From positions 229,152 through 293,151 of the forward strand of contig NW_005202176.1 of the NCBI RefSeq assembly GCF_000372725.1: DNA of 64,000 nt. Reading direction: 5' to 3'. The notes below the pieces were generated by a model, which saw only the letters and a list, made by a program, of their open reading frames with translations, had not been told where the DNA came from and made no database searches. This DNA comes from Emiliania huxleyi CCMP1516 (taxonomy: Eukaryota). This document shows, piece after piece, positions 1 through 64,000 of this stretch. The position numbers were made by a program, and so were the translations under genes. Each line of letters starts with the position of its first letter. The first letter of the stretch is position 1.

Positions 1-655
1 CGCTGAACTGCTTGCTGCTGCTGCTCGCTTTGTCCCAGGAGCCAGGTGCTTGTGTCTAATCGTAGTGGGGGCCCTGGCCCCCCTCTGTTTTCTGTTTTCT
101 GTTTTTCAAAACGCCCGCCCGCCCGCCACCCCGAGGTGGCTCGGCCCCCCACTGACCCAGAGATCAAAAAACGTCGGCCCAGACGGCAGACGCGGGCGGG
201 CACGTTAAAATCGTAATCCGTAAACATCTAAAAAGTAAAACACACAACACACACACACACACACCGCTCACCCACGCGCACTGGGCCTTGCACTTTCGTG
301 AATGCCGTGGGGCTCCTGTCGTCAGACGTGGAGACGCGAGGGTTGCCCCCCCTTGCCCCACCACCTCGTGTGTGTGGAGAAGTTTACCTTACCTTACCTT
401 ACCTAGTAAAATTCCACCCCGCCAGCAAGGTCGGGTGGGCGCTAGACACGGAGCGAGGGAAGCAGTGGAGCGGGAGCCGCAGCACGAGTGACGGAGGAGC
501 CAGGCCGGCGGCACCCCTCTGCGCTGTCGGCACCGGCGGCGCCGCTCGTACGAACTTCATTTTTTCGGGGACTCGACACTTGACTTGCGAAGACGGACGT
601 CCCGGTCGGCGGTCGGCAGAATCGTCATCGCCGCGCCCCCAAGCGCGCTGCAGCG

Positions 656-1060
656 ATGCGAAGGAGCGTCTTCAACGAGGGGCCCGAGGACGCTCTGGTG
701 CCGGACAACGCCCCGCCAGAGATACGTAAGGCCACTGCCTGCTTCACCCGCCAAGCCAATACCACCGCCTGGCCGGTGCTGGGCAACGCTGCATGTGTCG
801 CAAGCATCATCGAGTGCTCCCGGTGCGGCCACCGCATGCATGTCAAGTGCGGCGAGATCTGGTTCCAGCAGAGGCGAACGTGCCCGTACTGCAGCGTGGC
901 GGACGACGGTGGCAACGTGCTTGAGATCAAGGCGAACGGGCCTGTTACGCTGCGGTACTGCCAGCCGGGCAAGCCCAGCCAAGGCACGCCCTCGCGGCTG
1001 ACCTCCACTGGTCCACCGCCCACTGGTCCCCGAGCCCACGTCGGCCGTGCACACGCATAG
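656..1060 (+). CDS. Small RING-like zinc-finger protein (probably partial/spliced)
   Basis: CSRCGHRMHVKCGEIWFQQRRTCPYC resembles the C-terminal half of a RING(-H2) finger; the N-terminal Cys pair is unclear. Confidence 0.4.
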   Translation: MRRSVFNEGPEDALVPDNAPPEIRKATACFTRQANTTAWPVLGNAACVASIIECSRCGHRMHVKCGEIWFQQRRTCPYCSVADDGGNVLEIKANGPVTLRYCQPGKPSQGTPSRLTSTGPPPTGPRAHVGRAHA

Positions 1061-1554
1061 GTGTTGGTAAGGGCAAGCTCGCGGCGCCGGAATGCGATCG
1101 CTCTCACTTCATCGTTGGCGCCTGAACAGTATCGGAGCTTGCACGCTACCACCACTTGATACGCTCGCCCCCTCAGAGGTCGCCTTCCTTCCGCGAGCGC
1201 GACCCTGCACGCGTGTACTCTGAATCCCCCCCAACATGCCCCCTAACACACCCCCTCTCCTGTCTTGAGCCGCCTCGTCTACTCTGCTGAGCATGTTATC
1301 CCTCTCGCCTCGTGTGTCGTGGTTGTAAAGAAAAAAGAAAGAAAAGAAACCCACGGGAGGGAGGACGGCACGCCGAAAAAGAAAGAAAGAAAACGGACAT
1401 GCCAAGGGAGGGATGGGAGGACGGCACGCCGCCACCACACAGGGATTTTAAGGAGAGGCACGCCGACTCGTGTGATCGGATTTCTTCAGTCGGGCCGCTG
1501 GCGCCGGGTGGGCGTCTGTTCGAGTGAGTTACGAACCACCGTGACGCTACCGCG

Positions 1555-2174
1555 ATGTCCTTCCACTGCATAGTGCCCGGTCACCCTCCGGTCAGTGCGA
1601 ACGCCTTCAAGCAGGTCGCGTCCAATCGCTGGATCGTCACGCTCGAGTGTCAGGAGGCAATCAACGAGGTGCGCTGTGATCACCCTGCACACTGTGCGCC
1701 CGTGCCACCGACGGCACGCCGCCGACGCGCGAGCAGGTCGTCGCTTTCGTCACTGAGCCCCTGGAGCCGAGCACTGCGCTCGGCTGCCACATCGCGTCGC
1801 CGCCTTTTGAGGAGTCGTCCTGGCACTACCTCGGGGCAATCACCGCGCAGGCGCCGTCGGTAGTGTTCAAGACGCGCCTGGTGTGGACGGCGCGCGACGC
1901 GCTGCCAACGTGCGTCCAGTTCGGGATCGAGCTGCAGCCCACCGCCCAGCTCGCTGCCCGGCCCGCAGAGATGGTCTCTGTTGAGGTGCTCGAGGCGGGC
2001 CGGCGCATAGGGAAGGACCTGTATGAGTACGTCGCCTCCTTTGCGGCTCCGGGAGGCGGGGTGCCGCCGCCCGGGTACATCGTCCTCCGCGGGGACGTCT
2101 TTGAGCGATGGCTAGCGCGCTTCAACGACAAGTGCGCGCGCTCTGGGCTCGACTGGCTGTACAACTCTGGCTGA
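1555..2174 (+). CDS. HIKESHI: Hikeshi/OPI10 (DUF775) family Hsp70 nuclear import carrier
   Basis: MSFHCIVPG..FKQVASNRWIVTLE..INE, GT-AG intron 1669-1736, then VVAFVTEPL..WHYLGAITAQAPSVVFK..FGIELQP..DLYEYVASF..VFERWLARFNDK; matches the family pattern. Confidence 0.85.
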
Positions 2175-2610
2175 TGGCGTCGAGACGATACACGATAGAG
2201 CAGAAGCAGAGGAGGGAGAGGGTACGCTTAGGAAGCCGTCGCTTTAGCTCTTAGTGCTCCGGTCGTACTCAGGTAACACTCGCGTGTAGACGCGCACACT
2301 TTCTCCCGCCCGATCGAGCAAGATGTACACAATATGGTCAATGCACATATGCCGCTGCGGGTTTTTTACTCTTTTTGTGCATTTGTCGATTTTGTGGCCC
2401 CTCGCCGACGCGAGGCGTCAGGCGCATGTCGCGCACATGTTTACCGTGTGGTCGGTTCGTTACGCGGTTATTTACGTCATCTTCATGGAGCTAGCCAGAA
2501 AATAAACAATATGCCTCTGTGCGCGCTCTGTGCGGCCGGGCGGAGGGAACAAGACACGCTACCTACATGGTCCGTGTGTGTGAGTGGAGGCCCCCAGGGG
2601 AGTTGGGAGC

Positions 2611-3397
2611 TCAGAACAGCTTGCTGCCGGTGGCGAGCTCCTGCCCGACCATTCCGGCGATGGCAATCATCGCGAGCCGCCCGTTGTTGAGCTCCTTGGT
2701 CTGCATCTCGGCGAGGGCAGCGGCGTTGGACGGCTTGAGGCCGAGCGGGTCGAACCCGAGGTCGCCCGGGACGTGGTCCTTGCGGATGCCCCAGAGCTTG
2801 GTGCCCGGGTTCTCAAACGTGAAGACCGAGAAAACCTCGGCGACCGCGATGACGCCGACAACCACCGGCCAGAAGGTCTGGAGCGGCGTCTGCTGGAAGG
2901 CGACGTACGAGGGGGCGTCATCTGACGCGAACAGCGGATGGAACTGCTCGGCCACGGGGAAGCCCAGCGCGGCGAGCATCGCGACGCGCGCGTGCTTGAT
3001 CTCGACCTGACGAGACAAAGTTGAGGTGGGAGGCGGGAGGCTCGGGTGCTGGTGGCAGGGTGGCAGCTCGGGAGATTTGGCGGAGGAAACGGACCTCACG
3101 GAGGAAGCGGATCGTCTCCTCGTCGCGCTCGGCGCAGAAGTTGAGGGGGTCGAAGTAGCCGAGCGGAGCAGTCGCACCGGGAAGGGCAGCCGCGAACGTG
3201 GCGCCATTGAAGGTGGTGGGCGCAACGGAGTTAGAGGCGGTGTCCATCATGTCGGTGAGGTTGTCGACGTTCCAGCCCTCCTCGGGCTCCATCTCGTTGG
3301 CGAGGCGAATAGAGGCGGCGGCAGGGGCCGCCGTCGGGCGAATGACGCGCGCGGGCGCGGCGAAGGCGTTGGAGGTCGACGACACGAAGGAGAGCAT
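2611..3397 (-). CDS. LHCX: Fucoxanthin-chlorophyll a/c binding protein, LHCX/LI818-like
   Basis: Plastid-type leader; PLGYFDPL, RE|VEIKHARVAMLA (GT-AG intron 3007-3094), FHPLF, GDLGFDPLGL, QTKELNNGRLAM. Confidence 0.92.
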
Positions 3398-3815
3398 GGT
3401 TGCGTGGTTGATCTGCTGGAAAATTCCGGGAAAACGGAAGAAGGAGGGAAGTGGACCAAAGGTTCTTTTAAAAAATGAGAGAAAGTTCCAAGACCAGTCA
3501 GGAGCAGGAGAGCCCCACCTGTGCCCCTGATCGTCCTTCCAAAATCCTGCTCGTGCAGGTGGGGAGGATGACCCTGACACTGACACCCTGTCCTCCTCCC
3601 CTATGCCCTATCCCTCGTTTGGCTTGTCTGTTTTCTTTCTTTCTTTCTGCTCCAAGACCAAATGGTGCGTAATGGACACACAGCGCATGGCCATCGCACA
3701 CAGCGCTATAGACTCTGCTCCGCCAACTGACTCCGTGCCGCATCGCTCATGCGGACTCTCGCGGTCACTCCCTGTACCTTGACGGCCCTACCATCACAGC
3801 TGACGCGGCCAGCCC

Positions 3816-4427
3816 TCACGCGACCGGTGCGGGCATGGCGCGCAGCCTCGCGGCGCGCTCGCGGTCGTCGCGCGCGCTCGGCGCGTCGCGCAGCATCTCG
3901 TGCACGTCCGCCCGCTGCTCGAGCAGCAGCGTCAGCAGATGCGCCGCCCGGCCCTTGAGACTCGACGCCTCCTGCAGCGCCTCGGTGAGGAGCGCCAAGG
4001 CCTCACCACCCTTATTGGAGCGCAGCGCCCGCATCGCGTACATGCGCCGCAGCCACGCTCGCTGCGCCGCCTCTGGCACGGTCACGCCCACATGGTCCAG
4101 GAGCGCAGCGCACGATGACGGCTTGTAGACGTCGTGGAAGACGTCCGACGGGCCGCCGTCGGTGGTGACCACGTTGGGGCCGGACCCGCAGCCGCCCAGG
4201 CAGCCGCACGCCTGGACGCGGCTTGCCGCGAAGGCCTCCTGCAGCGTCGCGAGCGCCACTCCGCCGTTCTGGTTGGAGTTGGCCTGATCGGAGGCGGCAG
4301 CCAGCGCAAAGAGGGAATCGAGTGTGTCCGCCGAGCCCGCCTTGCGGCAGACGCTATTCTTGCAGATTCTGAGGCCGATGGGATGTATGGAGAGAACCGC
4401 GGCAGCGAGCAGGGTGGCAGCTATCAT
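3816..4427 (-). CDS. Thioredoxin-like [2Fe-2S] ferredoxin with C-terminal TPR-like helices
   Basis: Signal-like N-terminus MIAATLLAAAVL; ICKNSVCRKAGS...CGCLGGCGSGPNV Cys pattern; helical C-terminus. Confidence 0.75.
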   Translation of the reverse strand: MIAATLLAAAVLSIHPIGLRICKNSVCRKAGSADTLDSLFALAAASDQANSNQNGGVALATLQEAFAASRVQACGCLGGCGSGPNVVTTDGGPSDVFHDVYKPSSCAALLDHVGVTVPEAAQRAWLRRMYAMRALRSNKGGEALALLTEALQEASSLKGRAAHLLTLLLEQRADVHEMLRDAPSARDDRERAARLRAMPAPVA

Positions 4428-4535
4428 TTTTCGATGAGATGAGTGGTGAGAGGCAGGTGATGTGAGATGGCCGAAGCTTTCTTTTATCAGAAACTGCTCA
4501 TGGACCATGCATAAGAAAGGGATCCGCCTGTGTTA

Positions 4536-6587
4536 CTACACTCTGTGCGAGTCGGCGTACGTGTAGTCATCCACATACGGCGGGGGGTGCGAGGGCGAAG
4601 GCCGCATCTCACTGCTGCCGCGCCGGAGGAAGTTGAAGTTCAAGTTGAGCCGGTTGATCATGTTGTTGTAGTTGCGCTCGACGTCAGCCTGCGCCATGCG
4701 TAGGGGCGGGGGGGGAGGGGTCGGCTGGGGGGGGGAGGAGGCAACGCGCAGCTTCCACAGCTTCCGCAGCTTCCGCGCGCGCACCGCAAACTCGTCGGAT
4801 ATCACCCCGTCGTCGCCTTGCGCCAGCATCGCCAAAATATCGCTCTCCACCTGGGGCGCGTGCCTGCGTTACCGCCCGCGCCATAGTGGGGTGGGCCGGG
4901 GGCACTCTGGAGCCCGCCTGATTCGCGTACTCCGGGTCCTTTGCCCAGGCGAGGCGATGGCTCTCGCCGCCCAACGGGTCGAGGAAGGGATTGACCATCC
5001 CTTCCGGCAGCTGCCCCGGGTTGACGACGCGGGTGGACGAGCCGATCAGCTCGCCTTTAGCAGCAACGCGGATCCATCCTAGTGTGGTGCTGAGCCGAAG
5101 CGCGTGAGGGCGCGTCAGGCCCACCGGAGCACATGTGCGACATCGCATTCGCGTGGATGGCCCGCAGGATCTTTTCAACCTCAAAGTCGATGGCATCGTG
5201 CCCAAAGGGGTTGGAGAGCTGCGAGAAGGGGGGGGAGGAGGGCGAGGACGGATGAGAGGAGAGGCCGAATGCTGCCGCACAGCAGGTTCGAGGCAGCGAG
5301 CGGGCCTGTACGGCGATGCCGCGCATGCCAAGCAGCACGACCTTTGGGCCAGGGCACGGCTCTCGGGCACACGGCCCTCGCCGTCGGGGAAAGAGGGCCA
5401 TAGGCGAGGGCGAGCGATTGGGCAAGGAGCGGGTCGCCGCGCCGTAAAGAAGGCGAGGATCGGTATGGATAGGAAGACCTTCAGGTCGGGGAACGACGCG
5501 AGAGAGTACGAGATGACGAGCAGCTGCACCTGCGTGCGGGGTGCGCGGGCGGCAGCGCCTGCGATAAGCGGTGCGCCCGGGCGGTCGTGGCGGCCGGGTG
5601 GTCGGGCGGATGCACAATCATCAGGATGTTGAGCAAGTGAAAGTATCCTATTGCGTCCAGCCCAGGTGACTGGTGGCGTAGCTGCGGGAGGGCGAGGAGC
5701 CGCGCAGTGAAGCGAGGCCGACGGGGACCGGCTGCTTGACCATGTTGATGATCTGGCTCGCGTGGTTGCGAAACGCCCAGGTCACGCCAGTGAAGCGATG
5801 TGTGATGAGCTCGCGCGAAATGTCGGGGTACGAGTCGCCTTCCCGCGCGAGCAACGCTCTGACGTGCTCCAGCGCCCAGCAGAGAGGGATGAACTGCTTC
5901 ATCCCCTTGTACGCCTTGATCGTGGCAACCTCGTCCTGGCTCATGGTATCGCGCATCCTGCGAGAGAGCCGGGGCGCCCGTGAAGCAGTGCGCCGGCAGC
6001 TGCGGCGGGGTGGCGCCACCGGGGAAGGCGCACTGCATCATCTTCCATTCGTTCTCCTGGATGCCCTGGTCATACACCGCATAGAAGGAGAGGTGCGCCG
6101 ATGCGAGGAAGAAGCGGAGCGCGTTCCAGCGGAACGTCGACCTGACAAGGCGCGGTGCGAGCTGTATCGGGCGCCCGGCCATTGCTCCTCTGCCTTGCGC
6201 GTGTGCGAGCCTGTATGGCTCCTCGACCGCCTCGGAGTAGACCTTGCAGAGCGAGACCCACTCCATGGTCCGGCCACCGATGCCGAGCACATGGCCGTAA
6301 AAGGTGTAAAAGCGGTTGTACATGGCGTTGCCGTAAAAAATGACGAAAAAGAAGAGCAGCGAGGAGCACAGCGTCCCAATCTTCCAGTCGAGCACCGGAA
6401 GAGGGTGAGGGGACATGCCGGTCTCTATCCGGCCGTCGAGCAGCAGAAAGATGATGTGGGAGGACATCGTGAGCCAAAAGATGGGGCCAAAGAACGCGCC
6501 GACGAGGACGGTCCCCCGCCACATGCAGAGGAGCCGTGGCAGCCCGCACCATCCAGTGAGGTCGCCGGCATCGTATTCGATCGTCAT
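4536..6587 (-). CDS. Bestrophin-family anion channel (multi-exon; 3' end uncertain)
   Basis: MTIEYD..LLCMWRGTVL; LLFFFVIFYGNAMYNRF; QPVP.GYFHLLN; LSNPFGHDAIDF; several GC/GT introns. Confidence 0.82.
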
Positions 6588-6731
6588 AGCTGGGGCAGGC
6601 GCTCCATGGGCGCAACCATCCCCGGCAATCACGACTTTACTTTTGCCATTGAGGCAAAAGTGCGCATTCAATTGCCCCATTCTTGACGCGAGCAGGCGCA
6701 GTGGGGAGGCTCTGCAGCGCATGGCCTTTTA

Positions 6732-7218
6732 CACCCCCCACAGCAAATCGGTTTTTGCCCTTAACTAGTGCCGTTTTCGTTGGACCAATTTTCGCTTAAC
6801 CGTTGGTCGGTTTGAGCACTATTTCAGCCAACGCCCACAGCAAATCGGTGAAAACCTGCTCTGCGAGAGCGAGTTTTGTGGCTTAATCCGGCTTCCGTCG
6901 GCCGTCCCGTGACTCATCGCGCCGCCGCGTTGCACATTGGACACATGCTCTAGGTCTAGCGCCTCGCCGAGGCGCACAATAGTCCCCAGTCTGGCAACGG
7001 CCAGTTCTGTCATCCTGGTGCTCAAGGAAACGGAAAGCGGCGAAAGCCGACGGTTGGTAGGAATGGGGCTCTGGCCAGATTTGGGCTTGGAGTGGCTGCG
7101 TCGAGTTTTGGATCTCGACGCGTCGATAATAGTGCGAGTTTTTTTGGCCCATTTTGCGCTTGGCATCGCTGGGAAATCGCACTATTTAAGGGCAAAAACC
7201 GATTTGCTGTGGGGGGCG
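6732..7218. mobile_element. MITE, PIF/Harbinger(Tourist)-like
   Basis: 33-bp TIR CACCCCCCACAGCAAATCGGTTTTTGCCCTTAA with a one-mismatch reverse complement at 7186-7218; TTA on both sides (6729-31, 7219-21). Confidence 0.85.
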
Positions 7219-7497
7219 TTATAGTTGTGAAAGTGGTGCTTGCTGTTGCCCTCGCCGTGTAAGTGTCCCACTTATCGAATTTGTGCAGGCGAGAGTACTC
7301 GTCCGAATTCCGGCGTTTTTCATAATTCTCACCCTACTATACTACAAGTACTCTCATAGCTCGTTCGACTAATTACTCGTATGCAGTACACTCGCTATCC
7401 CCGGACCCACAGCGGAGCTGCGGGACCAGTGCCCCATCACATGACCCTAGTAGAGTCATAGGGAGGAGGAGACAATCGAGCCACAATCGCCGCTCGG

Positions 7498-8237
7498 GAG
7501 CGATTCTAAGATCAGGCCTGCCACTGGGCGAAAATCGGCCGTCCCTCAGTGCTTCCAGCCTGCCCGCTTCAGTTTCCTCAATTGGCTCGAATTTTGCTTG
7601 TAGAAAAAAGAATAGCGCCGATCGCGGGCCGCCGGAGCGGGCATTTCGAAGTGGTCAGCGGGCATTTCGAAGTGGTGCGGCGGCAGGCTGCCACCGCTGC
7701 CCGGGCGCCCCGAGCGGCGGCGGAGGGCCGCCCAGGCCACCACCAGTGCCCCTCCCACCGGCAGCGCGGCGGCAGCGGCGCCGACCGCCCCTCCATCAGC
7801 GGTGGCGCGACGGCTGTCGTCGGGGCGCCGGCAGGTGCCGCGCGCAGAGGGTGCCACCGGACCGGCCGACGCGCGCCCGGCGGAGCCTTCGTCGTGCATG
7901 GCGGGCCGAGCACCCCCGCGTCGCTTCTCGGCGCATTGGAGAGCAGAGGAAGCTGCTGGCGTCGCCGCTGGGATCGGCGGCGGCGCCAGCAGCGTTCTCG
8001 GATCTGAAGCCGACTTTGAGCGCCGATCGATCGATCTGAGGGCTGGCCGATGGGTGGCGCTGGGACATCGCCGCCGCCGCGGAGGCCGGCGGCGACCAGA
8101 GGAGCGGTTGGGGCGCGTGGCGCATATGTTACCTGCCAAAAGTGAGCATTCAAGTGTGCTTCGAGATTTATTCGAGATTTGTAACTTAGATTTTCGTTTC
8201 CAGCGGGGAGGTGGCAGACCTGATCTTAGAATCGCTC
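7498..8237. mobile_element. Non-autonomous DNA transposon, 4-bp TSD (Sola2-like termini)
   Basis: 27-bp TIR GAGCGATTCTAAGATCAGG(C/T)CTGCCAC; TCGG duplicated at 7494-97 and 8238-41. Confidence 0.8.
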
Positions 8238-9289
8238 TCGGCGCGACAATTCATGGACCGACTGAGGCTCGAGCTGCTTCTCGGGCACAGGGGGACCGAA
8301 ACTAGTCAAGCCCGCGCCGGCCAAGACAACGACGACAGCGACGAGGGCGCAAGGAGCGACGACGAGGAGACACCCGACCACGCAGCAGAGCCAGGACCGA
8401 GCGAGCAACCACCCGAAACGGGCCATCCGAACGATGGCAGCCAGGCAGACGACGAATTTACAGTCATGGAGGCGTAGACGAAGAACAGCCAGAGCACGAG
8501 GCATCCCAGCCGCCGAGGAAGCGGGGACGATTTGAGAACGAACGGAGCGATTCGATGAGTCAGGGAGAGGGGGCGAGCCAGCAGCATGACGAGGGCGAGG
8601 AGCAGATGACGAAAGCGCAGAGGAAGCGGGAGCGCCAACGAAAGGAGGGCCCGCCACGGAAGCCTAGAGATAATTTCAGACGGAGACGCGCTGACCAACC
8701 GTACTAAGCCGACAGAGGAAGGGGGCTCCGAAAGGCCGCGCATGCCCCCGCATGCCGGGCGAATAGGCAGGTCACAGACCTCCCCCTTCCCGATGAACGT
8801 GGTTCATGGTGGGTGTTCTGTTCATAACGCTACTTACTTGTAACCACGATCGATGCGAGGACGCAAGTCCACCAAACTCGGCCATTCCAACGGCCAGACC
8901 GCTCGCTTAAGGCTGATTGGCTAGACGAGCGGTCTACCTCCGACAGGGCGGTCCGACAGCGCGTGGATCCGGCCCGCCCCGGCGGGTTACGGTTTATTTA
9001 GCGCGCCGACAGACCGCCCTCTCCATCACCCTCGCCCAGGGATCTACAATGCTGTCTTAAGGTCCGACAGGTTCGGCACCGGGCACCGCCTCGGTATACA
9101 AAATGCGCCTGCGGGCGGACCCTTACAGATCACAGATCACAGATCATAGATCTAGGGAGGGTCACCCTGCTCCCTCATGCAAGCTGGGAGAGTCAAATGG
9201 GCATCCGCTCGTTGGACACACCGCAATCGTCCTTGCTGGCGTGATCGACCTGCACCTCCGAACTCGACAGTCGCACGTTGTGACGGGGG

Positions 9290-10075
9290 GTGATGTGGTC
9301 GGTACGGACAGAGACATTGGGCCCGAGATGGGGCACAGGCCATCCCATAGTGCAGCTCGAGGATGGCTGGCCGCGCTGGCAGCGCTGCGCTAAAGGAATG
9401 GTTGGCTTGCAATCCTGCCGCCCAAATGTGCCATCGAGCGTCGGAGGCTGCAACCAGACTGCGACTATCGGTGGTATGGGCCCGCAGCGTGGCCTCGACC
9501 GCTTTGGGTACTGGAGGCAGAGCGACTGCATCGGGTCACCCTTGCCGTTCCTGGATGACAACACACTCGTGCCCGTCGTCCACATCGCGCAGCGCGCCTT
9601 CTACCCGCGTCCGAAGCTGCGCGAAGGGGGGCTCAAGGGCTGCTGGTTCTTTGTCGCTCCGGGCAGTGACACGTACATTTCTATCGGTCGGAGTCTTCGC
9701 GCGGGTACGCGCGTGAGGGCGGTGCAGCTGCTCGGATTGAACATGACATTGCCACCTCACTATCCGTTTGCGCTGGACTACCAGCCTGTGTGCGAAGCTA
9801 CGCAGAAGCTCGGTTTCGACACGATTCAGTACCACAACCAGACGCGGGTGCGGAGGTTCACGGATGCCATCCCTGAAATCGTCGTGTGTCGACGCGAGTG
9901 CACCGACTCGAAGCCCTCCTTTGATGACGCATGCGCTGGAAACATCACGGTGTATCGAGGAGATGGCAGCCGGTGCTCTTGCGACAACAAGCAGCGAATC
10001 CTGAATTGCGCGGGCACGCCAGCGGGCGAGACTGAAACGAATGGCGAGAACGGCCACGCCTCGCTCCATCCATAG
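9290..10075 (+). CDS. Hypothetical Cys-rich protein
   Basis: 261-aa ORF of globular composition (GCWFFVAPGS..LGFDTIQY..PEIVVC..CSCD..LNC); no family recognised. Confidence 0.5.
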   Translation: MMWSVRTETLGPRWGTGHPIVQLEDGWPRWQRCAKGMVGLQSCRPNVPSSVGGCNQTATIGGMGPQRGLDRFGYWRQSDCIGSPLPFLDDNTLVPVVHIAQRAFYPRPKLREGGLKGCWFFVAPGSDTYISIGRSLRAGTRVRAVQLLGLNMTLPPHYPFALDYQPVCEATQKLGFDTIQYHNQTRVRRFTDAIPEIVVCRRECTDSKPSFDDACAGNITVYRGDGSRCSCDNKQRILNCAGTPAGETETNGENGHASLHP

Positions 10076-10544
10076 CCGTCAAAGCAGGCGGCATCGATTT
10101 CGCGCGAACGCAGCGTTGCCAGGTGACTCTCCCAGCGATTATGCTCGAGGCGGAAGGCAATGTCATCGAGAGGCCGCGGCCGCTCCCGCGGCTGCAGCCG
10201 CACCGGCTGCCTAGCCCGCTAGCCGGCTGGCGGCCGCAGGCCGCCCATGAATGCGACGACGGCCGCAATTGCCGCCCTCCTCGCCCAGCGCATTGCTTAG
10301 TGGTGCGCTCGCCTCCCTCCTGCGCGACGCTCATTCGAACGCGTTCTTGTCTGTCTCGGCGCGCGCGCAGCGCGCGAAAGAGGTGAGGTGTGAAGAGGGG
10401 GGTCGTGTCCGGTGTGAAGGGTAACCCACGGAAGGTATCAACTAGGGGCCCAATGCGGATTCAAGAGGGTATCAGAGTATAGCCTTAGGGTATGATTCGA
10501 TGATACCATACCAAGCTGAAGTACCGAATCCAGCAGCCCAAACT

Positions 10545-12115
10545 ATGTGCCTTCCCGCCTCCAGCACAGCAGACGCTACGCCGCCGCCGCCGCCGCCACC
10601 TCTGCCGCCGCCGCTGCTCGCAGCCCTCGCCGCCGGCTGGGGTGCCGGCTCAAGCTTGCGGCCAGCCCAAGAAGCGGCAATCCGCGCGGTGCTCGAGCGG
10701 CGAGACTCACTCATCGTGCAGAGCACAGGCTTCGGCAAGTCGCTCTGCTTCCAGCTCCCTGCCGCGGCGTCGCCGGGTGTCACCGTCGCCATCACTCCTC
10801 TCGTCGCCCTGGCTGCTGACCAGCTCCGCGAGTGCGGTGAGCGAGGCATCTCTGCGGCGTCGTGGTCGGCGTCGCTCGACGCGGCGGCCCGAGACGCTCT
10901 GGCGGCGGACCTGGAGGAGGAGGCGCCCGACACCAAGCTGCTCTACCTGACGCCCGAAGGGCTGCAGACGCCGCGCGTCAAGGAGATGCTGCGCAGCCTC
11001 CACGGGCGGGGCCTGCTCGCTGCATTCGCGGTCGACGAGGCGCACTGCGTCAGCCAGTGGGGGCACGACTTCCGACCGAGCTACCTCGAGATTGGCGCCA
11101 TCCGCAGCCAGCTGCCCGGCGTCCCCTTCCAAGCGCTGACGGCGACGGCGACAGACAAGGTCCGCGCGGACGTGTGCCGCTCGCTCCGCCTGGCGGACGA
11201 GGTGCGGGTCATCGGCTCGGTGGACCGGCGCAACCTCTTCTGGAGCGTCGCGAGCGGCTTCGTGAGCGACGAGGACGAGCTGGAGGACCTCTACGAGTGG
11301 CTGTGCGACCACGAGGGCAGCGGGATCATCTACTGCGCGTCGCGCAAGGGGTGCGAGACCCTCGCGACGACCCTCTCGGAGGCAGGGGTAGACGCCTCCG
11401 CCTACCACGCCGGCCTCCCGCGCGAGGCGCGCCACCCTCCCCTACCCCACGGTACCCGAACCCACCCTCCCCTGCCGCCTACCACGCCGGCCTCCCGCGC
11501 GAGGCGCGCGAGCGGCTGCAGCTCGACTTCCTCGACGGGACTGCGCGCGTGCTCGTCGCGACCATCGCCTTTGGCCTCGGCGTCAACAAGCCGGACGTGC
11601 GCTGGGTCCTGCACTGGGACCTGCCAAAGAGCCTCGCCGCGCTGGTGCAGGAGGCGGGCCGCGGAGGCAGGGACGGCGCGCCGGCCGTCTCTCGCGTGTA
11701 CGTCAACGAGCGGCGCGGCTCCGCCGACGAGCGGCGCGGCGGAGGCACCAGCGGAGGAGTGAGGCGCTACTGCGACACTCGCTCGTGCCGGCGCGACACG
11801 CTACTCGCCCACTTTGGGGAGGTGGCGTCGGCTGAGGGCGCGCGGGCCGCGCCCGAGAGCTGCTGCGACCGTTGCGCCGAGCGAGCGCTGCAGCCCTGTC
11901 CGCCGCCGCTGCCGCCAGTGCCCGTCGCCGCCGCCGGGCCGAGCGCGCTCCACGCGCCCCGCCGGCCGCCGCCGCCGCTCGGCGCGCGGCCGAACCGCCG
12001 CCCCCCGCTTGCGTCTCGCAATCCCATCGTCGCTCCGGGCGCCGCGCCTCCGTCGGCTCCCTCGGCGGCGGCGCGCCCCTTCAAGGTGCCTCGACGCGCC
12101 CCTCCGGCCGAGTGA
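10545..12115 (+). CDS. RECQ: RecQ family DNA helicase
   Basis: STGFGKSLCFQLP, AVDEAHCVSQWGHDFRPSY, ALTATAT, YHAGL, ATIAFGLGVNKPDVR, QEAGRGGRDG, Zn-binding CRR..CCDRC; GC-AG intron 11427-11503 restores the frame. Confidence 0.95.
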
Positions 12116-12292
12116 AGGTCGGGGGGCGGCTCTCGAAGGACGGGTGCGCAGGCATCGTCCCGCCGTGCGCAAGCGCAGGCATCTTCCCGTTACAGTTGGC
12201 AGAGGTCGGACTTCATGGGCTCGAGTGCGAACGTGCGAGGGTGACGCGGGGTTGACACAGTCTTGTGCTACTTGGGTGCGGGTCGATTTTTC

Positions 12293-12390
12293 GGAGAAAG
12301 AGAAGAAAGAAAAGAAAGAAAACAGACAAGCCAAGGGAGGGATGGAGCCACCACGCGCACCAGCCAGGCCCAGGGAGAGGACGGCACGCG
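12293..12390. repeat. Dispersed short repeat (AAAG-rich + ACAAGCCAAGGGAGGGATGG)
   Basis: Related copies at ~1328-1437 (+) and ~3612-3650 (-). Confidence 0.6.
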
Positions 12391-13015
12391 TCACGCGATT
12401 TCGAAATTTTGTTCTCGTCGGTTTCGGGAAAAAATGCTGTGATAGTGCTAGCACGCGCCAGTCCGCACCTGTGTCGAGCCTGTAGTCTGCTGTCCCGGAG
12501 ACTTCTTTTGGAGTTTTGGTTAAAATATTTTTAGTGCACTTGCCGAGCTTCGTGCCAGTGCGGGGCTGCGCGCCAGTCCCGCGCCTGCCCAAAAAAACCA
12601 GGAAGTGCCTGTCGCGTGAATCGTGTTTGTGCCACGGGTTTTTGTAAAACGTGTGTATCGCGCGCCTTGCGGGGGGGGCGCGGAAAAGAGGAACCTCTTA
12701 GCGCCATCGCCACGGTGCTGCATGCAGCGCCGGGCGACGACGGCTTACCGCCTCCCGGTCCCCCTCGGCACACCTCCGCTGCTCAATGTTTGACGGCTCG
12801 AACCCGTGAAGCTTCCCCGTGCGCGGGTTACCCCGCACACGGGTCAGCCTGCCAGCCACGTATCCACGCAAGCGTGGTCCGCGTGCATGGCATACAGGCG
12901 TCCGCCAGACAGCGCAGAGGCTAGGCGCTCGTAAAATTCTCCTCGCGGCCCCACTCACTGGTGACACTCACACTCGCTCACCGCTCACTCACCGCTCACT
13001 GCTCACGGCAACGCA

Positions 13016-13822
13016 ATGTCCGCCGCTGGCATGGGAGGCGTCATGGAAGGCCTCATTGAGAACAGCGAGAGACCCACCCTTCCAGACCCCGCCTTGATGC
13101 AGCTCGTCGCTGCGTCAGCCTCCCTTCGGCACCTGACTGGCCCGCTGGCGACAGTCACGTGGGAGGAGCTCGCTGCCGACTGCGCGCCGCCGTCCGGAGA
13201 GGTTCGGCTGGTGCGCACCGTCCTCCTGCGCCGGCTCGCTGCTCTCGGCGTGTCGCTGTCTGACCGACAAGCGTTTGCGTCCACATTCTGCGCGCTGCCT
13301 TGTCGGCCTGGAGGAGGGCCAGCGAGACCCACCACGGCTGACTGTGCTGCTGCCGCCTCCGCCGACGCCTCCGCCACCGCAGCACCGCCGGACAGCAAGC
13401 TGCCGGGCGAGGTTTCCGACGCTCTCTCCTGGAACTTTCAGCAACCCCTGCCTGCCGCCGCCACAGCTCCGCTCGAGGAGCAGCCTTACCCGCCGCCGCG
13501 CGGACAGCTCTCGGCGCCACCGCCGGCCCCGCCGTCACAAGACCGTGTCACGGCGGAGGCTGCCCGAGCCCTCTCTGGCTCGCTGAGCAGCCTGTTCGCG
13601 ATGCTTGAGGAGCGCGACGAGGAGTTGAGGAGGCTGCGCGGGCAGCTCGAGCTGAGCCAGCGGCGGGGCCGCAAGCTGCAAGCGCTGCTCAACGAGGCGT
13701 ACGATAAGGAGGCGGCGTCCATCATCGATGCCGCCCTCAAGGGCACGCAGCAGATTCTGACAGCACAGGCGGCTGCCGGCTGCGGCAACGATCGGCCGCT
13801 TGATGCGTTGGACATGCCATAG
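13016..13822 (+). CDS. Hypothetical protein with C-terminal coiled coil
   Basis: 268-aa ATG ORF; LEERDEELRRLRGQLELSQRRGRKLQALL heptads. Confidence 0.6.
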   Translation: MSAAGMGGVMEGLIENSERPTLPDPALMQLVAASASLRHLTGPLATVTWEELAADCAPPSGEVRLVRTVLLRRLAALGVSLSDRQAFASTFCALPCRPGGGPARPTTADCAAAASADASATAAPPDSKLPGEVSDALSWNFQQPLPAAATAPLEEQPYPPPRGQLSAPPPAPPSQDRVTAEAARALSGSLSSLFAMLEERDEELRRLRGQLELSQRRGRKLQALLNEAYDKEAASIIDAALKGTQQILTAQAAAGCGNDRPLDALDMP

Positions 13823-14109
13823 GTAGAGCCGTAGTTGTTGGGGAGCCCCACTGTTGTTCTGTTGTTACTGTTAACACTAGCAACACTGTTAAGCTCCCGT
13901 TTGGCAGGAGGCTACCCCGCGGCGCGCCGCGCTCGGGGGGCTCTGGGGGGCCTCCTTTCTCCCCAGCCCGCTGTCTCCGCCCGCAGCGAGGGGACCGAGC
14001 CCGGTAGCCCGCTAGTCGTCTGCTGTCTGGCCGGTTTTTTTGCGGTATCTTGATGTATCTCTCCATATCTGACCGATCCCGGTAGTGGCCACCGGAAACG
14101 GACTATACG

Positions 14110-14897
14110 CGGCACCCGCGCTCGTAAGAGGTGGCTGGCGCCCTGAGGCGGCATTTGGTGGCGTGGGGAGTGCGGAACGCTACTGGCGGCGTGACAGGGG
14201 GCCTCTCTCGGCTGAGTGTGCCGCCCATCGGCACGCGGGTGCGCAGACGACATCGCGACTCTGCCCGCTCGCTCGACCCTTTTGCCGCTAGAGGGCGCCG
14301 GCCGCGTGTAAGAGGTGGCTGGCGCCCTGAGGCGGCATTTGGTGGCGTGGGGAGTGCGGAACGCTACTGGCGGCGTGACAGGGCCTCTCTCAGCGGAGTG
14401 TGCCGCCCATCGGCACGCGGGTGCGCAGACATCGCGCGACTCTGCCCGCTCGCTCGACCCTTTTGCCGCTAGAGGGCGCCGGCCGCGTGTAAGAGGTGGC
14501 TGGCGCCCTGAGGCGGCATTTGGTGGCGTGGGGAGTGCGGAACGCTACTGGCGGCGTGACAGGGCCTCTCTCAGCGGAGTGTGCCGCCCATCGGCACGCG
14601 GGTGCGCAGACATCGCGCGACTCTGCCCGCTCGCTCGACCCTTTTGCCGCTAGAGGGCGCCGGCCGCGTGTAAGAGGTGGCTGGCGCCCTGAGGCGGCAT
14701 TTGGTGGCGTGGGGAGTGCGGAACGCTACCGGCGGCGTGACAGGGCCTCTCTCGGTTGCGTGTGCCGCCCATCGGCACGCGGGTGCGCGGGTGCGCAGAC
14801 ATCGCGACTCTCCCGCTCGCTTGACCCTTTTGCCGCGAGAGGGCGCCGGCCGGGTGTAAGAGGTGGCTGGCACCCTGAGGCGGCATTTGGTGGGGTC
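14110..14897. repeat. ~181-bp tandem satellite, ~4.3 copies
   Basis: GTAAGAGGTGGCTGGCGCCCTGAGGCGGCATTTGG recurs at ~14124, 14308, 14489, 14670, 14856. Confidence 0.95.
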
Positions 14898-14984
14898 GGC
14901 GTGCGGGGCTGAGTCTTACTCGTCGGCGCTGGGGCCAGATTCCAGCGCAGAACTCTGCAACGCTGGCATATAGACCCAACAAGA

Positions 14985-15257
14985 CTAACCCTAACCCTAA
15001 CTAACCCTAACCCTAGCCCTAGCCCTAACACCCTAACCCTAACACCCTAACCCTAACCCTAGGTCAGCGTACGGGGCTGAGTCTTACTCGTCGGCGCTGG
15101 GGCCAGACCCCAGCGCAGAACCCTGCAACGCTGGCATATACAGACACAACAAGACTAATTTTAACCCTAACCCTAACCCTAACCCTAACCCTAACCCTAA
15201 CCCTAACCCGAACCCGAACCCGAACCCGAACCCGAACCCGAACCCGAACCCGAACCC
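14985..15257. repeat. Interstitial telomeric repeats (CCCTAA)n with CCCGAA variants, two blocks
   Basis: Arrays at ~14985-15061 and ~15162-15257, each preceded by the same ~90-bp unit. Confidence 0.93.
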
Positions 15258-15782
15258 GACCGGACCTGTGGACCGGACCCCTAACTCCACACCGCAAATT
15301 TGAAAGATCTTGATGAAAATCAGGGGCCCGACCGCAAATTTCTCCAAAATTTTCGCAGGCGCTCCGCGCCTGCAGATTTTGATTTTGAAAGAAATTAAGT
15401 AAAATTGCCTATTAAATTGGGGGCTGGGCCAAGCGCTCTCTGCGCGCTCTCTAGAGTACCCCTGCCGCGCCTCGCCGCCGCCTCGGCCTGCGAGTGCGAC
15501 GCGCGGACGGTGTAAACTGTATTATCACTTATCAGTCACCTTTGCCACCGTCGCGCAACCATACGCTTTAACCCTTTATCCCCCTCATCCGCCCCCGCGG
15601 ATCCGGAATTGCGACACGCCGACGGGTGGCATAAGGTGACTGATAGTGGTACACACCGTCGCAGCCTCTGGCTCACAACTCGATCAATACAGAATAGCAA
15701 AACACACACACCACAAACCTGAACGGGCACACACCAGCGTCTGCCCCACGGACGACGGAGATACCGCGCCGGCAACCACGCG

Positions 15783-15783
<1 letters not shown>

Positions 15784-15868
<85 letters not shown>
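15784..15868. repeat. (CA)n microsatellite
   Basis: ~42 CA units. Confidence 0.97.
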
Positions 15869-15870
<2 letters not shown>

Positions 15871-15933
15871 ACACATGCCAGAACATCTCACGAAAACGTC
15901 CGTCAGGGGCCACGCCGGCTTCTGGGCCGCGGC

Positions 15934-18900
15934 TCAGTAGCGGATGCCGAGGCAGCACCACTGGTAGCAGTCGTACCTACAGCAAAAAGGCCTCCCGGGA
16001 TCACACCCGCTGCAGTGGCGAGCACGCACCCGCACGCGCAGAGACGCACGTGCGCGTGCGCCAGTGGTCGAGGGACTCGGAGACGAGGCTCGCGGCGAAC
16101 CGCGCCGCCTGCACCTCCGAGTCGTGCGGCCGGAAGCGCTGACGCATCGCGTCGATCGACGCCTCCCCGGCGCGGAAGCAAGGCAGCGAGCCGCCGGTGG
16201 CGTGGTAGGCGGCGGCGACGGAGAGGAGGAGCTCCTCGCGGTGGCGGCGCGCCTCGAGGTAGCCGCGCACGACGAGCAGCCGAAAGTAGGCGAACCACGG
16301 CGACGACGCGCCGCCCATCACCTCGACCCACTCGCGCGTGAGCTTGAAGGGCGCAGACTCGAAGCCGATGTTTTTGCCGGGCGAGTTGGAGAGGAGGAAG
16401 CCAAAGTCGATGTGGACGACGGAGCCGTCGGCGCGCAGCAGGATGTTGCCGTTGTGCCGGTCCTTGATCTGGAGGAGGTAGCACGCGACAGAGTACGCGG
16501 CGCTGGACTGCACGAAGTTGCGCCGGGCGGCATAGAAGGCGCGCGAGGAGGGGCCGCCGTAGCGCGCGCGGAAGAAGGCGGCGAGCGAGGAGAAGGAGGC
16601 GGTCTTGCAGATGCCGTCGAGCGACTTTGCGTCGGGGACGACCTCGATGAGCCCGGCGGTGGCCGAGGTTGCGAGGATCGTGTACGGGAAGAGGCGGAGC
16701 GGCATGCGCGCGCTGCTCCAGACGCGGCCGAGCTGGGCGATGAAGGAGACGGCGAGCTGCTCCTGCGAGGCGGCGGGGGCGGAGGGGGCGGGGTGGGGAG
16801 CGGGCGAGGAGAGGCGACGGACGCGCGGGCGGAGCAGCCGCTCCTGCAGAAGCTCGTCGTCCGCCTTGACGATCATCGCAAAGAGGCGCCAGCCTGGCTC
16901 ACCGCCCCGCGGCGACGCAGCGCGCAGCCGGTCGACCCGCTGCGACCAGAGCTCGCCGAAGCCCTCCTCTGGGGAGTAGGCGCCAAGCCCAAGCCCGCCG
17001 CCCTCCTCCTCGCCGCTGTGCGGGCTGCCTTGCTCGTCGACGCCTCCCGCTGGCGGGGGGGGCGGGGGCCGCGCGTCGCCGTGCGGGCCGGCGGCCGGCG
17101 GCAGGGCGTGAGAGGAGCTTCCGGCGAAGCCGGGCAGCGGCGCCATGGCGGTCGGCGAGAGTTCGTCAGAGTCGGAGAGGAGGGAGACCTGGAGGAGAGG
17201 GGCGGGGCGAGGGGGCGATCGGAGGGGATCAGAAAGGGGGGGGGGGGGGGGCGGAGGCGGTCTTGGGGGCCGGGGGGGAGGGAAGGGGAGGGGAGGGAGG
17301 AGGCGCCTTGAGCTGCTTCTCGCTCAGCTTGAGCCGAGGAGGAACTCCTCGCCGCCGCCCCGACCCGCTGCCGCTGCCGCTGCCGGCGTCGGCCGCCGAT
17401 GCGCCCGCCGAGGCAGCGGGCCACGCCCCCGCGGCAGGCGCCGGCAGCCCGGAAAGGATCGGCTCCAGGCGCGGAGGCTCCAAAGCGCTCGACGAAGCGG
17501 CTGCCGCATCACCGCGCTCTCCGGCGCCCTCCCCGCTTGCTGCACCGCCGTGGTTCGCGCTGGAGGTGGCCGCCGCCTGGCCGCCCGTGCCGCCGCTGCC
17601 GACAGCGCGCAGCCCCTTTCCGCTGTTGGAGTGGTGGCGGCGCCGGCGCTGCCGCTCGGCGTCCGAATCAGACCACGGCTGTCTCTGCTGCCGGCGCAGC
17701 AACCGACGCTCGCCGTGAGAGCCGGCGTCGGTCCTCGCCGGAGAGAGCGCCGGCAGCTGCAGTGGCAGAGCGTCGCCGCCGCGGCGAGCCAAGGACAGCT
17801 CGTTCTGCAGGTCGGCGTCCGACGACTGCGTCTCAGAGTCGGACGCCTCGCCCGGCAATCGGGCGTGGCGCGCCCCGCCGCCACCGCACCCGGCAAAGCC
17901 GCGCCCGTCGGAGCCGACCGCGGTGAAGACCTCGCCCAACCGCTCCGTGAGGCGCCGCAGAGGGTACGACGCCGCGCGCGTCTCGAGCCGCTGCCCGTGA
18001 GACACGACCGCCTCTGCCGACCGGCCGCGCGCGTAGCTGCTCGAGCTGCTCGGGCCGTCGTAGCTTGGCCCGTCGGAGCTCAACGCGAGCTCGAGCGGCT
18101 CGCAGCTGGAGGCGCCGGCCGACGCCTCGCCAAAGTCCTCCAGCGGCGCCTCGCTTGGCGCCAGGTCGCACGAGTTCGCCCCTCCCGGAAGAAGCGCGGC
18201 CACAGCCTCCCTGCCAGCCGCGCCGCTGCGTCGCCGCCGCTGCCGCCGCGCCGCCGCCGCCCGCCCCAAGCCGGCGGCGCGGCTGTCGGCGCCGGCGCGC
18301 GGCGTCCCCCTGTCTCGCGCCTCTCCAACTGCGGCGAGGGCGCGCCCCGCCACCTGCTTCGTCACCTCAGCGGCCGCGGAAGCGAAGCGCGATCCGGCGG
18401 CCGCCGCGCGCTGCGCCGTCGTCGTCGCGGCGAGGCGGTGCGCGCCCTGCGCCGCCTTCTCGGCCAGGTGTGAGGCCCGCCGGAGCAGCGCGCCGCGCGG
18501 CGTGGGCGACTGCTCCTCGCTGCCCGGCTCGCAGAGCAGCTCCACAAAGACGAGGTACGGCGCGCGCTCCTTTGTCGAGAGCACGACCGCCTATTCACGG
18601 CGTGCGCTGTGAAGAGACGCCGCTCCCGCGCGCCTGCATCCTCTGCCGCGAGGAATGAGGGGCCTCGTCCTCGACGAAGCGGAGCACCTTGTGCGGCGGG
18701 TCCGAGGCGGGGAGGAGCGGGATGAAGGGCGACCACCCGCCCGGCTGGGCGGCGCGCTCGCGCAGTTCCTCATTGAGTCTCGCCAGCTCGTCCTTGAGTG
18801 CTCCGGCGCGCAGGGGGCGGTCGAAGTGCTTGAGCCGCTCGGCGACACCGGTGAGGTCGGCGACGAAAGCGAGCTGCTCCGCAAAGGCCTGGCGAGCAGG

Positions 18901-19218
18901 GAGAGGGGTTCAGGTGAGGGGACGGGCGGCGGCCGATCGGTGGGAGAGACCCCCCCCGCCCCCCCAAAGCACAGCTTCAGCCGGAGGTGAACCTGTGTTT
19001 GGCTGATCATGAGTCTAAGACTCTGTTTATCGGCTGCGCGCGCCTCAGCTCGCTCATCGTCGGTCGCCCCTCTACTCACCCCGCTCTCCGTCCGCCGCCC
19101 GACAGCCGAGCAAGCGCCCACGGAGCTCACGCCGCCGTCCGACTCATCCGACGCAGCGCCACCGCCGTCGTCTCCCCCCCCGCCGCCGCCGCCGCCGCCC
19201 CCCTCCCCGCCCCCGCCC

Positions 19219-19266
<48 letters not shown>

Positions 19267-21290
19267 AGCGAGGAGACGTCTCGGATCAGGCCGGCGGCGT
19301 GGCAGACTCGGAGGCGGAGCGCGCCGGCGTAGTCTGCCCGCGCGGCGGCGTGCGCCAGCGCCTGCTGCTGCGACGCGTGCTGCTGCGAGCCACCCACCCC
19401 CCCGAGCGAGGGGCGGCGCGAGTGGCCGTGTCCTCCCCCGGACGGCGTGGCCGGCCTCGAGCCCGGCCTCGAGCCCGGCCTAAGGTGATGTCCCGGACAT
19501 GTCATGGACGTGTCCCGGACATGCCTCGATCCAGCCCTCGAGCCCGGCCGGCTCCGCGAGGAATGGCCGGCGGGCTGGTCGCAAGAGGGGCCGCCGGCCG
19601 CGTCGAGCGCGCGGCCGGCGGTCGCCGCCCTCCGGATCGGGGAGGGGAGGGACACCTTGCGGCGCGGCAGCTGCGGCACGGCCGAGGCAGGCAGCTGCGG
19701 CACGGCCGAGGCAGGCAGCTGCGGCACGGCCGAGGCAGGCAGCTCCTCCATAGACATGACGCGGCCTCGCTCTTGCGCCTCGGGGGCGGAGGCTGGTCCG
19801 GCGTGGTGCGGCAGCAGCGGCTGCAGCTGCGACGGCGCCGCGACGACAGGGACGGGGACGGGCGCAGGGAGCGGGCCCGGCGAAGGAGCGGGCTCCCCCC
19901 CCTCCGCTCCAAACGCCGGCGGCGTCGACGGGGCAGCAAGCGGCGGCACTCCGAGCGGCGGGGTGCCCGGAGCCGGGACAGCGGCCGCCAAGTTGTGCTG
20001 GCCCTCCCCCCGCTCGCCCCCCCCCTCCTCCGTCGCCCCTGCCGCGGCTGCCGCCCCCCCGCCCCCCGCCCCGCCCCCCGCCCCGCCCCCCGCCTCTGAG
20101 GCGGAGACGGCGTCGCTCATGTTGCTGCTGAAGCGGCCCGGCGCCGAGACGCCCTCGCCACCCTCCCCCTCGCCCCCCTCCCCCTTCTCCGCCCGCGGCA
20201 GCTCCGTCCCGGCGGCCAGCGCCGCCTCTTCGTCCTCGTGCGCCGACACCGCCGCAGCCATCAGCGCGCGCGCGCGTGGAGAGGCGAGCTGCAGCAGCGA
20301 CGGCGCAGACACGACCCGCTGCACGCCGGGCGGAGAGAAGGCGGAGGAGGAGGCGGGGCCGCCCGCGCCGGGCTGCGCAAGCAGCAGCCAGTAGAGCTGC
20401 AGCGCGAACCGCGGCGAGCCGCCGCAGAAGCGCAGCAGCGTCGCCTGCGAGGAAAAGAGGCGGCGGGGCGGAGCGGTGAGGAGGAAGGGCGGACGGCGGT
20501 GGGCAGCAGCTGGCGGCGGCTCCTCGAGCGACGCGGCGGCGGCGCGCGCGAGCCGTTCAGCGTCGGCGGCACGCCTGCCGCCCGGCGGGAGGTGTCATGG
20601 GGGGGGGGGGGGGAGACGGGAGGGGTAGCGGTCCCAAGGCGGAGGCCGAGGGCCATGCGGCGCGTCTCTTTAGCGGCTGGGCGGCGCGCGCCCGTCCGAC
20701 GAGGGAGGCGGCGGGAGCGGCGCGGGGCGCGGCGAGTGGCCGAGCATCCCCGAGGCGGCGTGCGGGTGCGCGGTCCCGTCCACCGCAGCGGACGCGTGGT
20801 GCACAATCAGAAAGCCCGCCAGCTGAGGCAGGATCGCAAAGAGCGCCGCCGGCTGCGCCGCCATCAGCCGCACGAGCCGCCCGCCGACGTCGGCGTGCAT
20901 CGGGTCGAACTCTCCGCCCCACAGCTGCGCCACAATCGCGTGCGCCTCTGCCCACACGCCGCTCCGCCTCAGCCCAACGCCGCTGCCGCGCCCACCGCCA
21001 CCTCCGCCGCCGGGAGGGCTCGGCCCGCCTCCGGTGAGGCCGAGGGCGGTGGAGGAGTAGCCCGCGGCGGGTGGCGGAGGGCCGGTAGGACTGGTGGCGC
21101 CGGCGACCCACCCGCGGATCGTCGACATCGCCGGTGATCCCAGAGGCCACGCCTCTGACGACTCGGCCTCACCGCTCGCGCCTCGCCTCCGGCGCGCCAG
21201 CGGAGCGAGCATCGGACGGGAGGCTGAGAGCGGCAGCGGCCCCTCATCGTCTGCGTCGGCAGGCTGGAGCGGCGGAGTGGGAGCGATCAT
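15934..21290 (-). CDS. PI4K: Phosphatidylinositol 4-kinase (PI4KIII-beta/Pik1-like), multi-exon with long low-complexity inserts
   Basis: ILPQL..FALQLYWLL helical domain; LSTKERAPYLVFVE; IVKADDELLQEQLA; LLQIKDRHNGNILL..HIDFGF..FESAPFKLT; ends YDCYQWCCLGIRY*. Confidence 0.93.
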
Positions 21291-22087
21291 GTCGCGGCCG
21301 CCGGAGGCTCGAAACCTGTGGCGCTGTGGCGCGGGGCGAGTTCCGTCGCGGGTCGAGCGGAGAAGAATTCGCTGTCGGGCCTGCTTGCGAGCTGATGCTT
21401 CACTCATGCTTCGGTGTGAATCACGCCCGCTGTGAACGGAGTTGCTCTTTGAGACCAAGTGCGCTAAATAGAGCATAAAAATACCTTTCAGACGGTACCT
21501 TTATGTCCTCCAGAGTCGAAGAACTCGACCGGTGCGCGGTGGCTGGCCGCCAAAGTGGCTGGACGGCGCCGCGGCGCACACTGGTGAGCCGCGGAGCACA
21601 CTGAGGGAGCTGTCCTCGGCGCAGCCGATCGGCTCCCGCGGCCTGGGTGGTGGCAGTGGCACTCTCTGAGGCTCCCTGATTTTTTCTGGTATTTGTTGAG
21701 CACTCTCTGGTCACCTTCGCCGGGCGAGCCTGGCTCTCGCTGCGCAGCGGCGCGACCCGCGGTGAGGCTACCGATCTTCGAACTGGGCTTAGTACTCAGT
21801 CAAGATATTGTGCATATGGTCGGTCTCTACAATATCTTGACTGAGCACCACCGATGAATCGGCAGCAGGGAGACAGGAAGGCTCGCTGTGTGAGTCGGCC
21901 ACGCAGAGGGTCGGAACCTGCGTCGCAAGAGGATAAATAAATAAATAGACCAGCCAACCCCTGGTGGGAGTAGGGCAGCAACCCGACGGGCAGACCCGCC
22001 CGCTCGGAGGGCGTGCACCACACAGCACACAGACTTATCTAGGCACTGCACGGCTCCTCGGGATTTCTGGGGAGCTGGGACGTGTGT

Positions 22088-22152
22088 GAGAGAGAGATTT
22101 TTAGCAATACCAAACAACTCTAACACTCACACGTAATTTGGGGCCTGGTTTT
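22088..22152 (-). mobile_element. Short retroelement 3' end with (TC)n tail
   Basis: Reverse complement of CCAGGCCCCAAAT..ACGTGTGAGTGTTAGAGTTGTTTGGTATTGCTAAAAATCTCTCTCTC seen at 48643-48710. Confidence 0.6.
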
Positions 22153-22458
22153 GTTGTGTGTGTGCGTGCGAGCGTGCGACGTGATCCGAGGACTTCCCGA
22201 AGTTTTTGCGCAGCGGCGCCGCCAGGTGGCCGCGAAAAAAAAGAAATTTGCCGCACTACCTGATGTATTGAGAAGAAAATACGGTACAACCCCGGGCCCG
22301 AAATCGTATAGACAGTCACCAACACGGGGTCCACAGCGGAGTCCGCTCGGAACTCTCCAAGGCGCAGAAAAACAAACACCAGCGCCCCGTGTCATGATAG
22401 CTCCGTCGGCCAAGCAAGCGTCTGACCCCCACCGCCCTGCACTGCTTGCCAGCCGCTG

Positions 22459-24143
22459 ATGAAAAAGGTTCAGAAGGCGGTCGGGTTCAAAACGCCTTCG
22501 GGGCCTATGCGCTTCACCGACGAGGACAAGATGGAGGCGCACGGACCACCATTTCCCAAGAAGTCTGCCGAGGCGACGCTGGCACGGCTGCGCAAATTGC
22601 CCGGCAACAAGCTGTGCGGCACGTGCCGCACGCCCTCGACGAACCGCGGCGGTTTCGCCGACGTCGTGTTGACGTATCGCATTTTTGTTTGCCGAGACTG
22701 CCGGGAGTCGCACGGTGTCGCGGGGCACGAGGTCAGGACCGCCGAGCGACTTGCCAAACTGGACGTCCGGGCCAGCCTGACGCCGTACGAGGTGGAGGCG
22801 CTAGCGCGGGGCGGCAACGAGGTCAACGTCGCCACCACCTTTGCGTTGCTACCCGCCACGTCGTTCGAGTGGCCGACCAAAAGGACTGCGTCGTCGGTCG
22901 CAGAACGCACACCGCAACACTTTCTCTCTCGGCTGCCTCTGGCTCAGATCTTCGCGCCCCCATAGGAGCGCGACCAGTTTGTCCGGGCAGCCTATGGGGA
23001 GAAGAAATGGGCCTCTCGCGAGGACACGCCGGAGGAAGCGCCGCCGGAGCCGGCGCCCGCGCCCGCGCCTACACCGGCCGCTCGGTACGACTCGCGCGGG
23101 GCAGCCATGCGCCTCCCCGGTGCCCCCGGGTACGTGCCGCCGCCTCCGGCGGCGGCGTCGGCGGCGCCCGCCGTCGCTGTCGCCGCCACTGTCAGCCTGC
23201 TTGATGCTGCGGGGGCTCCGGAATCACCTCCTCCTCCCTCAGCCGAGTCCGAGCTGGTCGACCTGTTCGCCGCGCCCGCCGGGCCAGCCGCCGCGTCGGT
23301 TGCTGGCAGCGAGATGTCCGCCGCCGATTCCTTTGGAGCTGTGGGCAGTGCTGGCGCGATCGACTCGCCCTGGGTGCCGTCCGACGCGGAGCTCTCCTCG
23401 CCATTCGCAGCGGGTTTGCCGATGCCGGAGGCGGAGGCGGAGGCGGCACACCTGGGCTTCCGCAACCTCGCCTTGACCTCGGACGGCGGTGACTCCGGCG
23501 CGGGCATGAATGCGGAGCCCACTTACGCCTCCGTGCGCTCCCCCCCCCCCCCCCCGCGCGCGCGCGCGCGGACATTGCGTCGCCCATTCACGGGAGGATG
23601 CGGCGGACGAGTAGGCCCCGATAGCGGCAATGACGTTTGCTGACGCGCTCCTCGAGAGCGCAATGAATGGGACGGTGGCCGCGCCCGCCAATGCGCCCGC
23701 CGCAGCAGTCGACTCTGACGCGGCGCCTCCGCCGCCCGCCGCCATGGGCACGGGGTGAAGCGCTCGCACAGACGTTGGCGCCGCAAGCGCCACCAACAGA
23801 TTTCCCGCTCACGCACGTGTGCCTTGTGCGTGTATAGGAGCGGCCTCGGCATAGGCTGGAGCGCCCCGCGCCCTCTCGTGTCGCCGCCGAAGCCGTTGGC
23901 GTCGCCATTCTACCCGCAAAACGCCGGCCGCCCGTCCATGCCAGTGCCGCAAGCCGGCATCGCTGGGGTAGGAGGGTTCGCGGTGAGCGGAGGGGGCGTG
24001 CCGCCTCGCTACGTGCGCGGTATCGACAACAACACCGCGGCCGACCCAGCTTTGCTGCAGCCTCAACGCATGGCGACTAAAGGCGCGCCGTCGTGGCATT
24101 ACCCACCGCCCGGCCGGCCTGACTCGCTTCTCCGACATTCTTG
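22459..24143 (+). CDS. ArfGAP-domain protein (multi-exon; 3' end approximate)
   Basis: LRKLPGNKLCGTC...IFVCRDCRESH...EVEALARGGNE...ERDQFVRAAYGEKKW, then a Pro/Ala-rich tail. Confidence 0.75.
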
Positions 24144-24741
24144 AACGTTTAGTATGCGCCGGCAGGCGACATCATGTCTATGTACGCGCAGAGCGCTCCG
24201 CCGCCAGCCCCAGCCCACGCGCTGCTCGGCGTGATACCGGCGGCCTCGTGCGGGATGCGGGTCGGGCCAAGCGGTTGAGCGGGGCTTAGTGGGAGAAGCT
24301 ACTCCTTTGCAGTCGTTTCGCCCGACCATGTGCCGTTGGGGGTAGGTCCCGCATGCGCCGCTCCTTGGACCGCGATGGCAGGCGGCGGCGGCGGCGCTGG
24401 AGGTGGCAGCGGTGGCGACGCGCCCGCTCTGCCCCTCCTCCTGCCAACGAAGGTGCAACACCAGTAGTACCCGAAGACTTAGTCGACACCGCTCAGTGTC
24501 TCGAGCTCAGTGTCTGCCCTATGCCAGGCGCCGAGCAAGGCGGACATCATGGCAAAATTTGGGTAGAGGCTTTGCGCCGCGCATGAGGCTTTGCACCACG
24601 TGACCTACCGAGTTGAGACGCGTTGGATATGGTACCGTGGGAATTCGGCGGGCGGCGTGGCCGCGCTCGCCGCCTTTTCCACTGATCTCCCCGAACTGAG
24701 GCGCGAGATGATTTTCTAATCCCGGAGATGGTCTACCTGTG

Positions 24742-27700
24742 TTAGTGCCAGTGCGCGCCAGTCCCGTGCCTAGTGTCGTGCGAGGGAGTTTTTTGTTGTA
24801 AGGCCACGACGTTGTTCTTGGAGAAGAAGAGGTAGCCCGAGTCTGGGGTGCCGACCTGGCCGATCGAGACGGACGGCGCGGGGAGGTCCTGGGTGCGCGT
24901 CTCCGAGCCGCAGTCGCGGACCTCGACGCCCGTGTGCTGCCCGCCCGCGTTGGCCAGAATGATGTTCCCGAACTTGCCGCCCGTGCCCTCGCGGAGGCGC
25001 ATGATGGCGTTCGAGTCTCGTGCGGAGCGGGTGCCGCCGCCGATGATGGTCATCGAGTAGAAGGCGGGGTGCGAGCGGGGCTGCGAGTCGAGGTTGCCGC
25101 CCGTCTTCGAGTCGATCTCGGTGCCGTGGTTGCCGTCGACGCCGACCATGGCGAAGAGGAACTGGCCGCTGCCCTGGTACCCCTCGTCGACGTCGAACGC
25201 GTCGTCGCCCACAAACAGGGCCGAGAGCCACTTGACGTTGACGGTGCCGCCGAAGAACTCGAAGCCGTCGTCGAGGTTGAGGGCGACCTCGCAGTGCTCG
25301 ACGGTCGTGCCCGAGCCGACGCCGCCAAAGGTGATGCCGTTGATCTCATTGTCGGCGCCGATGATGGCGCCGCCGTGCCACACGCGCACGTACTTGAGCG
25401 AGCCCGAGCTGTCGCCCGGGTCGGACCCGCCGTACGGCCTGCCCGAGATGCCCTCGATGAAGTTGGAGGCGTAGCTGCCGGCGGAGGTGGGCGCGCGGCC
25501 GAGCAGGACGAGGCCGCCCCACTTGCCGCGCTCGCCGAGGTTGGTGAGGCCGGGGTTGGCGGTGTCTGTCTGGGCCTGCTCCGAGGAGGCAAGCGCCGCC
25601 TCCGAGAGGACGGTGGTCATGGTGATCGGCCGGACCGCCGTGCCCTCGGCAATCAGCCTGCCGCCCTGCTCGACGACGATGGCCGGGGCGACATCGCCTG
25701 TGGGGGGCGCGAGGAGGCGGGAGGAGGTCAGCTCCATCGAGCGGCCAATCCAACGGGGCGGGGGGGGGAGGGGAGGGCGTGTTGGCCCACCTGGAGCCTG
25801 GCCGGTCGGCATCGCGTAGATCGTGGTGCCGGGCGGGATGGTGAGCGAGGCCGAGATGAAGAGCTGCGACGTGAGGAGGTACGACGTGTCGGCCGAGAGG
25901 GTGGTCGCGCTGTCGACGTCGCCGCCGAGGCGCGCGATGGTCCGATACTGCAGCTGCGCAAAGGGGGAGGGGGCGATGCCGGCGCAGGTGGAGCCGGCCA
26001 TCTTGCCAGCGCAGGCGAGCCACGAGTACTCGCTCAGCCAGTTGTCCGACGGGCTCGCGAAGGCGCCCTTGCACGCGACGCCCTCGTAGAAGGGGTCGGT
26101 GGACGAGTCGATTGCCCCACTGCACATCTCCGAGCTTGCCGTGGGCAGCGGGCTGAAGGAGCTGCCGAGGCAGGTGTAGTCGAGGCAGGCGGCCGAGACG
26201 CCCGCGAAGCCCGGGTTGGCGAGGCGGGCGGCGAAGCCGGCGCTCGAGCAGGTCTTCGCGCCCGAGCCGTAGCTGAAGGGCGTGCTGGCGCCGTAGATGA
26301 CGTTGTTTGGCGAGAAGAAGAGGAAGTCGGGGAACTGCTCGGGCAGCAGCGTGATGCCGCGGCTCTCGCTGCCGCAGTCGTCGTTCCTGACGCCGATGCC
26401 CGATCCGTACGCGAGGACGACGTTGCCGAAGCTGCCGCCCGTGCCCTCGCGGAGGCGCATGAGGCCGTCCGCGTTGGCGCCCGAGGCGGCCGATCCGCCG
26501 CCGAGGATGGTCATCGAGTAGAAGGCGGGGTGCGAGCGGGGCTGCGAGTTGAGGTTGCCGCCCGTCTTGGAGTCCATCTCGGTGCCGTGGTTGCCGTCCT
26601 CGCCGGTCATGGCGAAGAGGAACTGGCCCTTGCCCTGGTACCCCTCGTCCGAGTCGAAGGCGTCATCGCCCACGAAGAGGACCGAGAGCCACTTGACGTT
26701 GACGGTGCCGCCGAAGAACTCGAAGCCGTCGTCCAGGTTGAAGGCGACCTCACAGTGCTCGACGGTCGTGCCCGAGCCGACGCCGCCAAAGGTGATGCCG
26801 TTGATCTCATTGTCGGCGCCGATGGCGGCGCCGCCGTGCCACACGCGCACGTACTTGAGCGAGCCCGAGCTGTCGGCCGGGTCGGACCCGCCGTACGGCC
26901 TGCCCGAGATGCCCTCGATGAAGTTGGAGGCGTAGCTGCCGGCAGAGGTGGGCGCGCGGCCGAGCAGGATGAGGCCGCCCCACTTGCCGCGGGTCTCCAG
27001 CACGGTGCCCACCACGCTGGCGCCGGTGTCCGTCACGACCGTCGAGTCGTCCGTCTCCTCCGGGTTGAAGGCGGTGAAGGTGATCGGGTCGGCCGCCGTG
27101 CCCTCGGCCATCAGCCTGCCGCCCTGCTCGACGACGAGCGCGGGCGCCTCGGAGGCGGGGCTGCCGACCGGCATGGCGTAGATCGTGGTGCCCCGCTCGA
27201 TGGTGAGCGTGACGCCGTCCAGGACGAAGACCTGGCACGACATGATGTACGTCGTCGACGCGACGAGGGACGTGTCCGAGCTGAGGTCGCCGCAGAGGTA
27301 CTCGAAGCGGCCCGAGGGGCCGTCCTGCGCCTCCTCGCCGCACTCCAAGGCGCTCGTCGCGAGGCGGTCCTGCTCGGCGAGGTACGACCAGTCCTCGAGC
27401 CACAGGTTGCCGGCGCCAAAGGCACCCTTGTACGAGACGGGCGCGAAGAAGGACGGCGGCGGGTCGTCGACGCCCGTCCAGCCAGAGCCGCCGCAGGTGG
27501 GGCGCGGGTCGAGACGGCCGGAGCCGCCGCCGCCGCAGCCGTCCTCGTAGAAGCAGCCGTAGATGCCCGGGTCGGCGTACACTGCCTGCCACCCCTCGTC
27601 GGGGCAGCCCCTGTCGAAGGAGAAGGGCGGGTTGGCGCCGGCCACGACGTTGTTCTTGGAGAAGAAGAGGTAGCCCGAGTCTGGGGTGCCGACCTGGCCG

Positions 27701-30700
27701 ATCGAGACGGACGGCGCGGGGAGGTCCTGGGTGCGCGTCTCCGAGCCGCAGTCGCGGACCTCGACGCCCGTGTGCTGCCCGCCCGCGTTGGCCAGAATGA
27801 CGTTCCCGAACTTGCCGCCCGTGCCCTCGCGGAGGCGCATGATGGCGTTCGAGTCTCGTGCGGAGCGGGTGCCGCCGCCGATGATGGTCATCGAGTAGAA
27901 GGCGGGGTGCGAGCGGGGCTGCGAGTTGAGGTTGCCGCCCGTCTTCGAGTCGATCTCGGTGCCGTGGTTGCCGTCGACGCCGACCATGGCGAAGAGGAAC
28001 TGGCCGCTGCCCTGGTACCCCTCGTCGACGTCGAACGCGTCGTCGCCCACAAACAGGGCCGAGAGCCACTTGACGTTGACGGTGCCGCCGAAGAACTCGA
28101 AGCCGTCGTCCAGGTTGAGGGCGACCTCGCAGTGCTCGACGGTCGTGCCCGAGCCGACGCCGCCAAAGGTGATGCCGTTGATCTCATTGTCGGCGCCGAT
28201 GATGGCGCCGCCGTGCCACACGCGCACGTACTTGAGCGAGCCCGAGCTGTCGCCCGGGTCGGACCCGCCGTACGGCCTGCCCGAGATGCCCTCGATGAAG
28301 TTGGAGGCGTAGCTGCCGGCGGAGGTGGGCGCGCGGCCGAGCAGGACGAGGCCGCCCCACTTGCCGCGCTCGCCGAGGTTGGTGAGGCCGGGGTTGGCGG
28401 TGTCTGTCTGGGCCTGCTCCGAGGAGGCAAGCGCCGCCTCCGAGAGGACGGTGGTCATGGTGATCGGCCGGACCGCCGTGCCCTCGGCAATCAGCCTGCC
28501 GCCCTGCTCGACGACGATGGCCGGGGCGACATCGCCTGTGGGGGAGCGCGAGGAGGCGGGAGGAGGTCAGCTCCATCGAGCGGCCAATCCAACGGGGCGG
28601 GGGGGGAGGGGAGGGGCGTGTCGGCCCACCTGGAGCCTGGCCGGTCGGCATCGCGTAGATCGTGGTGCCGGGCGGGATGGTGAGCGAGGCCGAGATGAAG
28701 AGCTGCGACGTGAGGAGGTACGACGTGTCGGCCGAGAGGGTGGTCGCGCTGTCGACGTCGCCGCCGAGGCGCGCGATGGTCTGCCCGTCAGCTTGCAGCT
28801 GCGCGAAGGGGGAGGGGGCGATGCCGGCGCAGGTGGAGCCGGCCATCTTGCCAGCGCAGGCGAGCCACGAGTACTCGCTCAGCCAGTTGTCCGACGGGCT
28901 CGCGAAGGCGCCCTTGCACGCGACGCCCTCGTAGAAGGGGTCGGTGGACGAGTCGATTGCCCCACTGCACATCTCCGAGCCTGCCGTGGGCAGAGGGCTG
29001 AAGGAGCTGCCGAGGCAGGTGTAGTCGAGGCAGGTGGCCGAGACGCCCGCGAAGCCCGGGTCGGCGAGGCGGGCGGCGAAGCTGGCGCTCGAGCAGGTCT
29101 TCGCGCCCGAGCCGTAGCTGAAGGGCGTGCTGGCGCCGTAGATGACGTTGTTTGGCGAGAAGAAGAGGAAGTCGGGGAACTGCTCGGGCAGCAGCGTGAT
29201 GCCGCGGCTCTCGCTGCCGCAGTCGTCGTTCCTGACGCCGATGCCCGATCCGTACGCGAGGACGACGTTGCCGAAGCTGCCGCCCGTGCCCTCGCGGAGG
29301 CGCATGAGGCCGTCCGCGTTGGCGCCCGAGGCGGCCGATCCGCCGCCGAGGATGGTCATCGAGTAGAAGGCGGGGTGCGAGCGGGGCTGCGAGTTGAGGT
29401 TGCCGCCCGTCTTGGAGTCCATCTCGGTGCCGTGGTTGCCGTCCTCGCCGGTCATGGCGAAGAGGAACTGGCCCTTGCCCTGGTACCCCTCGTCCGAGTC
29501 GAAGGCGTCATCGCCCACGAAGAGGACCGAGAGCCACTTGACGTTGACGGTGCCGCCGAAGAACTCGAAGCCGTCGTCCAGGTTGAAGGCGACCTCACAG
29601 TGCTCGACGGTCGTGCCCGAGCCGACGCCGCCAAAGGTGATGCCGTTGATCTCATTGTCGGCGCCGATGGCGGCGCCGCCGTGCCACACGCGCACGTACT
29701 TGAGCGAGCCCGAGCTGTCGGCCGGGTCGGACCCGCCGTACGGCCTGCCCGAGATGCCCTCGATGAAGTTGGAGGCGTAGCTGCCGGCGGAGGTGGGCGC
29801 GCGGCCGAGCAGGATGAGGCCGCCCCACTTGCCGCGGGTCTCCAGCACGGTGTCCACCACGCTGGCGCCGGTGTCCGTCACGACCGTCGAGTCGTCCGTC
29901 TCCTCCGGGTTGAAGGCGGTGAAGGTGATCGGGTCGGCCGCCGTGCCCTCGGCCATCAGCCTGCCGCCCTGCTCGACGACGAGCGCGGGCGCCTCGGAGG
30001 CGGGGCTGCCGACCGGCATGGCGTAGATCGTGGTGCCCCGCTCGATGGTGAGCGTGACGCCGTCCAGGACGAAGACCTGGCACGACATGATGTACGTCGT
30101 CGACGCGACGAGGGACGTGTCCGAGCTGAGGTCGCCGCAGAGGTACTCGAAGCGGCCCGAGGGGCCGTCCTGCGCCTCCTCGCCGCACTCCAAGGCGCTC
30201 GTCGCGAGGCGGTCCTGCTCGGCGAGGTACGACCAGTCCTCGAGCCACAGGTTGCCGGCGCCAAAGGCACCCTTGTACGAGACGGGCGCGAAGAAGGACG
30301 ACGGCGGGTCGTCGACGCCCGTCCAGCCAGAGCCGCCGCAGGTGGGGCGCGGGTCGAGACGGCCGGAGCCGCCGCCGCCGCAGCCGTCCTCGAAGAAGCA
30401 GCCGTAGATGCCCGGGTCGGCGTACACTGCCTGCCACCCCTCGTCGGGGCAGCCCCTGTCGAAGGCGAAGGGCGGGTTGGCGCCGGCCACGACGTTGTTC
30501 TTGGAGAAGAAGAGGTAGCCCGAGTCTGGGGTGCCGACCTGGCCGATCGAGACGGACGGCGCGGGGAGGTCCTGGGTGCGCGTCTCCGAGCCGCAGTCGC
30601 GGACCTCGACGCCCGTGTGCTGCCCGCCCGCGTTGGCCAGAATGACGTTCCCGAACTTGCCGCCCGTGCCCTCGCGGAGGCGCATGATGGCGTTCGAGTC

Positions 30701-33062
30701 TCGTGCGGAGCGGGTGCCGCCGCCGATGATGGTCATCGAGTAGAAGGCGGGGTGCGAGCGGGGCTGCGAGTTGAGGTTGCCGCCCGTCTTCGAGTCGATC
30801 TCGGTGCCGTGGTTGCCGTCGACGCCGACCATGGCGAAGAGGAACTGGCCGCTGCCCTGGTAGCCCTCGTCGACGTCGAACGCGTCGTCGCCCACAAACA
30901 GCGCCGAGAGCCACTTGACGTTGACGGTGCCGCCGAAGAACTCGAAGCCGTCGTCGAGGTTGAGGGCGACCTCGCAGTGCTCGACGGTCGTGCCCGAGCC
31001 GACGCCGCCAAAGGTGATGCCGTTGATCTCATTGTCGGCGCCGATGATGGCGCCGCCGTGCCACACGCGCACGTACTTGAGCGAGCCCGAGCTGTCGCCC
31101 GGGTCGGACCCGCCGTACGGCCTGCCCGAGATGCCCTCGATGAAGTTGGAGGCGTAGCTGCCGGCGGAGGTGGGCGCGCGGCCGAGCAGGACGAGGCCGC
31201 CCCACTTGCCGCGCTCGCCGAGGTTGGTGAGGCCGGGGTTGGCGGTGTCTGTCTGGGCCTGCTCCGAGGAGGCAAGCGCCGCCTCCGAGAGGACGGTGGT
31301 CATGGTGATCGGCCGGACCGCCGTGCCCTCGGCAATCAGCCTGCCGCCCTGCTCGACGACGATGGCCGGGGCGACATCGCCTGTGGGGGAGCGCGAGGAG
31401 GCGGGAGGAGGTCAGCTCCATCGAGCGGCCAATCCAACGGGGCGGGGGGGGAGGGGAGGGGCGTGTTGGCCCACCTGGAGCCTGGCCGGTCGGCATCGCG
31501 TAGATCGTGGTGCCGGGCGGGATGGTGAGCGAGGCCGAGATGAAGAGCTGCGACGTGAGGAGGTACGACGTGTCGGCCGAGAGGGTGGTCGCGCTGTCGA
31601 CGTCGCCGCCGAGGCGCGCGATGGTCTGCCCGTCAGCTTGCAGCTGCGCGAAGGGGGAGGGGGCGATGCCGGCGCAGGTGGAGCCGGCCATCTTGCCAGC
31701 GCAGGCGAGCCACGAGTACTCGCTCAGCCAGTTGTCCGACGGGCTCGCGAAGGCGCCCTTGCACGCGACGCCCTCGTAGAAGGGGTCGGTGGACGAGTCG
31801 ATTGCCCCACTGCACATCTCCGAGCTTGCCGTGGGCAGCGGGCTGAAGGAGCTGCCGAGGCAGGTGTAGTCGAGGCAGGTGGCCGAGACGCCCGCGAAGC
31901 CCGGGTCGGCGAGGCGGGCGGCGAAGCCGGCGCTCGAGCAGGTCTTCGCGCCCGAGCCGTAGCTGAAGGGCGTGCTGGCGCCGTAGATGACGTTGTTTGG
32001 GGAGAAGAAGAGGAAGTCGGGGAACTGCTCGGGCAGCAGCGTGATGCCGCGGCTCTCGCTGCCGCAGTCGTCGTTCCTGACGCCGATGCCCGATCCGTAC
32101 GCGAGGACGACGTTGCCGAAGCTGCCGCCCGTGCCCTCGCGGAGGCGCATGAGGCCGTCCGCGTTGGCGCCCGAGGCGGCCGATCCGCCGCCGAGGATGG
32201 TCATCGAGTAGAAGGCGGGGTGCGAGCGGGGCTGCGAGTTGAGGTTGCCGCCCGTCTTGGAGTCCATCTCGGTGCCGTGGTTGCCGTCCTCGCCGGTCAT
32301 GGCGAAGAGGAACTGGCCCTTGCCCTGGTACCCCTCGTCCGAGTCGAAGGCGTCATCGCCCACGAAGAGGACCGAGAGCCACTTGACGTTGACGGTGCCG
32401 CCGAAGAACTCGAAGCCGTCGTCCAGGTTGAAGGCGACCTCACAGTGCTCGACGGTCGTGCCCGAGCCGACGCCGCCAAAGGTGATGCCGTTGATCTCAT
32501 TGTCGGCGCCGATGGCGGCGCCGCCGTGCCACACGCGCACGTACTTGAGCGAGCCCGAGCTGTCGGCCGGGTCGGACCCGCCGTACGGCCTGCCCGAGAT
32601 GCCCTCGATGAAGTTGGAGGCGTAGCTGCCGGCGGAGGTGGGCGCGCGGCCGAGCAGGATGAGGCCGCCCCACTTGCCGCGGGTCTCCAGCACGGTGTCC
32701 ACCACGCTGGCGCCGGTGTCCGTCACGACCGTCGAGTCGTCCGTCTCCTCCGGGTTGAAGGCGGTGAAGGTGATCGGGTCGGCCGCCGTGCCCTCGGCCA
32801 TCAGCCTGCCGCCCTGCTCGACGACGAGCGCGGGCGCCTCGGAGGCGGGGCTGCCGACCGGCATGGCGTAGATCGTGGTGCCCCGCTCGATGGTGAGCGT
32901 GACGCCGTCCAGGACGAAGACCTGGCACGACATGATGTACGTCGTCGACGCGACGAGGGACGTGTCCGAGCTGAGGTCGCCGCAGAGGTACTTGAACTCG
33001 TGCTCGCCCGATCCAACAACGCTGGTGGCGAGGCTCAACGCGGCCAGCGCGCGGAGCAGCAT
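24742..33062 (-). CDS. Giant secreted protein with six tandem bacterial-type parallel beta-helix (pectin-lyase-like) domains, (AB)x3
   Basis: Signal peptide MLLRALAALSLATSVVG; repeated GKWGGLILLG..DSSGSLKYVRVWHGG..NEINGITFGGVGSGT..DDGFEFFGGTVN..GDDAFDxDEGY; ~2,840-bp near-identical units, each with the same ~95-106-bp intron. Confidence 0.88.
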
Positions 33063-33420
33063 GCCGCCGCGGCAAAGCAGGTGCCACCTCAGCATTGCGG
33101 CGGAGCAGTGCTTCCACCACCGCCGGAGCTTTGCTCGTACCCCCAGTTGAAATATGATGACACGGATGAATTTCGGCGCTTTTCAGGCCGTCGGCCAAAC
33201 ACAGCTGAATGGAAAGAGGTTGTGTGTCGGTGTCTTGTGTGTGAATTGCAATGGTTGATATCGCTCTTTTATCATGCTTTTGATCCACGATCCTCGACGT
33301 TCGATCGACTAACTACCCATTTTTCATTCATTCACAAACAATCACTCACAAAAATCGGTCCGTCCTAGTCTTGATGGCGGCCGCCGGCAACCGCGCGCGG
33401 GGCGAGCCAGAATATCGCTC

Positions 33421-34150
33421 CTACAGCTCCTCCTTCTCCCCCTGGCTGTGCTGCACAAGCAGCGCAATGAGCTTTCGCAGTTCGGCCGCCTCGCCCGGCG
33501 CCTTCTTCTTCCCCAGTCTCTTGAGCTTGCGACGGGCGAGATCGACGGGCACAATGCCGTCCTCGAAGGTCTTGTCGGGCAACGTGCGGGCGTGCGGGTC
33601 GGCTCCCGCCTCAAGGAGCATCGCCACCACCGGCAGGCTGCCCTTCTCCGCAGCCTTGTGCAGCGGCGTCCACTCATCGTGCTCAGCACAGGCGCTCACA
33701 TCGGCGCCGTGGTCGATGAGCAGCCGCACCATCGGCTCGCCTTCCCAGGCAGCGAGGAACAGTGCGTCGCGGCCCCTACGCACACCGTGACGGGTGATTC
33801 AACAGCAGCAGCATGCTTCCGGCCAAGCGTGTGTGTCGGCTCCAGGCGTTGGTTGGCGACGGGTCGCCGCCGGCATCGAGAAGCGCTTGAAGCGTCGCGA
33901 CCTTGTGCCGCACGACAGCCCACATGATGGCCGTATAGTTGTACAGGCCGCTCGCCGACGGCGACGCGCCTTTGCTGAGCAGCTCAGACACAAGCGAAGG
34001 ATCATCTGCGCCCTTCGCCTGCACGAGGCTTATGAGCTGGCCGTCGACCGTTGATGCCTCGCCCGCGTAAGCGTCCTCGTCCTCCTTAAGGCTGGCTAGC
34101 TCTGTGGCGGAGACAGGGTGGAGCAAGAGAAGCACGAGCAAACGCCACAT
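33421..34150 (-). CDS. Secreted/ER ankyrin-repeat protein
   Basis: MWRLLVLLLLHPVSA signal; YTAIMWAV, RDALFLAA, WTPLHKAAEKG; one intron ~33776-33841; ends KEEL (KDEL-like). Confidence 0.8.
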
Positions 34151-34484
34151 GTACCCGGGTCAGTGGGCTTGGCCGACGGCCCGGGCGAGCATTTTCTTTT
34201 TCTTTGTAGCTTGTCTATTACTCACAGGCTCTGAGGGCGTGTTGATCGCGTGCCGGCGGGGTGGCAACCTTACGTCTACTCAAATAAATAAGATAAGTCC
34301 TAACAAACGTATCCATGTCCATGTGGCATGCCGGCGTGGACATGGTCCAACATCAGAGCGCATCTAATTGTACATCTGAAGCGAGGCGGTGGGGGGCTCC
34401 AGCTAAAAACGAATGTACAGCGCCGCGACGGGCGACCCTGGCGCGCGCAATGTGCGCATATGGCATAAGCGCATCCTTGTGAGG

Positions 34485-35201
34485 TCAGCGAATCCGAATC
34501 TGGTAGCCGCCGATCGACTCGTAGAGATTCCTCGAGCGGCGGCGCGGCCGCCGCTGGCTGGAGGCCGTCCCGAACGAAAGCCCGCCCCACGCGCGAATCG
34601 CCTCTCCGCCCCAGCCGGTCGTGTTCGTGCTGCCTGCATCGGAGGCGCCCGAGCTTGACGGCGAGGGCGGCCGTGGGCCTGTTTCGCCATCGGGGAGCGG
34701 CGCGAGCATGGTCTCCCCACCCGGGCAGCTCACGAAAAAGCCGCGAAAATCTGAGCCTCCAGCCCCCACGCTCCCCAGGTCAAGCGCCGGCGGCACGGGA
34801 GGGGCGGGAGCGGCCGAGACGATAAGCTCGACGCACTCGGACTGCGCGATCGCTCGCCGGCGCTGTGGCGGCAGCGAGACGCTTTGAAGCGTCTGAACCG
34901 GGTCGGCGCCCGCCGCGAGCAGCCGGCGCACAACCTCGGCGTGGCCTGCCATTGCGGCGGCGGTGAGTGCGACGTGATCCGCAGTGGCGCCATGCTGAAG
35001 CAGCACGCGGACGTTGTCGACGTCGCCGCGCTTGCTGGCGATGTACAACGGCGTCGCGCCCGAGTGGGGGTCCCGCCAGCAGGCCGGTAAACCCGCCTCG
35101 ATCAGCGGTTCAAGGCTTCGCCCGCGAGCTGCGGCGTTGTAGACGAGGTGGCCATTGGCCGAGCGAGAGCCCGGCAGCACGGGCGGGCCGAGCATCAGCA
35201 A
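34485..35201 (-). CDS. Ankyrin-repeat protein (5' end uncertain)
   Basis: GATPLYIASKRGDVDNVRVLLQHGA; ALTAAAMAGHAEVVRRLLAAGADP. Confidence 0.7.
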   Translation of the reverse strand: MLMLGPPVLPGSRSANGHLVYNAAARGRSLEPLIEAGLPACWRDPHSGATPLYIASKRGDVDNVRVLLQHGATADHVALTAAAMAGHAEVVRRLLAAGADPVQTLQSVSLPPQRRRAIAQSECVELIVSAAPAPPVPPALDLGSVGAGGSDFRGFFVSCPGGETMLAPLPDGETGPRPPSPSSSGASDAGSTNTTGWGGEAIRAWGGLSFGTASSQRRPRRRSRNLYESIGGYQIRIR

Positions 35202-35410
35202 CTCGGCTTCCCGGCGGCGGCTGAGCCAGCCAGCGCCGGGCAGCGAGCTCGAGTGCCGCTGCTACTCGCCGCTGGACGTCTTCGCCAGCGGCGGCGGCGC
35301 GAGCAGCGCCGAGCCCGTGCCGTCGATCCTGTACCTACACGGCGGCGCTTTACCTCGTCTGACCTCGACATAACAGCCACATTTTCTTCTTCTTCATACA
35401 CTACGACCTT

Positions 35411-35589
35411 GGTTCCAACTTTTTGCGGGGTATGGTATGGTAGTGTCGCGGCCCAAAGGGTGGGGGGGTATGGTCCTGACCGCCCATCCCCGGTCTCCGG
35501 GAGGCTGGGTCTGTCAGCAGGCGGGGGGGTATGGTCTCGAGGTGGGTTGCGCGAGGCTACCATACCATACCCAGCAAAAAGTCCGAACC
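35411..35589. mobile_element. Small MITE/foldback element
   Basis: ~40-bp imperfect inverted repeat GGTTCCAACTTTTTGCGGGGTATGGTATGGTAGTGTCGCG / CGCGAGGCTACCATACCATACCCAGCAAAAAGTCCGAACC. Confidence 0.7.
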
Positions 35590-36447
35590 CTGGGTCGGGC
35601 TCATATAGGCAAGCGTGGGCCCGAGGAGTTCTTTGCCGGGGGCAAGCAGGTGATTACACTGACCCAAATACAGCAAACCAAACAATACGGCCTGATGGGC
35701 GCCATACGCGGCAGAAAGAATTCTCTGGTGCCGCGCGCAGCACGTCGCTAACTTTGGGCGCGTCGTGCAGACGTTCAGACAGGCGGTGGCACGGATCGTA
35801 CGGCGGGCCAAGTGGGGCCGCATCATTAGGGCCCTAAGACTGCGCGCACGAAATGGAGAAATGATAGCCCATTCTTCGCGATCAGCCCCTAGTATGTGGC
35901 CACGTGTGAGGGATCCAGGACCGCAAGGTCCCAATCCACGTGCCGGGTATCACATCACAAGGTACGTGCTTCGTGGGACGGGTACGCGGGGGTGGGACTA
36001 AGTAACCGCGGGCGGGGGCAGTATCACGCGACCGTTATACACACGGCGACCCCTTGAGATTTGATTGAGATGCAGATGAGCTCGCGAGCTCGCGCGTGTG
36101 TTTCGTCGGTCGGCCGTCCTGTTCACACATCTCATTGAGATTGTTATTCAAATTCCATGTTCACAGCAATTGTCTCCCCTTTCGCCGCTGTCTCTGAGCG
36201 TAGCGGGATCGCCGACTTGGTCGCCCCGACCGCCGCTGCCAGCCGCTGGCGTGACCGCGTCCCTTTTGTCCCTTTTGCTCCCACTCTTTGCTCCCTTTTC
36301 CCTCGCCGCGTAACTTGCGCCCCTTTTGAAAACTTTTATTTTGTTATATTAAACCCTTTTTTCACCACCTGAGATCCCGAATCTCAGCCCTGCAATTATG
36401 ACCCCAACTGCCCTGCCCTGCCCTGCCCTGCCCTGCCCTGCACCACG

Positions 36448-36510
36448 TGTGTGTGTGTGTGTGTGTCGTCGTGGTTTCGTATCAAGAATACTCACTCACT
36501 CACTCACTCA
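36448..36510 (+). mobile_element. 5'-truncated retroelement end with (CTCA)n tail and 11-bp TSD
   Basis: CCTGCACCACG at 36437-47 and 36511-21; core GTCGTCGTGGTTTCGTATCAAGAATA shared with ~48408-48433. Confidence 0.75.
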
Positions 36511-36793
36511 CCTGCACCACGCTGCCCGGCGTCTCTCACTTTCCGGGACAGCCCCGCCCTTGTGAGGCAGGAAAGTGGTGGCTACTATGTATGTAGAAAG
36601 ATGAACAACAGTCAGGCTCGGACTGGACACCAACGCGGTATGGCTACTCCGCGCACCTGAATTCTTTTTGGTAGGCTCGGCCTCGCAGCCGCTCGGTCGC
36701 GCGAGCCGTTCCGCTGTGCAACGCTCTCGATCTCTCGCGCTCTCGCTCTCGCTCTCGCTCTCTCTCTATTTACGCAGGCCACCCCTCGCGGCC

Positions 36794-38242
36794 ATGCCTC
36801 GGCCGATGTCGACCGCCGAATCGGCCTTCATCCTTCGAGCGCTCGGCGAGGGCCTCCGCGTCGACGGCCGGCGGCCGCGCGAGTCGCGGCCGCTGAGCGT
36901 GGCGTGCGGCCTGCGCGAGGGCTCCGTCGAGGTGCGGCTCGGCGAGACCAAGGTGATGGCTGCGGTCAGCGCGGAGCTGGTCGAGCCCTTTGCCGACCGG
37001 CCGACTGAGGGGCAGCTCCTCTTCTTCGTCGAGCTCTCGCCGATGGCCTCTCCGGCGTACGAGCCCGGCCGGCCGTCCGACTCCGCCGTCGAGCTCGTGC
37101 GGCTGCTCGAGCGGGCCTTCCGCAAGGCGCAGGCGGTGGACGTCGAGGCGCTCTGCATCGTCGCGGGCAAGCGCGTCTGGTCCATCCGCTGCGACGTGAC
37201 GCTCCTCGACGACCGCGGCAACGCCGCCGACGCGGCGTGCACCGCCGCGCTCGGCGCGCTGCTCCACTTTCGGCTCCCGGCGGTGAGCATCGTCGGCAGC
37301 GGGTCCGAGGCGGCGGTGAAGGTGCTCCCTCCCGAGCAGGCCGAGCCCACGAAGCTCGTCTTTCATCACATGCCTGTCTCGACCACGCTCGGCCTCTTCC
37401 GGCCGGCGGGAGGGGGCGGCGGCGGCGGCGGCGGCGGCGGGAGCGGCGGCGGCGGGGGCGGCTCCGCCGCCGTGCTGGCTGTCGACCCGACGGACCGCGA
37501 GGAGCTCGTCGAGGAGGGGCGGCTCGTGGTAGTGACAAACCAGTACGACGAGCTCTGCGCGCTGCACAAGCTCGGGGGGCTACCCGCGCACCAGGCGGGG
37601 GCGGGCTGGGCGGCGGGCGGCGGGCGCGCGGGTGCGCGGGACACGTCCGGGACGCGTCCGCCCCACGCGCCGTAGGAGACCGTCTCCGAGGCCGTGCGGC
37701 TCGCCGCGGCGCTGGCTCCGTCGCGGCTGTCTGCGGTGCAGGCGGCGATGGCGAGGCACGCGGAGGAGATGGCGGCGCGCGCTGTCGTGCTCGCCAAGAC
37801 GGGGCGGCTGCCGCAGAGGCAGGCGGCGGGCGGCGCGACCACCGTCGAGGCTGGCGCGGGACCCGCCGCCGCCGCCCCGCCCGCTGCGGGCGAGGGCGAG
37901 GGTGGCACCGGCGGCACGGGCGAGGAGGCGGCCGCCCCGCCCGCCGCGGCGGACGTCGAGATGGCGGACGGCGGTGCGGCGGCGGGAGAGGAGGAGGTGG
38001 AGGAGAGCAGCGCGGCAGCGGCGGCGGCGGCGGCGGCGGCGGAGGGAGCGTTGGGGGACAGCGACGAGGACGAGGCCGCGACCGCGACGTTAGTCTCGCC
38101 CTTTGCGGCGGGCGGGACCGCCGCGGCGGAGGCCGGGGGCGGAGCAGGGCGGGGGACGGGGGCGGTGAGCAAAGGCGCCGCCGCGCCGCCAGCGAAGAAG
38201 CGGAAGACTGGCAAGGCCGCCAAGAAGAAGGGCCGGTCCTGA
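36794..38242 (+). CDS. RRP45: Exosome complex component RRP45/EXOSC9
   Basis: GLRVDGRRPRESR..VRLGETKV..PFADRPTEG..ELSPMA..VDVEALCIVAGKRVWSIRCDV..DDRGN..HHMP..VDPTDREE; intron ~37594-37675; basic NLS tail. Confidence 0.93.
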
Positions 38243-39614
38243 GACGTAAGAGAGCAGCTCCCGCGCTCGGGGCGTCCGTGAAGGGAGAGGCGAGAGCGTG
38301 TGTGGCAGGGAGAGGAGGTACCGGGGGTGGGGACATGCTGCCAACGTGGAATACACGTGCAAACCAGCGCCTACGCATGGTGTGTGATGTGAGCAGTGCT
38401 CAAACTTTACCGGTATGGGAGTTTTTGGCTAATCAAACCCAAGGCCTGCACTACCGTATCCGTAATCAAAAACCCGAAAAAGTGGCTAGAGTGGGGTACG
38501 CGCTCGCGGGATACCAGTTCGAGTTGCCTCAACGGATCGAAATCAAAGCGAGTCGGAGCATCTGAATTTCCCCCCTTCCGGGTTGTTGCACAGTATATGG
38601 GACACGATGTCTCAAATATGAGGGGTTTTGACTCTCCTACCGGCTCGCTGAGGGCGAGGGCGGGGGTGGCGCCGGCGGCACGGGCGACGTATCGGCTCGC
38701 GAGGGTGGGGTGTGCGAGTACGAGACCGATACGTCGCAGTTCTCTTGCGTAGGCGGTTAGTCGTGCACTAACCCTGAGGATACCCTTCGGAGTCGCTCCT
38801 CATCCGAGGGTGCCTAACCATGAATACAAGGCGGTTTACGACACCGGCGGGGTGGATGACGGCCATAATCCCCGAGGGCTCCGAGGCGTTTGGGCACTTC
38901 GTGCTGATGGTTCCGGCTTTAGCCCCGGCGGCGCCGCCGGGCAAAACGAGGGCGACGTAGAAGAAGATGAACTGAACATCCTTCCGCCTGGCTGGGCGGT
39001 GTGCGATGAGCGGTGGTGGCGGCGCTCCAAGAGAGTGCGCGAGGAAGAGGGCTTGCCCCCCCCCGGCTTGCCCCCCCCCCCCCCCCCCCCCCGCCCGCCC
39101 GCCCGCCCGCAAGGCGCGAGATCCACCCTACCACCGTGACAAAACTCATCCCCAAAGTGACTCACTCAGCTGTTCCACCGCCGATCCGATGTACTTTTAG
39201 CTTAATGGGAGACAGGGGAGAGGGAGACGCGCTTTCTTGGCCCTTAGGGGCCCTACTCAGCGCAGTCTCTCTCCGATGCACCCATTTTTTGGAGACATTG
39301 ATTTTTTCTTCTTGGCCGGCGTAGCCGTAGGAAGGGCTTAGTGGCCTGCCATGTCACAGGAAGGGCTGTGGTTGCAGATTACCACCCATCACTTTGTTTT
39401 GGTATAGACTCGAGATGCTTGATTTCTTTTCTTGCTAAATTTTAAAGAAACTAACGCCGAGTTTCATCGCCCAGAAGGCCGACGGCCAAAGCTCGAGGTG
39501 TGGCTGGGCCGGTCAGTGGCGGTCAGATCGCCAGGTCGAGGGTGTGGCTGGTCAGTGGCGGTCAGATCTCGACCGCCGGGCAGAGTCGCCAGCCGCTCGC
39601 GTGCTCTTGAGGCG

Positions 39615-40941
39615 ATGCACCTGCTGTGCCACGCCCTGCTCGCGGCCGGCGCGGCCGCAAAACTGAATCTTCGCGCCGGCGGCGCCAGCTTTCCCGCCGC
39701 GATGTACCAAGACGTGAGCTTTGCCTACAGCTTCCGCAAGCCCGCGAGCGCATCGGCCGACATCTCATACCACTCAGTCGGCTCCTCGGCGGGCAAGCGA
39801 TGGATCAAGGACGGCACCCAGCGGTGCGAAGACGACGTGCGGCCGTGCGTCACGCTCGACTGGGCCGCCTCCGATTCCCTCCTCACCGAGAGCGACTACG
39901 CCGCTCAGCCGGACCTGCAGATGTTTCCGACTCTGGCCGGCGCCGTGGTGCCAATCTTCAACCTGCCGAACCACACCGAGGGCGAGGGGCAGGATTTGCT
40001 GCTGACGCCCACGCTGGTGAGCAAGATCTTCCGCGGCGCGGTCACGCGCTGGGACCATCCCGAGATTGTCTCAATCAACCCGCTCCTCGCCCTCCCCGCG
40101 GAACGGATCCTGCTCTGCGTGCGTGCGGACGGCAGCGGCACGACCGAGATCTTCAAGAAGGCCCTCTCCGCATTCGAGCAGGAGTTTAAGGAGCAGGTGG
40201 GCGCGGACAGCGGCACACGCTGGGGCCTGGCCAACGTGACGCGCCGCCGGCTCAACAGCGGCGTTGCTACCTATGTCGCCCACACGCCGTACTCGCTCGG
40301 CTATTCGGTACTCGCGGAGGCCGAGTCGGCGGGCCTCCCGTTCGCCGCGCTGCTCAAGGGAGATCACCGGGTGCGCGCGTCGCCGACCTCTGTCGCGTAC
40401 GCGCTCGCCGAGCTCGGCCTCGAGATCGGCAACGAGCGCGAGGTGCTGACTGCAGACGTCCACAACGCGCTCGGGCTGATGGCGTGGCCAATCTGCGGCT
40501 ACACCTACCTGGTCATGCGCACCAACCCGCTGCCGGCCGAGGTCCCCGGCTCGTCGCTGGAGACGCGGCGTGCGGTGGTCGACTTTTGGCGCTGGTTCTA
40601 CACGGACCCGCAGGGCGTCGTCGCACGGCTAGCCGCGAAGAATGGCTTTGCACCCCTCCCTCCTATTGTCTCGGAAAAGGTGCTGCCGTTCCTCCTCAAG
40701 AGCATCCGGTGGCAGGGCGTGCCGGTGGCCTTGCCGGAGCCCAAGCCGTCGCTGACGGTGGTTGGGCCGGTGTGGCTCTCGTCGGCGTTCGAGCAGCTTG
40801 GCATCATCTACGAGCAGGACCCGCACTCGAACGCGGAGACGAGCTACGCCGTGGTCAAGGACGGCAAGCAGGAGCTCTTCTGGCGCTGCAGCGCTCGAGC
40901 AGCGTCGGGGACGGCCTTGACAGCTTGGGGAGAGCTCGACT

Positions 40942-40982
<41 letters not shown>

Positions 40983-43900
40983 GCAGCGGCACCGTCGCCG
41001 CCACCCGCCATCGGGTCGGTGGTTGTGACGGCGGAGGCGTGGGAGGCGGTGGCGTCGGGGGACGAGGGCGTCGCGACTCTTCCGCTCGCCGCCGTCGCCA
41101 TCGGGGTTGCGTACACGCTCGTCCCGTGCCGGGCCAACCGCACCTGCGCCGACGGCGAGGGCGCCTCAGAGCCGCTCGTGCTCGACGCGTTTGCGATCGG
41201 CCGCCTCTGCTCGGGCGAGATCCGCACCTGGGACGACGACTACCTCGTCTCGCTCAACCCGTGGCTCGTCGGCGTGGGTACCGTCCCGATCGTGCTGCAG
41301 GCGGAGCCCTCGACGTCGGACACCATGGCCGCGCTGCGGGACAAGCTGCAGGCACTCGGGCAGCGGACGGAGCTCCTGACAGGATTTCTGAGTCACCATC
41401 GTCGGGACATGCTGCAGGCGCTCGGACAGCTGACGGAGCCGGACGGCGCCTTCTGCCCGGCGGCACACGTGCAGCCTTCGTCGGCGCGGGTGAGCTCCGC
41501 CGTCCTGCACGACGAGTACTCGCTCGGCATCCTCCCAGTCGGAGGCGCCGCGCCCGGAAGGCTGGGCCAGCCCGGCGACGTGCACGATGGAATGAATTGA
41601 TGAATCACTCGACATCTAGGCGCCGTGCCGCACGGTTGGGCCAGCCTGGCGACGTGCCCGCCGCCTAAGAGCGGAGAGTGGCGCTCTCTGATCTTTGACC
41701 CCGCCGCCGCAGCGGCTTGCCGCGCGCGCGCGATGCCGCCGGCAGTCGCGAACTTGCGCAGCTGCTCGCGGCCGCTGAGTGCCGACTCTGCGCGCCCCAC
41801 GGAGCCGTGCTATCCGCTCGCGGTCTTTGCGCTTCTGCTGGTCCCCACCGATTTCCGCGGCGACGAGTGCGCGGCGCTCGAGGCGGAGAGTGTGCCCAAG
41901 CAGCTCGCGCGCTACCTCGCGTGGCTGTACGGACTCGACACCGCCGACGACAGCAGCGGAGTGGCGCCGCTGCACCGCGCGCTCGCCCGCGAGTCGATGG
42001 CCTTCATGGGCCGCGAATGCGAGCTGGACGAGGCGCGGCGACGCTTCCGAGACACCACCGTCCACGATGTTGTCCCTGCTCACAATGCCTTCAGTACCAC
42101 ATCACCTCGTGCGCTGGAAGCAGCGGGCGGCATGCCCGCACCGCCACTACCCAACCCACGATGTCTCCTGGCCGGCCGCCTGCCACGCCGCAGGCGCACT
42201 TGGCCCACGAGCTGACTCGAGAGGCGCTGTACCAGCTCACGTGCGAGACATCGCCGAGAGATCAGCGAGACATCGCCGAGAGATCAGCGAGACATCGTCG
42301 AGAGATCGCCGAGAGATCGCCGAGCTGCCGAGCGACCTGCTGCCCCGCCGCACCGTTGGTGCCCTGCTTGCGCTCGTACCGCGCCGTTTTTTGCGGTCCT
42401 GCCACCATCCTCCACCAAAGGAGGCTCTCCATGCCCGCCTCTGCAGATGCGACGGCCGCTCGCTGCTCCGGCCCGACGACACGAGCGCCGAGGTTGCGAC
42501 GGGTTCGATCTTGCTGATCACGTTTAGCTCCGTGCTGGGCGCGCTGGCCACCGTCCTCCTCTTCAGCCTCGCCCTCTGCACGCGCCACCGCCGCAACATG
42601 AGTCGCCGCGCCGCCAGCCTACGCGCGTCTCGCGACCGGGCACACATGGACTTGCAGCTCGTCACCCACCGGATCAAGGCCGGGTTGCGCGTCTCCTTCG
42701 ACGCGGTGCCCAGCGCCGAGGCGCCGTCCCTCTCGATGCCGCCAGGCCCGCCGCCCGGCTAGATCTCGGCTAGCTCTCGGCGAGCTCTCGGTGGGATCTC
42801 GGCCGCATCTCGGCCGCATCTCGACCGCATCTGTTCTCGGCTGTATCTTGGCTGTATCTCGCCAGGCCCGCCTTCCGGCTCGTCTGGCTGCACGCTCGCC
42901 GACCGCGGGCACAGCGTCGGCGGCTTGGTGGCGGGATTGCGCCGCAAGACGCGCGTCGACAGCCTCCACGCGGAGGGCGCGATCTCGCTCCCCGAGATCC
43001 CGCTTGAGCTGCTGCAGCTAGTCGCCAGGGCGGTGCCTGTCGACGACGCGTTTGCGTTTGGCAGCGTCTGCACCCGCTTTCGGCGAGTCATGTGCCAGCG
43101 CGGCTCGCAGCACGCCCGCTTCCCGTGCGGTGTGCGGACGAGGCACGCGGCGGCGTGGGCGTCGGCGGCGCGCCTGGCGTGGGCACGGCAGTCAGGGTAC
43201 AAGTGGCGGGCCTCGGACGTCGCACTCTGCGCTGAGCAAGGCCGCTTCGAGGCGTCGCCGCCGTCCCTAGCCCGCCCCCTCCCGAGACCCCGCCCCCACT
43301 CACATACCCCTCCCGAGACCTTGTTTGTTCCCCCCACACCCACCCACCGCCACCAGCGCCATCATCGCCGCCACCATCGCCACCGCCACCGCCATCGCCA
43401 CCGCCATCGCCACCGCCGTCCGCACCAGGTGCTTCAGTGGGCGTGGGAGCAAGGCTGTCCGGCGGACGAGCGCACTTGCAGTGCGGCGGCGAGGGGTGGC
43501 CACCTCTCGGTGCTGCGATTTGCGCGGCAGCAGGGCTGCCCATGGGATTCGCGCACGTGCAGTGCTGCGGCGGCGGGAGGCAGGCTCGAGGTGCTGCAGT
43601 GGGCGCGGCAGCAGGGCTGCCCTTGGGACGCAGAGACGTGCAGCACGGCGGCCAGGGGTGGGCATCTGTCGGTGCTGGCTTGGGCGCGGCAGCAGGGCTG
43701 CCCTTGGGGTGCAGACACGTGCGCCGAGGCGGCGGCCGGAGGCAGGCTCGAGGTGCTGAAGTGGGTTTTGGAGCAGCGCTGCCCTTGGGACGAGCGCACT
43801 TGCAGTGCGGCGGCGAGGGGCGGCCACCTCTCGGTGCTGCAGTTTGCGCGGCAGCAGGGCTGCCGATGGGATGCGCGCACGTGCAGTGCTGCGGCGGCGG

Positions 43901-44274
43901 GAGGCAGGCTCGAGGTGCTGCAGTGGGCGCGGCAGCAGGGCTGCCCTTGGGACGCAGACACGTGCTCCGAGGCGGCGGCAGCAGGCAGGCTCGAGGTTCT
44001 CCAGTGGGCGAGGCAGCACGGGGCCCCTTGGAACGCGCTCGTGTGCATGATGGCCGCGGGAGGCGGCCACCTCTCGGTGTTGCGTTGGGCGCGCGACAAC
44101 GGATGCCACTGGACAGAGCTGACGTGCACCGCGGCCGCAGCCGGCGGGCACCTGCAGGCGCTCAAGTGGCTGCGCGAGAATGGCTGCCCGTGGGACAGGC
44201 GCGTGCCATTTCTCGACGAGCAGGCGTCTACGATCCTGTCCTTCCCTACACTGCCGCGCTTGCGGGCTGGTTGA
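39615..44274 (+). CDS. Single-pass receptor: signal peptide - PstS - degenerate PstS - TM - F-box-like - ~10 'GCPWD' ankyrin-like repeats
   Basis: GGASFP, GSSAG, WAASD, RADGSGTT, WPICGYTYL (PstS); second lobe GEIRTWDD..LNPWL; TM ~42508-42579; LPEIPLELLQLVARAV..VCTRFR; 27-aa repeats; frame-preserving introns 41545-41619 and 42746-42865. Confidence 0.8.
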
Positions 44275-44998
44275 ATGAGTGCGTGCCAGCGGTGCGGCAG
44301 AGATTGAGTTTGAGCGAATGCTGTATGCGCTTACGCACGGCGAGGGGCAAGGGCGCGGCGGGCGCGGAGGGGGGCGAGGGCGAGGAGGCGGCCGGAGAAG
44401 AGGAGGGGAGCCCGTTGGCGCGCACAACTAGACGACGGCCGCCAGAACGACATGTCGTCAGAGCCGTAGCTCCCGCGCCGACGCGCAGGTTCGTCTTCCC
44501 GACGGCGACCATCGCGCAGACTAGGCAGAGCACGGCCGACGATGAGGTAGATGAGGGGGGAGGGCTCCACCATGCACCACATGCACATGTACATGTGTCT
44601 AGTTCTCGGTCCCCTCCCGAGTCCCGAAAATGCCATTCCGATGCCGCCCTAGTGTCATTACCATTGTACACTTACTCTCTCTCTCTCACGTCTCTCTTGT
44701 ACATTTATCGGATATCGCGGCCCCGTAGTGCGTAGTAAAATGCGCAGAGCTAGAACTTCTCTTTTATCGTGCAGGGCGGGGACACATGTCCCTAAATCCC
44801 ATCTCGTCTCTGCAGAGACTGAGTTTGACCGTTTTATTATTTATTTATTTCTTTTTCGCTCCCGAAGAGTCCCGTACGGCGTACGGCTTTATCGATATGC
44901 GATATCGTGTCGTGTGCGCACTCGGTGAAATATGCGTGGGTCGTGCTAGGCTAATTACCTCCCTACGATACCTTACCTAAATCGCCGCCGCAGGTGCG

Positions 44999-47970
44999 TC
45001 ATGACGTTTCACGCGCCTCCGCCTCGGCCGCCGCCTCAGCCACCGCCTCCCGCAGTTGGGCCGCATGGTCGGCAGCGAGCCGCGCCCCGGTCTCCGTCGC
45101 AACACTCTCCGACGTGCCTTCTCCCGCCGTTGCGGACGAAGAAGACCTCCGCCGTACTGGATCGATGCCTAGCCTGCGCTCCCTCGAGCCGTGGGGACTA
45201 GACACGGCAGGCGTAGGAAACACGCAACGCTTGCCCAGCCGCGCGCACCGGAGGCAAGGCTCGTCCTCGCTGTAGTACTCGCATGCAGTCTTGGACCTAC
45301 GCGCGCCACGGGCGATTTGCGGAAGCTGTGGAAGCGATGCTTGGCCGCCCCTTCACGGGCGAAATGGTGGGGGGTGGCTGACGCGATGCAGCGTGGCATA
45401 TCTCTGCCCCCCCCCCCCCAAAACCCACGGGACTTGCAGCGCCTGTGGCACTCGGTACAAGCCCGCTTCCGCCGTCGCAGCGCGATGGCGCTGCCAGCGC
45501 TGCCAGCGCGACCCAAGCCGCCAACGCCACCTCCGCAGCCCGCGCCACCCGAGATGATGGCGCCGCCTGCGCCGCCCAAACCGCCTAAGCCGCCGCCCAA
45601 GCCACCGACCTCGCCGTCGTCCACCGGCACCGGCATCAACGCGCCACCCGCCACCGCTCCGCCCCGCGCAAACGCGCCCCCGAACGCGCCGCCGCACTCG
45701 CCACTTGGCTCGGCGAACGCGACCTCCTAAGAAGCTCACGACTCTCGCGGCGTGAGGTGTCTTCTCGGCAGATCGCCGCGCGACGAGCCGAGCACGTGAG
45801 ACGCCTCCGCCCACGCGAAGGCGTCCTCCCCACCCGCCGCCCCATCGGCCTCGGCCGTCCGGGCTGTTGTGCTCAGGCCGTCGCACTGATTCGGCTCGGC
45901 GGCCGGGGCGCCTCGGGGGGGGGGGGGGGGGCGGGGGCGTGTGGGTAGGGGGAGTGCGACCCGAAACAGAATTGAGTACATCTTATCATACCTTGGTGCG
46001 AGCTGCTGCTTTGCATGGCCGGCGGCGTGCAGCATCGTTTCCGCAGCAGCTTCCCAAAGAGTGACCTATACACTGGGGGAAGACGTGTGACCGCGGCTCT
46101 CCGCAGGGTGGACGTCGCCCTCTCCTCTCGCCCGACCGGTCGCCGCCGGTGGCGTTCGCGTCGACAAAGCGCGCCAAGACCGGCTCGATGCGGAAGCTGG
46201 CAGGGTCCAGCTCGGTCTCCTGCGAGATGAAGCATAGGCGGGGCGGAGGTAGTGCGGCGGGGGAGGTGGAGTGGGGCTTGGATCAAGCGATGAGGGAGGG
46301 CGTAGAGGTGGCTGTGAGACTGGCTGTGGAGGGGACGGCTGGCCGGTGAGGCTCTGCTCTCTCTGAGTGTGGGCGACGATGATCATGCCGATGGTGCGAG
46401 TGGATGCCATCTTAGGGTGCGGGGGTAGGAGGAGGGGAATGAAACCTGATGCGGCTATGCAAAGAGGCATCGGAAGGCGGTGGGCGCTAGTTGGGCGCGG
46501 CGTGCTCTCCTGGCTGCAGAGCGGGCACTTGTTGAGCCGGGCGCGCGAGAGGCAGCTGTAGCAGAAACGATGGGCGCAAGAGAGCACGACCTGTGCTCAC
46601 GGCGCAGTGGCTGTGGGCGCGCACCCTTGCTCCGCACCGGGGCGAGGGGCGCGGCGGGGAAGGATGAGGGGGGGGGGGGGGGGTAGAGGCGGGAGGGCGG
46701 CACGCCGGCAAACTCAGCTTGCCCATGCAACTACTACACTCCGGGCCCTGACACCACAGACACCGGGTGAGTGACGGCTGATCTTGGCGGATCGGAGCTG
46801 GGCGGCAGCTGCAATCCGCCGAGGACTCGACGGCAGTGGCTCCGACAGCAGCGCAGACGACCTGCTCACATCGCGACGGCCTTTGGTCCGGGGATGTGGT
46901 ATTCACGGTGCACCAGTCAGAGCGGACGACGCGCGTCCGCGGCGACGCCTTCGGCTTGCGCAAGGGAGGCGGCGAGGAGGCGCGACTGGCAGATGGAGAG
47001 CGAGCCTGTCCGCAGCAGAGCATGTGAGGCGAGGAGCGAGTGGCGCCGAGCCAGACGGCGGGGGAGGGCGATGTCCGATAAAGCTCATCACAGAGTCACC
47101 GATCAAGATTGGCGAGTGGCGGTCGTGCTTTTGCACGAGCTTTGTCGCGGCGAGCAGGTTGAGCAACGCGTAGGTGCGCAGCGCGTCCACCTCCTCGCAC
47201 AAGCGCACGAACGCGCCCACGGCCTCGAGCTTGTCCCTTGCCACCTGGCGGAGTGTTGAGCCGAGGTGGCGCGCAGCGGGACGGCGAATGTGGGGAATTG
47301 GGCGGGGCGCCCCGGCGGCGAGTGGCGGCGGCGGCGGCTGGCGGAGGGTGGGGATATCACGTGCGCTCTCGCTCGTTGTGGTGGCCCTCGCCCCCTGCAG
47401 CAGCGGCAGCAGCGTCCCCAGCGAGACAGTCCCAAACGCCTCGACCCGGCCGCACACCCACCGGCGCGGCTCGTGCAGCAGGGCGGTGAGCGCCTCCAGC
47501 CGGGTGCACAGCTCCGCCTCCATGCTCTTCATAAGGTTGTTCACCTGCGGGAGATATACACGTTTTGCCGTTTGTCGGGCTAGCTCCCAGAGGGAGAGAG
47601 GAGCTCATGCTTGTATTGAGGGCTAGAATCGCCGTACGCGAAGAGGCCGGACCTCTCAGACCCCTTGAGGCGTTGGATGCGTCTCGCACAGCACAAGGGG
47701 CATCGCGGCTCTCCTCGCTTTCGCCGCCTCTGTGGGATGGAACGCTGGAGCCTTGGGGCATAGAGGATAGCCGCACGCCTGGTTGATCGCCGAGAGCAGC
47801 TGTGTGAGGAAGATGCCCTCTATCGCCGAATGGCTGTCGCTGTCCGGATCCAACCGACGCAGCGTCTGCTTGAGCTGATCGTACGGTATGAGCTTGGTAG
47901 CGAGGCGTGGGTGGCTCGCGGCGGTCAGCTTGTCGCCATACAGCACGGGGGGGCGGTCAAAAGACACCAT
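44999..47970 (-). CDS. SPX - RING(C3HC4) - Zn(II)2Cys6 protein (multi-exon)
   Basis: IPYDQLKQ..LRTYALLNLLAATKLVQKHDR (SPX); CSSC..LSCAHRFCYSCL..CPLC (RING); KRACTECHR|SKTACEYYSEDEPCLRCARLGKRC joined across GC-AG intron 45297-45442. Confidence 0.8.
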
Positions 47971-48069
47971 TGGGCAGCGAGTCAACAGATAAAGGGCCGA
48001 AGGGCAGCTGGGGAGAGGGGAAACGCCGAAATTGACTGTTGACTCGCCGTCGGCGAGGGCACAGGCTAC

Positions 48070-48443
48070 GTGTGTGTGTGTGTGTGTGCGGCGGGCGGCT
48101 TGCTGCTCGCGGCGATGGCGAAAAACTCGTCTCGCCACACGCCAAGGGCTTATGCTCTGGCGAGACGTGAGGCGCATGCGCCCAGGAGGGGAGGGGGCAT
48201 GTGTAACGACACTGCTACTGTAGAGATGCCTTTCGGGGCCCAGAGATAAAACTTCTGTGATGCCATGCGTGACCTAGTAGTGTCCCCAGCTATGGGCGTG
48301 TCCACGTTGGAGCCAGGTGTGGTGTGGGCGCGAGAATAGCTCCGCCGTTCATGGAGGCAACCGATGCGAGTCGACTGGTGCGTGAGCTTTTTGTTTGTTT
48401 GGTGTGTGTCGTCGTGGTTTCGTATCAAGAATACTCACTCACA
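48070..48443 (+). mobile_element. Longer copy of the (GT)n-headed, (CTCA)n-tailed retroelement fragment
   Basis: CACAGGCTAC duplicated at 48060-69 and 48444-53; same 3' end as the 36448-36510 copy. Confidence 0.7.
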
Positions 48444-48604
48444 CACAGGCTACCTACAACTGTAGGTAGGCACGCGAGCGTGTGTGTGTGTGTGTGTACA
48501 CACACACACACACGCACGCGAGCACGTCCTGCCCGCTGCCCCGGGCAGGAGTGAACTTGCCATCATCAGAGAACTTTTATCTGTGTTCGTACACACTTAA
48601 TTAA

Positions 48605-48710
48605 CAAACCTGTCTGCACGTCGCGCGCGCGTGAACAGGGCTCCAGGCCCCAAATGTGAAATGACGTGTGAGTGTTAGAGTTGTTTGGTATTGCTAAAAA
48701 TCTCTCTCTC
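48605..48710 (+). mobile_element. Short retroelement end with (TC)n tail
   Basis: TTAATTAA on both sides (48597-604, 48711-18); 3' part shared with 22088-22150. Confidence 0.6.
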
Positions 48711-48953
48711 TTAATTAAAGCTACGGGAGGGAGGTGTTTCCTCTGTGAGTGATGTATAGATAGCTCTTACGAACGTACATACACACGAGAGAGAGAGAGA
48801 GATCCCCTTTCTCCCATTACACGAGAGAGAGAGAGAGAGAGATCCCCTTTCTCCATCAATTAGAATTCTTTTTTGGGGACAACAGCGTCTCGACAACAGC
48901 GTTTCCGTCGGGAAGACCTAAATGCCCGCCTTTAGGATCAACAACACACCACC

Positions 48954-50321
48954 ATGAAGCGCCGATCGATGTCCGCACACGCGCTGGCGGAGGTAGCCAC
49001 TGCGGTGGCGGGCGGCTCGCCTTCCTCCGGAGGCAGTCCTCGCGGCGGGAGCGGCAGCCGCTCGTCGCTCCGCCCTCGGCGAAGCAAGGAGAGGGAGGGC
49101 GAGACGGTCGAGGGGCCTCCGCCTGACTTCCGCTGCCCCGCGGCCCAGCCTCCGCCTAGCTTCCGCTGCCCCCTGTCCGGCGAGCTCATGCAGGACGCAG
49201 TCCGGCTGGGCGACCGCTCCTTCTCTTCGGCGAGTCTGCGAGGGCGCGGGATGTCAACTTGGAGGCCGCACACACTCCTCCCCAAAGCGGATCACGTGCT
49301 GCGCAGCCAGGTCCATGACTGGCTGTGCGAGCGGTACGCGTCGGTGGTCCTGCGCTTGCGCATGGTCTCGGCCGTCACGTCGGCTGCGCCCGAGGCGGCG
49401 GCGGCGGCGGCGGCGGCGGCGGCTGCGCTCGAGGCGCACGACGGCGCCGGCAAGGTGGGCATCGCCGTGGCGGGCGGCATTATACCGCTCGTCAAGCTCG
49501 TCAGTTGCGACGGCGATGCCACCCGCCGCGCCGCGGCGGCGGCGCTGGCGGCTCTGGCCTCCCACCCCGCCAACAAGAGGGAGATCGCGGCCGCCGGCGG
49601 CGTCCGCGCGCTTGTCGCGATGCTCTTGGCTGAGAGCCCCGAGGAGTCCAAGGCGGCCGCTTGCGAGGCGATCTGGCATCTGGCGACCGGCAGCGGAGAG
49701 AACAGGGCCCTGCTCGTGCAGGAGGGCGCACTCCCTCCCGTGGTTGCGCTCGTCTCCTCGCAGGTTGCGCAGAGCGCCGCCGTCCGAGTGCTGCGCCAAG
49801 TTGCTGTGGACGTCGAGCACGCGCGGCGCCTTGTCGACGCCGGCGTCATCCACCCGCTGCTGCAGCTCTTCATCGACGCCAGCCCGGCGCGGGTCGACGC
49901 GTCGGAGATCCTGTGGAGCCTCTGCATGGAGCCGACGAGCCGCGAAGCCGTCTCCGCCGCGGGAGGGGCTTCGCTTTGGTGGCTCTACCCCTCCGCCTTG
50001 CCGGGCCTCGCCGCCCGCGCCTACACGGCGCCGCCGGCGGGCCCGGCGCCGCCGCCGGCCGCCGCCAGCGACTGCGGCGACGACCCATGGGTGCCGGCCG
50101 CCGACGTGGCCTTCACCGACCAGGACTTGCTCTGCTTCCTGAGGGAGGAGGATGTGGAGGGGTCGCACGACTCCTGGCTCCAGCAGCTCGCGGGGCCCTT
50201 CTCCGGCTCTGCGCCACCCGCCGCTTCCTCCTGGTCCTCCTCCGGCTCGCAGGAGTCGCCCCCAAGCAGCCCTGTGTCGGATCCGTCGGCCAAAACCTCG
50301 AGTACCCCCCCCCCCCCATGA
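48954..50321 (+). CDS. U-box + Armadillo-repeat E3 ubiquitin ligase (PUB-like), intronless
   Basis: FRCPLSGELMQDAV..HVLRSQVHDW (U-box); IAVAGGIIPLVKLV, IAAAGGVRALVAML, LVQEGALPPVVALV (ARM). Confidence 0.85.
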   Translation: MKRRSMSAHALAEVATAVAGGSPSSGGSPRGGSGSRSSLRPRRSKEREGETVEGPPPDFRCPAAQPPPSFRCPLSGELMQDAVRLGDRSFSSASLRGRGMSTWRPHTLLPKADHVLRSQVHDWLCERYASVVLRLRMVSAVTSAAPEAAAAAAAAAAALEAHDGAGKVGIAVAGGIIPLVKLVSCDGDATRRAAAAALAALASHPANKREIAAAGGVRALVAMLLAESPEESKAAACEAIWHLATGSGENRALLVQEGALPPVVALVSSQVAQSAAVRVLRQVAVDVEHARRLVDAGVIHPLLQLFIDASPARVDASEILWSLCMEPTSREAVSAAGGASLWWLYPSALPGLAARAYTAPPAGPAPPPAAASDCGDDPWVPAADVAFTDQDLLCFLREEDVEGSHDSWLQQLAGPFSGSAPPAASSWSSSGSQESPPSSPVSDPSAKTSSTPPPP

Positions 50322-51232
50322 CGCATGAGGATCAAGACAACACACCACCATGAAGTTGTAACACCGTCACAAAAGTGATGCACGTATTGGGAGCGCGACT
50401 GGTCTTCGAGTGAAAAGTAATCCGAGCAAACCCGCGGCCGCAATGAATTAAAAGGGGCGGTTTTCGAGGGGGAATCTGGAGAATCTGGGAATCGGCTCAC
50501 CAGACACCACGGAAGACGGATCCCCACCTCAAACCTCTCACATCGAAAAACTTTTCACTCCAAGACATACTAGTTTTTTAAGGTGCTCTACAACCTAGGC
50601 ACAAAAGATATGGCATTTGAGGCCATTTAGGGCCCCTTAGACGGTCACTGAGTAGGCCAAAATCCCCACTGGGCCGGGACCGCCGGGAGCAACCTTAAGG
50701 CGGCTCCTGTGTCCTGAGAATTCCAAAAGCTACAGCACTGGGCACGGAAGTCGGAACTGGCGCGCACTGGTAGGGTACACCCTCCGTAAATGTAGTGAGC
50801 TGTGAGCTGTACACGGAGCGAGGGTCTGTACCGAGGCGTACAGGAACGATCAAACCAAGATCACCATGCTGAAAGGGACACGCTGTCGGCCGACGACAAT
50901 GAAGGACGCAGGCCGTCCAGGACACATCCCTCTGGGAACAATCTCGACTCGCGCGTCTCGAGCACCCTACTCAACAGGGACATCTCTCTACATACACGAG
51001 GTTAGTAGGAAGATGAAGAACAGTCAGGCTCGGACTGGACACCAACGCGACGAGTGGGGTATTCACGTAAGTAAACGCACAACCCCGGCCCGAAATCGCA
51101 CAGAGTCACGCAACACGGGGTCCCAGGGAAGGCGAGCAAAAACCTTATCGCGCGCGCTAGACGCCGACTCGGAGGCCGCAGCTCACTGGAAGCTTCGTTG
51201 GCGCCTGTGCACGGCGGCGCGGATCGATTCTG

Positions 51233-54200
51233 ATGTCGATGCTGTCCGCCGCGGTGCACGTCGCGACGACAGCAGCCTCGCCGCAGTTAGCGCAACTCCT
51301 CTCGCGCGCCACCGACCTGGAAACGAGCGGTGGGGACACGACGAGTGGGATTCACGGACCGTTTCCGCTCTCGACGGACGGGTGGAGGGAGTGCGTCGCG
51401 GGATGGGAGCATGTGCAGAAGAAGTGGAAGTCGCTCGGGCTGATCGCGCATCCGTACCCAAAGTCGGCCCACGCGCACGTTCCCGCGTGTCGCGCGCTCG
51501 CGATGCAGCCCGCGCTCCTCCGCGAGATGCGGGCCGTCATTGGAACAGATGACCTGATGCTCGCGACGATGTCGGTGCTGGTCAAGGAGGTGGGGTGGGA
51601 GCACCGGTGGCACACGGACGTGGAGAACGCGATCGACCGGACTCGCTGCAACGACACGAGCTGGACCGTCTGGCTGCCGCTCGACGGCACCGCCGCCCCT
51701 CACGCCGCCCCTTTGCCCCTCCACTCGCCGCCGCCATCGCCGCCGCCGCCGCCGCCACCTCGCCGCCGCCGCCTCCCATGCCGCCGCCCACTTCCCGCTC
51801 CGCCGGCCCCACGCCGCCACCGCCCTCAACCTTGCCCTCGCCTCCCTCGCCGCCTCCACCCTCCCCCTCCGCCGCCCCACAGGCGCCGCCCCCGACTCCT
51901 CGATGCTCATGGTCTCACACTCGCACGGCGCGAGAGACTTTGCGCAGGTGGGCAAGCTGTGGGCAAGCTCCCTACCCCTCACTCCCTGTCATGCTCCCTC
52001 TGTTCCTCCGCTCCCTCGCTCCGCTCCCTCCCTCCCTCCCACACACGCCTGCCTGTACTCCCGCAGGCGAAGCTGCACAAGCAGTGCAAGGTGTGCGCGA
52101 GGGCGGCTCCTCCTCCCCTTTCCCTCGGTCGGCAAGAACCGTAGCCTGATTCCTCCGCCCGCGCCTCACTCTCAGGTGTGCGAGGGCGGCGACTTCTCCT
52201 CGCTCTGGCGGCGCGGCGGCCAGCTCGCCAAGGCGCCGAGATCTCCGCTGGATCTCGGCTAGACCTCGGCTAGATCTCGGCTAGACCTCGCGGCTATACT
52301 TCGGCTACACCTCGGCGAGCTCGTCAAGGCGGCCTCCCTCCCCCCACAAGACCTCCGCCACTTTCTCTTGCAGGTGGCTCGGAGGGAGGTGTCGCCGCAC
52401 GCTGCTCTGGTGCAGCTGGCGGCCGCCGACACTCAGGCACACGTGCACACGCACACGCACACGCTCGCATGCACACGCACACACATGCACACACGCATCC
52501 GTCATTGCAGTCCTCAATCGATGCCTCACACCGGGGCGGGGATCCACGCACCCCACTCTCCATCTCGTGCAGTGTTTAGCCGTCTCCATCCGCGTGTTTC
52601 GACGTCAGGCGTGGGCTTTCCGCGGCGCCACGTGGCACGCCTCCTTCAACAACGCATCCAGCCGCAAGACGCGGACGGCGGTGCAGATGCACTTCATGCC
52701 GACGCGCTGCAAGTTCCGGTCGGCGGCCTCGAGATGCAGCAGCGATACAGCCGAGAGACAGCCGAGAGACAGCCGAGAGACAGCCGAGAGACAGCCGAGA
52801 GACAGCCGAGAGACAGCCGAGAGACAGCCGAGAGACAGCCGAGAGGCAGCCGAGAGACAGCCGAGAGACAGCCGAGAGACAGCCGAGAGACAGCCGAGAG
52901 ACAGCCGAGAGACAGCCGAGAGACAGCCGAGAGACAGCCGAGATCATGACTGCAGGTCTGACACCGGCCTCGAGAACGCGCCGGAGCTGCCTACGTCCGA
53001 GCGCCAGCGCCCGCCGGGCATCGGGGCGGTGCTGCCGCCGGTGATCCCTCTGCAGGGCAAGGCGCCGCCCACGCCGCGAGAGGCTGTGCGATTCGTCAAT
53101 CAGGAGAGGGGGTTCAGAGGAGTCGATCGCCACGATAGGCGTCGGCCACGCTGCGAGGCTCGGGCGAGGAGGCCGACAGCACACAGCCACACGGGACGGC
53201 GATGCAGCCGGGCCCTCCTCCCCGACCCTTCTCGGAACTGTCCTCGATGCAGGCGACGCACAACAACTGGATGTTCCCCGACGAGCCTGAGCCGGCCGTC
53301 GTCGACGCGACGTTCGACCGGACGCCGAAGCGCAAGAGAGACTGCGCCGCCGCGACCTTCGCGCCCGAGACGCCGCTCAAGTCGCTGGCGCACGACCTCA
53401 ACGCGGGCGGGTGGGTGGACAAGCTGTGCAAGCTCAAGAGCGGCGTCGACGCGCGCGCGGGCATCGTCGACAAGTCAAAGTGCAAGACGCACCAGCTGAC
53501 CGGCCACTCGGCGGGTGCGCCAATCATGGAGTACCACACGTCGAAGCTGCGCAAGAACTTTGCCGCGCACGAGATGCGGACCCACGAGGAGATCGAGCTG
53601 GTCTACGTGCTGCGAGGCTCGATCCTCATCTCGCTCAAGCAGCGCGGAGAGCACACTAAGACGCTCTACCGGCGCGCTCTCGACGCGGCCTCGCCTACCC
53701 CCCCTTGAACCATTGCTCACCAATGATCAGCCGTTAATGAACGATAGGCGCACTCTCGACGCGGGCGACCTCGCCTACTATCCCGGCTGGCAGCCGCACT
53801 CTTTGCTCTCCGTCGAGCACGCGCAGGCGCCGGGCGAATGCTCTTCTCAGACACTGTGACACTCATCATCCTCAGCATGGCTTGCTCTCTTCATCATCCT
53901 CTCCTCCTCTCAGGCGGTCTATACCTCCTATCCTCCTAGACACTTCCTAGACACTTCCTAGACACTTCCTCTCAGGCGGTCTACCTCGCGATTCGCTTCC
54001 TCGGCAACCAGCCGGTGTCGGTGGAGGAGCGGGAGACGGACAGCGTGGTGGTGTGGCGCCGCTCCGACACGGCCGAGAGCGACCTCGCAGAGGCGGGTCA
54101 GCCTACCCGCCTCCGCCACTCGAGCTCTCTGCATCTCTCCGTCTCCGGCGGCGAGTTGCGCGGACCGCACGGCTCAACCGCCGGCGCAGGCCACGACCAG

Positions 54201-55350
54201 CTCCTGCTGGCGACGAGGGGCGAGGTGCTCTACGGCGGCGCCGACGGCAAGATGCGCACTCTCACCGCGCCAGGTGCGCTCTTTGTTCCGCCGCGCGGCG
54301 ATGCGTGGTCCGCGACTTGTCTTCGACACTCTACCGTCAGCGTCAGCCTCAAAACAGAGGACGGCGTCTTTGTCATCAACGCCCTGAGCAACGCTGTTCC
54401 GTCCCCCCCCTGGACCGTCCACGACACGCCCCCCCCCCCCCCCCCGGCATGCTCTTTGTGCGACTTGTCCTCGAGACACGTCCAGGACCCCCCCCCCCCC
54501 CCTAGGCACGCTCTTTGTTCCTGCCGGCGCACCTCTGACCCTCTCGCCTGCGCCGGGCGCCGCGCCGCCGCCGCTGCCCGTGAGCAACAACGTCGCCTCG
54601 GCTCATCTCGGGCAATCTCCGCTCCTCTAGGCCCGCCGCCGCTGCTCGTGAGCATCAACTTCACCGAGCCGCGCCGCCGAGGCAGCGACGCCGACGCCTC
54701 GCACCACCACGCCAAGAAGGCGAAGCACCACACCGACGCCGACGCCTCGTTAAGCACGGTGCGGGGCTTGCAGCAAGCCTCGACAGACGGCGCGCCGTCA
54801 CCGGGCGCTGTTCACCCGGCGGGCGCTGTTGTCCCGCGGCATCCGGGCGCTACCCCGCGAGCAGCTCGCGCTCACGCGCTGTCGCCGGGCGCTCTGCGCA
54901 AGAAGTACGGCGTTGACGAGAAGGGGCGGGCTCACCGCCCGCTCCCAGGAGGGGGGCGTGCTGGGGCGGCGCGTCGGCCTAGATAGAGACACGTGGCACT
55001 CAGCCAGATGCATGACGATTGGACACCGGGCCGCTAGCGAGACGGAGAGAGGCCCGCACAGGAGCGACACACAGACCACACACGGACAAGACACCTCCGT
55101 CCTCGGGGCTGCACAACACACTCTGAGCCTCGGTCGCCCCCTCTCCTCCTCGGCCGCAAAGGCGCCGACCGCTGCTCCGGCAACGGCGAGCACGCATCCT
55201 CCTGCAGCCTCCTGGTCCCAGCGGCTGGCGAACCTCGTGCTCGAGGCTAAGGCGCTGAGCCAGCACGTGCCCATCCGCGGGCGGAAGGATGCGGGGCTGT
55301 CGCCGGGCGCTCTGCGCAAGAAGTACGGCGTTCCACCGTTAGAGCCGTAA
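51233..55350 (+). CDS. PhyH-type Fe(II)/2OG dioxygenase fused to cupin domain(s) (multi-exon; ends approximate)
   Basis: HRWHTD..WTVWLPLD..MLMVSHSH..AFRGATWHAS..RTAVQMHF; then HEMRTHEEIELVYVLRG..LDAGDLAYYPGWQPHSL. Confidence 0.7.
52746..52942. repeat. 11-bp minisatellite (ACAGCCGAGAG)n inside an intron
   Basis: ~18 copies; related intronic arrays at ~42245-42325, 42760-42860, 52240-52310 and 53935-53970. Confidence 0.92.
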
Positions 55351-56361
55351 GCGGTACGTAACATATTCTTCAGGTTCACCTCTGAAGCCCTGATACAAGA
55401 TTTTTGCCGTGCCGCGCCGTGCCCATGCCCATACCGCTAACTCGAGGGAGCGCAGGCAGCGGCCAGGGCGCCGGGACGCTCCCTCTCCAGACTCCACCGT
55501 GATGCTCCTCGCCATCATCGTCACCGCGACGTGTCATGTGTCAACTCGGCGGGACGGGCGTCGCCCGCGACATGCGCACGTAGCCCGACAACTTTCAAAC
55601 GCTCTGCAAGCCGCGGGCGGCTCCAACTGTCAATGTCGTCTCGCATTGCCGGTACGCGGCCTGGCTGCTCTCTCTCTCCTCCCCCCCACTCCCCATCGAG
55701 ACTGAGCCCCCGGTGAGCACGGGCTGCGGCGCGACCCTTGCCGTCCCCGCGCACGCAGGTCACCATGGCAGAGCTGCTTTGTCGTGCGTGCTCAAGCAGC
55801 GCGCAACGGTCGCGCCCACCTGTCACCTCGCCTCGCCGGCTGCATCCCGCTCGCGGCGGTCGCCACCATCCCTGGGTCACCGCCACTGCCCCTGTCCCTG
55901 CCGCCGCCGTCGCCGTCCGATTCCTCCCCGCCGCCCGGCCTGATCCGCGGCGTGCAACGCCCCCCACGCACAAACATGGGCACACACCTCGGCATCGCCG
56001 ACCCCCCAGCCCCCTGCCGCCGCCGCCGCCGTCACTGTCGCCCCCGCTTCCACCCACTTGCTTTACTGCCGGTGTACGCGTTTCGCTAACACTCAGGGCC
56101 CGTTTTGCATGACCTGTCTCCACTCTCGCTGCGGGCCCGTAAGACACTCGTAGACACAAGCACACACTCTCACTACACTCACTCACACACACTCAGCCCA
56201 CCCACAGCCGGCGCGCTCCTCCGCGCGCGAAAACCGAAATGCAGAGTGCACATCCACAAGGGCTAGTGTAAAATTCTTATTTCCGTGCACCTGTGTTTGT
56301 GCGAGTAAAGACAGAAAGAAAACACACGCGCGTAAAAAGCAACAAAAGTCACGAAAAAGCG

Positions 56362-57360
56362 ATGAAGCTCACCCCGCTGATTCCCGTCGTCTCTCTCTCT
56401 CTGCTGGTTCCTTGCCAAAGCCTGGTGGCATTCAGCTCCGCTCCTGGCCAACGGCTACGCGCCCGCCCTCCGCTCTGCGTCGAGGTGGAGTGCGGCGTGC
56501 AGCGGACCGCGAGCGGTGGGCTCGGCATTCAAGTGGATGAACGGAACGCTATCGCCACATCGGACGGTCAAGAGACCTTGCGTGCGGGCGACATCATCGT
56601 CGCTGTGGACGGTGTGCGCCTAGACGGACGTCCCGTCGCGACCGTGCTCGAGCCAAAGGCAGAGTACATCTTCACCGTCGAGCGAGGTAGCGCAAGCGCA
56701 GAGTCGACACTCCTCCGCCTGACGGCTGCACACGCACAGGCTTCCGAGGAGGAGGCGGCGGAGATCCTGCGCGGCATTGAGGGCGCGGCCACGGCGCTGC
56801 AGCAGGACGCGGCGCCAGTAGCTTCAGCCGACTTGCTCGGCTTTTGGCGGCTTCGGTGGGCCTCCGACCCCGCACTTGCGGCCGGGTTTACTGGGTACGG
56901 CTCGGTGGCAGGCTGCAGGCTCGTCGCCTCGTGGCAGCGGCTGGCCGAGGCGGAGCCGACGCTGCAGGTGGTTGAGGTGATAGCGGACAGCAACATTGGA
57001 GTCCACCAGGTCGCCGCCCGCAAAGGCAGGTGGGAGGTGGGAGGCGTGGGGGGCAGTGACGCTCCCGCGCTGAGCGAGCTCTACTCGCGGCTCGAGTACG
57101 CGGACGCCATGGTTTCCGCCGAGCCCGTGCGCACCGACCGCTCCCTCGCCTATGTGAGCGACACGATGAGAGTCGATCGCGGCGCCGACGGCTTGCTGCT
57201 CGTGTACGTGAAGGAGGAGGCGTCGACCGCGACGGGTGAGCTGCAGCGGCTGCTGGCCACGCCCGTGGCGGGCGAGAGCATGCCGCGGTGGCAGCAAGCG
57301 GACCTGATGCGCCGCTACTCGAATGGGCCGGACGCTGAGGCGGGGTCGGTCCTCGGGTAA
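56362..57360 (+). CDS. Plastid-targeted PDZ + PAP/fibrillin-like protein
   Basis: Signal + transit-like leader; GGLGIQVD..LRAGDIIVAVDG (PDZ); LLGFWRLRWAS..LAYVSDTMRVDRG..LLVYVK (fibrillin-like). Confidence 0.7.
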   Translation: MKLTPLIPVVSLSLLVPCQSLVAFSSAPGQRLRARPPLCVEVECGVQRTASGGLGIQVDERNAIATSDGQETLRAGDIIVAVDGVRLDGRPVATVLEPKAEYIFTVERGSASAESTLLRLTAAHAQASEEEAAEILRGIEGAATALQQDAAPVASADLLGFWRLRWASDPALAAGFTGYGSVAGCRLVASWQRLAEAEPTLQVVEVIADSNIGVHQVAARKGRWEVGGVGGSDAPALSELYSRLEYADAMVSAEPVRTDRSLAYVSDTMRVDRGADGLLLVYVKEEASTATGELQRLLATPVAGESMPRWQQADLMRRYSNGPDAEAGSVLG

Positions 57361-59027
57361 ACGGCTAAAACCGGACCCATCAACATAAGCAAGGCATGTA
57401 GCCGTTATGTCCCCACCAGCGCACCTGTTGCTGCGCTGTGCGAGTTCACTGCTTGCTCTCTGCCTCTCCCCGCAAACAAACCATATCTGGTCTCATGCAT
57501 AAAGCGCACGGGTGCCGGGCGATAGCTGCGGCAATCTCTTGCTAGTATGATCCAGTTGCGTCGGATCTGTCACTGTGTCTTCGTCCAACATTTTTTTCGC
57601 TCCACGGGGTGGCAAGGCTGCATCTTCAGCCAAGTGCTCGAGATCGTCACGCCTGAGACACACAGCATCGGTGAAGGAGGGCATGTTGCTCCCGAGTGGA
57701 GCCGCATCCGCGCAGGGTGCCATGATTGGCCGGTCGGGGGTTTGGCGATGCCCAAGCCAGCCTATCTTAGCGCGGGAGACCACCTTAGCGGGAGTGGTCG
57801 AGTGTAGACATCGCGGATTGGGAGCGCGAGCGGTCGGCCATGTTTGCCGCACGGTTGGCGAGAATAATCACGACGCCATATAGCTGGTAGCGCCAAAGGA
57901 GGTTGGAAAATAAGTCCGAGGCGCCTGGGCGCCGCGGGAAAGGCTCATGAAGGACGAATATGAGGTGGGTCCCTTCGGTCTTTGTGGCTGGGAAAACGCA
58001 CTATCCTCGGCGTCGGATCCCTCGGATGACTTGCTGCCTGGCGCTGGTGGGTAGCCAAAGTAGACCCACCTGAAGGCAGCGATAGCCCTCGTATGGTTCC
58101 CCCTGGGCGTAGGAGATAATCGTGCGTGGTGACCGGGGGCATGCTAACCGCAACAGTCGTGCAACCGGGCCGTCAGTGTAGGGAACGCTCTCGTTCGGAG
58201 CGTCGGAGCTGTTGTCGAGAGCATCGCAGACGTTGCTGTCCTTATTCTCCGCCGGGGTAGGCAGTGGTTTCAAAATGCCCATTCGCCGCAGACCAATCAA
58301 GAGCAGCCCTTCCCGGTAGGTCGGCAAGCTGGCCAGACAGACCTCGCCTAAGAGCTAGGCTGCGCGTTGAGATATGAAAGGGATCAGCACTCACTGGTGC
58401 TGGCCGCTGTGCATGTGGCGCTCCGCCGCGGTGGCGTGTGTGCAGTTGTGGCGATCGACGCGTGTTTTTCCTCGAATGTGTGACTGAGACTGTGCACCGA
58501 TCTTGTTTACAGCCATCAAGGTGCCGAGGTCACGCGGGAAGGGCGATTCAGCAGCGGCTGCTGTAACAAGTAGCGCGACGCGCGAGACAGACATGTTGTA
58601 GATGTGCGTGTGAGCTGCGCAAAGCTGGGAGCTGAGAGAGAGGATGCGGAACGTTGCTCGTTGGGGACGTCCGAATTTCCGCGATGACTAAATACGAAAA
58701 TTACGTAAGAGCCACAACCCCCTCTCTCTTTTCTCCCAGTAAATAAATAAATAAATAAAACGGACACCTCTACTAGGAGATGGGTAAAAAGGAACAGGTC
58801 CCCGCCCTTGCGATCTTTGTGCAGGGTTCTTTGTGGGTGTGGTCGGCGACTAGCCGGGGTCGTCCTCCCGTCGATCTGGCAGCCACTCGATCGCCCAGTA
58901 AGCTAAAAGTACGTACATTGAAAATGCAGTTCACCTACGGGTATGTTCGTAAGAGCCACATACACTGAAAATGTACGTAAGAGCCACATCCAGTAAGCTA
59001 AAAGTACATTGAAAATTGGACCTATGC

Positions 59028-60260
59028 CTATTTCGTTGCACTCTCACCTCGACCACGTTCGCGTCCGTCAAACCCGTCAAAGCCGGCGAGGAAGTGGACC
59101 GCAGCGTGCTCCGCCGAGGATGACAGCGTGCCACGCGCGGGACCGCCGCCGCCACCGCCACCGCTCCCCGGCACGGTTAGCCGGCGCGCGTACTCTCCCA
59201 TCAGGTGCGCGGCACTCACGCTGAAGACGGCGGCGCTGCACGCGCGAGCGACGCCCCTCGGCGCGGCGGGCGCGAGCGAGGTGAGCGCACGGTAGGAGAG
59301 CCAGCTGGCGACCTCGAGCCTCGCGGCGGGGTGCAAGGAGAGCACCCCTAGCCCAGCCGCCCAGCCGATCCTGTGGCAGGCCCCGCCGCCCACGTGCAGC
59401 AGCGCCGCGGAGAGGCCACCGAGGCAAGCGCGGGCGGCGGCGGCTCGCAGCACACGGGAGAGCATCTGCCGCGGCCGCCGCCGCCACGCGCCCACGGACT
59501 GGACCACGCTCGCGGGCACGGCGCGGCACAGCCCGAGCCTGGTCCCGTCCGCCCACCCGGCCGCCGCCGCGAGAGCAGTCGAGCCGGCGCTACCTCGCCT
59601 CGCGCCGTCGGCCTGCGCCCTGCAAGCCGCCTGCACGGCGACCGAGGCGAGGACGGGGCTGCCCAGGGGCGGCGGCGCGGCGAGGAACTCCAGTGCGCGA
59701 GCCTCGACGGCTTCGGCGACGGCGGACGGCGGCTCGAGAGGCTGGATCGCTGCCACGGCCGCCGCCGCCCGCTGCGCCGCCGTCGCCGCCTCGGCCGCAT
59801 ACGAGTCGAGAAGATGCCACAAGGCGAGACAGGCGGCGGCAGTGGTGGCAGCGGCGTGCGCGTGCTCCCTCCACCTGGATCGTCCGCGACATGGCCGCGA
59901 TTGTGACGGCTCCGGCCGACCCGCAGAGAGCGCGGCCGACAGGACAACACCGGCGTGAAGGGCGGAGCGGGGCGCCACCTCGTCCGGCCGCACAGCGCAC
60001 GTTAGCGCGCCTGCCGCCGCGCCTGCAATCGACGCACGCAGTGGCAACTGGCGTGGCCGGCCGAGTGAGCGGAGGCTCAGCATCGCACCATGCCACGTCG
60101 CACAGAGCGTGGCGAGCGCGGCGCCGAGGCCAGCCGGTCGGGCGTCTCCCGTGAGGCCAAAACTCAACGCAGGGCGCCGCACCGCACGGAGGGCGCAGCC
60201 CGCGAGCCAGCCGCATGCGAAGCAGCGAGCCACGCCGACGATCGGTGTTGCGAACGACAT
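59028..60260 (-). CDS. TMEM135-like membrane protein
   Basis: Two Gly/Ala-rich hydrophobic halves (SIAGAAAGAL; GWAAGLGVLSLHPAARLEVASWLSYRAL; AVFSVSAAHLM). Confidence 0.5.
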   Translation of the reverse strand: MSFATPIVGVARCFACGWLAGCALRAVRRPALSFGLTGDARPAGLGAALATLCATWHGAMLSLRSLGRPRQLPLRASIAGAAAGALTCAVRPDEVAPRSALHAGVVLSAALSAGRPEPSQSRPCRGRSRWREHAHAAATTAAACLALWHLLDSYAAEAATAAQRAAAAVAAIQPLEPPSAVAEAVEARALEFLAAPPPLGSPVLASVAVQAACRAQADGARRGSAGSTALAAAAGWADGTRLGLCRAVPASVVQSVGAWRRRPRQMLSRVLRAAAARACLGGLSAALLHVGGGACHRIGWAAGLGVLSLHPAARLEVASWLSYRALTSLAPAAPRGVARACSAAVFSVSAAHLMGEYARRLTVPGSGGGGGGGPARGTLSSSAEHAAVHFLAGFDGFDGRERGRGESATK

Positions 60261-61493
60261 ACGCGGAGGTTTCTCTTTTTTTCTCCGCTTTTCTTCACTG
60301 GATTAGAGAAACAGATCTTCCAAACTCGGTGTCGAACCACCAGCCCGACGCTCACTACAAGTGACAGCGGGTTGCACACAGACACAGTGTTCGAACCAAA
60401 ATCCAAAAAGACAGAAATCGGTCTCAGCCCTACCTGGCCGTTCTATATTATAGAATGGCATCCTATAATGTAGAATGGCGTCTCGCGCGCGCTCACCCGG
60501 CCGCCTCGCAGCCCCAGCGGCCGGGGGGCGCTTGCCGGGGTTGAGGCTGGTCACACACAGGCGCCACTTTAACGCGGCGAGCCAGAGGAGTCACACAGGA
60601 GAGCCCCCAACATGCCACATTTTCAGCAGCAGACGGGCCGCGGTGAGGGCCCATTCTACATCGAAGAATGGGGTCCGCCGCCGTCCCCCACGGCCTCCTC
60701 ACGCCCCCAGCGGCAGCGTGCCGCTCGGCCAGACTGGTGGGGTTCGCGGCAAGCGCCAGTTCAACACAGAGAAGCCCAACAGTCCGCAAATGAGAGTCAT
60801 CCCCCCCGCCCCGGCAAACCAGAGCAGACGCCGGGGGCCGCGTATGGCGAAAGCAAACGCACGACGGCCGCCGGCAGCCGTTGAGCCGCTGCCGCCGTTC
60901 GAGCCTTGGATGTCCGTCCGTCGCCGCCTGTGGCGAGGGCAGTGGAAGTGTGAGATTTGTGCTCGCAAGTGGTGGGCGGGCGAAAGGGTCGGGCGGCAGA
61001 AGTGAGCAGACAGCGCGAATGCGGTCTACCTATGTCACATCTACTCCTCGTGTCACCTAGTCATGGTCCTCGCTTCCCTGCCCGGTCTCCGAGTCCTGCG
61101 CCTCGCCTGAGTCCTCGTCCAAGTTCGAGTAGTCCTCTCCTCGTCTCTTCGTCCTCGTCTTCGTCCTCTTCGTCGATCTCGTCGAGCCGGGTGGCTGGTC
61201 GCGGCGGCGGGGAGACCTCCTGCGCTCCCCAGGCGGCCTCACCGGAGCCTGCGGCGTGCTTGGGCCTGGCAGGGGGCGGTAGGGGGTGCGCTCAGTACAG
61301 TCGGGGGCCTGCACGCGCGGAAACGCGAAAAAAGAAACGCACTTTTCGGGCTGGATGTCGCGGGGGAGGGTGACTGCACCAAAACCCGCGAAGAATCGAG
61401 AAGGGAACTTGAGATTGGCCTGCGCCGCATTTAGATATCTAGTGTCCAGTGGTCGAATTGTGTCGGCGGGCCGAGTGTCGTTTCGCCTCTGTC

Positions 61494-61637
61494 GTTGGGG
61501 ACCCTCTGAGGCCAAAATCAGCCAAGAGAGGCCACAGAGGCGGCACAGAGTCAGAGTCAAACCCTCTGTGCCGCCAAGCAAGCCAGGGGTCCGACCCATC
61601 CTCAGAGGGGGGTCTGAGGCCTCAGAGCGTCTACAAC
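61494..61637. mobile_element. Possible small MITE/foldback
   Basis: GTTGGGGACCCTCTGAGGCC ... GGCCTCAGAGCGTCTACAAC imperfect 20-bp inverted repeat; internal CAGAGG/CTCTG motifs. Confidence 0.45.
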
Positions 61638-62833
61638 CCCCTAGTTATACATCACGCAAAGAAAAAATAAAGGAGCTGCGTGGCGGTGCCGTCCTTCTCG
61701 GTTGTCCGTTTTCTTTCTCTCTTTTCTCAGGGTGTATTTCCGTAAGCTTTTCAGATATTACTTCTCACGTTATATCATCTTTCGTGATCCAATGCTTCTT
61801 CTTGCATCAGTCGTGAAATCTCCGCGGATAGCCTAGTGAATGGTTGGGTAGTAGGGCTAGAGGGTCGCTCTACACTTAGCCTCTGCAGCGAGCAAGCGCT
61901 CAACTTAGCCCCCGCACGGAGCCGGGCTCGGACTTAGACGCTGTATGGTCGGGGGCCATGAACTTAGACGGCACAAGGCCAAATCCGGGTAAAACCCGGG
62001 TATACCTGCAAAAGTCCAGGTTTACCCGAAAAATACCTGGACGCGTCCCGACCAACGTATGCCGCGCACGACGCCATATCGCCTTGTCCCAGGGCCAGTG
62101 CGCTACTTGCGGCGCGCAACTCCTGCTCAAGTACGCGCACCGTACCATGTGCTGCCGCTATGCGTGCCTTAAGGCGGCTGCGGCGAAGCGGCGGGCGCGG
62201 CATGCCGATGGCAGTGCGGACGATGCGGTTGCGATGTGTTCTGCTTCAAGATCGTGGCGGTGCTTGGCATGCACTTGTGCGATCCCAATCAGCTCATCGC
62301 AACGCGAAGCAGCGCAACAAGCTGGCTGCTGCCAACAAGGCCCTATGCTAGATCTACCTCACGCGCGGATCGTTCAAAGAGGACCAGCATACACAGGCTT
62401 CTCTGACATGCGTTTGTTTGAGCTTGAGGCTATTTATGTGAGAAATGTTTGGCTAGAGATTGCGCTCAAGAAGAGCAACGAGAATCGGAAGAGGAGGATG
62501 CTGAGGCGGCGATTGCTGAGGCATGAGGAGGATCGATCCGGATTAGAAGGCGCCCGCCGCAGGCGAAGAAAATTTGGGGGCTAGCGCCGTATCGTTGATC
62601 ACGGTGGGAGCCTCTTGGCCCCAGGCTGTGCCACGGCCGACTTAGCCGATGTAAGAGGCTCTCGCTGATCTTAGACCGCGTAAGCACCCCAGCGTGACTA
62701 GTCACACTTAGACCCGCTCAGCCTCGAGGCTCAGAACTTAGACTACTACCCAACCAGTGCCTAGTGTGACGCCCAGCGAGGGGCGTGCCTCTCCATGACC
62801 GTACCGCCCACGCACCCGACGGTGCGTGGAGCA

Positions 62834-64000
62834 CTATAGCCCCCCTTCTAGCGGAGTGCACCCGTAGTGGCCGCGGCCCTCTCGCACTCCAAAGCGCAGG
62901 TAGTGTCTTCTGAGAGCGACGACCTGGCAGATTCCGCCCGGGCAAAATTTCGCACGGAGATCCGCGTTGCGTGCAGCGTAGCACGTCGCGGCCTCCCGTT
63001 GGCGTTTCCGGCGGGCCTCCTGCTCGACCGGAGCTTCGGAGCAGCCGTAGGAGCGGTTCTCTCTCCGCCCGCTGTCCAGGTAATGACGATGGAGTGCGTC
63101 GCTCTTTCCGTCGCAGTCGCCGGACCCGCACAAAAGAGCGCGGACGTCCGCGTAGCGCGCGGCGTAGCACGCCGCGGCCGCGTCGCGCATTTCCTCGTGC
63201 AGGATCGCGAGGGCCTCGACCGGTGTTTGGCCGCACCCGAAGAAGCGACCCTCGCTTTGCCCGCGGCTCCGGTAGTGGCGATGGAGCGCGGCGGCCTTCC
63301 CGTCGCAGCCGCTTGCGCCGCACGCGAGCGCGCGGGCGTCCTCGTAGCGCGCCGCGTAGCACGCCGCGGCCGCCTCGATCGCTCTCGCGGTCGCCGACGG
63401 ATCTGATGGCTGCACACTCCGTCGGCACGCCTGGTGGCTGTGGAAGACGCCGTGGGATTGGGCTCGGCAGAGGTTTGGTTGAGATCCGGCCGCCCAGAGC
63501 GTCGCACCGCCGCTCCGGGTCGCGGCGTCCAGGGCGAGCGTGGTCCGCGCCTCGGCGATGTCCCGGACGAATTCCGGCCTGGACGAGCGGCCGCCCCGCC
63601 AGCCGCTGTGGTTGATCGCGTCGACCCGCGCGGCGAGCACGTCCGTGTTCAAGAAGTACTCCGTCGGGATCGACGACCACTTAGGGTACGAATTGGGGAG
63701 CCTGCACACCCACGCGACGAGGCTCGAGCGGGCGTCGGCCATGCGCGCCGCGAGCGGGGCGGGGTCCAGGAATAACACGTCGGGGTTCGCCCGTACGACC
63801 CACTCGTAGCCGCCCAGCCACGCCTCGCGCGCCGCGACCAGCAGGGGCGCGATCGCGCCCGCCTGGTGGCCCGGGTTCCACCGCGTCCACGCGAGGCTCA
63901 CGTTCCGGTTCGGCAGGCGCCGCAACGCGTCGACCCACGGGGACGCGCGGGGTTCGGCGATCTGCGTTTCGCCGTCGCCGGGAGCCTTGAACCTGGTCCG
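62834..64000 (-). CDS. Protein with a glycosyltransferase-like segment and three CYxxRYxD..HY..GxxExR repeats (5' partial)
   Basis: YEWVVRANPDVLF motif; three ~58-aa repeats such as AAACYAARYEDAR..ALHRHYRSRGQSEGRFFGC. Confidence 0.65.
   Translation of the reverse strand, partial: RTRFKAPGDGETQIAEPRASPWVDALRRLPNRNVSLAWTRWNPGHQAGAIAPLLVAAREAWLGGYEWVVRANPDVLFLDPAPLAARMADARSSLVAWVCRLPNSYPKWSSIPTEYFLNTDVLAARVDAINHSGWRGGRSSRPEFVRDIAEARTTLALDAATRSGGATLWAAGSQPNLCRAQSHGVFHSHQACRRSVQPSDPSATARAIEAAAACYAARYEDARALACGASGCDGKAAALHRHYRSRGQSEGRFFGCGQTPVEALAILHEEMRDAAAACYAARYADVRALLCGSGDCDGKSDALHRHYLDSGRRENRSYGCSEAPVEQEARRKRQREAATCYAARNADLRAKFCPGGICQVVALRRHYLRFGVREGRGHYGCTPLEGGL

Follow-up and report, generated by a model that had tools for sequence, protein, structure and literature searches.

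A spliced gene joining tandem PstS domains, one membrane helix and an F-box-like/ankyrin tail encodes a candidate phosphate-controlled ubiquitin-ligase adaptor

Within the 64,000-nucleotide stretch of DNA analysed here (the window), one spliced gene encodes a stop-free frame of 1284 amino acids that carries, in order, a predicted signal peptide, a PstS domain, a degenerate PstS domain, a predicted membrane helix, a disordered linker, an F-box-like segment and ten ankyrin repeats (Table 1). Splice joints, the stop-free translation, the partial product P0015 and an identical layout in a second gene (L001) confirm this architecture, which the initial annotation had proposed as a single frame. In our main reading, to which we assign a probability of roughly 0.5, predicted phosphate binding outside likely switches the ubiquitin tagging of membrane-near targets through the F-box-ankyrin tail of this one protein. 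Somewhat more tentatively, the protein could be a ligand-controlled receptor-SCF and one output of a wide and so far scarcely described eukaryotic phosphate-receptor family (class C GPCR, cyclase, PDE, PARP and F-box) extending from algae to molluscs.

Table 1. Features of the gene, in positions of the window (aa, residues of the predicted product).
Feature	Position	Strand	Basis
Whole gene	39615..44274	+	7 exons, 1284-aa product; contig joints and stop-free translation
Exons 1-7	39615-41351, 41418-41544, 41620-42032, 42194-42240, 42447-42745, 42866-43251, 43429-44274	+	
Predicted short signal peptide, aa 1-15	39615..39659	+	read by eye from sequence
PstS domain 1, aa 16-372	39660..40730	+	Pfam PBP_like_2, PstS of solved structures, nine phosphate-site residues
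PstS-like domain 2, degenerate, aa 373-785	40731..42477	+	exons 1-5; carries poly-Asp insert
Single predicted membrane (TM) helix, aa 796-820	42508..42582	+	hydropathy, charge bias, helix in model
Juxtamembrane helix continuing TM, aa 821-852	42583..42678	+	helix in model; kept in P0001
F-box-like segment, aa 914-952	42982..43098	+	Pfam F-box below cut-off, family profile, three helices, Skp1 co-fold
Ten 27-aa GCPW-type ankyrin repeats, aa 1004-1262	43429..44205	+	Pfam Ank_4, spacing, fold matches
Intron 1	41352..41417	+	GC-AG, 66 nt; joint in 4/4 runs; absent in L001
Intron 2	41545..41619	+	GC-AG, 75 nt; joint in 4/4 runs
Intron 3	42033..42193	+	GC-AG, 161 nt; joint in 4/4 runs; position common to L001
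Intron 4	42241..42446	+	GT-AG, 206 nt; joint in 4/4 runs
Intron 5 (TM-to-F-box joint)	42746..42865	+	GC-AG, 120 nt; main joint in 3/4 runs
Intron 6	43252..43428	+	GC-AG, 177 nt, in frame; joint in 4/4 runs; position common to L001

Splice joints were read from contigs of four runs, presumed to be RNA (all 19 candidate runs are RNA by guess). The initial annotation had described a single intron; the GC-AG intron that it placed between the membrane helix and the F-box is indeed spliced in three of the four runs, but it is only one of six in the gene. Removal of this intron 5 takes out the stop at 42760, and single contigs cross it with at least 255 letters on each side in three of the four runs. 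An alternative GT donor at 42791 (joint in one run of four) leaves the stop in place and gives a tailless form of 879 amino acids. Intron 2 takes out the stops at 41598 and 41601, the opening of intron 1 duplicates the exon that follows it (17 of 20 nt), and retention of intron 2, 3, 4 or 5 truncates the protein, with retention of intron 4 predicted from the sequence to give an 866-residue form devoid of the membrane helix. P0015, from one contig of 2194 bp, starts at the end of domain 2, reaches the C-terminus and has introns 3-6 spliced out. None of the contigs listed holds the whole gene in one piece; the contigs break at the GAC repeat at 40935-41006, which was skipped in contig placement and which three unspliced database fragments (P0206, P0208 and P0212) traverse in frame. 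Contigs start at 39491-39510, and the first ATG after them is the start at 39615. Two further joints, 41066-41695 and 43170-44351 (short side of 23-24 letters, non-canonical ends, two of four runs), were discounted because they probably reflect repeats or foreign sequence, as was 43415-43377.

Domain 1 scores 72.9 bits against Pfam PBP_like_2 (cut-off 27; E 4.6e-20) and aligns to PstS proteins of solved structure (best E 5e-33), in agreement with its initial assignment. All four phosphate motifs noticed earlier (GASFP, GSS, ASD and RADGSGT) are present, and the predicted phosphate-site residues S25, F26, S57, D87, R170, D172, S174, G175 and T176 match the E. coli ligand set as quoted in PMC6549937 (T10, F11, S38, D56, R135, (D137), S139, G140 and T141) with one change, Thr10 to Ser. 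The predicted fold of the homologue P0001 matches E. coli PstS (1IXH, 1A54) with TM 0.89 on the target, at an identity to solved PstS of 26-27% for the P0001 model. An intact phosphate site in domain 1 is thus supported, as judged from its residues. Domain 2 duplicates domain 1 over its full length (HHalign probability 99.9%, 325 columns) and has the same helix-strand order in the structure model; its phosphate motifs are replaced, as the annotation had stated, and the ligand positions are not kept.

The claim of one membrane helix also held, the hydropathy of this single strongly hydrophobic segment peaking at 2.42 while weaker peaks (1.55-1.93) lie inside the PstS folds; the ORFs scanned gave no match to 7tm_3. 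Six K/R residues occur in the 15 positions after the helix and one in the 15 before, and the PstS domains likely lie outside, with the F-box and ankyrin repeats on the cytoplasmic side. The helix that continues from the membrane is the best-conserved cytoplasmic stretch, with 28 of 32 residues identical to the L001-type protein; the membrane-juxtamembrane part had no usable match in Atlas. Between this helix and the F-box, about 60 residues (aa 853-913) are predicted to be disordered (pLDDT <50), and because of this linker a rigid, direct allosteric transmission of a phosphate signal to the F-box is unlikely in the model.

For the F-box-like segment, the initial assignment stands in part. The segment falls below the curated Pfam cut-offs (F-box, 17.8 bits against 20.5, E 0.003; F-box-like, 16.6 against 24.3), as does that of L001 (15.1 against 20.5, and 13.6 bits). 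It is, however, modelled as three helices (block pLDDT 71-83) N-terminal to the repeats, a slot in which 11 of 22 viral N-termini of the GCPW-repeat family pass a Pfam F-box cut-off and 16 of 22 match at E <=0.1. A profile built from the 11 viral F-boxes gave 15.8 bits for the real tail, whereas the highest-scoring of 1000 shuffles reached 8.9. Co-folding of the F-box part with a stand-in Skp1, not that of the host, scored 0.76, against 0.12 for the best of three controls. For calibration, 51 of 78 solved complexes came up to the mark, as did 2 of 108 mismatched pairs; the runs agreed in at least 85% of contacts, which fell on the F-box helices, and the partner pLDDT was at least 73. Since F-box-Skp1 complexes have already been solved and the model may remember them, this score speaks for likeness rather than binding. 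The segment is accordingly predicted to bind Skp1. A two-sequence F-box profile gave no match among PDB sequences at E <=10, word-based searches for relatives of the region returned only two and five proteins, and fold searches with a 510-residue model were swamped by the repeats and uninformative on the F-box. In eight virus records searched for Skp1, the single match was weak and not a Skp1.

The repeats, estimated earlier at about ten, number exactly ten at a strict period of 27 (not 33) residues, from aa 1012 to 1255, and match Pfam Ank_4 with 75.9 bits (cut-off 22.7; E 2e-21). Ankyrin-type repeat proteins are their best fold matches (Z up to 17.8; for 4o60, Z 17.7, rmsd 4.0, 187 aligned); a PPR identity, ranked first by Foldseek with rmsd 9-14, was rejected in favour of ankyrin. 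With up to 64% identity and an F-box ahead of the repeats, the tail is, as first described, typical of giant-virus and algal F-box/ankyrin proteins, and modules of this F-box-GCPW kind occur widely among giant viruses and green algae.

The second gene is 74% identical (dS about 0.57), with the same layout, an intact 1284-residue frame and different neighbours; its membrane helix and F-box share one exon, and the nine ligand positions are identical. Judged by dN/dS between the two genes (0.21-0.46 across every module: PstS1 0.28, membrane plus juxtamembrane helix 0.23, F-box 0.21, ankyrin 0.27), the fusion is kept under purifying selection in both. The linker, also at 0.21, is as constrained as the F-box, which is therefore not singled out. 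An SPX-RING gene adjoins the gene in the window and was given no weight, because the neighbour of L001 differs and the SPX match is weak.

The ectodomain recurs as a module across a large family of eukaryotic receptors that bear many other outputs. Among 91 long homologues, 45 carry 7tm_3 (class C GPCR), ten a cyclase, one a PDE and one a PARP, and none of the 91 an F-box or ankyrin domain. All nine site positions are kept in 66 of 108 fully aligned homologues and at least one is changed in 42. The sister protein P0001 keeps the ectodomain, with all nine positions, the membrane helix and the juxtamembrane helix, and ends in a tail without a Pfam domain, which suggests that the ectodomain does not depend on the F-box-ankyrin output and that tails have been exchanged. 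A tree of domain 1, built from 118 sequences over 315 columns (matches covering <270 residues excluded), has weak support at its deep branches, and we therefore claim neither a donor nor an order of fusion.

All of these observations could be joined in the following mechanism. One frame with the PstS-PstS-membrane helix-F-box-ankyrin order is present in two genes. Domain 1 would close on inorganic phosphate, to judge by its fold and its nine conserved positions, and domain 2, whose site is lost throughout the family, may serve as a stalk or dimer contact. Closure could be relayed through the membrane and juxtamembrane helices as altered pairing, clustering or trafficking, rather than as rigid allostery, because the disordered linker follows. 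The F-box is then predicted to recruit Skp1-Cullin1-Rbx1, with the ankyrin repeats presenting the substrate. As a guess, the substrates could be membrane proteins of phosphate uptake or signalling that are removed when phosphate is plentiful. We count in favour of coupling that elsewhere in the family this ectodomain drives outputs of recognised signalling kinds.

The alternative that survives best, with perhaps one chance in five, is that the two ends are uncoupled, the protein being a phosphate-capturing membrane protein with a constitutive tethered SCF adaptor, or one whose tail sets its own turnover. The disordered linker, the tail exchange relative to P0001 and the wide occurrence of F-box-GCPW modules would all agree with this, as would the reading of Plasmodiophora PBP-7TM fusions as transporters in the text describing them (PMC4815078). 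It fits less well with the juxtamembrane helix being the best-kept cytoplasmic stretch, with the enzymes and G-protein modules that relatives carry at the tail position, and with purifying selection on the fusion in two genes. Rather less probable is a coupled sensor of stored phosphate, with the PstS domains in the lumen of an internal compartment (a vacuole or acidocalcisome-like store) and not in seawater. Type I topology is compatible with either location and polyphosphate stores are established in algae, but many relatives resemble class C GPCRs or receptor cyclases, which usually act at the cell surface. It is doubtful that the ligand is a related anion or phosphate ester serving another cue; the low identity to solved PstS and the drift of the site across the family would allow it, whereas all nine positions, including the equivalents of Asp56 and Asp137, are intact in this protein, L001 and P0001. 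Finally, the possibility that the ankyrin repeats belong to a gene of their own, or that the fusion arises artificially from an intron that was guessed, is largely refuted, the in-frame stop of the unspliced sequence, the stop-keeping joint and the want of a listed contig spanning the gene being outweighed by the contigs across intron 5, by P0015 and by the exon shared in L001.

If the coupled reading is true, a membrane receptor with an SCF-adaptor output would connect ubiquitination to a small molecule outside the cell in a new way and offer a template on which phosphate switches could be engineered, and the external phosphate sensors still missing in many eukaryotes could belong to the tandem-PstS receptor family. 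Sensing of external phosphate by eukaryotes is largely open. A 2024 review attributes local extracellular Pi sensing in plants to 'yet unknown processes (involving proteolysis)' (PMC11528361). What SPX does in phytoplankton has been described as largely uncharacterised (PMC5513979). The protein offers a concrete candidate sensor, from an organism that is probably a marine alga, with a predicted site, mutable residues and a predicted output.

Compared with known systems, the protein shares with bacterial PstS (E. coli 1IXH, 1A54) the fold, as judged on P0001, and the phosphate-site positions, but its PstS domain is duplicated, with a degenerate second copy, and the spliced eukaryotic gene fuses it to a membrane helix and a cytoplasmic output. 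The initial annotation knew of no described precedent, which holds for the fusion, no description of PstS with F-box-ankyrin having been found in the literature searched (the available text of PMC12716839 and PMC11217555 holds nothing on such receptors), but less so for the ectodomain family, which is partly in print. PBP_like_2-7tm_3 proteins from Spizellomyces (SPPG_06488, PMC3251606) and Plasmodiophora (PMC4815078) are likewise eukaryotic membrane proteins with an ectodomain of PstS type; they have seven membrane helices instead of one and lack the F-box-ankyrin output of the present protein, and in the passages concerned they are annotated or called transporters and not tested as phosphate receptors. 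The chlorovirus ankyrin proteins A682L and A607R are reported to bind Skp1 of divergent species and differ in having a C-terminal Skp1-binding motif (PMC7019647). Giant-virus and algal F-box-GCPW proteins share the repeats and the F-box before them, but no upstream receptor part was seen among the viral ORFs listed. TIR1 and COI1 are soluble F-box proteins in which a small ligand, bound at the substrate site, controls the SCF, and Legionella AnkB places an F-box plus ankyrin repeats at the membrane by a lipid anchor, with no sensor; in contrast to these, the predicted ligand site and the F-box would here lie on opposite sides of the membrane. The closest working analogy, with no homology claimed, is with ZNRF3/RNF43, transmembrane E3 ligases with a ligand-binding ectodomain, one membrane helix and a cytoplasmic ubiquitin-ligase output, the same plan as predicted here, although they catalyse through a RING domain and bind a protein, whereas here the output would be a cullin-ligase adaptor and the predicted ligand a small anion.

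The window gene encodes two tandem PstS domains, a transmembrane (TM) helix, a linker, an F-box-like segment and ankyrin repeats. It lies in eukaryotic DNA of about 68-72% G+C and, read unspliced, falls into several frames interrupted by stops. Removal of six introns gives one frame of 3855 nt (1284 aa) with zero internal stops, in the order of domains that the initial annotation had proposed. The splicing was taken from public contigs placed on 39000-45000, which belong to four runs in four studies; these are 4 of 14 matching runs, all guessed to be RNA and none recorded as RNA. The contigs skip six segments, five with GC-AG ends and one with GT-AG ends. High G+C and frequent GC donors fit the probable source, a haptophyte of the Emiliania/Gephyrocapsa kind. 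The 120-nt intron 5, already called from sequence, is confirmed in three runs by individual contigs that extend 255 letters or more to either side.

Introns of the window gene and their occurrence as contig joints in the four runs
Feature	Coordinates	Strand	Contig joint
Intron 1	41352-41417	+	4/4 runs
Intron 2	41545-41619	+	4/4 runs
Intron 3	42033-42193	+	4/4 runs
Intron 4	42241-42446	+	4/4 runs
Intron 5	42746-42865	+	3/4 runs
Intron 6	43252-43428	+	4/4 runs

The long pieces listed extend from 39491-39510 to 44679-44795, and no single one among the contig pieces listed for the four runs crosses the whole gene. The partial database protein P0015, from one 2194-bp contig, starts at aa 667 and reaches the C-terminus, introns 3-6 having been spliced out; it is shorter by 108 aa (four repeats), a gap that may reflect an allele or assembly collapse. 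In run X1, the main intron-5 joint is absent from the table and a joint from a GT donor at 42791 is present instead, which retains the stop and would yield an 879-aa tailless receptor. One contig passes from within intron 4 into exon 5; if this intron were retained, the product would be an 866-aa form without the TM helix, a soluble ectodomain. We regard both as signs of isoforms, and they count against a simple one-product picture. Introns 1, 2 and 5, missing from the second gene described below, start with a copy of the following exon (ungapped matches over the first 20 nt: 17, 11 and 14, the top three among 26 AG/GY site pairs, mean 7.9), and look like gains via tandem duplication of an AG/GC site.

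A second gene of the same layout, L001, was the sole locus returned (1 of 129 candidate stretches) when metagenome contigs were scanned with the related protein P0024. Its intact 1284-aa frame is 74% identical to the window protein over 1203 aligned residues (dS 0.57). Introns 3 and 6 are common to both genes, three more are specific to L001, and the L001 sequence reads straight through at window introns 1, 2, 4 and 5. Upstream of L001 lies a peptidase C69 (secernin-like) gene (L001 107-2400), and upstream of the window gene an RNase PH exosome-subunit gene (36605-37675, + strand, E 1e-27). Pairwise counting between the two genes gave dN/dS of 0.28 for PstS1, 0.46 for PstS2, 0.23 for TM plus juxtamembrane helix, 0.21 for the linker, 0.21 for the F-box, 0.35 for the post-F-box part and 0.27 for the ankyrin repeats. 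Both genes are under purifying selection and carry the parts in the same order within a single frame.

Two further features lie downstream in the window. A probable SPX-RING gene (~46069-47970, - strand; SPX weak, E 0.007; RING to E 3e-5) lies 2-4 kb from the receptor gene, with the layout of plant NLA-type phosphate-related E3 ligases; no such gene is found beside L001 as far as its contig extends. At ~45002-45726 (- strand), a fungal-type Zn2Cys6 cluster is divided between two frames (Zn_clus E 0.001); it may belong to the SPX-RING gene or represent a transcription factor of its own.

Domain 1 matches Pfam PBP_like_2 (E 4.6e-20) and 19 PDB sequences, every one named as a phosphate-binding protein (best E 5e-33). 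The E. coli PstS ligands are Thr10, Phe11, Ser38, Asp56, Arg135, Ser139, Gly140 and Thr141, as listed in PMC6549937, to which we added Asp137 from PDB titles. Thr10, Phe11, Ser38 and Asp56 align with S25, F26, S57 and D87 of domain 1, and Arg135, Asp137, Ser139, Gly140 and Thr141 with R170, D172, S174, G175 and T176; all nine are identical in L001 and in P0001, a sister protein with a different tail. Domain 2 is homologous to domain 1 over 325 columns (probability 99.9%, with profiles built from 36 family members) but lacks every one of the motifs, so both halves of the original description, a first lobe that keeps the phosphate motifs and a second without them, hold. The ectodomain fold was modelled on P0001, 56% identical, in place of the window protein (mean pLDDT 83, pTM 0.79); its best fold match is E. 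coli PstS (TM 0.89 on target). On these alignments, domain 1 is predicted to bind phosphate. A GAC microsatellite at 40950-40981 codes for a poly-Asp loop in domain 2 that differs in length and composition, with the reading frame kept, between database copies and is lacking in L001 and P0001.

Residues 1-579, searched against 1.84 billion representatives, gave 5225 matches at E <= 0.001, of which the best 150 were analysed, with a Pfam scan on all 91 of at least 700 aa. A class C 7TM domain is found on 45 of the 91 (44 above cut-off; one also with RGS and G-alpha) and an adenylate/guanylate cyclase on 10, three with a kinase-like domain. Single proteins carry PDE, PARP+WWE, glutaminase, MHYT, RGS without a 7tm_3 match, or a weak MPN-associated match, and two have weak TRP-like matches; the scan found no output domain on the rest. 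F-box or ankyrin occurs on 0/91 and the GCPW motif of the 27-aa repeats in 0/150 of these best matches, the window protein's own cluster probably being hidden under P0001 at 50% clustering. All nine site positions are kept in 66 of the 108 homologues aligned across them (the other 42 of the 150 are not). Named members come from Heterosigma, Palpitomonas, Mucochytrium, Tetraselmis, Chromosphaera and two gastropods. In the tree of domain 1, P0001 joins the window gene and L001 in one clade (support 1.0; window gene with L001, 0.82). P0001 has the ectodomain, TM and juxtamembrane helix in common with the window protein, and no Pfam domain was found in the scan of its tail. Given the varied outputs and this tail, the sensor is the stable part and its tails are swapped, with F-box-ankyrin as a local variant. 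Within the family, P0012, P0013 and P0196 are receptor guanylate cyclases with a single PstS ectodomain, two of them named from gastropods; all nine positions are kept in P0012 and P0196, and from sequence the three are candidate animal phosphate receptors. P0090, P0167, P0077 and P0184 are tandem-PstS membrane proteins with odd architectures, ending in PARP+WWE, glutaminase, phosphodiesterase or 7TM-RGS-G-alpha.

For the remainder of the window protein, a type I topology is predicted. In the P0015 model, the TM helix and ~35 residues past the membrane form one long helix, followed by ~58 residues with pLDDT < 50, then by three short helices with block pLDDT 71-83, and finally by the repeats (> 90). 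The latter recur every 27 aa, ten times (~10 in the first count), and match the ankyrin-type folds 6ndz (Z 17.8, rmsd 3.1, 160 aligned) and 4o60 (Z 17.7, rmsd 4.0, 187 aligned). The F-box-like segment proposed in the initial annotation has an F-box match (E 0.003) and three helices, but its score lies below the Pfam cut-off. Related repeats are present at forty viral loci; among 22 N-terminal stretches selected from these, 11 score above the F-box cut-off, 5 more match at E <= 0.1 and 6 have no match. A profile of the 11 viral F-boxes gave the real tail 15.8 bits, versus 8.9 for the top of 1000 shuffles. Atlas neighbours are algal and giant-virus ankyrin clusters, in one of which 21% of members carry an F-box. 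Co-folded with a stand-in Skp1 from a viral-collection contig rather than the host's (Pfam Skp1 E 1e-29), the segment scored 0.76 versus 0.12 for the best control, with at least 85% of contacts agreeing between runs and partner pLDDT of at least 73; in the calibration, 51/78 solved complexes and 2/108 mismatches reach this mark (eukaryotes, 71/105 and 2/126). Because F-box-Skp1 structures are already solved, this pass speaks for likeness, not binding; from the model, the segment is predicted to bind Skp1. A review (PMC7019647) covers Skp1-binding ankyrin proteins of chloroviruses.

The most likely reading, to which we give about an even chance, is that the window protein couples a phosphate receptor to an SCF (Skp1-Cullin1-Rbx1) adaptor. 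Phosphate binding by domain 1 would be coupled to the F-box/SCF side, as suggested by analogy with the signalling outputs of the family and by the conserved juxtamembrane helix. The disordered linker suggests that phosphate would alter pairing, clustering or trafficking of the receptor instead of acting on the F-box directly; any substrates of the adaptor are a guess. The interpretation given in the initial annotation is supported in part. With that analogy and that helix on the side of coupling, an F-box-ankyrin tail uncoupled from phosphate binding is an unlikely alternative. Somewhat less probable is that phosphate is sensed in an internal lumen, and a ligand other than phosphate, at a site with all nine positions kept, is more doubtful again. 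Two genes in place of one fused gene can be set aside almost entirely, as one L001 exon holds the TM helix, linker and F-box, which makes the fusion independent of intron 5.

Each part of the window protein is already known, and fusions of a PBP with a receptor are on record: PMC3251606 notes PBP_like_2 on a class C GPCR for one chytrid protein, and Plasmodiophora proteins of this type are called transporters in PMC4815078. The earlier view that the architecture is undescribed may hold for this particular fusion. A literature search that included few subscription papers, with the papers listed judged by title and opening of the abstract, found neither a PstS, F-box and ankyrin fusion nor a PstS-type transmembrane phosphate-binding protein of Emiliania huxleyi. 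The main interest lies in the receptor-to-SCF wiring and in the breadth of receptors with an intact phosphate site, both directly testable. Among known systems, analogies to the window protein are offered by ZNRF3/RNF43, TIR1/COI1 and AnkB.

Follow-up and report, generated by a model that had tools for sequence, protein, structure and literature searches.

Gene Model and Splicing

The minus strand of the window (the whole stretch of DNA analyzed, 64,000 nucleotides of Emiliania huxleyi CCMP1516) contains a predicted gene model at positions 47970–44999 that would encode, in 10–12 exons, a protein of about 500–527 amino acids with an SPX domain, a C3HC4 RING, and a Zn2Cys6 cluster. All features described below lie on this strand. 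The motifs listed by a first-pass annotation were found where it had placed them: YDQLK in exon 1, the helix YALLN...KHDR in exon 3, the C3HC4 RING, and RRRKR.

Exon 1 (47779–47970) begins with an ATG and encodes an 8-residue N-terminal extension relative to the homologues, followed by the initial SPX helices, which include Y30 and K34; intron 1 is positioned at the same codon as the sole intron of the genomic homologue L001. Exon 2 (47386–47544) provides the middle SPX helices and has an uncertain 3′ end, with a GC donor at 47385 or 47391. Exon 3 (47076–47244) carries the SPX lysine helix. After a predicted GA-AG intron (47075–47006), exon 4 (46935–47005) encodes the end of SPX and the next helix, with the family-invariant FTHAQ motif altered, and exon 5 (46817–46861) forms the SPX-RING connector, whose 3′ junction is ambiguous (GA donor 46816 or GC alternatives). 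The RING is split by a GC-AG intron (46705–46591) into exon 6 (46706–46747; first Cys codon 46738–46736) and exon 7 (46510–46590), which is followed by a second predicted GA-AG intron (46509–46220; GA donor score 2551 versus 2483 for the best non-GA donor).

Exon 8/9 (45992–46219) encodes a conserved post-RING helix and the start of the linker. It contains an optional 66-nt in-frame intron (46131–46066), either spliced or retained, and its 3′ boundary is a GT donor (45991) immediately before two stop codons. An optional linker exon (45805–45885) is not fixed by homology; whether it is included or skipped, the frame stays open (models M1 and M2). The Gly-rich linker exon (45443–45726) ends in RRRKR and the first two cluster cysteines (first Cys codon 45459–45457). 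A GC-AG intron of 146 nt in phase 2 (45297–45442) splits the Zn2Cys6 cluster, and the last exon (44999–45296) encodes the cluster remainder (last Cys codon 45226–45224), a basic patch in a displaced position, a tail rich in Ala and Glu, and the stop codon. The AT-rich 3′ flank (44650–44998) features two AATAAA-like words and is likely the 3′ UTR or polyadenylation region.

The intron within the cluster had been proposed by the first-pass annotation. Among 177 junctions tried, 48 kept the frame open, and the proposed one scored best (2551 versus 2502 for the next). The frame closes if this intron is retained. A wrong splice at this position was rejected. Boundaries are not uniquely fixed at introns 2, 5, 8, 9, and 10 (5 of the 11 junctions), and the model depends on two or three GA donors, for which we found no paper in haptophytes. 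The GC3 of the window exons (0.73–0.88) exceeds the GC of the introns (0.67). Overall, we infer the splicing of this predicted gene model by homology.

Zn2Cys6 Cluster

Removal of intron 45442–45297 yields the spacing C-x2-C-x6-C-x8-C-x2-C-x6-C, as the first-pass annotation had described. The cluster had also been called invisible in the open reading frames; this holds for the full cluster, which appears only after splicing, but the ORF 44999–45352 already matches Pfam Zn_clus with an E value of 0.001. The unspliced last-exon frame scores 19.6 bits with this model (gathering cut-off 21). A profile built from 11 homologous clusters, with the window copy excluded, matches the spliced model at 47.3 bits (E 1.5e-13), whereas its best unrelated match in the six-frame window reaches 9.8 bits, and a chance cysteine pattern was rejected on this difference. 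The central spacer of 8 residues fits the PF00172 pattern C-x2-C-x6-C-x5-16-C-x2-C-x6-8-C, and both the recognition Lys431 and the proline preceding the cysteine are retained.

SPX Domain

The unspliced exon 2–3 frame of the window alone matches Pfam SPX (PF03105) with an E value of 0.032, whereas the nearest homologue cluster scores 61.5 bits (cut-off 27.8). Through this nearest homologue, which is 56% identical to the window model, the predicted protein qualifies as an SPX protein. The structural model of E. huxleyi 422811 matches the SPX structures of Gde1, OsSPX1, and XPR1 (E 1.4e-4). In the ESM Atlas, exons 2–3 hit SPX-named clusters at 0.83–0.84, which we regard as a lead only.

Residue numbering of reference SPX domains follows PMC7810988, and window positions were mapped by spacing. 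Y30, K34, K152, and K156 are retained in the window SPX; 4 of the 6 mapped site residues are identical, and one is a conservative replacement. From the phosphate-binding cluster (Y25/K29/K139 in AtSPX1), the window copy possesses Y30 and K34 but Q155 at the K139 position, so that this cluster is incomplete; the Q155 codon (47133–47131) replaces a conserved lysine of the SPX lysine helix. Intact family members keep the lysine-helix residue of the phosphate-binding cluster. From the lysine surface cluster (K136/K140/K143), K152 and K156 are kept, and the third position is an arginine (R159). The altered lysine (KxxQK) noted by the first-pass annotation is thus present, but it sits in the phosphate-binding cluster and not in the lysine surface cluster.

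RING Domain

The window RING shows C3HC4 spacing with all eight zinc ligands. Two residues that are invariant in 11 other members are replaced, the isoleucine between the first two cysteines by Ser218 and the linchpin lysine by Ser252 (Ser252-Gln253 where the family has Lys-Lys). The second half of the RING alone matches Pfam zf-C3HC4_2 (E 5.7e-5). We take the isoleucine to be the E2-contact position, corresponding to I26 of BRCA1. The window copy therefore lacks both residues of an active RING, namely isoleucine between the first two cysteines and Arg, Lys, or Asn as linchpin after the last one (for the role of the linchpin, see PMC9954413), and keeps the hydrophobic residue following the second cysteine (Met). 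The linchpin of the family is a lysine; in some ligases, a lysine linchpin is associated with attenuated activity (PMC9954413). In the model of E. huxleyi 422811, the RING is of low confidence (pLDDT about 40).

Linker and C Terminus

RING and cluster are about 1 kb apart and joined by an open spliced path. The linker does not align with that of 422811 beyond chance (local p 0.27), and local alignments of linker and tail with six homologues are no better than shuffles; two global alignments out of 24 tests gave p 0.04 and 0.005, on which we place no weight. Because the linker is unalignable to homologues, its exons are putative. The link between RING and cluster has a GC content of 0.72, compared with 0.48 in the 3′ flank, and we found no AATAAA-like word or AT-rich break in it. 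A profile of the acidic-hydrophobic motif found at the C terminus of the family detects the motif in intact members and finds none near the gene in the six frames of the window.

A Haptophyte Family of SPX-RING-Zn2Cys6 Proteins

The architecture proposed by the first-pass annotation recurs in single-chain homologues from Emiliania huxleyi, Scyphosphaera, Prymnesium, and Haptolina. RING and Zn2Cys6 cluster occur together in 11 of the 23 proteins retrieved, and 8 of these 11 also contain the SPX lysine helix. The sources include E. huxleyi 422811 (NCBI and MMETSP), transcriptomes of Scyphosphaera apsteinii and Haptolina ericina, and Prymnesium parvum (gene AB1Y20_010310). In L001, one exon of 2124 nt encodes most of SPX, the RING, the cluster, and the C-terminal motif. 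Together, the transcriptome-derived records and this single-exon genomic homologue exclude a chance juxtaposition at the family level, and we consider the fusion of the three predicted domains in one chain to be confirmed. In a metagenome scan with the family alignment (14 of 64 parts), L001 was the only family member among 80 loci. Chrysotila P0016 is an SPX-RING record lacking the cluster.

All 11 homologues score below the Pfam Zn_clus cut-off of 21 (14.3–18.8 bits), which explains why the family was missed so far; database labels name its members only as “RING-type” proteins. We found no published description of an SPX-RING-Zn2Cys6 fusion, and a literature search for “422811” returned only unrelated numbers among the matches listed. 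Most homologues have a central cluster spacer of 4 residues, just outside the textbook range of 5–16 (PMC4827209).

The cluster of homologue L001 is nevertheless modeled in a Gal4-like fold (pLDDT 76). The top structural matches were Leu3, Put3, Pho7, and Gal4 (probability 0.9–1.0, E 0.02–0.5), with Hap1, Ppr1, and AlcR also found among the best 20 of 24 matches; in this Foldseek search, no match reached E 0.001. Superposition with Gal4 aligned 43 residues (Z 4.6, rmsd 2.4). Conserved features shared across the family are the recognition lysine, the proline preceding the cysteine, the basic flanks, and an acidic-hydrophobic helix at the C terminus. In intact members, a basic patch follows the cluster, and the C-terminal motif was modeled as a helix (residues 579–588 in E. 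huxleyi), a predicted pattern as expected of a transcription factor. The E. huxleyi model shows no helix in the low-confidence stretch of residues 456–578, and Pfam scans of the homologues returned no fungal transcription factor domain or middle homology region, so that the family does not exhibit the dimerization coiled coil and middle homology region of Gal4-type factors. When the SPX-RING part and the cluster of the E. huxleyi protein were predicted as a complex, the score was 0.28 against a mark of 0.34.

For none of the family members did we find expression linked to phosphate. One orthogroup of haptophyte SPX proteins, OG_22072 (E. huxleyi R1EK05), is phosphorus-induced (PMC5513979); we found no tie between it and the SPX-RING-Zn2Cys6 family.

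Divergence and Constraint of the Window Copy

The nearest relative of the window copy is E. huxleyi EMIHUDRAFT_422811 (XP_005756459.1), with 148 of 265 aligned SPX-RING residues identical (56%). The window copy is placed as its sister (support 100/99), nested in the family clade and with the three domains in order. Its branch, however, is about ten-fold longer (0.80–0.87 versus 0.07–0.08 for 422811), and the relative-rate test is significant with all four outgroups (p about 1e-5). Whereas 422811 keeps 63 of the 64 family-invariant columns, the window copy keeps 47, and the 17 lost columns concentrate on the SPX lysine helix, the FTHAQ helix, the RING isoleucine, and the linchpin.

Despite this divergence, the frame is open and all 14 zinc ligands are retained. 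In 5000 neutral simulations, 0.6% of the sequences were stop-free and none kept all 14 ligands, indicating that the window copy is probably still constrained by purifying selection. To judge from its residue changes, it looks like a desensitized derivative of the family.

Apart from one 85-amino acid ORF, no protein record matching the window SPX exons was found. A word-index search with exons 2–3 against longer proteins yielded none in 3441 candidates, none of 599 pattern matches to exon 3 peptides was confirmed in a metagenome scan, and individual window exons searched against PDB sequences returned chance matches only. An ORF from ENA (P0001) is 96% identical to exon 2 and intron 2, and then continues straight into the sequence of intron 45442–45297; exon 2 is identical to the window, and both differences fall into intron 2. 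Four neighbors of the gene in the window show no synteny with the flanks of L001, and no P1BS word was found in 44001–49500.

Comparison with Known Phosphate Regulators

The plant ligases NLA and NLA2 (Arabidopsis, rice, and Medicago) resemble the family in that an N-terminal SPX domain is directly followed by a C3HC4 RING, and in both, ubiquitination is predicted to be coupled to a phosphate signal. However, NLA proteins terminate close to the RING and target PHT1 transporters for ubiquitination (PMC10748377), whereas the family continues with a long low-complexity linker, the Zn2Cys6 cluster, basic patches, and an acidic-hydrophobic helix at the C terminus. NLA-type proteins carry no domain beyond SPX and RING. 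A plain NLA orthologue was rejected; no plant NLA sequences were among the homologue matches.

An SPX receptor for inositol pyrophosphates that controls a DNA-binding factor, as proposed here, is also known from plant SPX1-PHR1, algal PSR1, and diatom SPX-PHR (PMC7810988, PMC8233357). In these systems, the sensor acts on a separate protein, a Myb/coiled-coil factor, whereas the family combines both in one chain, uses a Zn2Cys6 cluster, and places a ligase in between. In the SPX surveys consulted, SPX domains are fused to transporters, polyphosphate enzymes, or RING, or act on a separate factor.

With the fungal factors Gal4, Leu3, Put3, Ppr1, and Pho7, the family shares the six-cysteine binuclear fold, the recognition lysine, and the basic flank. 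The family cluster, in contrast, is internal to C-terminal instead of N-terminal, has mostly a spacer of 4, and is accompanied by neither a middle homology domain nor a coiled coil. In fission yeast, the Zn2Cys6 factor Pho7 drives genes for phosphate acquisition (PMC6895273); its likeness to the family cluster is one of shared fold and not of demonstrated orthology.

The Palpitomonas bilix protein P0049 (UniRef A0A7S3D1F4) likewise joins an SPX-RING core to a DNA-binding domain. In this fusion, represented by one transcriptome record, the domain is a Myb (Pfam E 3.3e-4, below cut-off), presumably of the SHAQKYF type, instead of a Zn2Cys6 cluster.

E. huxleyi 422811, annotated as “hypothetical” or “RING-type domain-containing protein,” comprises the same three domains in the same order as the window copy. 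It keeps KIVKKHDK, the RING isoleucine, Lys-Lys, and the C-terminal motif, all of which the window copy lacks.

Proposed Function and Alternatives

On balance, with confidence that is about even, we read the window gene as a predicted fast-evolved member of a conserved haptophyte family. The family would likely be a one-component phosphate-responsive transcription factor, and the window copy would likely bind DNA with weakened sensing, ligase, and activation functions. This reading extrapolates function from the observed domain content, order, conservation, residue changes, and rate acceleration. The first-pass annotation had suggested a one-component phosphate-responsive factor that also ubiquitinates. 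The one-protein architecture is supported by the SPX helix in 8 of 11 proteins, the transcriptome records, and L001. For conserved members, the suggested function would be a reasonable reading of the sequences; it is weaker for the window copy, with its changed SPX and RING residues and missing C-terminal motif.

In the family, the Zn2Cys6 cluster and its flanking basic patches would direct the protein to the nucleus and to CGG-type sites, where the C-terminal helix may activate transcription. With ample phosphate, SPX-bound inositol pyrophosphate would inactivate the factor; in the simplest case, it would license the neighboring RING to ubiquitinate the very protein that carries it. Under falling phosphate, the factor would build up and induce genes for phosphate acquisition. 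A single chain would thereby do the jobs that plants split among SPX1, NLA-type ligases, and PHR1. Since the SPX lysine, RING isoleucine, and linchpin are changed and the activation helix is gone, the window copy would probably act as a DNA-binding damper: insensitive to the signal, it could sit on the sites of the intact factor or pair with that factor, and so serve as competitor or repressor.

Loss of function is not certain, because Y30, K34, K152, K156, and the RING methionine are retained. The window copy might instead be a fully working sensor, ligase, and activator with a changed ligand or E2 preference, and perhaps the sole orthologue in its species. Its largely preserved SPX site (4 of 6 residues identical, one conservative), its 8 RING and 6 cluster ligands, and purifying selection agree with this, but the loss of 17 of 64 invariant columns, mostly at the SPX lysine helix, FTHAQ helix, RING isoleucine, and linchpin, the absent C-terminal motif, and the ten-fold rate increase make it unlikely. 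It also seems improbable that the copy is a dispensable duplicate, selected for a time and now decaying or unexpressed. At 44% divergence, all exons have an open frame and 14 of 14 ligands persist, an outcome of 0 of 5000 neutral runs, and P0001 matches exon 2 exactly, with both differences in intron 2; yet no long protein record was found, the GA donors are weak, and P0001 joins exon 2/intron 2 to intron 45442–45297, a junction to be expected of a 1.9-kb deletion allele or a chimeric assembly.

For the family as a whole, the cysteine cluster could be a protein- or RNA-binding accessory and not a promoter reader, with SPX-RING ubiquitinating phosphate transporters or other proteins. We consider this quite unlikely, given the family-wide conservation of the recognition lysine, the proline, the basic flanks, and the acidic-hydrophobic helix, top fold matches that are DNA-binding clusters only, and an independent SPX-RING-Myb fusion pointing to DNA binding as the selected feature. 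It would nonetheless have a precedent in NLA, which has membrane and nuclear pools (PMC10748377), and accord with the 4-residue spacer in most members (textbook 5–16; PMC4827209) and a model without a dimerization helix after the cluster. Very unlikely, finally, is a division of the window locus into two genes, in which the SPX-RING exons would terminate at the stop codons near 45988 and a separate short gene would comprise the cluster exons. Stops do follow exon 9 if GT donor 45991 is unused, in-frame ATGs occur at 46035, 45981, and 45636, the linker is unalignable, and Chrysotila P0016 has SPX-RING without a cluster. However, domain order and the family-type cluster are the same as in single-chain homologues, an open spliced path spans the ∼1 kb between the domains, and neither an AT-rich 3′ end nor an AATAAA-like word occurs in this link, in contrast to the actual 3′ flank.

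The one-component factor with a desensitized window copy thus remains our preferred reading. This family is not necessarily the main switch for phosphate, because haptophytes also have a psr1-like Myb gene, itself only a candidate for phosphate control (bioRxiv 484824). More tentatively, and with some doubt, haptophytes might use a one-chain regulator in which an inositol-pyrophosphate receptor triggers its own RING, so that the Zn2Cys6 factor in the chain is destroyed or disarmed; Palpitomonas might have arrived independently at the same design with a PHR/PSR1-type Myb, and coccolithophores might tune the circuit with signal-blind duplicates like the window copy. If true, this would be a eukaryotic one-component system for the inositol-pyrophosphate signal. 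For phosphate sensing and the induction of scavenging genes in bloom-forming haptophytes, Emiliania and Prymnesium among them, the conserved SPX-RING-DNA-binding chain names a testable candidate gene for each species, 422811 in E. huxleyi and AB1Y20_010310 in P. parvum. The window copy would complement these as a natural variant in which DNA binding is separated from the residues for sensing, ligase activity, and activation.

Domain architecture of the SPX-RING-Zn2Cys6 family

The SPX-RING-Zn2Cys6 architecture proposed for the predicted gene in the window recurs in homologous proteins. An exhaustive search with exons 2–3 of the window copy yielded 15 proteins. One of these, P0014, a 706-amino acid transcriptome protein of Scyphosphaera apsteinii, carries SPX, RING, and Zn2Cys6 cluster in a single chain, and a search with its residues 1–290 returned 23 proteins of 388–1236 amino acids. 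RING and cluster occur together in 11 of these 23, eight of which also contain the SPX lysine helix; the remaining three are N-truncated ORF calls, and the cluster mate of one (P0198) is complete. Named sources are E. huxleyi EMIHUDRAFT_422811 (hereafter 422811; NCBI and MMETSP), Prymnesium parvum AB1Y20_010310, Haptolina ericina, and S. apsteinii; the family thus offers named genes for testing. The other 12 proteins comprise intron-reading or fragmentary ORF calls (two), SPX-RING proteins with an unrelated tail (four), SPX-RING-NIF-phosphatase fusions (three), a Palpitomonas SPX-RING-Myb protein, an SPX-Na/Pi transporter, and a fungal VTC protein. Records P0053, P0055, and P0056 are fusions of SPX-RING, NIF phosphatase, and a putative HAD phosphatase. 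Two divergent SPX-RING records, Chrysotila carterae P0016 (371 amino acids) and P0009, lack the cluster.

Among 80 loci obtained by a metagenome scan, one is a genomic family member (L001). It possesses only one intron, at the same codon as intron 1 of the window copy, and the 2124-nt exon after it encodes RING, cluster, and C-terminal motif as well as the remainder of SPX. Together with the single-chain homologues, this exon shows that the three-domain chain is real at the family level and no artefact of splice guessing; here we regard the architecture as near certain. Pfam Zn_clus scores the homologues at 14.3–18.8 bits, below the cut-off of 21 in all 11, and the central spacer of the cluster is 4 in most members (textbook range 5–16; PMC4827209), which explains their database label “RING-type domain.” The architecture is built from known parts, is conserved across several prymnesiophyte orders, and is apparently undescribed. 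None of the listed titles and abstracts on SPX, Zn2Cys6, and haptophytes describes the fusion, those on SPX together with Zn2Cys6 all being fungal; subscription papers or supplements might mention it. Of the SPX fusions that one survey newly reports from green and red lineages, those considered here include no zinc-cluster protein (PMC8717665). Another survey assigns 27 fungal-type factors to E. huxleyi in a main text without the term “SPX” (PMC4827209).

Gene model and predicted splicing of the window copy

The host gene lies on the minus strand (47970–44999) and is intron-rich and eukaryotic, in a region of ∼66% GC. All motifs quoted in the first-pass annotation were found. In single unspliced frames, Pfam gives a weak SPX hit (E 0.032, from exons 2–3), a zf-C3HC4_2 hit for the RING (E 5.7e-5, from the second RING half), and a Zn_clus hit (E 0.001, from the last-exon frame) that stays below the Pfam cut-off. 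A 12-exon model that starts with the ATG at 47970 and stops at 44999 has an open frame of 525–527 codons, and the frame also remains open when one optional linker exon is skipped. This exon chain is predicted from homology; across SPX-RING, 148 of 265 aligned residues are identical in the model and 422811, with hardly any gaps.

We enumerated donors and acceptors within 45 nt of each junction and scored the candidates. The modelled junction scored highest for introns 1, 3, 4, 6, 7, and 11, whereas alternatives scored equally or better for introns 2, 5, 8, 9, and 10. Intron 11 is the GC-AG intron (45442–45297) previously proposed to split the cluster, and no other of the 48 open-frame candidates scored as high. 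A GA donor is needed for introns 3 and 7 (2551 versus 2524 and 2483, respectively, with the best non-GA donor). This one gene is predicted to contain two GA-AG introns (47075 and 46509), and possibly a third (intron 5, 46816); most of the others have GC donors, and a single one has a GT donor. A profile built from 11 homologous clusters gave 47.3 bits for the spliced model versus 30.2 for the unspliced second half and 9.8 for the first half; the top unrelated match also reached 9.8 bits.

RING and cluster of the window copy are ∼1 kb apart, in the domain order of the single-chain homologues, and the open spliced path between them uses the GT donor at 45991. The link has a GC content of 0.72, no AATAAA-like words, and no AT-rich 3′ end; the 3′ flank of the gene has a GC content of 0.48 and two such words. 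Because the linker aligns to homologues no better than shuffles do, we infer the RING-cluster linkage in this genome. Taken alone, the three-domain architecture is very probable for this locus.

Predicted folds and transcription-factor anatomy

Fold evidence comes from the E. huxleyi and L001 homologues. In the E. huxleyi model, the SPX is confident (pLDDT mostly 85–94) and the RING poor (∼40), while the cluster reaches 72–79; the linkers are of low confidence, and residues 579–588 form a terminal helix. Foldseek aligned this model with the SPX structures of Gde1, OsSPX1, XPR1, and Vtc4 (best E 1.4e-4), and the family profile matches SPX and RING structures by sequence. For the L001 cluster (pLDDT 76), no Foldseek match reached E 0.001; DNA-binding domains of the Zn2Cys6 type fill the first 20 of the 24 listed matches, with Leu3, Put3, Pho7, Hap1, Gal4, Ppr1, and AlcR among them (Gal4: Z 4.6, rmsd 2.4, 43 residues).

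In intact members, basic residues flank the cluster on both sides, a lysine lies 4 residues after the second cysteine, and a proline precedes the fourth. We take this recognition lysine to act as Lys-18 of Gal4. An acidic-hydrophobic C-terminal motif common to intact members resembles, and may be, an activation helix. In one Palpitomonas bilix record (P0049), a Myb domain (residues 745–793; Pfam E 3.3e-4, below the cut-off) with a SHAQKYF-like word is joined to SPX-RING. This Myb is presumably of the type found in PHR1/PSR1, and P0049 would represent, on one record, a parallel one-chain design. Two different DNA-binding domains on the same SPX-RING core suggest that the design was selected twice.

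Divergence of the window copy

The window copy is sister to 422811 (support 100/99) on a far longer branch (0.80 versus 0.083 in a 22-row tree; 0.87 versus 0.065 without six long or partial rows), and relative-rate tests gave p values of 7e-7 to 1e-5 with four of four outgroups. The alignment has 64 columns in which 11 other members do not vary; the window copy keeps 47 of them and 422811 keeps 63. AtSPX1 possesses a phosphate-binding cluster (Tyr-25/Lys-29/Lys-139) and a lysine cluster (Lys-136/Lys-140/Lys-143) (PMC7810988). Mapped to AtSPX1 by spacing, the window copy, which has an N-terminal extension of 8 residues, retains Tyr-30, Lys-34, Lys-152, and Lys-156, with Gln-155 at the Lys-139 position and Arg-159 at the Lys-143 position. 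In its RING, Ser-218 replaces an invariant isoleucine and Ser-252–Gln-253 a Lys-Lys pair at the linchpin (for its role, see PMC9954413), whereas the hydrophobic residue after Cys2 is retained. A profile search of all six frames of the window found no C-terminal motif. As a divergent family member, the window copy serves poorly as a model of intact function.

The window copy is unlike a dead gene, since only 0.6% of 5000 neutral simulations to 44% divergence stayed stop-free and none retained all 14 zinc ligands, a comparison limited by junctions having been picked among open frames, and since its GC3 (0.73–0.88) exceeds the GC of its introns (0.67). P0001, a 96% identical ENA ORF, joins exon 2/intron 2 to last-intron sequence (window 47532–47313 and ∼45390–45353), a junction expected of an allele with a 1.9-kb deletion or of a chimeric assembly. 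Because 422811-like sequences share 97% identity among themselves, the window copy is a paralogue if the source is Gephyrocapsa/Emiliania, and a fast-evolving orthologue if it is not.

Possible mechanism

Plants and a diatom have SPX proteins that act as negative regulators (PMC7810988, PMC8233357), NLA is an SPX-RING ligase (PMC10748377), and Pho7 is a Zn2Cys6 phosphate factor (PMC6895273). The first-pass annotation suggested a one-component, phosphate-responsive transcription factor that also ubiquitinates. Along these lines, we favor a reading in which each intact member alone would activate phosphate-starvation genes, as a one-component factor, and would be switched off upon inositol pyrophosphate binding to SPX, probably through RING-driven self-ubiquitination; the window copy would be a signal-blind, ligase-poor, non-activating DNA binder. 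Every functional step draws on domain knowledge, and we see an even chance that both proposals hold jointly.

Neighboring features

A PstS-like phosphate-binding protein with a signal-like N terminus (39423–41600, plus strand; TIGR00975 E 1.4e-54; PDB PstS E 7e-33) is encoded nearby, with 3.4 kb between it and the SPX gene's end. Its neighborhood shows no synteny with L001, and the proximity may be coincidence. An ARM-repeat gene (48954–50321, plus strand; Pfam ARM only) with an N-terminal stretch that is U-box-like by eye lies head-to-head with the SPX gene, 984 nt from its start, and an ankyrin-like gene of 27-residue repeats (42763–44274, plus strand) is convergent with it. On the minus strand, a ∼2840-bp tandem unit (24802–32996; 99% identity between copies; internal sub-repeat of 729 bp, 88%) encodes a long, secreted-looking repeat protein without Pfam or NCBIfam match. 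This may be a genuine repeat gene, or its repeats may have been expanded in the assembly. Elsewhere in the window, telomere-like CTAACC/AACCCG runs follow a 181-bp tandem array (14124–15259), and there are genes for a light-harvesting protein (2614–3246), a RecQ-type helicase (10446–12115), a PI3/PI4-kinase (16004–17323), and exosome RRP45 (36605–37675).
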